Part shown: one piece after another, positions 1 to 64,000 of the stretch
How positions within the stretch are numbered: the stretch's first letter is position 1
Layout of the letters: every line of letters starts with the position of its first letter
Assembly (NCBI GenBank): GCA_030390025.1
Contig: CM059431.1
Span: forward strand, 114,020,001-114,084,000
Length of the DNA stretch: 64,000 nt
Source: Squalus acanthias
Taxonomy: Eukaryota
Reading direction: 5' to 3'
Notes under the pieces: generated by a model
Databases searched by the model: none
What the model saw: the letters and a program-made list of their open reading frames with translations, nothing else
What the model was told of the DNA's origin: nothing
Position numbers and translations under genes: made by a program

Positions 1-1460
1 AAGATAAGAGCACGCCTGGTTGGGATCTGGATGCCAGTGTTCTGATTATGTAGAACATCCTGCGATGCCCATTGTTATCTAATTACCGCTTACAAAGCAG
101 AAGACCTGTCTTGCAAAAATGAAGAGCGAATGTCCTCTTTGAAATTCGAAACCATTAGAACGCCGATTTCAAGTTCAGAGCGCTCTGAGAAATCGCTGCC
201 TTGTCATGAACCAGTCTGATCTGATTTATTAGAAATTTTTAACGAAATCATGCATCTTTTACAAGACTTTAATCACTCCATGAAATTTTAATTCATGAAC
301 TGCGCTGCGTTTAAATAAATGAAGCGCTAATTCATTAGGATTAATTAATTTGTTAAAAAGTTATACGCAAGGGTGAAACAGTATTGATCTGTTGGTTTTT
401 CTGTACTAAAGAGCGCTACCGAAAAGATTAAGCATTTCTCAGCGAATATCAACATTTACAAATGTTTGTTGTCAGAAGTTTATGACTTAATGTAAAGTGA
501 CATACAGATAAACAGCAAAGCACGTCCGAAAATCGAAATATTGTATTTCCTTTTATGTGTCCACAATACTCTTTTATTCATGGGATTGATTGATTTTGAG
601 CTTCCCTGTGCAAATATCTACCCGCCGTCTTTCTCTACATGCGATCTGAGTTTGAAAGATTCGGACAAACAACCGAATCCGGCTTCATTTAAAGTAGACT
701 GAGCTGATGGGGCGAAGATGTGCTTTAATTCGCAAGGAGGCAGGGCCAGGAAACTGTCCTCTGTCTCAAGCTCATGAGAAATGAGTGGATTTGAAAGTAG
801 GAAAATACTGTTTGTAAAGGACTAACTTTGAAACGAAATACAGAATCGCTTGCTTCTTCCCAACTGTATTCGAAGCATCGTGTTTCCCAAGTTGAATGCA
901 TAAAAGACGCTTCAATTTTAGCTACACTTATGCCGACAACTTTAAATCGGTATCTTATTACATGCAAATGAAACAGAATTCAAAATCCGATTACAGTACA
1001 GTAATATATAAATAAAGCAAACCAACAATAATGCATAATCATTGCTTCAACGCAAATTACATGCAATTTCAGTCTGTGATTACACCAGACTTAGTGACAT
1101 TAAAGCGCGTATTCCGCAGGATCGGGGTCATAGATAGGATTTAGGTTTTCTGCCTAGCAAGGGGAAATAAAGCGAGGAATTGAAATGGAAACACAAGTAA
1201 GTGTGTGGTGGGTGTATGATGGTTCGGTGCCGCAAAATCCAGACAAAACTCCCTCGGTTCCGCTGACCCTATGCTGGAATACCGATCACAACCGTTCTTA
1301 TTACTGTGCAGCACTAACAACGGGATGTGTACCCGTCTGTTTAGGCAGTATTATACCGTGGGATTTACCGCGGCGTACAAACTGTCAGCAACTATGGCTA
1401 AATTGTGCATTCCATATTCAGCAACCACGGTTGAACACGTGTCATCAACCGGCTGAGCAG
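1..1460. promoter_or_regulatory. Repeat-free CpG-retaining noncoding region with clustered POU/homeodomain motifs
   Basis: No recognisable TE; many CpGs; TAATTCAT/TTAATTAAT cluster at 285-350, octamer ATGCAAAT at 962-969, ATGCATAAT near 1031-1039. Confidence 0.4.
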
Positions 1461-1512
1461 AAACACTCACTGCTGCGGGGAGTTCTCATATTCTTAGTAC
1501 CAACATCCTTGG

Positions 1513-1908
1513 ATCAGTGGTAGCACCCTCCCTGCGTCAGAAGGTTCAGGTTCAAGTCCCACTCAAGAGACTTCAGCACATAATCTGGGCTGATTGTGTA
1601 GCACTGAGGGAGTGCTGCACAATAGGAGATGCTGTCTTTCAGATGAGAGGTTAAACAGAGTTGCAGTCTCCGGTGGACATACAATATCCCTAGACACTGT
1701 GTGAAGAGCAGGAGAGTTCTCCTGGCCGACATTTATCTCTCGTCCAACATCATTAAAATGTTGTTTGTGGGCCCTTGCTGTCTTCCAAATGGCTGCCACG
1801 TTTACATTACAGCAGTGACTATACTTCAAAAAGTACTTCATTGACTATAAAGCGCTTTGTAACGTTCTGAGATTGTGAAAGGGACTATATAGATGCAAGT
1901 TATTTCTT
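1513..1908 (+). mobile_element. tRNA-derived Deu-domain SINE (SacSINE1-like), with internal deletions
   Basis: Box A/B head (tcagtggtagcac...ggttcaagtccc), Deu core (gatgagaggttaaac...), tail ctatatagatgcaagt. Confidence 0.8.
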
Positions 1909-2357
1909 TAACTTCAGTTATGTGGATAGACTGGAGAAGCTGGGGTTGTTCTCCTTGGAGCAGGGAAGATTGAGAGGAGATTTGATAGAGGTGTTCAAAA
2001 TCATGAGGGGTCTAGACAGAGTAGATCAAGAGAAACTGTTCCCATTGGCAGAAGGCATTGAGAACCAGAGGACACAGATTTAAGGTGGTTGGCAGAAGAT
2101 CCAAAGGCGACATGAGGAAAAACTTTTTTACGCAGCGAGTGGTTAGGATCTGGAATGCACTGCCTGAAAGGGTGCTGGAGGCAGGTTCAATCATGACTTT
2201 CTAAAGGGAATTGGATAAGTACCTGAAGGAAAAGAAATGCAGTGCTACGGGGAAAGGGTGGGGGATTGGGACTAGCTGACGTGCTCTTGCAGAGAGCCGG
2301 CACGGGCTCGATGGGCGAAATGGCCTCCTACTGTGCTGTAATGATTTTATGATTCTG
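1909..2357 (+). mobile_element. CR1 LINE 3' fragment
   Basis: Encodes the CR1 C-terminus (RLEKLGLFSLEQGRLRGDLIEVFKIM...FFTQRVVRIWNALP) and the gggcgaaatggcctcct 3' UTR. Confidence 0.85.
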
Positions 2358-3302
2358 AATGCCCAATAGAATCTCTCACTGTATATCTACAACAACTTAC
2401 ATTTATGTAGTAAAATGACCCAAGGTGCTTCACAGGAGCATTAAAAAATGCATTTATATAGCGCCTTTCATGACCTCAGGACGTCCCAAAGCACTGTACA
2501 GCCAAATAAGGTTTGACACTGAGCCACATAAAGAGATATGGAGTGAAGAAAATTAGAGATGCACAAGAGGCCAGAATTGGAGAAGTGCAGAGATCTCTAT
2601 CAAGGTGAACAATTTTAGTAATAGTAAATGCAACACATTCTCATTTCAGACACCCAGTGCCAGCATCAAGCATACTTAGATGCAGAATTAACATTAGTAC
2701 ACTCCTCCAAGAACATGTCTTAACTCCACCAGCGCAACAATTTCTAATTCATCACATTTCCAACCTACCATTGTATCGCATTGACCATTTATTTAAAATG
2801 AGTTGGGCACTGGTCTGCATTTAGCAAAGAAAGGCATGTAGCAATGTGGCACCATAGAAAAGCAGCACAAGTAGAATGTTTTTTCTGTGTTGACACTACA
2901 GTCTAATGTGTCGTCCTTTGCTAAAGGGCAGTTGAGTCAGCTTTCATTATCTAGCTTTTCAAAGCAGGATATTTTGCCTCCAGAGGTACAGCTGAAGAGA
3001 GCTCCACAGCTGGTGGCTCCTGCCTCCAGTTTCCCCCATGCCTCTCATTTCATACTAAAAATTTGCTACTAATTTCAACCTTACAGTTAATGATAAATTT
3101 CTAATATAGGTCCCTTTAAATGCGGAACCACTTCTGCTGAATTGATTGCGTCTATACAGTTGGAACTGAAAAACTGTGTAAAATTAAACATTTTAAAATC
3201 ATAAACATATTAAAATAAATAGGACATATAACAAGAACCAATGAGTTATAAAACAATTAAGCTACTCTTACCCCAATGGTTTCAGGTAAAAAAAAAAAGT
3301 TT

Positions 3303-3756
3303 TAAAGAAAGAACTTGCATTTATATAGCACCTATCACAACCTCAGGACATTCCAAAGTGCTTTACAGCCAATGAGGTACGTTGAAGTGTTGTCACTGTT
3401 GTAATGTAGGAAATGTGGCAGCCAATTTCACACAGCAAGGTCCCACAAACAGCAATGAGATAAAGACCAGATCATTTGTTTTTAGTGATGTTGGTTGAGG
3501 GATAAATATTGGCCAGGACAGCGGCAAAATTTCCCCTGCTCTTCTTCAATAGTGCTATGGGATCTTTTACATCCACCCAAGAGGGCAGACAGGGCCTCGG
3601 TTTAACATCTCATCCAATAAATTTAATCTCCAACAGTGCAGCACTCCCTCAGTATTGCACTTAAGTGTCAGCCTAGATTATGTGCTTAAGTTTCTGGAGT
3701 AGGACTTGAACCTACAACCTTCTGAGGTGAGAGGGCTTCCTCTGAGCCAAGGCTGG
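3303..3756 (-). mobile_element. Deu-domain SINE (SacSINE1-like), full length
   Basis: Reverse complement of the family seen at 27758 and 29446. Confidence 0.85.
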
Positions 3757-4364
3757 CACTAATCAAGTGAAGGCTCGGCAGGCACATCAGCCACTGGGTA
3801 TAAATGTCTGGTATACACCAAACACGTGCTATATAAGCACTAGACAGATTTATTTTTATAGTCTCTGTTTCACAAAAACAACAAAAAATAGAACTCAACT
3901 GCCATTTAACAGATGATCTAATCACTTAGCAGTTTACTGTTTGGGTGCCATGTTTGCTTACTACACTCCTAAAGTAATTCATTGGTGGTGAAGCACGCTG
4001 GGACATGTTGATGATATGCACGACGCTATATAAATGCAAGTTTCCCATTCTTTATCTAGATAATGTTCAAAGTGTGCTCTGAACTGCACTACAACTGTTG
4101 GAAGCAGTACGTAACTAACTCACCTCAGACAATAGGACACCCCTCCACGTACTGACATCACAACAAAAGAACACCAAAGCACAAGCTCTGCAGCCACATC
4201 ACCATGGGAACCCAATATTAATTCAATACATTTTACAATTTTAAACTTGAAAGGGGGGGGACTTATTAGAAAATAATTTTCCCTCACAAGGTCATTAATT
4301 GGTGCATTGTTGTTCAAGCAGCAGCGTATTACTGAATTTATTTTATTTGCCAAGAAAACTCATG

Positions 4365-6111
4365 GGGCTGAATTTTACAGGGTGATAGCAGACGAGATCG
4401 GTGGCGGGTCGGGTGGGAAGTGTTTTTTTTGACAGCGGGTCGGGAACCCACTGTCAACCCACCACAACGTGCCTTTCCCAATGTCGGGTCTGTCAGCGCT
4501 GAGCAGGCCCGACAGGCAGAGGCGGGCGACTCAATTAAACTTATTATAATGTACTTACCAGAACCTTAACAGGCTTTTTTACCTTACTTTTTAACTTTAA
4601 CTTCATGGCCATGGGAACCACGCTGTTCGGTGACCATATCTGTCAACCTGAGGCGGGAGTTCAGTGGCCATTGCTCCAGCTGATTCCTTGACAACTTCAG
4701 ATAGACAGTAAAAGCTCCCACCTGACAGAGATCACTTTCCTCAGCCACAAGCTGTTCCTCACTGCATTTCCACAACATATTCTGCAGGCTGGAAGTCTTT
4801 CCACAAGCCTCACCTCATCATATCTCTCACCATTGATAAATCACGTCTGTCATCTGTACTTCACCTGCCATCTATTCCATCAGCATGGGTCCCTTTTATA
4901 CTGTCTCACCTTGGTCCTCAGAATCTGAGCACGATGAGCCCCAACACCAGCAGCACCAGGCATACCAGCAGCTCCAACAACACCACCAACTTTCTCCGCA
5001 ATCACCTGATACTGCACAGGACAGAGGGCATCAGCACCCGAGCACATTGCTGCCTGGGAGGCCAGGGATGGCTTCACCATGGCCAGATTTACTTCACTTG
5101 ATGTTGTATACCCTGGCTGCCACATGATACGCCAGGTTGGCAACACCCCACACCAACACCATAAAGCATCTCTACAATGACCAAGCCATTCATTTCACAC
5201 TCATCACCATTGCGGGGGGTACCGTTATGTCTCACCATTCACTGCAACTCACTAAGCCACTTCCAAAAGTGCACACAAATCTGTCCAAGGCTGGAAAGTG
5301 TTGAAAATAAAGGTTTCAATGTTTGACAGCACATTAACAGAAACTTTACATGAACATTGGAAAAAACACCCAAGTGGCTACCCTTGTGTGTTGTTAGTTG
5401 GTATGATTGCACTAGGATGAGGGTGAGTGTGAGGGGTGGCTAGTGAGATAGAGATGTGATAATGTAGATAGAGAGGGATGAGTGGAGGTGCAAGGTAGGT
5501 TGGTGTGAGTAAGGATGTGGAGGGGTAGGGTAGGGAAGGCAGAGTGATGGGGATGTGATGAGAGGCACAGCAGGATGAGGTTGAGTGTGGCTTTGTACTA
5601 ATGTTTCGTGATCGAATGAGATTATTAAAATGTTTGCGCCACTGCACCCATGTCCTCCTGACCACATCCCTGCTTGTGACCTCCTGTGCAATGTGCAACC
5701 AGGCTGTTTTGGTTTCCTCGGGAGGTGTCTTCCACCCATGGGAAGGGAAGAGGACCACCCTGCATGCTGTGACTCCCTCTGTAAGCACATGGGAGAACCT
5801 GGGTACAGCCCTGCACCTCTGTGCAGTGATTGTCAGTGTTTGCAGCACTTCAATGCTGTAGAACACTGACAGCACAACTGTCAAAAGAAAATTGGTCATG
5901 GTCCCTTTAAGGAAACCGGCTGATGACGCGTCATCAAATGATGTCCCCAGAACCGCTTCCTCTAATTGGGCCGGGAAACGTGCTGGGCGGGCTTAACAAG
6001 CCTTATCGATGCAAATTCATATTAGACAGCGGGATGGAGCCAGCAGCGAGGTCGTGACCCACCACCGACATCGCCCGCACCAGACCCGCTGACGTGAGCA
6101 AAATCTTGGCT
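4365..6111 (-). mobile_element. Non-autonomous PIF/Harbinger element with degenerate Myb/SANT-like ORF
   Basis: Imperfect TIRs gggctgaatttt / aaaatcttggct, 3-bp TSD ATG on both sides; ORF 5378-5899 (PRFS...LTEGV...LFP...KTAWLHIAQEV...RTWVQWRKHFNNL) resembles the Harbinger Myb/SANT-like domain; homologous to 62076-64000. Confidence 0.75.
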
Positions 6112-6523
6112 ATGCTTGCAGTATTAACAATTATGGAGCTTTCATACTGATGAAATAAATTCAGTAATACACCAGCACCAGCAATAACTACTATAGAATA
6201 ATGAATCATAAAGTAATTCAAATTCTGTAATCTGATACAATAATCTTATAATAATAATGGTTGGGCTGAATGGCCTGTTTCTGTGCTGTATATTCTATGT
6301 AATTCTATCTAATAAAACGTTCAGATGATTTTAATAATATATAGTAGACATTTGTATGTACTACTTACCAATTTTGTTTGTAGTTTTGTCACTGGGAGCT
6401 GTATGAAGTAAGGATGCCCTACATAAGTATCATGTCAGTGACTTCAAATAAACAAACTAAAATACACAAATTTCTTTTCCTTCTGCTGAACAAAAACATC
6501 ATAGGCACTAAAGGAGCTTTACA

Positions 6524-6795
6524 GGCTTCCCCAATGGCTCAGGTGTTAGAGGCAGTGTGCAAACGAGCCATTACACACCAGAAGGTTCACTTCCAGGTCT
6601 GTGATTTCGTCCAAGGTGGCAGTGGGTGTGCTACAATTGGCTTTAGTACCCCCTGTATTGGGGAAGAGGTCAAATCCACCAGGGTTCCTGCTTCCGATCT
6701 CAATCTAGTGATCCCGACGGGGAAGTGCACATGTGGATATTGGGCAAGGACATGACTGGCCTTAGCCTTGATGTCCGTAGTCAAACAGACCACAC
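6524..6795 (+). mobile_element. Possible old tRNA-derived SINE of a different family
   Basis: Box-A-like tggctcagg head and a GC-richer body in an AT-rich background; family not recognised. Confidence 0.3.
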
Positions 6796-9282
6796 CTGAA
6801 GAATTGGCATGTAGGCAAAGTAGCAGAGTGTGACTATACATATAAAGCTTTACTCCACCCAATGTCAAAGCCTTTAGGAGAGGAATGGAGAAAATTGGCA
6901 AAGAAAGCAATATTATTACTTCAGATTTACAGGCAAGTTGATTACAAAGAAAATGCAAGAAGATTTTATCAGCACAGTTCATTCATTCACTGAGTGCAGT
7001 AAAACTATAACATAAAAGTTAGCATCTTCCTGTAGATTATATATTGAATGATAGCAGACTGGGTGAATTGTAAATGTGTGTGCAGACCTTTTTAGTTTAG
7101 AGCTATTACGTGTTGGGCTGCACCAGCCTCACATCTGGAATTACCCCCAAACCAAATATTACTCTTCCTAATATAGACACGTTAGATTTCTATAATCTTT
7201 TCTGAAAAATTAAAAGCACAAAGCTGCTGTCACGTCAGTGAAATAAGTTTGAGTGTCAATTAACAAGGGTGATAGTGGAGGTAAAAAAAACAATGACTGA
7301 TATCAGATTGTGGAAAAACAACACCAGAAACTACAGGGAGATTCAGTGACATGCAAATGCAATCCAGCCTTTAAAATATGGTACACATTTTGACATCCAA
7401 AAGCAGATTTTTTGTGTTGTATGCCCATTATTCTTATTTACAAATATTTTTCACCTCATTAGTTAACACACCTCCACCCCCTCCCTCACAGTCAACTATT
7501 TCACAAAACGACTGTTGGAAAAAATATATGGGCTGCGATTTTGCTCACCTGGAGGATCAAGTGATTCCAATCTAACATTTTTTAGAAAATCGTTAATTGT
7601 ACTTTAGATGAATTATCTTTTTAAAACCACCATTATATGGCATTTAAAAAAAAAAAGATGGTCAATTTTAGTTCAAATGTTAACTTTAATGTGTGTATTA
7701 TTGCTTTGTTGACAACCCTAAAAGGATTAAACATAAAAGCTGGAAATATTCCTAAAAGGTTTATGTTTTGAAAATTTTGCAAGGAAAACTCACCTTCAAG
7801 TGGAATAGTCATGATTTTTTGAATTCTGCTGCACCCGTTATGGTCAGCTAGCAAAAATAATCAGCAAAACCAGACTGCCCATCCCATTAAGATCATTAGG
7901 CAAGAAATAGGTGACCTTCTTGCACTATGTAAGGATGTCCTGAAGTAACCATCTTAAGCTCTTTGGACCATGTAAATATCTATCATAAGATTTCATAATA
8001 AGTGACACCCAGTTTACTCCACAAAAGGAACATAAATTCTAAATATAGTTCATTTCATTTTTCTAAAGAAATATACAAATACAGCTGGAACTACTTTAGA
8101 AAATTATTTCTGTCAGTGAAGCTTACAGAGGTTGTAAGACAGATCAAGGGAGAAAGGATGGGATAGAATTGGATATCTTCATTCGAAGATTGATAACTGC
8201 TCTCCTTAATGGTGAATAATCTATCCCTTCATTAATTTTACTCTAGATATTATGGATAATCTTCCCTAAAATAGTGTCCTGTTAGGATAAGAAATGACAA
8301 GTCAGTCTAAGGCAGAGGTGAGCCAAATTCATATAGTTTTTACTAGAAAGACCTAGGCTTTGTAAAGGTATGCAGGCCACTAGGCCATTGTAGAGATCTT
8401 TTTCACTTTCCTGTGCGAGGGACAACCTGCAAATACTGACACATTTCCAGGACTCCCCAGCTTAACTACCAAAAGACAGCATTAGCTACCCAAAGGAAAA
8501 CAACCCCATCTTTGCAGAAAATGTTTTTCATTAGTATACAGCATCAGAAATAATGTACTATTAAGTCAACAACGACAAAATATTGGAGAGACAAAGAAAT
8601 CTGGTGCCCTTACAGAGACCTAGGATCCTCTTGTGGACCCATGTAGTAGTCCATTCATTGTGTACTACCTTTCCAAGCCCCACCATGATTTATTCATAGA
8701 GATCTCCTCCCTATTCTCCCTTTACATTAAGTCCTCATCCTTGGTAATTTCAATCTTCACCTACATTACCCTTGCCCTCCGCTCCGCTGACTTTTTCCTT
8801 CTATCACCACTCAACCTCACTCACCCACAGACTCTGCCACCTGTTTGACATTGCTATTTTACAAGGCCTCGCCACCTGAGGTTTTCATCATCAATAATGC
8901 CATCTCGGATAACTTCTTTGTCGCCTTCACCATCCAAATGTCTCTGCCCATTATGCTCAGCTTCCACCCTGGAAAAAAAACCTCCTCACCACCTCCATCA
9001 CAAATACATTCTTTTACCATCAATCTCTGTTGACCTGTTCCCTTAATTTTTCTTTGACGGCTTCATGCCCACCAAGTCACTTATGGTCTCCCATCCTGCT
9101 GTTCTGCCTGGTACAGTTCCTTCCTGTACATCCTCGAGACCAAGAGCCGCAGACTCAAAGGCACCTGGTACATGACTGATTTGGTCATCCATTACCAGAT
9201 CTAACTTGACTATCTTAAGTAATACCCCACACCCTCCACAAGAAAACCATATCACTACCTCCATACCATCCTGGAGAGTACA

Positions 9283-9436
9283 GTTCTAATTTGATATTTA
9301 ATCGGTGGCGGAAAACGAGCGGTAGCGGATTGGCCATCCGTTATATAGCCCGCCCAAAAAATCAGGTGGGCTATATAACGGCCAGCCAATTAGCAACCAC
9401 TCATTTTCTGCCACTGATGAAAGTTAAAATCACCCC
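9283..9436. mobile_element. Short palindromic (fold-back) MITE-like element
   Basis: Arms atcggtggcggaaaacgagcggt...ccgttatatagcccgcc and ggtgggctatataacgg...accactcattttctgccactgat are reverse complements around a short loop. Confidence 0.7.
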
Positions 9437-9573
9437 TTATGTCGTATCAGTGACCAACTGGCTCCTCCAACCCTCTTCCTCTGGTCTCTCCATCCTTAGC
9501 CCTAATGACAAGCTTGAGGAACTTATGGACTTTTTGTCTTGAATATTGAGACTGGTCATGCAGCTGCTTCAGT

Positions 9574-10813
9574 TGTGACGGAATTCTACTATATAACCTT
9601 TTTAGAAAAATATACTATATAAGATAAATACACTATAGCCTTTTTAGAAAAATACATTCTATAACTTTTTTAAAGGAAGGCATGGCAAGCTCGATTTGGA
9701 AATCCTACCTTCTGAAAGAATTCTGGCCTCATTGAGATAAGACAGTGGTTATCCCTGAAGAGTACCTTATAAGGAACTCTACCTTATAAATTCTTTAAAA
9801 CATTACAAACTGGGTTTGGAAATTTAGAAACCTAAGTATGAAATAGCTATGAAAGAATTCTGGCTATTGAAATAGGACAAGTTGTTGACCCTGAATAAGT
9901 AACCTTATTGAAACAGAAGAATTGGGGGCCCCGAATGGGTAACCTTATTAAAACTAAACAATGGTCGACCCTGGCTGAATGATCTTGATTAAAACCTCTT
10001 GAGAATGACATGATGTAAGGTACATCTGCCCTTTGCCCACATGTGGTAAACTCCCAATAGCTATTGATGATGTGGTAGTAAGAATTTCAGTAGGTCAGCT
10101 AAAAGATTAGTGATAATTAACTTGGATTAACAGAAACCTTATGAAAAACAACTGAAAAAGGGGTATAAATATTGGAGTCTCGAATGAGATAATTAGACTC
10201 GCTTTAATCGGGCAAAGCGATTCTCGACTACTGGGGCGGCTCTGTACCTCTTTTGTACCTCGGGGATTGAAGGTAACTGCTACCTTGATAATTGATGGAT
10301 ATCCTGTAATAGACAAGTTTAATAATGGTAATACTGTGGCGAAGTTAAGATTTATAAGTAGGATTCTCTGTTAAGAATAAGATTTTATGTTTTCTTTTTT
10401 AAACTGTTAACGTTGCGATTGACTGATTCACCAACTGTAAATTGCATGTCGTTTTTTTAAATAAATCTCTATATATTTTTAGAATTGTCTCATAAGTCTT
10501 CTGTATCAATAACTCGCAAACCCAATCTTTGTACACTCTTTGGTGAAGAGTTACAATTTCTGAAGGAAATCTCCAGACCCTCATAATATCTGAGACTTTA
10601 CTGTCTGTCTAAACTTATTAAAAATGCTATCTGGAGGATGGTAACATTCTCGGGTTGTTCCTTTCCTTTAGGGAAAGATAGCCCAGACCTTTAGACCCAG
10701 TTAAGCGTCTTTAGGATTCGGCTACCTCAACCTTTAGTTGAAGGTGAACATCTGAGAAATACGCCTGATCCGGGATAGCCCCAAAGGGGCTAGGACAAGT
10801 AAATATCCTTTCA
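9574..10813 (+). mobile_element. Solo LTR (ERV/Gypsy-type)
   Basis: TG...CA termini flanked by duplicated CAGT (CAGTTG at 9570 and 10814); U3-like internal repeats; TATAAA near 10164; AATAAA near 10460; abruptly interrupts the L2 relic. Confidence 0.7.
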
Positions 10814-12199
10814 CAGTTGCCACATCCTTATCCTACTTCCCCATCCCCTACAACTCCAACCCCTCCATCACAGCAGACTGAACGCCATATTGCTCTTTAG
10901 CTTCTCCCTCATCTTCCCTCAGGCATCACTACATTTATCTCCTCTATGAAATGCACCTCCTGCTCCCCCGATCCCATTCTTACCTAACTCTTAAAAACTT
11001 AGCTACCTTTCCACTTATTTACCGTAATAGCTTCTCTACCCATTCCTACAGTCACCTCTGGAATACTCCCAAGATTCCAGCCTTGGTCTCCTCTTTATTT
11101 ACATGTTGCTCCTGGGTGACTCTCCTTAGGCATGAAGTCAATTTCCATATGTATTCTGACAATATTTAACTCTACCTCTCCACCATTACCCATGATTTCC
11201 CAACCCTGTTTTGACAGACTGCTGCCCAATATCAAATTATTGATGAGCTAGAACTTCCTCTAATTGGTCAGGAAGACTGAAGCTCCTGTCAAAAACATTC
11301 CCCTGACCCCCATCCCCATCTCTGCTGTGCCAGATGATGTGAAAGCTGTTCAACCATGAGCTAAGCTGTAACCTCATATTCTATCCATTACCAAGACTGC
11401 TTACTTCTACCTCTACAATATTGCCCAGCTCCAACTTTACTTTACCTGCATTGCTGCTGAAAACCTTATTTCGCCACCTCCAGATTTGCCTTCTCCCACA
11501 CTCTCCTCGCTGGTCTTGCAAACTCCATCCAACACCAACTCCACCTTGTCCAAAATTCTACTGCCTGCATTATGTCTCATTCCATATTTAAGTTCCATTA
11601 CACCTGTCTGTGGAGTCTTTCATTGGTTCCTTGTTCCCCAACTCTCAATTCAAATTCTGCAACTTTTTGTTTTTCATGGCCTCACTTCACACTACTTCTG
11701 CAAACTCCTGTAGCACTATGTCCTAGCCCTTGCCCTTTAGTCCTCCAAATCTGACCTCGTGCGCATTTCGCATTTCCCCCCCAACAGTCTCAATCCTACT
11801 TTCTGGAGCTCCCTGCAGAAATACCTCCATCTTGTATTTCCAAGATCTTCTAAAAACATTCTATCTTGCATGATGGTGGCAAAGGTTAAAACATTTAATG
11901 AACCAGAGCATTGCTTAACCACAGTAATACAACATCTATCCAGATCAGATGAAAAATAAAAGAATCCTAATTTTAATATTTTTGCAATAACTAAATGAAT
12001 GAGAGTATTTAAACCTCCCTTATACCATGACCTTATTTTTCAGTACACATAACCAGCCGGAATAATTTTTACAAAATAATTTTTGTTCTGAAGTCAAATG
12101 TTTTCAAAACAGGAAGTGGTCAATTTTTTGTGTGCTGCAGAAAATCATGCACTTGCAATAAACACTTTGTAACCTTACTGCATCACATCTACTTCATAC

Positions 12200-12606
12200 T
12201 ACATGGTTGATATGGCTTACGTGCGATCTAACCAGTGGTCCTTAAAGGGACCGCTGGAGGCCACCACCAAAAAGCTGTTTAAAAAAAAATACTTACCTGA
12301 ATGTGGAACCAGGAGCAGGAGTGCTCCTGCCTGGTCCGCTGTAGTGTCAAAGACTGTTGCAGGCCTCCTCCCCTTCACATCCCCCCTCTCCCGATTGCCC
12401 CCTTCCGCTGTACCGAAGGGCCGCTGCCGGTGACGTATGGGCTGAAATTCAAATCCTCTTTGCTAGCAGGCTGCCTGGGGATGCCCAGCAGGTGTCTGCA
12501 GTTGACTGGTTATCATCTAAATGAGACCAGCGGCCCAATATTGGGTGTGGCTCGGGCCTACCCGTTCTGGTGTGGGACAGGCTGGTGCAAACCAATTTCT
12601 AGGCCT
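12200..12606. mobile_element. Probable Harbinger-type MITE remnant
   Basis: Contains the ccttaaagggacc motif shared with the Harbinger copies (near 5900 and 62276); GC-rich; ends aatttctaggcct, like the MITE TIRs. Confidence 0.4.
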
Positions 12607-12759
12607 ATTTGTCTACTGTTGAGAGGTGCAAGATTGGTTAGTAAGCAATATTCTGCTGAGCTGAAGCATGAGACAAATTTTCAGGTTTGCACTATTCTCA
12701 CACGTTTAGCATCACTGGCCATTTCTGTAAGTGGACCTTGTATCCCCTATGATCTAGAG

Positions 12760-13568
12760 TGTACCATTATGCTATCCACCTTGGGTGCAGGAACGGGAGG
12801 GCAAATTATTATTTAAATGGCAATAAATTGGGAGAGGGGGAAGTACAGAGAGACCTGGGTGTTCTTGTACACCAGTCACTGAAGGCGAGCATGCAGGTGC
12901 AACAGGCGGTCAAGAAGGCAAACGGTATGCTGGCCTTCATAGCAAAAGGGTTGGAATACAGGAACAGGGATACCTTGCTGCAGCTGTACAGGGCACTGGT
13001 GAGACCACACCTCGAGTACTGTGTACAGTTTTGGTCGCCTCATCTGAGGAAAGATGTTCTTGCCATGGAGGGGGTGCAGCGGCGATTCACCAGGCTGATA
13101 CCAGGAATGGCAGGATTGACCTATGAGGAGAGACTATGTAGTTTAGGGATGTACACACTGGAGTTTAGAAGATTGAGAGGGGACCTCATAGAAGTGTATA
13201 AAATTCTGACAGGTCTAGACAGACTAGATGCAGAAGGAATGTTTCCCTTGGCGGGTGAGAACAGAACTAGAGGACATAATTTAAGGATAAGGGCTAAACC
13301 ATTTAGGACAGAAATGAGGGGGAATTTCTTCACTCAGAGGGTGGTGAACCTGTGGAACTCATTGCCACAGAGGGCAGTGTACGCCAGCTCATTAAATATA
13401 TTTAAGAGGGAATTAGATATATTTCTACAGGCAAAAGGGGTTAAGAGTTACGGAGAGAAGGCGGGGACAGGATACTGAATTGGAGGATCAGCCATGATCT
13501 CATTAAATGGCGGAGCAGGCTTGAAGGGCCGGATGGCCTACTCCTGCTCCTATCTTCTATGTATTATG
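12760..13568 (+). mobile_element. 5'-truncated CR1 (HER1-like) LINE
   Basis: ORF 12759-13478 is the CR1 ORF2 C-terminus (RDLGV...[19 protein letters not shown]); 3' UTR gatcagccatgat...ggcctactcctgctcct. Confidence 0.95.
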
Positions 13569-15924
13569 ACCTCATCTCCAATTAGCATGAGCTGGAGATT
13601 ATAACATAGAACCCATGTTGTGTGTACTGGCTACTGTAATCTCACAACTGCCATCATCTGTATTGTCCTGTCTTTAGAGTGGTAATCAGGTTGCCATCTG
13701 CAATGAGACAGGGTATGATTGTAAACTATCAAACTTGTTTTATACATGAATTAATAAAATAGTTTTCACTGCAGTTACTTAATACTCCTCATCCTATTTA
13801 AAATAATAAAATTGCAAACTTTTTGGGGCAAAAGGGATACTTTTGAGCTAGCTAAAGCCAAGCTAAGTGATACAGGCTTTAGGTTACAATAAGCATGGGT
13901 TCATTCTAACATCCTGGGGAGAGAGAATGAACAAAAGAGGTCCCCATACCCCTCAACACCAGGTGTTCAAGTAGGATTGGGCCGAGCTGCCATTCAAAGT
14001 TACCATTATGACCGATATGTCAATCCTTTGCTATGGGAGACTAAGGTACTTGAGTGTCTGTGTAGTCAAGTCTCTTGATGGGTGCACTGATTGGAAACCA
14101 TCCTTGGCAGTTTTAAATGTCATAAAGAAACCATTTCATCTCTATGGCAAGAAAGGCTTAACATTATACCCTACATTCCCCATTGTCTCAAAGCTACAGA
14201 AACTTGCAGATAAACATTTTTATTACTGATCCACCTATGAGTGGCTAATTAGCACTTCAAATCTCTCTAGTTTCAGGTGTGCTGACTTACTATTCAAGAA
14301 ATATTATAAATTGACAAAATTATGCTCAGGTAATGATAGCAACCCCAAAATGCTACACTAGTGTACAAATGTATTTTTGTCAGAGCTAATACTCACCAAA
14401 ATAAACACATGTGGACATTACAAATATTAAGAAAGGGACGATAAGTCTGCGCACATACTTGGATCAATGCAACTTCAATTTGTTATGCACTGGCCACCAG
14501 TCATCGTAGGCTTTCAACAAACTGTTTTGATTCAGTATGCCAGTATTCCAAGAACATCTGGCACTTATTGACTGATAAATGGGAAGCTGTTTAAATGGCA
14601 CAGTTTCTAGAGCTCCCAAAGGATTTTCAGAATTTAGCAGCAAACTGTTTGCGCCATGTCAAATTTTGAACGGAACTCAAGTGTGTGTTTGGAATATGCT
14701 TGGAGCTTGGTTAAAACCTGAAAGTCTAACTTTGATGAAACAAGTTATTGTTTGTGGGCAGATGAGCAGAACATACCAGACGTTACTATGGCAATGAACA
14801 AGAAGTTAAAACATACATCAAATAAAGATACAAATAGTTGTATTTGCAAATCTAGAAATTACTACATCTAAAAGACGGCCTTTTCAAAGTGATTTTTTAT
14901 TTGTTCATTTGGAGAGCCTGGATCTGCACATCTGAGAACCAAATCTGAGTTTAATCTAACAAAAAAACCCAATTAATCACGGTGATGAAAACAGACCTTT
15001 TGTCCTGCACCAATCAAGGAAAGCTTGTGTTTCATTTGAGTTTAGATAGGGCGAATATATTTAAAAATTAGTTTTAGCTAGCCATAGCTAAAAATAAATG
15101 TCAGGGAAGTGGCCAACATACAAAACTGTCCATATATCGCGTTTCAAAGAGGGGCAGCTAGCTTTTGTGTCTCATACCACTGCGTGCACTTAAACAGATT
15201 CCAAAATAAAGTTTGCTTGGTAGTGCCTGTCTTGGAAATGCTAGTGTGTGTGTGTGAATTTGCAGATTGGTGGAAAATAGACAAAATTTATTACCCATCG
15301 GGGATATGCTCAAGAAGATAGTTAGTTACACTCCTGTGACATGCAAGATTTTTGAAAAAGACAACGAATTAGCTGCTCAGCTTTAGTCCCGTCTCAGTTC
15401 AGTCTGACAGTGGTTCAGAGCAGCGGGAATCCTACATCACTTATCACAGCCAAGCCCAGAAGTAAGCAAATGGGCAACACTGCAGCCATAAATATTGGGA
15501 AGCCTATGAAAGGTAGTTTCATCCAAAAGCTTTACAGATTATTCATGCACTAAAGAGGATACATTAAAATCTTAAAGATTTATTCCATATTTTCAAGTAT
15601 TTGTACCATCAGTATCTTGCTGTGTCTTTCTGCTTCTCTGCAATTACAATACTTATACATAAATCTATTTTTCTTTTAGCATGAACTGATCAGAATGTGG
15701 TCTTTTGAAATATGTAGAACATGGTGGGCACCAGTGATGTCCAGTGTAATATCCTGTAATTAAGGGGTAACTGTTAGCCCAGTGTCATGCTATACCACTC
15801 AAGGCATATCTAAGGATCCATGAAGCAGTTAACAGAGTTGTGATGTGCTTATGGAAACTGCCTCTTTGCCATGAACACAAATGAAAGTGTTGGGAGAAAA
15901 CCAGTTGACATTTTTGAAAAAATC

Positions 15925-15930
15925 TTTATT
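15925..15930 (-). terminator. Candidate OBI1 polyadenylation signal (3' UTR about 1.65 kb)
   Basis: AATAAA on the minus strand followed by T/GT-rich sequence, at the end of an AT-rich repeat-free stretch below the stop codon. Confidence 0.5.
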
Positions 15931-17572
15931 GTATGAACAGTATATCACAGTTGAAAACTGGATTTTCCCCTCACTTTGCATCTACTGTTGCAGACATGTA
16001 CAGAAAATAAAACAAATATTAAGTCAATGAAAATACTTTTAAGCACACAAAGACAAATAACAAATAGACAACTTAAGTTTTTTTTTTAATATTTCTACAC
16101 GGTGCTTTAAATGATCAACCAAAAAAAAAGACTGCACAACAACACATTCATTTTGATTCTATTGGGGGCGGAATAAGATTTAGCAAAAGATCACACTTTG
16201 TGCAGTTCATTTCTCTGCCGGAAGAGTCTACTTTATAAAAATAAATTAAAATAGTCTCCTTATATTCTAGAATCCCATTTAAGTACAGAGAGTTTTCTTA
16301 TTTGTATATCATTACCTCCTCTTCCTTTAGTTAGGGTACACAATTCATGCAGCTATCAGCAGCAGGTAGGTTACAGATGCCCTGAACAGTCACCAATACC
16401 ACTTCATGCTCAGTTGATTGAAGGATAAAGCAAACTCAATTTCCACATTACTCAAAGTGAAGTGCTTAGTTCTGTGAGTATCATTTCCAATAAGCCCTTT
16501 GAAAGGTTGATAAAATGCTAACATTTGTTGACTCAAACTTCATTCATCATTAAGCGCAAAACTGCATTTGGGGGGAAAGGAAGCCTGCAGCATCATTATA
16601 ACAGTGGGCTACTCTCCACTTAGCAAAGTGTCCCAAACCATTATTGCTTTTTTTTCGGAAGCACACTGGTAGATAGGATGTGCAGATTAAGCATGGTCAA
16701 GCTCTCTACACATCTCGGATCAGAGCAAACTCAACTGGGTGCTACATACAAAAGCAGTTGACTGACTCACAAAGGGGAAAAAAATATTTATATAAAGTCT
16801 GCTAGATTTTAAAAAATATGTTCACTTTTAGCTACCAATTTGAAATGATATTGTTGGCAGCTTTCCAATCTCCACCTAGTGAATTGACTACAAAAATGGA
16901 TGAGCACTACAAGAATTTTATTGATGTGCTCAACTCTCACCCAGGACTTTAGAATTTGCTCACCACTTACATTTCAGCTATAGTGAGCAAAAACACAAAT
17001 ATGCCACCTTTATAATTTGGATGTCTGTCTACATTTCCTCAGCTGTATTCAATGTACACAGACTAAGCTTTTGCTGCTGCAATTGTTTCTTCCTCACTTC
17101 CTTCAGTACAATAGCCTTCCGCTTCCATCATTCATTTTAGTAAGTAAATTGTACTCCAATTTTAAACAAAAAAAAGTACTAGACTCCTCGCTTAGCACCA
17201 CCCTAAAAATGGAAAACAAGGTAGATTTACTGCTAGACACATTTGGTATTAAGAACAGAGTCAAGTCTCAGTAATGCTGTGCTGCTTAACACTGTTGAAT
17301 TGTATTGACACACTAGACCAGATGATATTTTGCTTCTGCACTCCCCAGACCATGATCTTCTGCCCATTTAATAAGAGGAAAATCATGGGCTGTCGAGTGC
17401 AGAAGCAGAAAACCTGTACCCACTGGGTTTTGTTGCGCCACATATTTGATTGTGCTGTCCTAAATAATACTTCATAAGGGGGCACTTGTAACAAAGGAGG
17501 CAAATTATGAAGATGATCAGATGGTATCAAAATTCCACAGAAAAAAAATCTAACTGCAATAAGGGTTTCAAT

Positions 17573-19100
17573 TTAGAAATCCTTTTTTGAAGATTTAGAT
17601 GGACTGGATAAATCTTCACCATAACTCTGTGGTTTTCTTTTACTAGTCTGGCATCTGTTGGTTGCTTCCAGCATTTTTTCATTTTCAGGCATTAAACAGC
17701 TGTTCCACAAAGATGCTTTCTTATGCTGCAGGCTAGATAATTCAGAAGATACTGAGAGAAAAGGGGAACTAAAACTACTTTGGAAAGATGTTTTCTCTTC
17801 TGAAGTCAAAGATTCTTCTTTTATGTCTAAAGCAACTGGAGGCACTATGGGCAACGAAACCACACTTCGCCCATCATTATTTGCTATCTGATCTCTGGTA
17901 TCTGAAGCAGGGGCACACAGCTGGTTTTGTCTCATTTTCTGTTCTAATCTTTTTTCAGCTTCATTCAAAAGTTCAGTGCACTGCGCCAGATCTGATGTTA
18001 AAGACATGTCAAGGTCAGAGAGGTCTTCGGATATCAGAGAGCATTGAGGATTTCTTAGGTTCTCCGTTTCATCCAACATGAAGTCCAGCTCGGATATCTT
18101 TTCTCGGTAGGCTGCATCCATTGACGTCTCACTGGATGTTCTTGAACGTACATCGCCACATTCAGGAACACAAGGAACATCAGTAACTGGGCTACCTGTT
18201 AAATTTGGCATTTTGCCCTCCGATTTGGCCATGGGGTCTTCAGATTGAGAAGTCAGCAAGTTTTTTCTGAGAGTGCTTTTATGGGGACTTTCAGTAGGAA
18301 GAGGTTGACAAGCATTCCAAAACGTCAGGCTACTGGAAGTGAACTCTGCATTCTGCATACGATTGCAGTCAACATTTTGCTTTGATAAAATTTGCTCTTC
18401 AGAACATGCATTTCTCCAGCCAGCATCATCAAAACAAAGTTTTCTTAAGTGGGTCAACTTCTTTCCCGCATTTCTCTTTTTCATCAGGGGACTTGCTTCG
18501 TCATCTGTACTGTGAAGGTGGAGGCCACCAAGTGATGTGGATGGAGTACAAGGGCTAGGAAGTTCAAATTGTATCTCACTCTCATCTGCAGGTGCAGTGC
18601 AGCCCTCTTCCTTCTCATTAGTCTTCTGGAATAAAAACAAAGCATCATTCTCAACAGCAGCTGTCGTTAAAAGTCCATCATCAGCAGGGGCCCTGTTTTT
18701 TGGAGCTGGATCAGATATTGTTCCACTTAAAGTTTGCTGACAAGAGAAATTAAAACAGGTTGATTCAGCACCATCTACCTGGTTGACCAATGGCTGCTCG
18801 ATTTTACTGAGGCTTCTCCTCATGGCTATGATCCTGTTCTCCTTGGCGTTATCATGATGGTTCCATAGTTCTCCACAGCTTCCGTTTTCTCCAGTCTGCA
18901 GAGAAGCAGATGGTGATTCTGGGCAGAGTTTCCCACCTTCATTCTCTTTTTCTTCACTCCTTCCCTTCAGTTGTTCAATCTGGAACTCCATATCTTCTAT
19001 GTACTTGTCACTCCGTTCCAACGCCCTTTTTAGACGATTCATCTCACGTTCATATTGTTCAACCTTTGACTGAAGAGCAGCCACTGTGAACCTTCCAAAT
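17573..19100 (-). CDS. OBI1: OBI1 last coding exon 6 (long low-complexity C-terminus)
   Basis: TTGCAG| acceptor; (K)FGRFTVAALQSKVEQYEREMNRLKRALERSDKYIE... to TAA at 17573-17575; the six exons sum to 2181 nt in frame. Confidence 0.96.
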
Positions 19101-21559
19101 CTGCAACCATAGAGAAAGAATTTATAGAAACATAAATTGGTACAAAGTAGAAGAGTGGTTTTGTGAGCATCTAGTTCTGAGCTGATGTCCCTGACCAGAA
19201 CCTCCAGCTTAAAAGCAAAGTATATACTGGGTACTATGGTTTACAGGCTATTTAAAATCAGTTATATTATATCATGGAATAGTAGTAGTAATGACATCAA
19301 AACATAGCATCCTCACACTTTATTGTGATTACAAGATTTAGAAAAATAGGAGCTTTGATCAACTATATGAACTCAGACCATTTAACTGAGAAGGGTATAT
19401 ATTTGATTTTAAAAAACAATTAAATTCAGAGGACTGGGTGGCGTAGTCAAGTTAACAGTAAAATCTAGCATCTGCATTTGAATCTCCTAAAGATGCGTCT
19501 CTCTGCCAACCATACAACTCCCAAGTGATGCGAGTTTGGAAAGTTCCAGAAACAGTGCTCATCACGAGGCCAACCAATGCAATGATTATTTTTTTCACTT
19601 TAACATTGGGTAGTAAGGCTATTCTGGAGCATGTTTCCCTAATTACAGAACAAATAATAAATTAAGAACAACCTATAAGTAAAGCATTAAAAGTCTTGCA
19701 GCATAATTCAAGCTACTGGACTGACCATCGTTTTTTTTGAAGTTAAATCTGCATCTCAACTTTCCACTTAAATATTCACATTTTAGTCGCAGTGCTCTCT
19801 TTGCTTAGGATAATGGTCATTAATTGTGGGTTCCATCAGCAAACAATCACTGCTTTAAAATGTGGTTTATAAACCACACTTCATACTCCACTCCTAAAGT
19901 AGGACTCAAACCCGCACTAAGAGCACTCTAACTGATTGACATTGTTTCATTGTAAATTGATAAAAGCCTACTTTCCTAAGCGAAGGGATGTGAATGCCAC
20001 CCACAAAATGAGTTCCTTATTAGATACATTAGTGCATCTTTCCATTCCAAATTGTGCTTCCAAACAACTTGACCTGATAATGAAGAGTTGCTGGGAGATA
20101 ATTTTTAAAAACTAAAATGATTAAATTTAAACCACTCCTTCAGGATGTATGTCAAAACATCAGAATTCCCCATTAAAAACAAACCCCTCGTTACCTCAAA
20201 CATTTTGTAAAATGATTTTCATCCTTCAGGTCCCAGCTTGCCAAGTTCTGGGAAAACCTAAGCATATAGATATAAATGTCTTGATGATGTTTCAGATAGC
20301 CAGCTCTGGGTTCCTACTCTTGCATTTATATAAAGCACCACTGAGCCAATTCATTTTGGGCCAAAGCTAAACTGAAACTAACAAACCATTTTGCACTAAA
20401 CCCCCAAAATTAGATCCATGCAGTCCTGTAGGGATGGATGGGTGGAACTGTGGAAGATGCACATCATTCAAGAATGAAGACAACCCTACAAAGTGGGTAA
20501 TTATCTTTCCTCTTCATTCTGCATTGTTTATAAACTAAAGCGGCATACCATAGTAGTAAAGCTTTAGGACCGCAGCCTTGATGTAGGAGTCATTACATTA
20601 GCTCTCAGGAGTTATGTCAAAGGCACTGTCAAGTGCTGCAGCTAAATCTAGATAGTAATTGCTAGTAAATATGTGAGGATTGCTTCATTTGACAGCCAAT
20701 ATTTGCTATAAATTAAAACCCATTGGAGAGATGCAAAGAAGCAGCCCGAGAACAGGTGGACCAAGTGCAGGATGTTAGCAGTGCACGGACTCATCCATTT
20801 GGCTATCTACTCCTTTGTCACCGATTTGCCTTGGGTCCTTGTAACACAGGAAACAAATGCTCAAGACTGTCTAAATTGCTTTGTGAGACCTGGGGCTCTG
20901 CAGGTATTTACATAGTGTTTGGTTCTGGTTTGTCTGGTGGCAGACAGTGCAGCAGTTTCTTGTCCCAGATGAAACGAGGTAGTGCCTTCAAGTAAAAACC
21001 TCAGGTAAGCCAGTTTTTTGGAATGCCAAATAAAACACAGAATAGCTCACTCACCTTCGGAGCCAAAACAACACTAATAGTGCGGTTTTTCCAAATAAGT
21101 TCATACATTCAAAAGAGGTTTGAATAGTGGATATAGTAACTTGTGAAGAATGCAAGATTCCAATTGAAAACCAATTACGGCCTAACTAGTCATAATTGAC
21201 ATATAACTTGCATAATATGGAGATACTAATGAGTGCTCTCTTAATGATCGAAACATTAAACGGCCCTAAAAGACTGAAATAGCTGCAACATGAACCTAAA
21301 TAGAATAGGTTTTAAATTAAATGCTGGAGAGACTGCAGAATGCAGGAGGATATTATACGAGGTAGCTCTAACTAACTAGGAATACCAATGCACAAATGTT
21401 TCCCATTTTGTGTTATAAACTCTATTAGTAAATCACTCTATATGAACTAGGCAGAGACAGGGCACCCTGGTATCAGAGTTGTCACCCTTCAATAGCCAGG
21501 CTAATCAATTAGACTGCCTTCATGTCTGCACACTATATTTAACCTTATGTGAACTGCAG

Positions 21560-22680
21560 TTCCGAAGAAGTGATTCTGAATGCAGCCATGTTAGTCTGCA
21601 GCTCAATACACCATTGAGTACATCGGCCTAGACCTTTGCGACTGCAGTCCATAGGAATATGAATACGAGAAGCTATGTAAAACGTACCGCTTACAGTCTA
21701 CATGAAGGTTGTTGAAAGGAATCTACTCTTGGGCAGAGACCTCTAGAAAAAGTACATTGAGGATTTGGGCAACTCTAGCGCAAACACCTGCACATTTGGA
21801 GCTTTACTCTTTGAATTTGCCCTGGGGAATTCCTCATTACCTTCCTATTGCCCCTCAAGGGAACCCGGTTCTCAACCTCCTGTGGATAGGTAGGCAGATT
21901 CTAGAGCAAACCCATTGGTCACTGCTGGTTATGGGGTTGCATTCTGCACCACCATGGACAGGAGCATGGCTCTCGTTGCTGTCATGTCATGGAGGGTCTT
22001 GCTCATGAAGTCAAGTTGGTCATGTACTCTACTCTGTAGTTCCCTGGTGTATTCTCCAGGGAAGTAAGCCAGATTCGCTGCATTTTCCTCGAACCTTCCT
22101 AAATGGAGTCTGCGACGGTCTCAAAGGTTGTAACCCCAGTAAACATAGAGCACACAGTGATCATATCTGTGCAAGTGAAGAAACGTTACCCATTCTTCAG
22201 AGTGGAGAGCTTGGGTTATAGTCTGGAAAACTTCCCAGTGTCCCTTAAAGGGGTATTTGAGGTTTATTTGAATGATGCTCGAGGGAGTATATTCCAAAGG
22301 ATAATCAGTGTCAACCAGCATCAGTACAGTCCTGGACATTGCAAAGAACTCTGAACAGTGAGGTCCCTTTCTGAGAGGAGTCCCATATTACTGGAGCAAG
22401 CATTAACTCCTAGGATGGGGTAGGTGTAATCTGCCAGAATTCAAGTAGTCTTCATTACCAATGATCTCTTGATGCAAAATAAAGTCTCTGCATCGTGCAG
22501 CATGAATGGGTACTAGCCGGTGCATTTTCTGTCTCCGCATCATCTGACACTGGTGAGTTTCCGACATTAACTGAAGTTGTCAAATCTTCGGGATGTGGTG
22601 CTAGTTTTTCCTCAACACAGATCTCTGCTCATCAACATGCCACTTGGCATCTTCGGCTTATTGTACTTTTCCATTGTTCT
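21560..22680 (-). mobile_element. Possible ancient DIRS-like retroelement RT relic
   Basis: Minus ORF 22121-22339 (FKGHWEVFQTITQALHSEEWVTFLHL) weakly recalls the DIRS RT FKMET...GDW...LDL segment; boundaries uncertain. Confidence 0.25.
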
Positions 22681-22860
22681 GAATAATGCTGAAAACACGG
22701 TGTAGCTTTTCCTTCGAGATAGGAACAGGAGGAGGCCATTCAGCCCCTTGAGCCTTTTCCACCATTCAATTATGATGTGGAGATGCCGGTGTTGGACTGG
22801 GGTGGACAAATGTGAGAAGTCGTACAACACCAGGTTATAGTCCAACAGCTTTATCTGAAA

Positions 22861-22897
22861 TCACAAGCTTTCGGAGCACTGCTCCTTCGTCAGGTGA
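22861..22897 (-). ncRNA. Minimal hammerhead ribozyme motif (PLE-type), sense to the OBI1 pre-mRNA
   Basis: Minus strand reads TCAC-CTGACGA-A-GGAGC agt GCTCC-GAAA-GC-TT-GTGA. Confidence 0.75.
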
Positions 22898-23066
22898 AGT
22901 GAAGAGATGCATATAGGCACAGCATATATAGTCAGAGAACACTGCCAGATGATTACATGATTATCTCTCTGCCAAGGTGTGATAAAGGGCAGTTAGAAAG
23001 ATTAACTGTAATCATCTGGCAGTGTTCTCTGACTATATATGCTGTGCCTATATGCATCTCTTCACT

Positions 23067-23103
23067 TCACCTGATGAAGGAGCAGCACTCCGAAAGCTTG
23101 TGA
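23067..23103 (+). ncRNA. Minimal hammerhead ribozyme motif (PLE-type)
   Basis: TCAC-CTGATGA-A-GGAG cagca CTCC-GAAA-GC-TT-GTGA: core CUGAUGA and GAAA, stem II, stem I TCAC/GTGA, palindromic AAGCTT stem III. Confidence 0.75.
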
Positions 23104-25223
23104 TTTCAAATAAAGCTGTTGGACTATAACCTGGTGTTGTGAGACTTCTCACCATTCAATTAGATCACGGCTGATCTGTACCTCAACTCCATTTATCCAC
23201 CTTAGCTCCATATCCCTTGATACCCTTAACCTAACAAAGAACTAGCGATCGGTTTTGAAAGCTACAATTGTCTCAGCATCCACAGCCTTTTGAGAGAGAG
23301 AGAATTCCTGATTTCTACTACCCTTTGTGAAAATGTGCTTCCTGATTTCCCTCCTAAATGGCCTAACTCTAATTTTAAGATCACATCACTCGTCCTTGAT
23401 TCCTCCATCAGAGGAAATAGTTTTTCTGTATCTACCTTATCGAATCCTTTCAACATTTTAAAAAACCTCGATCAGATCACCCTCAACCTTCTATACTCAA
23501 GGCATCCTAGGCAAATTTGCACAATATTTAAAACCATTGGTAGATGCTGATGCAGACATGCTAACCAAACTATGAAGACATGTAATTTGTTTTGATGCAA
23601 GCAATGTATTGCATGGACCAGTCCCAAAGGGATACGTATGACCATAGCTCAGTTGGGGTGCACTCTCATTAAATTGTAACATTCCATGCCACTTGCATGC
23701 TAATTTTTATTGTTTTTGGCTGCTTTCATTATTTTTTATACAGCCATCTAAGTGTCACCATTCAGGCTAAAAGTTTAGCTTTTCTTTTGCAAGCTTATCC
23801 TGAAGAAGACAGCCTAGTACAATATTCATTAGCCAGTGATAACCAGTGTAGACAACTTAAGTCTCTTGGGAAACACAAAGACACAAGAACCACAGAGCAG
23901 GTCAGATAAATGAACAGAAAATCTGTCTAATCCAAGCCACGTCTTAAAGAGGATGTAGGCTTTATTCCAAACTTTTGACGAGAGATATGATGTGAAGAGC
24001 AAAGAACCTTCAGTCGGCAGAAAAGGAACTGGTGCAATGGGCAGGGCCTTTATACGACACAGCACAGCCAATTCTGCATAGTCATGACTATTTATACGTG
24101 TGTAGTCAGCACATGGTTCTTCCAGAATTTAGGCTATAATCCTAACGCGTGGAGGGTGCAGAACGTATGACAATTCCTTGGAATTGCTTCCTATGCTTCG
24201 ATTGCTGGTCCAGCAAATGCAGTGGGCTGGTGTGTCAGGCAACAACTGCAAAGAACATTGCAGAGCTCCCAGATATCAGAGGAATTAATGTGCGCACATA
24301 AAAACAACAGTTAAAAGTTTGCTCTTTGCGTGGACTGCCAATCCAGAATAGTTCTCTCTCAGCAGATGTGAGCACTCCAACTCAGGAGTTAATGGGCTAA
24401 TGCCCAGCCCAGTAGGGATGAGCTTTGCAAGTACAAAACGCTATGGATAGTAACTAGCTACAAAGTAGAAGGCACTTATCGCAATGATTTTATACACTTT
24501 AGGGCTGTGTTTATGTACCAAGATTAAAAGGGAAGATATTTAAAGCCACACAGCAAGGGGGATCAGGTAGCACACTATCATTTTATTCCTTCCAGCAAAT
24601 TTCAAATTCAGTCCAGTCTCATGGATGAAAAGCTTCCCTCTCCATTGGCTGCAAAGGTCCTGTGTGAAATAACTTGGGACAGTTTCAATCTAATTTCTAG
24701 GGATAGTTTCTATAGGTGGTAGGTCAACACCAAAAAGACCCACCCCCCCCTAATTGGACACTAATAATCTCACCGAGAGGGTGTGGGATCCTTCACCTTA
24801 ATGAGCCTAAAAATTTCCCAAAATAATTACACGTGTACGTTTCGGTAAAAAGACCAGTCAAGAGCGTAGACAGTAGACAGCTTGGATGAAGTAAACGTAA
24901 TGGTACAGATATTTGCTCTCCAGGAGCTCATACTGGGAATTCGGGTATGTCCTCCCCTAACTATCCATCCATCAATTGAATGGATGGAACATTATGGGAC
25001 GTGTAGTCTCGTTTCCCGATAAGCACGCCAAGTGAAGCTCCACACCGGGAGCGCAAATTTGTAAAATGGCTCCTTAAATTGTTATTTTTTTTTTAAAATA
25101 ATATGTCAACTAATGGTTTCTAGTAAAGCCAAAAAAGTAGTCAGCTGCAGCTTCCTCAACTGAATAAATTAAGCAACAGTCAGTCAGTCAGCAGGATAAC
25201 TGCAATGTGCACGACACCTGAAC

Positions 25224-25640
25224 TTTGAGAAAAATGAGAGGAGATCTCATTGAAACTTACAAGATTCTGAGGGGGATTGGCAGGGTAGATGCTGAGAGAT
25301 TGTTTCCCCCTGGCTGGAGTGTCTAGAACTAGGGGGCAGAGTCTCAGGACAAGGGGTCGGCCATTTAAGACTGAAGTGAGGAAGAATTTCTTCACTCAGA
25401 GGGTTGTGAATCTTTGGAATTCTCTGCCCCAGAGGGCTGTGGATGCTGAGTCTTTTTAGAGTATATTCAAGGCTGAGATAGATAGATTTTTGGACTCTAG
25501 GGGAATGAAGGGATATGGAGATCGGGAGGGAAAGTGGAGTTGCGGTCGATGATCAGCCATGATCTTATTGAATGGCGGAGCAGGCTCGAGGGGCCGTATG
25601 GCCTACTCCTGCTCTTACTTCTTATGCTCTTATGTTCTTT
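25224..25640 (+). mobile_element. CR1 3' fragment
   Basis: RGDLIETYKIL...FFTQRVVNLWNSLP plus a CR1 3' UTR with (cttatg)n tail. Confidence 0.9.
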
Positions 25641-26008
25641 ATGTAACTGCAGTTTTCAAACTATTTTGTCACTTTTGACTGCATTCTCAGTTACAGGTTT
25701 TGGTGGTCAAGGGAAAGGAGAGGGACCCCCAATAAATATGATGCACAAACATTTTGGGATCATTAGCAGAGTTATATTCAGAATTTAAACATTTTGAAGA
25801 TTACACATTTAATTCAATTTGCCAAGCCTACTTCCACACAAAGTAGTTCCATCCATGTTGAGCTGATTACCTCCATAACACCTTAAATTATATACTGTTT
25901 GCCATACTCAAATCAGGTTTAGCAAGTTAGTATAAAAAACGGGATTTTTTTTCTTCGCTGAGAAAATACCACAAGTTATTAAACCAAAATATTTTGGTTA
26001 GATATATT

Positions 26009-26607
26009 GGCCCAATTATGCTTGGGGTTTTAGCACATTGGAGCCGCTATCAGGGCGAGTAGGGTAGGAATTGGGTGGGAACCGTTTATGCCAAGTGTCT
26101 ACCCCCTTTTGGCTGCACCGGTGTTTCCGACAGGAGTGGATTGGGTGGTTCCTGCATCCAACCCCTTCGGTAGTGATCAGGGAAAGAGGCGTGACTGGTG
26201 GGATGATGCCATCTGGCAGAATTCCCACCAACTCCACTGCACACCAGCATGAAGCAGACATGTAGTTCTTTCCAGATGACGGGAGTGGGGACCACCAAGT
26301 TTGAAATGGCAGCTGATCATTTTACAACAGCCTACTGTAAGGAAAGCAGCTTCCTTGAAAAAGAGCCAGTTCTTTCATATACAAAGATTCTTTGGCGGGA
26401 CCCACAGGCACTTGGCCTCAGTGGCTGGCCTACACTACAATTTCCTCACACCCCACCTAGCAGATGTCCCAGCTGCACTGATATTGTGTGAGCTTTATGA
26501 AAAAAAACCATATCCTGGGAATTCTGATGGGTTTAGGAGTGCCTGGGGCCCGTGAGCATTAAGTCCTGGTTATGATAGCCCTGCAAGCCTCAAGGGAATT
26601 CAAAACC
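26009..26607. mobile_element. Possible old Harbinger-like MITE
   Basis: GC-rich island starting att|ggcccaatt and ending aattcaaaacc|att; TIR match is weak. Confidence 0.3.
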
Positions 26608-26823
26608 ATTATTTTGCAAGTAGGGAGTTAACTATTTAAACTCCATAATTTCCAACTTTCCTGTTTGAAGCCTTAACTTGTCATAAATAACACACTGAAT
26701 AGGTTTTCAAGATGACTCATGGTCCATCGCAGTCATCTTGCTCACAGTTTCCACAGGATTAGAGAAAGTAGATAAAGGTTATTGTAACTTGTCTTGCTCT
26801 TTTAACAAAGCAACCGTACATAC

Positions 26824-26912
26824 TTTTGTGGAGATCTGCTATCAACCTCGGCCTTCAGATGTAAATTCTCTCTTACAAGATCACCATTTTGAATACGAAG
26901 CTTTCGGTTTGC
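26824..26912 (-). CDS. OBI1: OBI1 coding exon 5
   Basis: CCTCAG| acceptor, |GTATGT donor; 89 nt; ANRKLRIQNGDLVRENLHLKAEVDSRSPQ plus a split K codon. Confidence 0.95.
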
Positions 26913-27757
26913 CTGAGGAAGAAAAAAAATGTCTGAAGGTTTCAAAGGTTATTACAGATGTTCAAGGGGCATATTAAAGCAGAACTTTTGTACTAAACGG
27001 TTCAATATCAAAATAAAATTACCAAGTTCTATACCAATGACATGCACACCTTTCCAAATGCTTTCAAGACTCATACCACAAGAGGCTCTGTGTCAGTAAC
27101 ACAGGGACTAGATGCACTTTTTCAGAGACAGACTCAAAATCACCATTTTAATTTGAATTAATTAGATTTTACAGATGAATATTTTACAGAAAGATGCAGA
27201 ATATATTTTTAATACTCTATTTGCAGCTGAGAGCCAGTAGCAAGTCATCAAGGGAATGCTCTAATGGTAAAATCATGTTTCTTGCACAACTAACTGATTT
27301 GTGAGCGGTACGCAATGACAATGCGCATGCATCAACAAAATTGCTCCTCGGCAGCTATTAGGAAGGGAGGAAAAGCATTAATTCAGGTTTCATGTCACAT
27401 TAGAGTGAAGTTTATGCCAAAAGGCAATCCCTGAAATGCAAATACAAGTTCCCCGACAAACAACCGCCTTCCTTCATATAAAGAGATGATACGTAGCAGG
27501 ATTCCTCAAAAGAAAATACGCGTTCCAGATCTTATTCTGAGGGCGTTTCAACTCTGGCTCAAATCTCAGCATTCCTTTTATGGACCAACAAAGGCCAGCT
27601 ACAAAACACAACTACAACGTGGCCCCCTTAGGATCGTCAGCCGTGCCAACATCTTGGGTGGATTCTCACCATTTCCACCTCCAGTTAGAAAGGAACTATG
27701 ATTAACATATTTAATCCATTTACTGATATCTTAAACATGTTTAACTTCTTTACTGTG

Positions 27758-28209
27758 TCAGCTGTGGCTCAGTGGGCAGTACACACGCCCGAGTCAGAAG
27801 GTTGTGGGCTCAAGTTCCACTCCAGGGACTCGAGCACATAAATCTAGGCCGACACTCCGGCGCAGTGCTGAGGGAGTGCTGCACTGTTGGAAGTGCTGTC
27901 TTTCAGATGAGACGTTAAGCCGAGGCCCCGTCTGCTCTCTCAGGTGGATGTAAAAGATCCCATGGCACTATATTCGAAGAAGAGCAGGGGAGTTATCCCC
28001 AGTGTCTTGGCCAATATATATCCCTCAATCAACATAACAAAAACAGTTTATCACATTGCTGTTTGTGGGAGCTTGCTGTGTGCAAATTGGCTGCCACGTT
28101 TCCCACATTACAACAGTGACTCCACTCCAAAAGTACTTCATTGGCTGTAAAGAACTTTGAGACATCCGGTGGTCGTGAAACGCGCTATAGAAATGCAAGT
28201 CTTTCTTTT
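27758..28209 (+). mobile_element. Deu-domain SINE (SacSINE1-like), full length
   Basis: tRNA-like head, Deu core gatgagacgttaagccgaggccccgtctg...aaagatcccatggcact, tail ...gcaagtctttcttt. Confidence 0.9.
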
Positions 28210-28864
28210 ACTGGGACGACATGAATTAGTTGAGAAAAGTGGGAGCCTGTCAAGAGTGAGAGCGCACAACTAAAATCAGCAAAAGAGTGACGGGTTCAGC
28301 ACCCAGGTAATTTCAACTGTTTCTATTTTAATGAGGTTATCCGGCAATATTTGGCACAGTAACTTCTTTCAGGCAGTGCCCTAAATAATAACCTCAACCA
28401 AGTAAAGAGGGTTACAAAATGGCACACACAAAAATCTGGAAGGAAAATAGAAGGAAGTTAAAGCCAATAATGACCCAAACACAACAGTCGTGTGAACTAG
28501 TGAGTCTTGCAAAAAGTTCAATGGAACTCAAAATTCAAAAATTGAATGCTTCAAATGCACAAAATGAAGCAGTCAGCAGTTGAGACATACTTCAGTTTTT
28601 CAATAAAAGTTGATGCAGTATTCAGTTTTCTTTAACAGAACCGGATGAAAGGACAGCACAATTTAGTCACTTTGAGGAAGCTCTAATGATTACTTCAGAA
28701 TAGAAGCTTATAGGATTGTGCAGTAGCAGTTTGCATGTTGTGAAGCACTATTAATCCTGGGTTTCCTGGAACTCAAACCTTGGCACCGAGGATTTTCCAC
28801 AACTTAAAACCATGATGCTATAAAGGAGAGAGGTCAGACTATTCACATTAGCAAAAAAAAAAAG

Positions 28865-29297
28865 ACGACGGAGGGGAGATTTTAAATTCACGAAGAGAAT
28901 CGATATAGAGTGGATGTGGAAAATTTCTGCAACCCAAAAGACAATCAGGGGAAAAGGATAAGCTACGGTAATTGTGATCTAAATACAACTTAAGTAACCT
29001 CTTCACTCATGGGAGTTACGAAGTTATGAGACACAGTGCCACCTGGCGCATTCAAAATTGACTCAGTTGAAGTATTCAAAAAGCAAATTAGTTTCTGGTT
29101 TTCAGTAAGTTTTACAGGGATACAAGCTAGGTGCTGAGGCAGCGCCAGGAAAAGAAAAAGATGAGAATGGGTTTGTGCAGTTACTAAATAAGGAACTAAC
29201 CAAGAGAGTGAATTAGACTAATCGGATAGCTCTTTCAGAGAGCTGGCACGGGCACAATGGGCCGAATGGCCTCCTTCTGTGCCGTATGTTTCTGTGA
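28865..29297 (+). mobile_element. Old CR1 3' fragments
   Basis: Degenerate gacggaggggagattt..., cttcactcat...; 3' UTR gggccgaatggcctccttctgtg. Confidence 0.55.
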
Positions 29298-29361
29298 TAA
29301 TATGATTAAATAGCCTCCATTTCTACCTCAGTAAAGGTTTATCAATGGTTTTTAATTATTT

Positions 29362-29924
29362 CAAATGTACTTAATTGGTTGTAAAGCACTTGGGACGTCC
29401 CGAGGTTGTGAAAGGCGCTATATAAACGCAAGTTCTTGCTTTCTTTCAGCCGTGGCTTACTTGGCAGCACCCTCGCCTCTGAGTCAGAAGGTTGTGGGTT
29501 CAAGTCCCACGCCAGAGACTTGAGCACAAAAATCTAGGCTGACACTCCAGTGCAGTGCTGAGGGAGCGCTGCACTGTCAGAGGTGCCATCTTTTGGATGA
29601 GACACTAAACTGAGGCCCCGTCTGCTCTCTCAGCTGGGCGTAAAAGATCCCATGGCACTATTTTGAAGAAGAGCGGGGGAGTTATCCCCGGTGTCCTGGC
29701 CAATATTTATCCCTCAATCAACGTAACAAAAACAGATTATCTGGCCACTATCACATTGCTGTTTGTGGGAGCTTGCTGTGCACAAATTGGCTGCCGCGTT
29801 TCTACATTACAACAGTGACTCCACTTAAAAAAAAAGTACTTCATTGGCTGTAAAGCGCTATGGGACGTCCGGTGGTCGTGAAAGGTGCTATATAAATGCA
29901 AGTCTTTCTTTTCTTTTTTCTTTC
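29362..29924 (+). mobile_element. Deu-domain SINE: tail fragment (29362-29445) fused head-to-tail to a full copy (29446-29924)
   Basis: Two tails (aaggcgctatataaa.gcaagt) and one head tcagccgtggc. Confidence 0.9.
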
Positions 29925-29991
29925 AAAGCAACTTCTACTGGAAGCTGTATTGCTCCCTCCCCTACTTTTTTCACCAAGAACAAATACATAC

Positions 29992-30243
29992 TTCTTTAAG
30001 TTTATCCAAATCAGCTTTTGTTTTCTCGTAAATCTCTGTAGCTGCTTTTAATTTGGCTCTCCATTCCGGCTGACTGATCAAATCAGGAGTGCTGTCCTGT
30101 CCAGTTGGGCTTTGCTTCCGGTTATCATCTTTGCTGGAAGACGACAACGCCACTGGATCAAAGACAGTTTTCAGCTGCGATTCCAGGCTCAGATTTTTGC
30201 CACGAAGATCTTCAATTTCTTTCTGCAAGGATTCAATCTCGTC
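29992..30243 (-). CDS. OBI1: OBI1 coding exon 4 (coiled coil)
   Basis: TTTAG| acceptor, |GTATGT donor; 252 nt; DEIESLQKEIEDLRGKNLSLESQLK...EIYEKTKADLDKLKE. Confidence 0.95.
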
Positions 30244-30594
30244 CTAAATATCAAAACACATTTAAGCACACAGAAATAATTATCAGGAAATTCTTCAGAA
30301 CAGACGTTCCACTTTCAGATACCCAGAGGCATCAACATTTCTGCATGGTATTTGGATGCCAAATAAGGTTACTTTGTCAAATAGAACAAAGAACGAGTTT
30401 GACACAGCCAAAGGCAACTGAACTGCACCATGATTAAATACATTTTAGTTAACAAGCAAACAAAATAAACACAAATGTTAGTGGTTAGAGACTATGGGTG
30501 GCTTTGTTGCATCATGTTCACCAACTCCAAAATTAATTATTCATTTCATGAAACACAATGAATTTTTCTTTAAAATTCGCACTATATTTAGCTA

Positions 30595-31020
30595 TCAGCC
30601 GTAGCTCAGTGGGTAGCACTCTCTTCTCCAAGTCAGAAGGTTGTGGGTTCGTGTCACACTCGAGAGACTTGAGCTCATAATCTAGGTTGACACTTCACTG
30701 CAGTACTGAAGGAGTTCTGTACCGTCGGATGTGCCATCTTTCGGATGACACAGTAAACCGAGGCCCCGTCTACCCTTTCTGGTGGACATAAAGCATCCCA
30801 CAACACTATTCAAAGGAGAGCAGGGGTGTTCTCCCCGGTGCCCTGGCCAATATTTATCCCTCAATCAACATCACTAAAACAGATTATCTGGTCATTATCA
30901 CATTGCTGTTTGTGGGAGCTTGCTGTGTGCAAATTGGTTGCCGCATTTCTTACATTACAACAGTGACTACACTACAAATGTACTTCAGTGGCTGCAAGCA
31001 CTTTGGGACAACCTGAGGTT
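30595..31020 (+). mobile_element. Deu-domain SINE (SacSINE1-like)
   Basis: Same family, head through most of the tail. Confidence 0.88.
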
Positions 31021-31754
31021 CTTTTGTTTATTTTTCTTTCTAGTTAGGCTCACCAGGTTGCCCCATTACCGTAAATCTCAATAATATGTTTTCCTGTATG
31101 ACTACTAAAGTGGAATAAAGTGTTACGGCCAAGAGTGCAAGCAAAATTGTGCCAAACTGGACTGGAACTATTTGAATAGACAGGATAGGTTGCAACTGAC
31201 CGCTTTCCACTAAACACATTTCTAACATGGTGCCTAAAAAGACATGAAAAAACATGAAAGACACTAGATGATTATAAATTATGGTTCTTGTACCGTTTAG
31301 GCCATGGTTATAAAAATGGTTATATAAAGTTCTGGAAAGCATCTATACTCACTAGGTTGTGGCAATTTTTAGAAAGCTATTCATATGGGAGAAGGTTAAT
31401 GCAGGCTGCTAAACAGTTGTTTACTTTCTTCCTGCTTCCCTTCCTCTTGGGGAAAAACAAGTAGGCAGTCAATGCCAGGGGGTGCAGTCCCGGTCTGAAG
31501 GGAATCAAAGTTTTACTCAAATAATTAAACAAAGCATATGTTGTTTAGGGCAGGAAAGCAGGGAGCTGATCATGTCTCGCATTTGATACCACCAGAGTAA
31601 TTCAGTGACGGCAAAACGTTTTACGACAACAATTTCAAATGCAGTACGACATGTCTCAAACAGATCTTAACTACCATAAACCCTTATATAATCTTACACT
31701 TGGGAACGGTTTTGATGCTAATTGCAGAAATTGTCAATTATTTCTGGTATATAA

Positions 31755-32060
31755 CGTCTCCTGGACGAGACGTTAAACCGAGGCCCCGTCTACTCTCTCC
31801 AGTGGATGTAAAAGATCCCATGGCACTATATCGAAGAAAAGCAGGGGAGTTCTCCCCAGTGTCCTGGCCAATATTTATCCCTCAATCAACATCACTGAAA
31901 CAGATTATCTGGTCATTATCACATTGCTGTTTGTGGGACCTTGCTGTGCGCAAATTGGCTGCGTTTCCTGCATTAAAACAGTGACTACACTCCAAAAATA
32001 CTTCATTGGCTGTAAAGTGCTTTGGGGCATCCGGTGGTTAAAGAAATGCTAGTTTTTTTT
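31755..32060 (+). mobile_element. 5'-truncated Deu-domain SINE
   Basis: Starts in the Deu core (gacgagacgttaaaccgaggccccg). Confidence 0.85.
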
Positions 32061-32338
32061 TATATGTCTGAGTTTGTAAATCATACACTACATACTTGCC
32101 GAGGAGTTCACCAAAGTAACAACATGCATCAACATAAAAAGAATATTAAACTGCATGACTGATAATGTAGTTAAAAATGTCTCAGGATACTTATTAATTG
32201 TTTAGCGAAGCCAAATCAAGCTTTTACTTATAATTTGAACCTCTGTTGTTTTCAAAGTATAGGGAAAGTGTTATCTGGAAAGTATATAAAAACAATGGTA
32301 AAGTGCAGTGTAGATTCAGTAGGTTGGGGGAATAGAAT

Positions 32339-35300
32339 TCTCCTCCAACAATGCCCACCTTGAAGAAGTTCTGCTCTTCTCTCCTACAGGATTTCCGCTT
32401 GTCTCTTTTACCTTGTTCATCTTCAGTGCTTTCTGTTTTCCTTCTCGCGTTTGATCAGGTATCTACCAAAACTCGCTTTCACAGCCACATCTCTTTCCTC
32501 AGCAACTGTCTCTGGCGCCGACTTATTCCATGTGGATTCCAACTGAAATTCCACCCTTTGTGTTTTGGATCCACCCAGGATTACAGGTATCTCCGAGATA
32601 TTCAGCATTCCTCGAACTACTGCTCTCGCCGCATCCGGAGATCCACGCTCAAATCCATGCGCCACCACGTGCACGCGCTCCACCTCTCTCTTCAGCAGCA
32701 CCGACTCACTATCTCAAAGCTGTCCTGGTCTGCAGTTCCATTTCATCCTTCACCTTATCCGGCACTTTAACAAAAAACTTTTTTTCTTCCTTTCAGGTGT
32801 CAAGGATCGCAAGCTTCAACAACTCTTGGACACCAACGCCCCTCCGGAATCATCATCTCCTTCACTCTCCTCTGACCCCATCCCTTCTTCCAATCTCACC
32901 CCCTGCGCCATGTTTTCACTATCCCCTCTGACCTTCCCCTCTCTGACCTTGAACGATCAGTCCTCAGCAAAGGCCTGAGCTTTATCCCCTTAGGCCCCCA
33001 CCTCTATGAATTTCGAGCTCAGCATGACACGGAGCTTTTTTTCCATCGCCTTCGTCTCTGTGCCCACTTCTTTGGCCAGGAGTCTTCCACCCACATAGCG
33101 GACCCTTTCTCCCATTTTCAGAATTCTCAGTCTAACTGGACCCCTCCCTCTGTCCTCTTACCCTCTCTAGATCTTTTCATTGCGAACTGCCGGCGTGACA
33201 TCGGCCGTCTCAATTTCTCTGTTCCCCTCACTCACTCCAACCTACCTCCCTCTGAACTTGCAGCACTCCGTTCTCTCAGATCCAACCCCAACATTGTCAT
33301 TAAACCTGCTGACAAGGGTGGCGCAGTTGTTGTTTGGCAAACCTACCTTGTGGAGGCTGAACGTCAACTCTCTGACACCTTCTCCTACCTCCCCCTGGAC
33401 CATGACCCCACTACTGAACATCAAGACTGTCACTGACCTCATCTCCTCTGGAGATCTTCCCTCCACGGCCACCAACCTCATAGTCCCCCAACCCCGCTTC
33501 TACCTCCTTCCCAAGATCCACAAACTGGACTGCCTGGTAGACCCATTGTTTCAGCCTGTTCTTGCCACACGGAACTGATTTCTTCCTATATCGACTCTAC
33601 TTTTTCTCTCCTTGTCCAGTCTCTTCCCACCTATATCCATCTTCAGACGCCCTCCGCCACTTTAACAGTTTCCTGGCTCCAACCATCTCCTTTTCACTAT
33701 GGACGTACAATCCCTCTACACCTCAATCTCCCACCAGGATGGCCTGAGGGTGCTCCGCTTCTTCCTTGAACAGAGGCCCAACCAGTCCCCATCCACCACC
33801 ACCCTCCTCCGCCTGGCTGAACTTGTTCTCACATTGAACAACTTCTCCTTTGACTCCACTCACTTCCTCCAAATAAATGGTGTTGCTATGGGAACCCACA
33901 TGGGTCCTAGCTATGCCTGCCTTTTCGTGGGATATGTGGAACATTCTTTGTTCCAGTCCTACTCAGGTCCCCTCCCTCACCTCTTTTCCAGTACATTGAT
34001 GACTGTATCGGTGCCGTTTCCTGCTCTCGCCCTGAACTAGAAAATTTCATTCACTTTGCTTCCAATTTCCAGCCTTTCCTCACCTTCACATGGTCCATCT
34101 CTGACTCTTCCCTTCACTTCCTCGACTTCTTTGTCTCCATTTCTGGGGATAGGCTATCGACAAACATCCACGAGAAGCCCACCGACTCCCACAGCTACCT
34201 GGACTATACTTCCTCCCACCCCGCTTCCTGTAAGGACTCTTCCATTCTCCCAGTTTCTCCGTCTCGGTCACATCTGTTCTGACGATGCCACCTTCCATAC
34301 TAGTGCTTCCGATATGTCTTCCTTTATCCTCTACCGTGGTTGACATGGTCCTCGACAGTGTCCGTTCCACTTCCCGCATTTCTGCTCTCACCCCTTCCCT
34401 TCCCCTCCCTCCCAGAACCACGATAGAGTTCCCCTTGTCCTCACCTTTCACCCACACCAGCCTCCACATTCAACGGGTCATCCTCTGCCATTTCCGCCAC
34501 CTCCAGCGTGATACCACCACCAAACGCATCTTCCCCTCCCCTTTCAGCATTCTGAAGGGACCGCTCCCTCTGCAGCACCCTGGTCCACTCCTCAATCACC
34601 CCCTCCTCTTCCCACGGCACCTTCCTGTGCAAGCGCAGGAGATGCAACACCTGCCCTTTCACCTGCTCCCTTCCCACTGTCCAGGGCCCCAAACACTCCT
34701 TCCAGGTGAAACAGCGATTTACTTGTACTTCTTGCAATTTAGTATACTGTATTAGCTGCTCACGATGTGGTCTCCTCTACATTGGGGAGACCAAAGGCAG
34801 ATTGGGTGACCGTTTTGCGGAACATCTCCGTTCAGTCCGTAAGCGTGACCGAGCTTCCGGTCGCCTGTCACTTTAATTCTTTGCTCCACTCCCACTCTGA
34901 CCTTGGCCTCTTACACTGTTCCAACGAAGCTTAACGTAAGCTCGAGGAACAGCACCTCATCTTTCGATTAGGCACTTTACAGCCTTCTGGACTCAACATC
35001 GAGTTCAACAATTTTAGACCATAACCTCGGCCCCTATTTTTTCCAGATGGCAGCAGTTGATGATTCTGCCATTCCCATTTACACCTCTTCTGGACTCATC
35101 TTTTGTTTCTTTACTTGTCCCATTACCATCTCCTTTTGCTTTGTACAATCATACCTTTTGTCATTTACTCACTCCTGCCTTCCACCCTATCACAGACCTT
35201 CCCTTTTGTTCTTCTCTCCCCTCCCCCCTTTCCCTGCCCCTGCACTCACTTAAAATCTATTACATCCAGTTCTGACGAAAAGTCATCGACCTGAAGCGTT

Positions 35301-35406
35301 AACTCTGTTTCTCTCTCCACAGATGCTGCCTGACCGGCTGAGTATTTCCAGCATTTTCTGTTTTTATTTCAGATTTCCAGCATTCGTAGTATTTTGCTTT
35401 TGTATT
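32339..35406 (+). mobile_element. Penelope-like element (RT + GIY-YIG endonuclease), frameshifted, with 3' pLTR
   Basis: RT motifs PRFYLLPKIHK, MDVQSLYTSI, GVAMGTHMGPSYACLF, YIDD; GIY-YIG ..YCISCSRCGLLYIGETK.RLGDRFAEH at about 34740-34830; 12-bp TSD GGGGAATAGAAT at 32327 and 35407. Confidence 0.92.
35268..35304 (+). ncRNA. Degenerate minimal hammerhead in the PLE pLTR
   Basis: AGTT-CTGACGA-A-aagtc atc gacct-GAAG-CG-TT-AACT; core GAAA changed to GAAG and a mismatch in stem II. Confidence 0.55.
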
Positions 35407-35754
35407 GGGGAATAGAATGAGTGGTTAAAGTAATAGAGACTTGAAAAGTCAGGGCTTTATCATTGGAGCCGAGAAGGTAAAGGAATGATCAGAGTCTTCA
35501 GCATTAGAATTTACTGCACAGAAACAGGCCAGTCGGCCCAACTGGATTATGTTCCACACGAGCCTCCTCCCACCCTACTTCATCAAACCCCATCAACATA
35601 TCCTGCTGTTCCTTTCTCCCTCATGTTAGAGTGAAAGGATTTCCATCCCTGAGCTCGTAGCATTACCAGATATTGTGCTTGTAAGGTCACTGTTCTTTTC
35701 ATAGGGTCTTTTGATCTTTTATGGAAGTGACTACTTCCAACTTCATCACAGTGT

Positions 35755-36325
35755 TCAAACATGCACTTGAAGTGCCGTAACCGACAGGGCTATGGACCAA
35801 GAGCTGGAAAGTGGGATTAGGCTGGATAGCTCTTTTTCGGCAAGCACAGACATGATGGGCCGAATGGCCTCCTTCTGTGCCGTAAATTTCTATGATTCTA
35901 TGATATGGAGTGAGGGCTTACTAATGGGAGTGGTCTTTGACACCAAGCATGGGAGAAATATCGGAGTCAAGCCCAAAAACACACCACCCTCCGCTGTGCC
36001 AGATGGGCAGTTTTAAACAGGTGGGAAGGATAACAAATCAAATAAAGAGTAATGATCGATTGTTTCCACTGATCAGCGAGACAGTAACAAGGTGAAGCTA
36101 ATGATTAAAGCTGACGTTAGAAAACATTTCTTTACGCAGAAGATGGATAGAATGTGAAATTCTATGCCACAAATCATCACTGAAGCAGAGTCCATGTTTT
36201 TTTATAAAAGGGTAAATAAATAGTTGCTGAAAAAGAGGAATATTAAAGGCTATGGGAGTGAGATTGAGAAAAACACTAGTGTAGACTAGATAGGCTAAGT
36301 GGTCTATTTCTGTGCCGTAATACTC
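35755..36325 (+). mobile_element. Two CR1 3' fragments
   Basis: gggccgaatggcctccttctgtgccgta tail ending about 35905; second degenerate fragment ttctttacgcaga...atgtgaaattctatgcca. Confidence 0.6.
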
Positions 36326-36469
36326 CAGAATTTGGAGATTTGGCCTTATTCTCAATTTCTGCGCCTTACTGTATCAACTAATACCAAACACAAGTACTAT
36401 ACGGAACAAAACTAAAATTACATGACGCCCAACATTATCTTCAATTACAGTTCTGAAAAATTATACAAA

Positions 36470-36810
36470 ACCATAGGGAAGGAGAGCTAGCGCGCAAGAG
36501 GACAGAAATAGCAAGAGCACAGATAGCGAGAGAGTGCGCATGCGAGAGCACAGGAGAGAGAACAAGAAAGCATATGTAAGAGAAAACAACAGCAATGGAG
36601 ACAGAAAGAGGAGATAGAACAGACAATGAGAGAGAAACAAAGAGCAATAGAGAGCAAGAAACAGAAAGAGGAAACAGAGAGAAAAAAAAGACAGCAGAAC
36701 AGAGTGAGAGAGAAAGAGCGAGAAAAAGTTTAAGAGAAGGAGAATCAGAGAAGACAAAGAGAGGAAGAGGACAAGGACAGCAACACCAAGACGAAAAACA
36801 TGAGAGATCA
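36470..36810. repeat. Purine-rich (GA) low-complexity tract
   Basis: Degenerate agag/acag/gaaa repeats; source of spurious ORFs. Confidence 0.8.
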
Positions 36811-38549
36811 TGCTCCAAATATAGCAGACACTTTTTGCAAGTGACACTTACTTATAGCACTTTCCCAGTCAACCCATTCACACTTTGTAAAGTAAAACTG
36901 CTACAGATCAGAACTGCGAGGTAGGGAATGCAGTGAGGAAAGCAGCTAGAAACTGCTGAGTAGTTAATATAAAACTAATTCTGAATAAACAGTCAGGAGA
37001 ACCCACTGAAAAAAATGTTGCTTTACAGTTTACATACTGAAATTTCTAATGCCTAAAATATGATTTTAAACAAATTAAAAATTACATATTGCATAATGAC
37101 AAAATTAAATTTACTCATGAAATTGTCACTGTGTCTTTTAATACCTTCAGTAATGATGTCCCTTCAAGGCCTCAGCTTGTCTCAAAAGCTTGGGCGTTGA
37201 CTGGATATTTGTCCCCCAGTTAACTTGAAGCAAGTTAGCACCTACATCCATGGTTTCGGAGTAAGTGCAGGATTCAGAAATTCCCAGGTGTCTCGAGTTA
37301 AAGTAGAAGGGTGTCTGCTCTCAGCCTTAAGAGCATTTGAGTTTCTATGCTTTTTTCAAAGGCTTCAAAACAAGTTGGTGACTTAATTCTCAAAGCTTTA
37401 TTTCAGGCAAGTTTCGCATTTAGGATATGGACAACTGCTCTATTAACAACTGCCTCGTTTCTATTAAGCTCGAAATGTTTACATCACATACACACATCCG
37501 TGATTAACAGCACCCTTTAGTTTCTTTTGATGACATTTAGAAAGCAAAACAAAGATTGTTTATTGAGAATGTATTTCTTTTTCTCAATGTAAAAATTAGA
37601 ACAGCCTTTCAGTTAGTTTTCCAAGGTGGTTTCAACCTAGCCAATAGATGAATTCGATAATTGGCACTCCTGATTGGCTGTTGTCCCCATCCTCTTCATT
37701 TTAGTTTTCAATTCAGTTGCAATTTTTGGAGCTTGAGTTTTTTTTTAAAAAAGGTATAAAAATTTGGAAACTGTAAAAGATGGACTTTTGCGCACAAGGA
37801 GGTTTTTGTTAATGGAAATACGTGTTTATTAAAGACTGTAAGTCAGCTAATACTCCAGTGTTTTGAAGTAAGAACCAGCTGAAGACAAGGAACATGGTTA
37901 GGATGGGGGGCGGGGGGTGGCCTGGCACAGCCCAAAAGGAGGCACAGACATGTTGTTGGGGAGGGGCGGGGGGGGGGGGGGGGGGGGGGGGAGGGTAAGG
38001 ATGACAGAGTTGAACAAGGTAACATTGTCAGGGAAAGGGGCAAGGCACTTGATGGTTCTAAAAGAGCCAAAGACAGTTCAGTCTTCATTCTCCTGGGCCC
38101 CTTCAAGGCTGCTAGACATTGCTGCCCCACCCCCCGATAATAGTAGAGCTCAGCAACCACCCCTCCCCAATACTGCCAAATCCTAGTCTCGTTCTACCCC
38201 CCACCCACCCCCCCCCGCACTGCCACTGGTTCCTTTTCCAGTGTTCGAAAATATTGTCTGATGCTAACAAATCAGTGCCACTGATGAATACTACTTGGCA
38301 GAACACAAGTATTGTGATCTCCAGCTCACCATGAGCAACGTCATGGGATATCACAGATATAGAACACACACGTGCAAAGCCAAGTAATGGAGAACTCTGT
38401 TGATTGCTTGCAATATTTCTCCACAAGTTAATTTTTCAAGGGATAGTGCTTTTTAAGCCATTTAAATCTTTCTTCACCTACTGCTTTCTTTATTCTTCCC
38501 CTATTCATGCCAATGCTGAAAAACTTAGGTTTAATAGTAAACAAGTTAC

Positions 38550-38641
38550 CTCATATTCTTTATGTAACAGCTCGAGCCTAGTTTTTCGAAGGTGTCGCTT
38601 GACTGATGGACTGTCACAATTTTCCGTTCCATCTGTTCCAC
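38550..38641 (-). CDS. OBI1: OBI1 coding exon 3
   Basis: TTCAG| acceptor, |GTAAC donor; 92 nt, phase-compatible; GGTDGTENCDSPSVKRHLRKTRLELLHKEYE. Confidence 0.95.
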
Positions 38642-39068
38642 CTGAATGGAAATTAAATAGTAATCAGTACTTGTGTCCCTACAATATTGTAAAATTTGAT
38701 TTAGAGTTCGTAATATTCTTTTTCCGACATATGCCCAAAGAAATTTAGGAATTCCAGATTCTGTTTTAGCAACCTGTCTCTACCAAGTCTGTGTTTAACG
38801 AGATCTGTAGGTATTCATTGCTACATTTACCTTATCTGTAACTGCACAAAGTATCAGGTCCAATATCTGAATGAAATCTGGTGGCGTTACAGCAAAATTT
38901 CAGAAATCTGACAGCAGCAGTCAAACTGTAACTTGAAACATTGCATCACAGACTTTCAATGGTAATTACTATGCTGAGGAGGCCATCAGAGTCCAGCAAA
39001 TATGTCTAGGTATGATAAAACCACTATATATGATGAACAGTAAACCAGCTTGTATTAAATGTTTATAC

Positions 39069-39875
39069 CAGTGCTGTCCAATGTTAGCTTCTAGCTATAT
39101 CTGGTTAATTTAGAATCTGGACGTGGTTAATTGAATTTTTGATTAGTAAATTAAAAAAATGAACAGACACCATCACTGGGTAGGTGATCTCAATATTTAT
39201 ATTTGCACGATGTATGCATATGTATTTTAACCATTTTGTGCCTTTGTTGGCAAGATGTAAAGCCGAGCGTCCAAGTGATTTTTGATCGTTGTGCGTACTT
39301 TACTTCCTTGGTTACTGCTTATTGATTATCTGCTAAAATGGTGTGTAACACGGGTGAAAACGCCAGATTTCAGCACCATGGAAACACCAGCAACATTGTA
39401 TGGAGACAGACCAATCGGAATTACTGCTCCAGGCCAGCAGAAGAAAGCAAGTCCAATCAATAACGAGCAGCTCCAGCACGACACGTCATGGAAAAGGGCA
39501 AACAGTTTCCAAACTGCGTTCTGGATGGAGAGCGGGGCAGGTCTGGTGCATCTCATTGCCGAGAATGTTGACTCGCACAATCACACTGATGAAGTCAGAG
39601 TGCGGCTCGCAACTGATGGACAAAAACCCAGAAGCTGCACTAAGATGTGCCGTGTCTGAGAAATCCATGCCAGGATTCAAACCTTTGGTGAAAGAGAAAG
39701 ACTGCCACGTTTTTGCTCTAAATGGCGGTAGCTGTTTAAATAAATACACACGCGTGAAATACATTTACCTTTATTGTGTGTGAGGCGTTTTCTACTAAAA
39801 TTAGTGCACGTGGTTAAAACGGCATTGCAGTAGCTACCCATGTGGCTAGTCAGCGATTTCTATTGGATAACACTG
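39069..39875. mobile_element. Non-autonomous hAT (Charlie-like) transposon with transposase C-terminal relic
   Basis: TIRs cagtgctgtccaat / attggataacactg; perfect 8-bp TSD GTTTATAC; relics LCESTFSAM (-) and MKSECGSQLMDKNPEAALRCAVS...PGFKPLVKEKDCH (+). Confidence 0.88.
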
Positions 39876-41138
39876 GTTTATACAAATGTAGGATTCAGTT
39901 TTGTTAACTTAACTCAATTAACCCTGGCCTTTTTATTTTCATCCAGCCAGAAAACGACAGACTTCAGAAGTCGAGGACAACCCTGAAGAACGTTATATTT
40001 TGTGGTGCAGGGAAGAGGGAAACTAAATTCAGGTACGTGCAAGTAAAGAAGAATACACAAACCAAAATTTCTTCCCCTCTTTTACACAGAGTCAACAAGT
40101 TACTTTTACTTGCTATAGAAATCACAAAATAGCTATCCCACGAACAATTCTCAACAGTCCTGGCTGTTCGATTGTCACATACACATCACGTGTATGTGAC
40201 AATCTCAACCTTTCAAGTAAAGTTCAACAGTTTAGTAACTTAATTATAGTGACCTCTTTACCTGCACCGAATCTTATCTTAAGGAAGCTTATCTTAATCT
40301 AAACTATATCCGAAGAGTAGGAAGGAGGTACAAATAGATAACTTTTAATATAAATACATGCATACCCTTTGTTATATAAAGGCAGTATTTCTGATCTATA
40401 TAGAGATAGAGTCATTGCTATTCCAGGTGATTTGTTCATTTATAGGAGCAAACCCGTGGTAAATCCATAATTAAGAAGTCAGCGAATAGTGTAGTAGAAT
40501 AGCTCTCTATGTTACTCCTTAGGTGCCACCAGGTAAAGTCAGAGCCTATTCTTTCAATACTAGGGCAACTTCACCAGGATTTCAATAATGCTGGGCATGT
40601 CAAACATTGCAGGTTGCAGCCATGCATTCCATGTGAAAATGAAAGACAGAATGACATCTGGTTACTTTGTGTCTGCGATGGCTTAAAAAAAAATTCAAAT
40701 ATACACTCTCAACAAGATTACTTATTCTTTTAAAAATGCATGAAAAAGGTACTATTTGGTAAACACTCGGGCAGTTTTTGGTCTGAATCTTTTGATACTG
40801 ACTGCATGTACGATAGTTACCAAGCCCTCCAGTTTATCTTTCAATGCTGTATTTCCCTCTTGGATTAAGACCAGAAAGACTTGTAAACTATGAGGCAGAC
40901 TAAAGGTATTCTGTACTGTTTGGCACAGCTGAGAGCTCACAGATAGTGAGAGAACTGGTACGCAGAACTTCCTTTTCGGCTGCTTTGTCAGAAATCTGTA
41001 GAATTATTTTTCTCAACATGAATATAAGTCTGGACAGTAAGTCACAAAGTAAAGCTGTGCAAAAGAAGGTAGCCCATTTAAACATATTGGCCATCCACTG
41101 TGTACACTATACAACATCGGGCTCGATAGGCTTTAAAA

Positions 41139-41754
41139 TCGGGGTTCTCAACCAGGGGTCTGAGAGAAGGTTTCAAGGCGTCCGCCAAAAATAACCAGAC
41201 GGTGTAGGTGCATGTTTATTACATGCTGAAAGCGCAGAAATTAACACGTTCCCTGGTTATGCAATACGCTCTCGCTTGACGCAAGGTGTAAGAGAGCTAT
41301 TTCAGCGGGAGCAAGATAAATGACAAAGAACAGGGCAAATCATTGTAAAGGCACATAATAAATACCAGATATGGATATTTTGGTGTGAATGCTCCGATGA
41401 ATACAGCACATCTTTTTCTGCAGCACTGAAAGTCCCATTTAGTACAACCTACTTATGCAAAGCTAGATTTTAGCAATGACATCAATGAAAACAAAGTACC
41501 AAGCCAGGATGAATACTGACCATGACATGCGCGTGTGCTCGTCAAAAATACCGCCACGTCGTGACAGAATTGTTGCTCAGCACAAGCAACAAGTTTCACA
41601 TTAAGTAAAACAAAAATAATAATAAATATACATGTTTAATTGTATTAACTAATTTTTATACAGAAAAAAACACTTGTGTCGTGTTACAGAAAGTCCGTGG
41701 AATTTTTGTAACACGGGAGGGGGACCTCAGAAGCAAAAAGGTTGAGAACCCCTG
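41139..41754. mobile_element. Non-autonomous hAT (Charlie/MER5-like) element
   Basis: TIRs ggggttctcaacc / ggttgagaacccctg; 8-bp TSD CTTTAAA(A/T). Confidence 0.82.
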
Positions 41755-42095
41755 CTTTAAATGCCCGATGCCAAAATTATTAGTCAATTTGTGAAGGAAG
41801 CAACTGTCACAACAAATGATTCAGTGTTGTAAATGGTGAAACTGGTTTTGATACTTAGGTCCTCAAAGTTTCATCTCCAGAGTATGTGCTACCTTGATAT
41901 ATTTCTATTTGTATACAAAGTTGAACAATTAAGGAAGGATGTTAAAATCGGTGGAGTACTGGATTATCAGTTGTTATCCTGACAAAGAAACAGCACTGCT
42001 ACGCTTTTAAAACATATACAAACTAAATTAAGCCTTTTATAACTGAACTGGGAACAAGCACCAAAGCAATTCAAGTCATTATAAAGAAGCCTTAC

Positions 42096-42231
42096 CCAGT
42101 ACTTCCTTGAATGGATTTTCAGATGTGATTGGAATCCTACAGGTTGGGCACTGGGTGCTGTTTTTCAGCCAAGACTGCATGCACATGAAGCAGAAGACAT
42201 GGTTGTTTGAACAGATAACTGGGTGACGTAC
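42096..42231 (-). CDS. OBI1: OBI1 coding exon 2 (rest of the RING finger)
   Basis: TTCTAG| acceptor, |GTAAG donor; 136 nt encoding VRHPVICSNNHVFCFMCMQSWLKNSTQCPTCRIPITSENPFKEVL+G, which completes a C3HC4 RING with exon 1. Confidence 0.95.
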
Positions 42232-42569
42232 CTAGAACATTCGCAAAATGGGCAATCATTGTGGTTAACACATTCACACAACTGGTTGTTTTAAATGAGC
42301 CTAATCATATCTGATAGTTTACTGTAGCAATACAGTGTCATGATGCATTGGTTAGAGACATGACTCCAATAATGAATTATGACGATTACATTACAAAATA
42401 ACATTCTGCAAAATATATTATCAATCACTTAGTTCCATTGAATTCTCCTCTTCTGAGCAGCGATCTCCATATCTAAACTAGCACAAGTGACCGTATAAAT
42501 ATAACAAGTACACATAATTATAGCACTTAAAGCCCATTTCATCAAAAATACTTGAGTTTGCTTATGTCA

Positions 42570-43015
42570 AGTCTCGGAGTCAAAGGGTCGTGGGTTCAAG
42601 TCCCACTCCAGAGACATGAGCACACAATCTAGGCCGACACTCCAGTGCAGTGCTGAGGGAGTGTTGCACTGTCAGAGGTGCCGTCCTTCGGATGTGACGT
42701 TAAACTGGGGTCCCGTCTGTCCTCTCAGGTGGATGCAAACGTATTCAAAGAGCAGGGGAGTTATCCCCGGTGTCCTGGCCAATATTTATCCCTCAATCAA
42801 CATCACTAAAAAAAACAGATTATCTGGTTATTTATTTCATTGCTGTTTGTGGAACCTTACTTTGCGCAGATGGGCTGCCATGTTTCCTACATTACAACAA
42901 CGACTACACTTCAAAAGTCGTCTTCTTCTTAGGCAGTACTGCAGTATTGGCTGCAAAAACACTTTAGGATATCACGAGCTTGTGGAAGGTACTATTTAAA
43001 TACAAGTCTTTATTT
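42570..43015 (+). mobile_element. Deu-domain SINE (SacSINE1-like)
   Basis: B-box ggttcaagtccc, Deu core and tail. Confidence 0.85.
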
Positions 43016-43699
43016 TTTAACACATTTTTGTGGTCATGCAAATTTGCCTTTTATAAGCACAAGAAACATCATAAAAAGCAACCTTTTGCAATGCTCAACC
43101 ACTTCTGTTGCTGTCACACGTGCCATGATCACAGTTTACAATAATGACACACAGTATGACTTGAACAAATACTGTTAACTAACATACGGAGCTGCTCAGA
43201 TCAAACCGCTTTCTTTTCCTAATTCAAAAATATGTTGCAAAGCGATACCAGGCAAGTTAAGGCAAGTGTTCAGTTTAATGAAAAAGACGCGAAACACACG
43301 AAAAGCTCTTGGGGGGCGGGATGCATATTTTTAAAAAAATTTAAGTGCTCACTTGCCGGGCGTTGCAGCTGCCATTAACAGCACTTTGTTTTGATCGTTC
43401 AACAAAGTGATGCGGAAGTGGAGTCTAACCCAGAGAGAGAGAGAGAGAGTTGACGAGTTCCCTTCCTTCCTTTCAAACTTCAACTGGCTGTTCGGTGTGC
43501 ATTGGCAAGTTTGCATTGATTTAAAAGAAATGAGCGGTTGGGGGTGGGGGGAAGATAAAATACAAGGCTCTGTGTCCCAAATTTCACCATTATCATTTCC
43601 CAGTGCAGGTTAAATTGCATTTAACGAGGAGAGGAGGGAAACACGCGGCATAGAAAAAAATGCAGTGAAAAGAAAAGTTCGAGAAAAAAAATAATGCAC

Positions 43700-44052
43700 T
43701 TTCCCGACTAGTTTGGTTACAATTCTGCAAGAGTCCCAGTCCTCCCTGCTCTGCACTCCCTCCAGCGACCATCCCCCTGCGCGAGTACAGTACCTTCCCC
43801 AGGCAGATCTGGCACGAGATGGGCAGAGTGAGGTTCAGTGTAACATTCTGAACGTTCTGAAGCGCCGGCTTCTGCATTGTCCCTGGAATCTCGGCCCGGA
43901 GCACGCGGCCGGGAAAAGCCCCTGGTGCGCGCGGCCTCACTCTCCCTCCTTCCCTCCCCGCGGGTGCACGCGACCCCGCCTCCACCTTCTCCGCGCGCGC
44001 GTAACCCCACTTGCAACCAGCAGCGACGCCAGCACTTCAATCGCGGGGGCGA
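43700..44052 (-). promoter_or_regulatory. CpG island / promoter and 5' UTR of OBI1
   Basis: GC-rich and CpG-dense (e.g. ccgcgcgcgcg, tcgcggggcg), spanning exon 1, against a CpG-poor background. Confidence 0.8.
43794..43877 (-). CDS. OBI1: OBI1/RNF219 (ORC ubiquitin ligase 1) coding exon 1
   Basis: ATG at 43877; encodes MQKPALQNVQNVTLNLTLPISCQICLGK, matching the recalled human N-terminus (MAQTVQNVTLSLTLPITCHICLGK); donor AAG|GTACTG; lies in a CpG island. Confidence 0.93.
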
Positions 44053-44054
44053 TT

Positions 44055-44372
44055 AGTGCTTTCCCCTTTTCTTAGCTGCAACCTATCATTCTTTGTGATA
44101 TTGCATCAAACAATTCCGAACGGTTGTCTTATTTTCCAAGTGCTTTCTCCTTTCTTAGCCACAACCTATCTTTTTTGTGATATTGCATCAAACAATTCCG
44201 AAAGTTTCTCTTATTTTCCGAGTGCTTTCTCCTTTCTTAGCCATAACCTATCTTTTTTGTGAGATTGCATTAAAACATTCCGAACGGTTGTCTTATTTTC
44301 CAAGTGCTTTCCCCTTTCTTAGCCACAACCTATCTTTTTTTGTGATACTGCATCCCAAAAAAATCCGAGTTA
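44055..44372. repeat. Minisatellite, about 3.8 copies of an 82-84 bp unit
   Basis: Units AGTGCTTT(C/T)CCTTTCTTAGCCACAACCTATC...TTCCGAACGGTTGTCTTATTTTCC start at 44055, 44139, 44221 and 44303. Confidence 0.92.
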
Positions 44373-44454
44373 TGTAGTTTTAAACAATAGTTAAACCCTG
44401 CAGTGAGTTCAGTGATCTCTGCTGCAAAAATTCCCCCCACGCCCCCATAGAATT

Positions 44455-44555
44455 AAAAAAAAACAAAATGCTGCAAACACTCAGGTCAGGCAGCATCTGT
44501 GGAGAGAAACAGAGTTAATGTTTCAGGTCAAAGACCTTTCATCAGAACTAGAAAA
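44455..44555 (-). mobile_element. Penelope pLTR fragment with intact-core minimal hammerhead (44513-44549)
   Basis: Minus strand AGTT-CTGATGA-A-AGGTC ttt GACCT-GAAA-CA-TT-AACT, followed by the same pLTR tail as 35300-35400. Confidence 0.75.
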
Positions 44556-44689
44556 TAATTAAAAAGACTAAGGGAATGTTGGCCTTTATCTCAAGAGAGT
44601 GGAATGCAAGGGGTGGAAGTTATGTTACAGCTGTACAGAGCTCTGGTTAGACCTCATCTGGAGTACTGCATTCAGTTCTGGGCACCACA

Positions 44690-46190
44690 ACAACTTCTTA
44701 GGCAGTCCCTCGGAACCGAGGATGACTTGCTTCCACATTAAAAATGAGTTCGCAGGTGATGGATGAGGCCAATGCGGGAGCTACAGTCTCTGTCACAGTT
44801 GGGGCAGACGGTGGGTGGGGTGCTTGGGTTGATGTGCGCTGCCTGCGCTTGGCTTCCGCTTGCTCCTGGCGAAGAGACTCAAGATGTTCGGCGCCTTCCC
44901 GGATGCTTCTCCTCCACTTTGTGCAGTCTTGGGCCAGGGATTCCCAGGTGTCGGTGGGGATGTTACACTTTTTCAAGGAGGCTTTGAGGGAGTCCTTGAA
45001 GCGTTTCCTCTGCCCACCTGGTGCTCTCTTGCCGTGCCGGAGCTCCGAGTAGAGCGCTTGTTTTGGGAATCTTGTATCGGGCATGCAGACAATGTGACCC
45101 GTCCATCGGAGCTGATCGAGCGTGGTCAAAGCTTCGATGCTGGGAATGTTGGCCTGAGCGAGAACACTGATGTTGGTGCGCCTATCCTGCCAATGGATTT
45201 GCAGGATCTTGCGGAGGCAGCGTTGGTGGTACCTCTTCAGTGCTTTGAGGTGCCTGCTGTACATGGTCCATGTCTCTGAGGCATACAGCAGGGTGGGTAT
45301 CACTGCTGCTCTGTAGACCATGAGCTTAGTGCCGGGTTTGAGGTCCTGGTCTTCAAACACTCTCTTCCTCAGGTGACCGAAGGCTGCACTGGCACACTGA
45401 AGGCGGTGTTGGACTTCGTCATCGACGTCTGCCCTTTTTGACAGTAGGCTCCTGAGGTATGGAAAGTGGTCCATGTTGTCCAAGGCCTTATCGTGGATTT
45501 TGATAATCGGGGGGCAGTACTGCGTGGCGGGGGCAGGTTGGTAGAGGACCTTTGTCTTACAGATGTTTAGTGTAAGGCCCATGCTCTCGTATGCTTTGGT
45601 GAAGGTGTTGACGATGGTTTGGAGTTCGGCCTCCGAGTGAGCGCAGACGCAAGCGTCGACTGCATACTGTAATTCGACGACAGAGGATGGGATGACTTTC
45701 GATCTGGACTAGAGGCGACGGAGGTTGAACAGTTTCCCGTTTGTTCTGTAAATTAGCTCCACTCCAGTGGGGAGCTTACTGAGGGTGAGATGGAGCATTG
45801 CAGCAAGGAAGCATTGTCTGCCACAGGGAAAGTCATCGCAAGCATCCTCCTCAATCGCCTTCTCCCAGTGGCCGAAGAGCTCCTCCCAGAGTCGCACTGC
45901 AGATTCCGCCCACTAAGGGGCACAACAAACATGATCTTCACCGCACGTCAACTACAAGAGAAATGCAGGGAACAGCACCAACCGCTGTACATGGCCTTCT
46001 TTGATCTCACAAAGGCCTTCGACACTGTCAACCGTGAGGGATTATGGAGTTTCCTCCTCAAATTCAGCTGCCCTGAAAAGTTTGTCACCATCCTCCACCT
46101 GCTTCACGACGACATGCAAGCCATGATCCTGACCAACGGTTCCACCACAGACCCAATTCACGTACGAACCGGGGTCAAGCAAGGCTGTGT
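44690..46190 (-). mobile_element. RTE-clade LINE, 5'-truncated with an inverted 5' segment
   Basis: Minus: ELQYAVD...MGLTLNICKTKV...LLYASETWT...QLRWTGH...GGQRKRFKD (ORF 44698-45582); plus-strand piece of about 45812-46190 LSATGKVIASILLNRL...FFDLTKAFDTV...GVKQGCV. Confidence 0.92.
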
Positions 46191-46287
46191 CAGGAAGGAT
46201 ATATTGGCTTTGGGGATGCAGCGCAGATTCGCCAGAATGATACTGGGGCTAAAAGGGTTAAATTATGAGGACAGGTTGCATAGACTA

Positions 46288-46440
46288 GACATCTCTAACT
46301 TTTTCCAGTTCTGACGAAAGGTCACAGACATGAAACATTAACTCTGTTTCTCTCTCCACAGATGCTGCCTGACCTGTTGAGTATTTCAAGCCTTTTCTGT
46401 TTTTATTTCAGATTCCAGCATCCACAGTATTTTGCTATTG
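46288..46440 (+). mobile_element. Penelope pLTR fragment with minimal hammerhead motif (46307-46343)
   Basis: AGTT-CTGACGA-A-aggtc aca gacat-GAAA-CA-TT-AACT; near-identical downstream to 35300-35400. Confidence 0.75.
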
Positions 46441-46804
46441 CTTGTATTCCCTTGAATATAGAAGATTAAGGGGTGAACTAATTGACACGTTTAAAGGAGT
46501 TGATAGGGTAGAAAGAGATAAACTATTTCCTCTGGTGGGGGGAATCCAGAACATGAGGGCATAACCTTAAAAGTAGAGCTAGGCCGTTCAACCATGATCT
46601 AATTGAATGGCTTGAGAGGCTGAATGACCTACTCCTGGTCCTATCTTTCTATGAGATGAACAGCTTTTAAGCAAGTGCAGAGTCAGGGAAAAGGGGGCAG
46701 GGGAAGAGCAAAAGGAAAAGGTCTGTGATAGGGGTGGCGGCCAGGAGTGATTAAATGACAAAAGTAAAGATGGTGCAAGGCAAAAGGAGGTGATAATGAG
46801 TCAG

Positions 46805-47030
46805 CATCATACAGCACAGGAGGCCAATTTGGCCCATCAAGGCTGTGCCGGCTCTTTTAAAGAGCTATCCAATTAGTCCCAATCCCCTGCTCTTTTTCCA
46901 TAACCCTGCATTTTTTTCTCCTTTTCAAGTATTTATCCAATTCCCTTTTGAAAGTAACGATTGAAAATGCTTCCACCACGCTTTCAGGCAGTGCATTCCA
47001 GATCATGACAACTCACCGCATGTGACAAGT
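46805..47030 (-). mobile_element. CR1 3' fragment
   Basis: Reverse complement of the subfamily at 1909-2357 (ctggaatgcactgcctgaaag). Confidence 0.8.
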
Positions 47031-47112
47031 ATAGAAACAAATGATGGGTCCAGAGGAGGTGCAAAAGGTTTATTTTGTATTGTGGTTGACACCATTCCCA
47101 AAGTAACACAAT

Positions 47113-47854
47113 GGCCCAAAAATTAGTGCCGCTACGCGAGAGTACGCACTGCGTACTCTCGCGTATTCTGTCTCCAATTGCCGGTTTTCTGCATGCACTG
47201 CGCATGCGCTGAAAACCGGCACTTGGTGAATGGAAAAGGGGGCGGGTCCTAGGTGAACCGCGTGCGCGCTACAGGCTGCGCGCACGCTGTGCACTTAGTG
47301 GTTTCAACGCGCAGGTAAGTACGGAAGATTCTACACATAAAAAAAGGAGGAGTAAGACCCACTTTTAACAAGGTAAGTAGTGAATTAAGTATTATTTTGA
47401 ATTTTTTTTAACAGGAATATCTTTTTTAGAGACTTTAAAGACAGGTAAGTTTATTTTTATAACTTTTTAAAAGATTTTAAATTTTTTCAAAAATTTTATT
47501 TTTTATTTAAAATGGTTAATTTATTTAACTATACTTATTTTATTAATGTGATGGTTTTTTTAAAATTTAATTGAGGTTTAGCGGTTCTTTTGGGGGGCTA
47601 TAGTATTCATAACTTTCACAGCACTTATGTGAAAGTTATGAATGGAAGATGGTGTGCTGCCATTGGCTCTAACTGAGTCACGTGATCCCACAGCTCGCAC
47701 GAATTAACTCCGCCGGTGGGATACGCAAGCCCAGCACAGCAGCTGTCCAGAACATCAAGTTCGTGCGAGCTGGAACTGAAAAAGCCAACGCGCAGTGAGA
47801 GATCGCGTAGAAGCCTTACCCTCGCACGAAGGCTTCCTCACGAATTTATGGGCC
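47113..47854 (-). mobile_element. Harbinger-type MITE, copy A (diverged, reverse orientation)
   Basis: TIRs ggcccaaaaatt / aatttatgggcc; TSD AAT; AT-rich core with GC-rich hairpin arms. Confidence 0.85.
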
Positions 47855-47955
47855 AATACTTGCACCCATTTTAATGACAGCAACTGCTGAACTGTGGAAT
47901 GACTGAGCTGGAGTTTGCAGTGGTAATGAATAGTGGATCTCCTGTGGCATTGCAC

Positions 47956-50900
47956 AGAGATACATAGAAGATAGGAGCAGGAGTAGGCCATTCGGCCCAT
48001 CGAGCCTGCTCCGCCATTCGATGAGATCATGGCTGATCATCCAAACTCAGTACCCTGTACCTGCCTTCTCCCCATATCCCTTGGTACCTTTAGCTTTAAG
48101 AAATATATCTAACTTATTCTTGAATATATTTAATGACTTGGCCTCAACTACCTTCTGTGGTAGAGAATTCCACAGGTTCACCACTCTCTGGGTGAAGAAA
48201 TTCTTCCTCATTTCTGTCCTAAATGGCTTACCCCTTATCCTTAGATTATGACCCCTGGTCCTGGACTCTCCGACCATCGGGAACATTCTTCCTGCATCTA
48301 GTTTGTCCAGACCTGTCAGAATTTTATATGTTTCGATGAGATCCCCTCTCATTCTTCTATACTCCAGCGAGTATAAGCCCAATCAACCCAATCTCTCCTC
48401 ATATGTCATTCCTGCCATCCCAGGTATCAGCCTTGTGAATCTTCGCTGAACTCCTTCCATGGCAAGAACATCCTTCCTCAGATAAGGCGACCAAAACTGC
48501 ACACAGTACTCAAGGTGTGGTCTCACCAAGGCCCTGTACAACTGCAGCAGGACATCCCTGTTCCTATACTCAAACCCTTTCGCTATGAAGGCCAACATAC
48601 CATTTGCCTTCTTCACCGCCTGCTGCACCTGCATGCTTACTTTCAGCGACTGGTGCACAAGGACACCCAGGTCTCGTTGCACTTCCCCTTCGCCCAATCT
48701 ATTGCCATTCAGATAATAGTCTGCCTTTCTGTTTTTGACACCAAAGTGGATAACCTCGCATTTATCCACGTTATATTGCATCTGCCACGCTTCTACCCAC
48801 TCACCCAACCTGTCCAAATCATCCTGGAGTTTCTCGGTATCCTCCTCGCAGCACACACTCCCACCCAGCTTTGTGTCATCTGCAAACTTGGAGATATTAC
48901 ATTTAGTTCCCTTATCCAGATCATTAATGTATATTGTGAATAGCTGGGGTCCAAGGATGAATCCCTGCGGTACCCCACTAGTCACTGCTTGCCACTCGGA
49001 AAAAGACCCATTAATTCCTACTCTCTGCTTTCTGTCCGCCAACCAGTTCTCCATCCAAGTCAATACCTTGCCCCCAATCCCATGTGCCTTAACTTTACAC
49101 GCTAATCTCTTATGTGGGACCTTATCGAAAGCCTTTTGAAAGTCCAAATACACCACATCTACTGGTTCTCCCTTATCTATTTTCCCAGTTACATCCTCAA
49201 AAAATTCCAGTAGATTAGTCAAGCACGATTTACCTTTTGTAAATCCATGTTGACTTTGTCCGATCCTGTCACTGTTTTTCAAGTGCTCAGCTATTACATC
49301 CTTTATAATGGACTCTAGCATTTTCCCCACTACCGATGTCAGGCTTACCGGTCTGTAATTCCCCGCTTTCTCTCTACCACCCTTTTTGAATAGTGGGGTA
49401 ACATTAGCTACCCTCCAATCCATGGGTACAGTTCCAGATTCCATCGAATGTTGGAAGATGATCAGCAATGCATCTACTATTTCTAGGGCCACTTCCTTAA
49501 GTACCCTAGGATGTAGATTATCAGGCCCTGGGGATTTATCGGCCTTCAATCCCGTCAATTTCCCTAACACCATTTCCCTGCAAATACTGATTTCTTTCAG
49601 TTCCTCCCTTTCATCAGACCGTATGTTCTCCAACATCTCTGGGAGGTTATTTGTGTCCTCCTTTGTGAAGACAGAACCAAAATATGCATTTAATTGGTCT
49701 GCCATTTCTTTGTTCCCCATTATAACTTCCCCCGCTTTTGACTGCAAGGGACCTACACTTGATTTCACTAATCTTTTTCTCTTCACATATCTATAAAAGC
49801 TCTTACAGTCAGTTTTTATGTTCCCAGCAAGCTTACTTTCATATTCTATTTTTCCTTCTTAATTAATCCCTTTGTCCTCCTTTGTTGAATCCTAAACTGC
49901 TCCCAATCCTCAGGGTTACCGCTTTTTCTGGCCAATTTATATGCCCTCTCCTTGAATCTTATGCTATCCCTAATTTCCCTTGTTAGCCACGGTTGAGTCA
50001 CCCTTTTTGTTTTATTCTTATGCCACACTGGGATGAACAAATTCTGTAGTTCATCCATGCAGTCTTTGAATGTTTGCCATTGCCTATCCACCGTCAACCC
50101 CTTGAGTGACATTCCCCAATCAATCCTACCCAATTCACGCCTCATACCATCGTAGTTTCCTTTATTTAAATTCAGGACCCTAGTCTCTGATTCAACTACT
50201 TCACTCTCCATCCTAATGAAGAATTCTATCATATTATGATCACTCTGACCCAAGGGGCCTCGTACAACAAGATTGCTAAATAATCCGTTCTCGTTACATA
50301 ATACCCAGTCTAAGATGGCCTGATCTCTGGTTGGTTCCTCGACATATTGTTCCAGAAAACCATCCCGTAAACATTCTAGGAATTCCTCCTCCACAGTATT
50401 TTTACTAATTTGGTTAGCCCAATCTATATGTAAATTAAAGTCACCCATGATGACTGCTGTGCCCTTACTGCATGCTTCTCTAATTTCCCTTTTAATGCCA
50501 TCCCCAACCTCCGTATTACTGTTTGGAGGTCTATATACCACTCCCACTAACGTTTTCTGCCCCTTGTTATTTCTCAGTTCTACCCATACAGATTCCGCAT
50601 CATCAGAGCTAATATCCTTCCTTTCAATTGTGTTAATCCCCTCTTTAACCAGCAATGCTACGCCACCTCCCTTTCTTTTTTGCCTATCTTTCCTAAATAT
50701 TGAATAACCCTGGATGTTGAGTTCCCAGCCTTGGCTACCCTGGAGCCATGTTTCTGTAATCCCAATCAAATCGTATTCATTTACCTCTATTTGCGCAGCT
50801 AATTCATCCACCTTGTTCCAAATGCTCCTTGCATTAAGACACAAAGCCTTCAGGCTTGTTTTTTTAATGCTCTCAGGGCAACACGGTGGCATAGTGGTTA

Positions 50901-51842
50901 GCACTGGTGCCTCACAGCGCCAGAGACCCGGGTTCGAATCTGACCTCGGGTGACTGTCTGTGTGGAGTTTGCAGGGCAACACGGTGGCATAGTGGTTAGC
51001 ACTGGTGCCTCACAGCGCCAGAGACCCGGGTTCGAATCTGACCTCGGGTGACTGTCTGTGTGGAGTTTGCACATTCTCCCCGTGTCTGCGTGGGTTTCCT
51101 CCGGGTGCTCCGGTTTCCTCCCACAGTCCAAAAATGTGTGGGTTAGGTTGATTTGGCTATGATAAATTGACCCTTAGTGTTAGGGGGGATTAAATATGTG
51201 GGGTTATGGGGATAGGATGGGATAGGATGGGATATGTTAGGGGGAATTAAATACATGGGGTTACGGGGTACGGTGGGATATGTGTAATGTGGGGATTAAA
51301 GCAGGGACAGGGTACTGGATTTGGATGATCAGCCATGATCGTATTGAATGGCGGAGCAGGCTCGACGGGCCGAATGGCCTACTCCTGCTCCTAGATTCTA
51401 TGTTTCTATGTTTCTATGTTTCTATATGAATTATTATTTACTGTGACCATGTTTGATTTAAACCGTTGAGTTCTTTGCCTTCTACTTTTGTTTTTCTCCT
51501 TCCTGTCTTTAGCTTTTATCCTTGTTTCCCTTTCCTCTGTCTCCCTGCTCAGTTTCCCAACCCCCTGCCACTTTAGTTTAAACCCTCCCCAACAGCACAA
51601 GATAACACTCCCCCTAGGACATCGGTCCCGGCCCTGCCCAGGTGCAGACCATCCCGTTTGTACTGGTCCCACCTCCCCCAGAACCGGTTCCAATGTCCAA
51701 GGAATTTGAATCCCTCCCCCTTGCACCATTCCTCTAGCCACGTATTCATTTGAAATATCTCCTATTTCTACTCTGACTAGCACGTGGCACTGGTAGCAAT
51801 CCTGAGATTAGTACCTTTGAGGTCCTATTTTTTAATTTACCT
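47956..51842 (-). mobile_element. Long CR1 (HER1-like) LINE: ORF1 C-terminal relic plus ORF2 (APE endonuclease + RT) with one frameshift and one nonsense codon
   Basis: EN motifs CLNARS, GITETW, GVVYRPP, MGDFN, SDH; RT motifs YLDFQKAFDKVPH, SGVPQG, KFADD; 1-nt deletion near 49850; in-frame TGA at 48383-48385; ORF1 esterase-like DGLHL near 51640. Confidence 0.96.
50876..51425 (+). mobile_element. HE1-type V-SINE with a tandemly duplicated 98-bp head
   Basis: tRNA-like head, V-domain (gtgtggagtttgcacattctccccgtgtctgcgtgggtttcctccggg), CR1-like 3' end and (tttctatg)n tail. Confidence 0.9.
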
Positions 51843-52509
51843 GGAGGACAATTTAAATTTTTTGGAGCATTTTTTGGGGCTTTTCACCTAGACAGGGCTG
51901 GACTTGTCTCTGACAGCCTCAAGGGTTGTAAGACCACCAGAATATTTTTGTCCCCACCCACAATGAGAGTTTCTAAGGACTAGACACAGCATTCCCAATG
52001 GATATTCCATTGTTTACCATTATAATGGATGAGGAGAAGGACAGGATGAAGGAAAGGAGAGCAAGGCAGCATTTGAGGAGACATTGCCCTACAGAGCTTC
52101 CATCCAACAGACTGAGGGGGGCTGTTCAAAGAGGGCAGTCTCTGTTTCTCACTCACAGAACATCTGCTTTTGGTAGCCAGCAGAAAAAGACTCTGGCCTG
52201 TATTGGGGTTGGTGTTTGCACAGGGCTACTATCAATCTGAGAGCCAATCCAATAAGCCCTGCATGCTGACCCACCTCACACTGCACAACATGAGGGACAC
52301 TGGTCTGCTGGATTCACCTGTGTGAGCTGACCAGCAATCTTGCAAGTCAAAGCCAGTCCGCACAGCTTCCTGTTTTTTGCCACCCAAAGCTCCTATGGTT
52401 GCATGTTGAGAATCCATGTGAGATGCACAAACTGGTCTCATTTACTGAGGCTTCTGTAGCATGTGGCAGTAGTACTGCAATTCTCAGGCTGGAGAAGCCT
52501 CCATGTTCT

Positions 52510-52850
52510 TCAGCTTACTATTAATGGCAATGCTGTGCAGGACACTGTTTTGGCTACCTTTCAGGGATGTATATGGGCCAGCTGCAAGAATAGTCCAGGT
52601 ATCTAAAACATTGTTTGACGTATAAAGGATCAATTCAATCAGCACCCTGGCATGGGCATGGGTTGTGCAAGAGGCACCATGAGCTCTGGTTATAAAACGA
52701 AGACCATATTTTCCAGCAGCTAGCCACTGATTCTTTCATTCATTGACAGAACTTGAGAACACAGATTGGTACAGGATGTATGAGTCATGGGTACTCCTGG
52801 GGAAAGGGCATTAACAAGCATGATCCTAAGTCAAGAATGACCTACCCTCT
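52510..52850 (-). pseudogene. Degenerate Harbinger (HARBI1-like DDE) transposase fragment
   Basis: Minus-strand translation with frameshifts gives MLVNA.FPG(S)THDSYIL...LMVPL...HAHA..VLIE...KQCFRYLD...YIPE...VLHSIA, matching the recalled Harbinger PGSxHD...KxRFRCLD...LHN motifs. Confidence 0.55.
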
Positions 52851-52865
52851 GCCTGTTAAAGGAAT

Positions 52866-55426
52866 GAAACATAGAAACATAGAAAAATAGGAGCAGGAGT
52901 AGGCCATTCGGCCCTTCGAGCCTGCTCCGCCATTCAATATGATCATGGCTGATCCTCTATCTCAATACCATATTCCCGCTCTCTCCCCATACCCCTTGAT
53001 GCCTTTTGTGTCTAGAAATCTATCTATCTCCTTCTTAAATATATTCAGTGACTTGGCCTCCACAGCCTTCTGTGGTAGAGAATTCCACAGGTTCACCACC
53101 CTCTGAGTGAAGAAATATCTCCTCATCTCAGTCCTAAATGTCCTACCCCCTATCCTGAGACTGTGACCCCTCGTTCTAGACCCCCCAGCCAGGGGAAACA
53201 TCCTTCCTGCATCCAGTCTGTCTAGCCCTGTCAGAATTTTATACGTTTCAATGAGATCCCCTGTCATTCTTCTAAACTCTAGTGAATACAGGCCTAGTCG
53301 ACCTAATCTTTCCTCATACGACAGTCCTGCCATCCCAGGAATCAGTCTGGTGAACCTTCGCTGCACTCCCTCTATGGCAAGTATATCCTTTCTTAGGTAA
53401 GGAGACCAAAACTGCACACAGTACTCCAGGTGTGGTCTCACCAAGGCCCTGTATAACTGTAGTAAGACATCCTTGCTCCTGTACTCAAATCCTCTTGCAA
53501 TGAAGGCCAACATACCATTTGTCTTCCTAACTGCTTGCTGCACCTGCATGTTTGCTTTCAGTGACTGGTGTACAAAGACACCCAGGTCCCTTTGCACAGC
53601 AGCATTTCCCAATCTATCACCATTTAAATAATACTCTACCTTTCTGTTTTTCCTACCGAAGTGGATAACTTCACATTTATCCACATTATACTGCATCTGC
53701 CATGTATTTGCCCACTCACTCAACTTGTCTAAATCGCCTTGAAGCCTCTTTTCATCCTCCTCACAACTCACAATCCCACCTAGTTTTGTGTCGTCAGCAA
53801 ACTTGGAAACATTACATTTGGTTCCCTCATCCAAATCATTGATATATATTGGCCCAGAAATTCGCCTCTCCGGCTTGCCGCGGGGGTAAGGATCGCGCGC
53901 GCTCTTACCTACCACGCCTGCCGTTGTGTTTTGGGCCCACGGGAACTTCAGCTCCTGGGCCTGTTCCAACTGCCGGCGCGCAGTGCGTGCGTGTCCCAGG
54001 GGCGTAGTTAGTGCGATGCGTCCCCTGGGATCACGTGGGCCACGGAGAGCCAATGGCAGCAGACCATCTTTCATTCATAAATCTGTGAATTGAAATCGGC
54101 CCCAAAAGAACAGCTAAACTTAAAATAAATTTAAAAAAAAAACATCATATTTATAAAATAACTATAGTTAAATAAATTAACCACTTTAAAAAAAATTTAA
54201 ATTTTTGAAAAAATTAAAATACTTTTTAAAAGTGATAAAAATAAACTTACCTTTCTTTAAAGTATCTAAAAAAGATAAACCTGTTGAAATTTTTTTAAAA
54301 TTAAACTTAATTAACCACTTACCTTGTTGAAAACGGGTCTTGCGCCTCCTTTTTAATAGCGTAGTTTCTTCAATACTTACCCTCGCGTAGAAACCTGAAA
54401 AAAATCTAAGTTTGCTGCATGTGCGCAGCCTCTACCTGCGCACGCGGTTCACCTAGGAACCGCCCCCTTCACCATACCAGAAGTTCCGGTTTCCCGCGCA
54501 TGCAGGAAACCGGCACTTCGGGACGTCTTACGGGTAAGTACGGACTGAGTACTCACCCGGGAAGGGCCAAATTTTTGGCCCATTGTGAATAGCTGGGGCC
54601 CAAGCACTGATCCCTGCGGTACCCCACTAGTCACCGCCTGCCACCCCGAAAAAGACCCATTTACTCCTACTCTCTGTTTCCTGTCTGTTAACCAATTTTC
54701 AATCATGCCAGTATATTACCCCCAATCCCATGTGCTTTAATTTTGCACACTAACCTCTTATGTGGGACTTTATCAAAGACCTTCTGAAAATCCAAATACA
54801 CCACATCCACTGGTTCTCCCTTATCTATTCTACCAGTTACATCCTCAGAAAACTCCAGTAGGTTTGTCAAACATGATTTCCCTTTCATAAATCCATGTTG
54901 ACTTTGCCTAATCCCGTTGATATTTTCTAAGTGTCCTGTTATCACATCCTTTATAATAGACTCTAGCATTTCCCCTACTACTGATGTTAGGCTAACCGGT
55001 CTGTAGTTCCCTGTTTTCTCTCTCTCTCCTTTTTTAAATAGTGGGGTTACATTTGACACCCTCCAATCTGCGGGAACTGTTCCATAATCTATAGAATTTT
55101 GGAAGATGACAACCAATGCATCCACTATTTCCATGGCTACCTCTTTTAGTACTCTGGGTTGCAGATTATCAGGCCCTGGGGATTTATCAGCTTTCAGTCC
55201 CATTAATTTCTCCAGCACTTTTTTTTACTAATACTTATTTCCTTTAATTCCTCCTTCTCACTAGACCCTTGGTTCCCTAGCATTTCTGGGAAGTTATTTG
55301 TGTCCTCTTCCATGAAAACAGAACCAAAGTATTTGTTTAATTGCTCTGCCATTTCCTTGTTCCCCATTATAAATTCGACTGTAAGGGTCCTACATTTGTC
55401 TTCACTAATCTTTTTCTTTTTACATA
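52866..55426 (-). mobile_element. 5'-truncated CR1 LINE (second subfamily) interrupted by MITE B
   Basis: RT ORF pieces 54703-55218, 54449-54706 and 52962-53850; (tttctatg)n tail at 52866. Confidence 0.95.
53851..54581 (+). mobile_element. Harbinger-type MITE, copy B
   Basis: TIRs ggcccagaaatt / aatttttggccc; TSD ATT; removing it restores CR1 LFTIYINDL. Confidence 0.92.
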
Positions 55427-56057
55427 AGTGGCATTGGAACCCAAACTCATTTATAGCTTCGTGATTTTGCTAAATATAACTCCCAGGAACCAAATGAAAC
55501 AGAAATACTATGCACACGGGCCAGCATCCTCTGCTCAAGGGTATCCGTTGCGATACCTACTTCCCCAGATAGAATCTGGATAGGGCCCTTAGTGGCTGTG
55601 TCTCCGATCAATACCTCTGATCTTCTCCAACGATCTTCAGCAGCAGTGTTGTTACCTTTACCAAGTGCTCCCTGCTGCACCTCCCTATCCTGTGACTTAT
55701 GCTGCTAAAATAAATGGATCTCCCCCTGCCGCTCTTTCTGCTGTTTCTGGAGGATGCCATTGAAAAGAGCACATGGGACAGCAGGCAGCATGTTAATATT
55801 CATTTTGCAGTCATACTACCTGAACATCTTTATTGCATGGTTGCTCTGATACTTGTCTTACAAATAGGACATATTAGACATATCGGTACTTATGTGGGCC
55901 CCTCAACTCGGGTTTATTCCTAGAAGAATATCACAGCTGATGAAGTCATCTAGGCAGACCACCTAGGGTTTGCTGGAAGCTTCCAATGCCATTTCTGACA
56001 TTGGAATTATAAGTGATCCTGCTCTGGAAAAAGTAGAATATTCAGTTTTAGCAAATG

Positions 56058-56215
56058 GTGCTGATTTTTGAATATTAAGGGAATCAAGGGATATGGGGAG
56101 TAGTGCAAGAAAGTGGAGTTGAGGTAGAAGATCAGCCATGATCTTAGTGAATGGCGGAGCAGGCTCGAAGGGTCAAATGGCCTACTCCTGCTCCTATTTC
56201 TTATGTTCTTATGTT
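56058..56215 (+). mobile_element. CR1 3' end fragment
   Basis: ggaatcaagggatatgggg...gatcagccatgatc...(cttatgtt)n. Confidence 0.85.
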
Positions 56216-56220
56216 AAGAT

Positions 56221-59200
56221 TAATTAGCAATCTTGTTGTACGAGGCCCCTTGGGTCAGAGTGATCATAATGGCCCAGAAATTCGCCTCTCTGGCTTGCCG
56301 CGGGGGTAAGGATCGCGTGCGCTCATACCTACCGCGCCTGCCGTTGTGTTTTGGGCCCACGGGAACTTCGGGTCCTGGGCCTCTCCCAACTGCCGACGCG
56401 CAGTGCTTGCGTGTTCCAGGGGCGCAGTTAGTGCGATGCGTCCCCTGGGATCACGTGGGCCATGGAGAGCCAATGGCAGCAGACCATCTTTCATTCATAG
56501 ATTTGACAGGAGACCTGTCAAATCTGTGAATTGAAATCGGCCCCAAAAGAACAGCTAAACTTAAAATAATTTTTTTTAAAAACCCATCACATTTATAAAA
56601 TAACTATAGTTAAATAAATTAACCACTTTAAACAAAAATTAAAATTTTTGAAAAAATTAAAATACTTTTTAAAAGTGATCAAAATAAACTTACCTTTCTT
56701 TAAAGTATCTAAAAAAGATAAACCTGTTGAAAAAAATTAAAATTATACTTAATTAACCACTTACCTTGTTCAAAACGGGTCTTGCGCCTCCTTTTCATTA
56801 GTGTAGTTTCTTCAATACTTACCCTCGTGTAGAAACCTGAAAAAAAATCTAAGTGTGCTGCGTGCGCGCAGCCCCTACCGCGCACGCGGTACACCTAGGA
56901 ACCGCCCCCTTCACCAAACCGGAAGTTCCGGTTTCCCGCGCATGCGCAGTGCATGCAGGAAACCGGCACTTCGGGAAGCAATACGGGTGAGTACAGAGCG
57001 CGTACTCACCCGGGAAGGGCCAAATTTTTGGCCCAATATGATAGAATTCTTCGTTAGGATGGAGAGTGAAGTAGTTGAATCAGAGACTAGGGTCCTGAAT
57101 TTAAATAAAGGAAACTACGATGGTATGAGGCGCGAATTGGGTCGGATTGATTGGGGAATGTCACTCAAAGGGTTGACGGTGGATAGGCAATGGCAAACAT
57201 TCAAAGACTGCATGGATGAACTACAGAATTTGTTCATCCCAGTGTGGCATAAGAATAAAACAAAAAGGGTGACTCAACCGTGGCTAACAAGGGAAATTAG
57301 GGATAGCATATGATCCAAGGAGAGGGCATATAAATTGGCCAGAAAAAGCGGTAACCCTGAGGATTGGGAGCAGTTTAGGATTCAACAAAGGAGGACAAAG
57401 GGATTAATTAAGAAGGGGAAAATAGAATATGAAAGTAAGCTTGCTGGGAACATAAAAACTGACTGTAAGAGCTTTTATAGATATGTGAAGAGAAAAAGAT
57501 TAGTGAAATCAAGTGTAGGTCCCTTGCAGTCAAAAGCGGGGGAAGTTATAATGGGGAACAAAGAAATGGCAGACCAATTAAATGCATATTTTGGTTCTGT
57601 CTTCACAAAGGAGGACACAAATAAGCTCCCAGAGATGTTGGAGAACATACGGTCTGATGAAAGGGAGGAACTGAAAGTAATCAGTATTTGCAGGGAAATG
57701 GTGTTAGGGAAATTGACGGGATTGAAGGCCGATAAATCCCCAGGGCCTGATAATCTACATCCTAGTGTACTTAAGGAAGTGGCCCTAGAAATAGTAGATG
57801 CATTGCTGATCATCTTCCAACATTCGATGGAATCTGGAACTGTACCCATGGATTGGAGGGTAGCTAATGTTACCCCACTATTCAAAAGGGTGGTAGAGAG
57901 AAAGCGGGGAATTACAGACCGTTAAGCCTGACATCGGTAGTGGGGAAAATGCTAGAGTCCATTATAAAGGATGTAATAGCTGAGCACTTGAAAAACAGTG
58001 ACAGGATCGGACAAAGTCAACATGGATTTACAAAAGGTAAATCGTGCTTGACTAATCTACTGGAATTTTTTGAGGATGTAACTGGGAAAATAGATAAGGG
58101 AGAACCAGTAGATGTGGTGTATTTGGACTTTCAAAAGGCTTTCGATAAGGTCCCGCATAAGAGATTAGCATGTAAAGTTAAGGCACAAGGGATTGGGGGC
58201 AAGGTATTGACTTGGATAGAGAACTGGTTGGCGGACAGAAAGCAGAGAGTAGGAATTAATGGGTCTTTTTCCGAGTGGCAGGCAGTGACTAGTGGGGTAC
58301 CGCAGGGTTCGGTCCTTGGACCCCAGCTATTCACAATATACATTAATGATCTGGATAAGGGAACTAAATGTAATATCTCCAAGTTTGCAGATGACACAAA
58401 GCTGGGTGGGCGTGTGTGCTCCGAGGAGGATACTGAGAAACTCCAGGATGATTTGGACAGGTTGGGTGAGTGGGCAGAAGCGTGGCAGATGCAATATAAC
58501 GTGGATAAATGCGAGGTTATCCACTTTGGTGTCAAAAACAGAAAGGCAGACTATTATCTGAATGGTAATAGATTGGGAGAAGGGAAAGTGCAACGAGACC
58601 TGGGTGTCCTTGTGCACCAGTCGCTGAAGGTAAGTGTGCAGGTGGAGCAGGCGGTGAAGAAGGCAAATGGTATGTTGGCCTTCATAGCGAAAGGGTTTGA
58701 GTATAGGAACAGGGATGTCCTGCTGCAGTTGTACAGGGCCTTGGTGAGACCACACCTTGAGTACTGTGTTCAGTTTTGGTCACCTTATCTGAGGAAGGAT
58801 GTTCTTGCCATGGAAGGAGTTCAGCAAAGATTCACAAGGCTGATACCTGGGATGACATGAATGACATATGAGGAGTGATTGGGTCGATTGGGCTTATACT
58901 CGCTGGAGTATAGAAGAATGAGAGGGGATCTCATCGAAACATATAAAATTCTGACAGGTCTGGACAAACTAGATGCAGGAAGAATGTTCCCGATGGTCGG
59001 AGAGTCCAGAACCAGGGGTCATAATCTAAGGATAAGGGGTAAGCCATTTAGGACAGAAATGAGGAAGAATTTCTTCACCCAGAGGGTGGTGAACCTGTGG
59101 AATTCTCTACCACAGAAGGTAATTGAGGCCAAGTCATTAAATATATTCAAGAATGAGTTAGATATATTTCTTAAAGCTAAAGGTATCAAGGGATATGGGG

Positions 59201-59322
59201 AGAGGGCAGGTACAGGGTACTGAGTTTGGATGATCAGCCATGATCTCATCGAATGGCGGAGCAGGCTCGAGGGGCCGAATGGCCTACTCCTGCTCCTATC
59301 TTCTATGTTTCTATGTTTCTAT
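56221..59322 (+). mobile_element. 5'-truncated CR1 LINE, same subfamily as 47956-51842, interrupted by MITE C
   Basis: Near-identical translations (ORFs 57335-57925, 57940-58860, 58879-59223) with several stops and frameshifts. Confidence 0.96.
56271..57034 (+). mobile_element. Harbinger-type MITE, copy C
   Basis: TIRs ggcccagaaatt / aatttttggccc; TSD AAT; removing it restores CR1 SDHNMIEF. Confidence 0.92.
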
Positions 59323-59602
59323 TTGAATGTGTCATGGGTAGAACTTTTTAATTCAAGAACAACTTATGCCATTCATACCTTATGTAGGACCAATTTATTC
59401 ACATTAATTCCTGCGCAAGTACATATTTCTTGCTCATATAATGCTTCCTTCTCTACTTCCAGAGAATCAGCTATCTTTATTGGACAGTATATACCTTTCT
59501 TACAAATACAAACTTACAATAGCAGCGAGGTTGAACATTTCCTCTGTTTGGGGATCTACACTATTTGCAACTCATTTATTCATTAATTTCAATTGTCACA
59601 CT

Positions 59603-60337
59603 GGCCCAGAAATTCGCGTGTCCGGGGTAAGGATCGCGCACGCTCTTACCTACCGCGCCTGCCGTTGTGTTTGGGGCCCACGGGAACTTCGGGTCCTGGG
59701 CCTCTCCCAACTGCCGGCGCGCAGTGCTTGCGTGTTCCAGGGGTGCAGTTAGTGCGATGCGACCCCTGGGATCACGTGGGCCATGGAAAGCCAATGGCAG
59801 CAGACTATCTTTCATTCATAGATTTGACAGGATGTCAAATCTGTGAATTGAAATCGGCCCCAAAAGAACTGCTAAACTTAAAATAAATTTAAAAACAAAA
59901 CCATCACATTTATAAAATAACTATAGTTAAATAAATTAACCACTTTAAACAAAAATTTAAATTTTTGAAAAATTTAAATTCTTTTTAAAAGTTATAAAAA
60001 TAAACTTACCTTTCTTTAAAGTATCTAAAAAAGATAAACCTGTTGAAAAAAATTTAAAATTATACTTAATTAACCACTTACCTTGTTCAAAACGTGTGTT
60101 GCGCTTCCTTTTCATTAGCGTAGTATCTTCCATACTTAACCTCGCGTAGAAACCTGAAAAAAAATCTAAGTGTGCTGCGTGCGCGCACGCAGTTCACCTA
60201 GGAACCGCCCCCTTCACCATACCGGAAGTTCCGGTTTCCCGCGCATGCGCAGTGCATGCAGGAAACCGGCACTTCGGGAAGCAATACGGGTGAGTACACA
60301 GTCCGTACTCACCCGGGAAGGGCCGAATTTTTGGGCC
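59603..60337 (+). mobile_element. Harbinger-type MITE, copy D
   Basis: TIRs ggcccagaaatt / aatttttgggcc; TSD ACT. Confidence 0.92.
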
Positions 60338-61999
60338 ACTATATTTGCATCACATACCAGGACATTTACCATAAATGTGGTTTACCCTGTCAGGCATGGA
60401 GATGCCTGGTCTTAGCATCAACTAAGCTGAAAATAATTTCTGTACTTTCTAGGACCATGTCTACAAGGTCGGACAGAGAGCTGAAACTGAAGAATGCATT
60501 TATTTTCATATTTGAGATATAGTAGACCTGGAATTGTGCCCATCATTGGGTGTTATCTAGCTAGTTAAATGTCTGTTATGTAATTTCTAAAGTGTGAGAC
60601 TGTCATTGTTAGACATAAGCTGTGATTGGCTCGGCACGTCCATGCCAAAGTGGTGAAAGAAAATGTGGGATGTCATAAGGAAATCATTAGCATTAATAAA
60701 CTTTTAAAAAATGGATATCAAAACTCTAAGACAGATAACATGCCCAACTCACCGTCTAATGCGGCACATAAAGAACGGAGGGCAGCCAGTGCCCGTGGTA
60801 GCATACTTCATCGAGTAGCTGGCACCTTCAGAGAAGGGAGAAGAAAATTGGGGAAGGGGAAGAGAAGGAAACATTTAGACAAGCCACAAAAAGGAGAAAT
60901 TGAATTTAATGAGTAAAAAGCAAAGAAAGATGGCAATAGCAGAAAGAAGTAGAAAAACAACTCTAAAAATCTGATTTCTAAAGTTCTGATTTACAAAAGA
61001 AAAATCTTAAACATATTTTACCGTTGATTACAAAAATGCAAAAAAGACTATCTGGTTCATATATGGGGGTAAATTTTCATTTTGCAGTGCAGAGCTTTAC
61101 CTGCTGGGGGCGCTAAAGATGAACATTTGCCCCACAGAGTATAATCTATATATAATATTTTAAAAGTCTTACGTCTGTATGCACTTCCTGTCAATCTTTC
61201 CATTATAAATTCCTCGCCCTACATTTATAATGGGAAACTGCCTATGTAAACTTGTCATGCTGTAACTACGCCTTGATGCTGACGGAAGCACTGCAGCACC
61301 ACCACGGGTGGGACAGTGTAATTACAGAGTGACGCGTTACTTTCCATAATAAATGTGGATATAGGAATTTACAATGGTAATATAAAAATAATGACATAAT
61401 ATATGACTTTAAAATGGTAACTGATTACCATTTTAATCCTGAGCCAATTATCTTCTAACCTTGCTTTACTTGAGGACTACACTTCTTGACTCTGAGTGTG
61501 CAATGCCACGGGAGATCAACTAATATCTTGAAAAATAGATGTTTAATATGTTCAAAACATAACCCTTAAGAATAAAAATAATATTTACAGTTAAAAATGT
61601 ACTTTAGGTGGCTGCATGTCTATCATGACTACGGGTCAACCATTAAGGTTATAGTGTGCCCATGATAAGATGCATCATTAAAGGATTTGACAAATACTCT
61701 GTAGTCTGGACACTGCCTAATAGCAACCTCTAGTATCCTTACACTTACTAATGACCATAATCCCTCCGGCACTACTTATTTAACCCCCTCTAGCACTTTG
61801 CTGTAGCTTTGTCTGACTTTCTTCAATAGTCTTCATAACGACCATCCCCAGGTTTCCCATGTCATGTTTACCTGATTTATATTCTTTTATTGCAGGTTGA
61901 GGCACTCTCTGGTGTAGGTGACTGAGTAGCTGGGCTTGCAGCCCTGTCTGGATGAAGTTTACTGCAGAGATATTGTTGGAGTTGAGATACAGCAGTCAG

Positions 62000-62075
62000 A
62001 GAAAGAAAGATTTGTATTATATAGCACCTTCACAACTTCAGCACGTTACAGCCAATTAAGTACTTTTGAAATGTA
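62000..62075 (-). mobile_element. Deu-SINE tail fragment, interrupted by the Harbinger element
   Basis: gaaagaaagatttgtattatatagcacc...cagccaat.aagtacttttgaa. Confidence 0.7.
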
Positions 62076-64000
62076 GGCTGCGATTTCGCCATCGGAGGCG
62101 GGATAGCGGCAGGAGAGGTCATTGGCGGGTCCTGGTCCCGCTCCCGGCTCCAGCCCCTCTGTGAAAAGGATTTTCCCCTAATTGGGCTTGTTAAGCCCGC
62201 CCAGTGCGTTTTCCGGCCAATTAAAAGGAAGCGGGTCTGATGACGTCATTTGATGACACGTCATCAGCCGGTTTCCTTAAAGGGACCATGGCCACATTCA
62301 TTTTGACAGATGTGCTGTCAGTGTTCTACAGCATTGAGGTGCTCCAAACACTGACAAGCACTGCACAGAGGTGCACGGCTGCACCCAGGCTCCCGCATGA
62401 CTCTCTCCATATGCTTATGGAGGGAGTCACAGCACGCAGGGAGGTTCTCTTCCCTTCCAAGGGCGGAAGAGACCGCCCCAGGAGACCAACGCAGCCTGGT
62501 TGTACATTGCACAGGAGGACACAAACAGGGATGGGGTCAGGAGGAGCAGGCTGCAGTGGCGCAAACCTTTTATTGATCTCAGTAGATCACGAAATGTTAC
62601 TACAAATCCACATCCAACCTCATCCTGCTTTGCGACTCATCACATCCCCATCACTCTACCCTACTCCTGTACATCCTTACTCACACCAACTTACTTTGCA
62701 CCTCCACCCATCCCTCTCTATCTACATTATCACTTCCCCATCTCAATAGCCACCCTTCACACTCACCCTCATCCTAGTGCAATCATACCAACTAACAACA
62801 CAGAAGGGTAGGCCCTTGGGTGTTTTATGCAATGTTCATGTAAATTTTCTGTTAATGTGTTGTCAAACATTGAAATCTATATTTTCAACACTTTATCTTA
62901 TTGGAAGGATCTGTGCTCTCCTTTGGAAGTGTCATAGTGAGTTCCAGTGAATGTTGAGACAGAGGCCCAGAAATTCCGTTCGCAGGCCTCCCGCGGGTGG
63001 AGGGCTGCGATCTGGAAAAATCTGCGCCTAGACCGGAGGGCTCCCGAGTTGCGTATAGTTCCGATCCTGGGCCTCTCCAAACTGCCGGTGCGCAGGGCCC
63101 ACGTATCCCAGAGGCGCAGGCGGTTCGCAGCGTCCCTGGGATCACGTTGGCCATGGGGAGCCAATCAGAGAAGGGAATCTCCCTTCATACATTTGACAGG
63201 AAGACCTGTCAAATATATGAATAGAGATCACCCCCAAAACGTAGTAAAATTTTAAATAAATTAAAAAAAAAAAATCACATTTTTAAAATAACTTTAAATT
63301 ACAATAAATTAAGTATTTTAAATAAAATTTTTATTTTTTTGAAAAAAATAATTAAAGTTTTTAACGGGGATAAAAATAAACTTACCTTTCTTTAAAGTAT
63401 TTTTAAATGATAAATCAGTGGAAAAATTGTTTTTTTAAACTTTTTTCAACTCTTATCCTGGTAAAAGCAGGCTTATGCCTGCTTTTACCAGGCGCAAGAA
63501 TTGTAAGTGTTTTCTGCGGGCGGAGGGTCTCCAAAAAACGGAACTCTCCACCCGCAGAGGCCCATCTCCCGGGTAGGCAGAGGATCTGTCAAGAGCTTTC
63601 TTGACAGATCGGAAATGCCGGTTTCCAGCGCATGCGCAGTGCATGCCTAAAACCGGCATTTCCGTTGGCCCTACGGGTGAGTACACAGTGCGTACACACC
63701 CGTAGGGATCGGAATTTCTGCCTCATAACTTTTCCCCCCTCCCCCCAATTGTGATGAGTGTGAAAGGAATGGCTTGGGCATTGTAGGGATGCTTTATGGT
63801 GCTGCTGTGGGGTGGTGTCAACCTGGCGCATCATGTGGCAGCCAGGGTGTACAGAATCAAGTGAAGTAAATCTGGCCATGGTGAGGCCATCCCTGGCCTC
63901 CCGGGCATCAATGTTGTCGGGTGCTGATGCCCTGTGTCCTGTGCAGCATCAGGTGATGCGGAGAAGGTTGGTGTTGTTGTTGGTGTGCCTGGTGTGTTGG
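62076..64000 (+). mobile_element. Harbinger element with Myb/SANT-like ORF relic (second copy, runs off the window)
   Basis: Inverted homologue of 4365-6111; ORFs 62240-62749 and 62500-62811 (PRLPHDSLHMLMEGVTARREVLFP...RRSRLQWRKPFIDL). Confidence 0.8.
62964..63724 (+). mobile_element. Harbinger-type MITE, copy E (related subfamily), nested in the Harbinger element
   Basis: TIRs ggcccagaaattccg / cggaatttctgcctc; TSD AGA/ATA (the empty site in the 4365-6111 copy reads gagac-ATA-ac). Confidence 0.88.

Follow-up and report, generated by a model that had tools for sequence, protein, structure and literature searches.

Penelope-like elements (PLEs) supplied the closest described relatives of the insert analyzed here, and the comparisons with published systems refer to the available portions of the papers cited. 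In EN+ PLE insertions (Pen2a_Av, PMC3846280; Fig. 2 of PMC8557442) the arms are placed head-to-head by an inverted, 5'-truncated pLTR, a tail of 30-40 bp is found at one end, the short arm lacks about 37 nt at its 3' end, the pLTR carries TATA-like and TCACT Inr-like motifs, and a TSD bounds the insertion. The origin of inverted PLE ends is still termed undefined (PMC8557442). In Schistosoma, dual minimal hammerheads (min-HHRs) were described on opposite strands of truncated PLEs, 100-700 bp apart (Cervera and de la Pena 2014, PMC4209133), with a short helix I, an extra nucleotide between 9 and 10.1, a palindromic 15.2-16.2 and a helix II of 7-8 bp. Poseidon of Anolis carolinensis (PAc; Frangieh et al. 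2024, PMC11167929) has a pLTR hammerhead, an AC-rich tail overlapping the ORF start and two 3' end positions which bound that tail. Its protein, a predicted dimer, cut and extended both strands in vitro, started reverse transcription at two internal sites bounding the tail, and did not depend on hammerhead cleavage (PMC11167929). Animal non-LTR retrozymes (10.64898/2026.07.22.740005) are non-coding, pLTR-derived and equipped with a type I hammerhead, and are built of head-to-tail tandem units. Opposite-strand hammerhead pairs (PMC4209133) and the combination of inverted pLTR, tail and TSD (PMC3846280, PMC8557442) were already published; a literature search conducted outside most subscription papers returned no paper that deals with the present shark family or with PLE twin priming.

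The insert lies in a stretch of 64,000 nucleotides of the Squalus acanthias genome (GCA_030390025.1, CM059431.1), called the window below. It shared with the Pen2a_Av-type insertions all the traits named above, and differed from them in that no ORF is left, both arms are below 240 nt and the TSD is 13 bp instead of 8-10; unlike in that comparison, the inverted form is the majority product in the S. acanthias genome. The two hammerhead motifs were about 170 bp apart and agreed with the Schistosoma min-HHRs in helix I, the extra nucleotide and the palindrome, whereas helix II measured only 4-5 bp. The parent element resembled PAc in its pLTR hammerhead, its AC-rich tail overlapping the ORF start and the two end positions of its family, but it possesses a CX2-5CxxC linker, and its ORF opens where the tail ends, roughly 120 nt past the hammerhead and not inside it. 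Compared with the animal retrozymes, which are similar in being non-coding, pLTR-derived and of hammerhead type I, the insert was one inverted pair without a fixed unit. Taken together, it is very probably the doubly 5'-truncated, head-to-head 3' end of an abundant Neptune-type PLE, likely formed in one event at this site and probably inert since.

Structure and parentage of the insert

The features of the locus were collected in Table 1. The insert occupied 377 bp (22773-23149) and was flanked by two copies of the 13-bp direct repeat CACCATTCAATTA with 100% identity; both flanks of this TSD continued one host repeat, and the final 3 nt of the right arm (CAC) doubled as the start of the right TSD copy. 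The inverted arms were 146 nt each (22812-22957 and 23007-23152), with 6 mismatches and 49 nt between them. The minimum free energy of the hairpin was -293 kcal/mol (z -33), which was equalled by none of 100 shuffles. In a search for the empty site among DNA contigs of four runs, the contigs with unique flank ended at 22738-22745, where the host repeat starts, and the joints listed were those of other repeat copies.

Table 1. Features of the insert and its host region (window coordinates; parent positions counted from the tail end as -1)
Feature	Position	Strand	Basis
OBI1 (RNF219), host gene with six coding exons, carrying the insert in intron 5	17576..43877	-	protein similarity
Older LINE 3' end, recipient of the insertion	22717..23501	.	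flank identity of 83% (54 nt) and 68% (207 nt) to the LINE copy at 47.9-51.0 kb of the window
Left TSD, 13 bp	22760..22772	+	direct repeat; among 66 head-to-head relatives, TSD-like repeats are most often 12-13 bp long
Tailed arm, 3' pLTR end of parent PLE, parent -1 to -184	22773..22957	-	alignment to parents
39-nt PLE tail, on one arm only; runs into the ORF start codon in intact parents	22773..22811	-	parent comparison; tails described in the available parts of PMC8557442, PMC3846280, PMC11167929
Candidate minimal type I hammerhead with a 4-bp stem I, a 5-bp stem II and palindromic AGCU replacing stem III; sense copy in OBI1 pre-mRNA	22861..22897	-	motif
Tail-less arm, parent -233 to -39, 96-97% identity to pLTRs of full-length L101 and L105	22958..23152	+	
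49-nt 'loop', part of the longer arm and native to the parent, within a natural imperfect inverted repeat	22958..23006	+	
Putative pLTR promoter, commonest end point of family copies: TATA-like box 23034-23040 and Inr-like TCACTTC 23062-23068, 30 nt apart	23034..23068	+	sequence; rotifer pLTR motifs in the available part of PMC3846280
Candidate minimal type I hammerhead with stems I and II of 4 bp each; cleavage predicted after 23099	23067..23103	+	motif
Right TSD; first 3 nt common to the arm end	23150..23162	+	direct repeat

The host gene was recognized by 88-90% identity to shark proteins across the last exon of OBI1, and the insert was located between exon 5 (about 26.8-26.9 kb) and exon 6 (19102-17576). 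The recipient LINE is presumably CR1-like, judging by its motifs. A different and internally more complex PLE insertion (L116, G000:C1:8.318 Mb) was found at the same position and in the same orientation in another copy of this host repeat, and its TSD was the identical 13 bp. TSD words also recurred elsewhere, TTCATAAATAGA in L079, L087 and L044, and GAGTATATTCAA in L008, L135 and L151. The shared words and L116 suggested preferred PLE target sites in CR1-like repeats. Additionally, the window contained another Penelope-like element, degraded and from a different family, in OBI1 intron 3 (32336-34876, with weak RVT_1 and GIY-YIG matches), further hammerhead-like motifs at 44545 (-) and 46311 (+), and two inverted LINE segments of 2.3 kb each with 97.9% identity (47954-50235 and 57035-59316).

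Relatives were searched for in the genome, and 40 of 2923 candidates were scored. Upstream of the 49-nt loop, longer copies ran on into the terminal part of a PLE-like ORF, so that the loop represents ordinary parent sequence of the longer arm. The parents were drawn from 12 regions selected for long open frames. In L101, a 920-codon open frame is preceded by an inverted partial pLTR and then a pLTR, and a tailed 3' pLTR follows it; the protein of its RT/GIY-YIG ORF comprised 891 aa, counted from the ATG at the tail end. The right arm of the insert including the loop was 96.9% and 95.9% identical to the two L101 pLTRs and 97.4% to those of L105, and in both loci the pLTRs flank 920-codon open frames. 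In the parent ORF the RVT_1 profile was above its cut-off (E 1e-8); the GIY-YIG profile reached 22.4 bits in L104 against a cut-off of 22.6 and was not detected in L101, and a VVY..CxxxC..YIG motif was readable in the parent sequence. The linker CHGNLCKTC of L101 has the form CX4CxxC and fits the CX2-5CxxC that precedes GIY-YIG in Neptune and Nematis and is absent from Penelope and Poseidon, according to the available text of PMC8557442. By this linker, which is shared with Nematis, the autonomous parent PLE appeared to be Neptune-like. A Poseidon label was also considered for the parent and was dropped on account of the CX4CxxC linker.

The hammerhead cores began at 23071 (+) and 22893 (-). 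Both would have a stem I of 4 bp and an extra A between A9 and stem II, the latter being 4 bp on the plus strand and 5 bp on the minus strand, both have AGCU where stem III would be, and the CUGANGA and GAAA core elements, helices I and II, the extra base after A9 and the palindromic 15.2-16.2 agreed with PLE minimal hammerheads as judged from sequence. In an Rfam search of the insert, no hammerhead family was returned at E<=10, and the hits were miRNA hairpin models below the gathering score. Because no Rfam model fits, the hammerhead call was based on the motif and on the min-HHR description in the available part of PMC4209133. A miRNA precursor reading was rejected, since sub-threshold scores of this kind are given by any long hairpin.

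Most of the initial annotation of this locus was borne out. It had reported a 13-bp TSD, inverted arms of about 146 bp around a loop of about 49 nt, an inverted pLTR of Penelope-like origin, a location in OBI1 intron 5 and a minimal hammerhead motif on each strand (23067-23103 and 22861-22897), and each of these agreed with our results; both arms proved to be 3' pLTR sequence of the parent, head-to-head. The fold-back form of the insert stood as well, with two corrections: its length was not 380 but 377 bp, and a one-sided tail of 39 nt (22773-22811) had gone unnamed. The loop is no unique spacer but parental sequence of the longer arm.

Abundance and geometry of family copies

A 35-nt hammerhead pattern gave 17,521 exact matches genome-wide, and the control pattern gave none. 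The first 100 matches on C1 corresponded to 84 loci, including one segmental-duplicate pair, and all of these were adopted as the sample. Head-to-head arrangement was assigned by a script rule to 66 of them (four with gaps above 40 nt being doubtful), with sizes from 137 bp to 2.3 kb, while no inverted partner was present in the remaining 18. The ends of the 66 head-to-head loci followed a one-tail rule, with one tailed and one tail-less end in 61, two short ends in 2, an odd end in 3, and two tails in none. Flanking repeats of at least 9 bp were detected in 57 of the 66 loci compared with 27 of 4290 mismatched flank pairs, with a mode of 12-13 bp. The window copy is likewise inverted and 5'-truncated, with a 39-nt tail at one end. 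The head-to-head form is the commonest product of the family. A 4.65-kb head-to-head insertion at G000:C1:167.52 Mb (L112), whose 2090-bp arms were 99.95% identical, is a very young, large version of the window layout.

The longer arm was not fixed. Among 84 distinct tail-plus-short pairs it was the tail-less arm in 45 (including the window copy), the tailed arm in 31 and neither in 8; for the 55 unselected pairs among them the same tally was 28, 19 and 8. For copies with a longer tail-less arm, a single tail-started cDNA that folded back is excluded. A hand tally of the 66 joins gave overlaps of 1-13 nt in 32, blunt joins in 10 and inserted letters in 24, and this mixture was unlike the prediction of an obligatory palindrome fold-back. 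The two arms of a locus had 57 variants in common, compared with a mean of 9.6 and a maximum of 22 in 1000 shuffles, and 181 differences were unshared.

Most family copies were hairpins of about 200 bp, with arms ending at -131 to -120 (window 23061-23072), at the Inr-like motif just ahead of the hammerhead; partner arms unselected for length ended at -131 to -113 in 38 of 66 cases. In parent coordinates the TATA-like box lies at -157 and the Inr-like TCACTTC at -129. From its position near these motifs, the cluster likely marks the RNA 5' end, and arms ending at -131 to -120 were likely produced by run-off there. The pair of motifs likely constitutes a pLTR promoter, and the same TATA-like and Inr-like motifs are reported for rotifer pLTRs in the available part of PMC3846280. 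The window copy extends beyond the cluster, which points to a longer transcript as its likely template. An A>G difference (sense, parent -82) was present at 22855 in the tailed arm only, as also in L002, L005 and L007; an editing imprint was considered and set aside, because none of 152 unselected arms carried the variant and the three loci had been picked by query likeness.

These geometries likely result from priming on both target strands. The GIY-YIG nuclease of the element would cut both strands 13 bp apart, and reverse transcription would be primed from each cut end, with starts at the end of the tail (-1) and about 37-39 nt further in. Both cDNAs would halt early, at -184 and -233, in the natural inverted repeat of the pLTR, after which the two truncated cDNAs would be joined and fill-in would create the TSD. 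The one-tail rule matches the two in vitro start sites which bound the tail on sense RNA (available part of PMC11167929), although the in vitro model was a Poseidon-clade element and thus of another clade than the window parent. The one-tail rule, the 12-13 bp TSDs and the free choice of the longer arm favour both-strand priming over fold-back. Against it stand the 18 of 84 loci without inverted partner, as well as the recurrence of some junctions.

Junction recurrence and alternative origins

The window junction had 1 exact copy in 3.7 Gb. With 1 mismatch, two more places were found (L044 and L045, at 51.4 and 51.8 Mb), both on C24 and 0.4 Mb apart, and their junction differed from that of the window by one base of CpG type. 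L045 carried the tail on the opposite arm compared with the window copy and had its own TSD, and the right arm of L044 was shortened; no private variants were common to the window copy and L044 or L045. Among 24 distinct top-scoring hairpins, 20 had a junction of their own and 4 had one in common, at a 5-nt microhomology. This most repeated of the tested junctions gave 39 exact matches, of which 17 were segmental duplicates of one locus and 22 were other loci, 16 of these with TSDs of 11-15 bp (tail left in 11, right in 5), and it spanned at least two subfamily backgrounds among the variants listed. The duplicates (L175-L186, L190, L191 and L206-L208; C26:40-44 Mb, C460, C3852 and others) were at least 17 copies of a single PLE stub that had been amplified within a multi-copy segment, and the shared-junction cluster on C26 was rejected as a family on account of this segmental duplication. 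Control junctions from three further long hairpins were all unique at 1 mismatch.

Local recurrence was also found. L081 (C1:3.43 Mb) and L085/L086 (C1:3.97-3.98 Mb), 0.53 Mb apart and with different TSDs, had a common junction with a 1-nt overlap, which was confined to these 3 places, together with a variant seen in 2 of 89 distinct contexts. On C482 (120-217 kb), three loci within 100 kb (L187-L189) shared the microhomology junction and included both tail geometries. The surrounding region (G000:C482:100-300 kb), which was chosen for its three copies, contained 10 exact motifs in 200 kb, where 0.94 would be expected, mostly with long arms.

The recurrences, with the one-base-different junctions on C24 and the reversed tail of L045, argue against one-off insertion throughout, and would suit a PLE protein that takes up hammerhead hairpins, perhaps as nascent nuclear RNA, and re-inserts whole units nearby, each with a fresh TSD and with either arm bearing the tail. 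The window copy would then be a flipped relative of the C24 pair, a reading which we regarded as unlikely. In its narrower form, whole hairpins are sometimes re-copied in trans and the window copy, in flipped form, either derives from the C24 pair or is its sister, within an incipient non-autonomous fold-back family; this was considered quite improbable. The rare variant shared by L081 and L085/L086, the short distance between L044 and L045 and the three C482 loci spoke for it. However, the window junction was unique at 0 mismatches, its near-matches lie on another chromosome and have no private variant in common with it, the 39-match junction comprised segmental duplicates and loci of several subfamily backgrounds joined at a 5-nt microhomology, the control junctions did not recur, and C482 has about ten times the average copy density in a region chosen for its three copies. 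If true, re-inserted hairpins would form a non-autonomous class that is new to the literature and spreads locally, and two-strand priming could be read out directly from them.

The same neighbouring junctions might be ascribed to ectopic gene conversion between hairpins, for example after cruciform breakage, by which the central junction would be imported and sharing would no longer mean transposition. The chromosomal proximity of sibling junctions would suit recombination more than retrotransposition, and the near-symmetric hairpin permits the flipped geometry; nevertheless the window copy has no same-junction neighbour, and the sibling variants fit both re-copying and conversion. Conversion was held to be very unlikely as the source of the window junction.

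Two-strand priming was also preferred to a retrozyme- or viroid-like unit that self-cleaves, circularizes and replicates as RNA, an extremely improbable reading in spite of the rod-like fold and the hammerhead motif on each strand, from which the initial annotation had drawn a retrozyme- or viroid-like architecture. Each strand has a single sense motif, which would be paired with its own antisense in one head-to-head pair, and the head-to-tail tandem that defines animal retrozymes in the available text of 10.64898/2026.07.22.740005 was not found in the insert, which is the one copy in the window. When the whole insert was folded on both strands, the core was predicted to be paired, with an unpaired probability of at most 0.015 at 13 of 14 core positions. 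Min-HHR monomers were inactive in vitro (available part of PMC4209133); for two motif copies, RNAcofold did not favour the stem III dimer, with an energy model that cannot gauge ribozyme activity. Among loci selected by a pattern that lies downstream of the ribozyme, 1 of 36 arms ended at the predicted cut, compared with 14 of 36 at -130 to -120, and of 30 pair spacings none had the length of about 22 that a double cut would give, 11 and 37 being the nearest. In a larger set 4 of 163 arms ended at the predicted cut (-92/-91), two of these at stem I microhomology. The copy ends bore no clear cleavage footprint, and cleavage may have contributed a small share of them. Both hammerheads are probably passengers, the pLTR motif having been copied twice. 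The accompanying suggestion of a long pre-mRNA duplex that masks the ribozyme gained support from the folding prediction: in the minus-strand OBI1 pre-mRNA, where the antisense arm is transcribed first, the insert would form a long duplex concealing the ribozyme core.

For rotifer PLEs, the available part of PMC3846280 proposes that the inverted arm arises through fold-back self-priming with an antisense template. Such an origin would agree with the 1-13 nt overlaps at 32 of 66 junctions and with a window junction in a natural inverted repeat, but it is scarcely credible given 10 blunt joins and 24 with inserted letters, a window junction overlap of 0 against L101 (2 nt if the source had the A variant), and a one-tail rule that matches the two in vitro starts on sense RNA.

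The initial annotation had left the choice between a one-off abortive PLE insertion and a non-autonomous family, to be decided by copies of the junction elsewhere in the genome. The single window junction at 0 mismatches was not accompanied by the many same-junction copies with different TSDs that a fixed-structure fold-back family would show. The abortive insertion was thereby upheld and the family was not, and rarity did not hold either, as this form is what the parent family most commonly produces.

Meaning for the PLE family of Squalus acanthias

The window insert is a real and ordinary case of two truncated PLE ends placed head-to-head, and probably not a self-replicating ribozyme RNA. 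As a single locus it is of little weight, being one among many thousands of similar stubs, and hairpins of this kind can pass for miRNA precursors. Neighbours with the same junction and different TSDs provide a cheap test of hairpin re-copying against conversion. The Squalus acanthias genome offers thousands of young, clean PLE products in which the formation of inverted ends can be studied.
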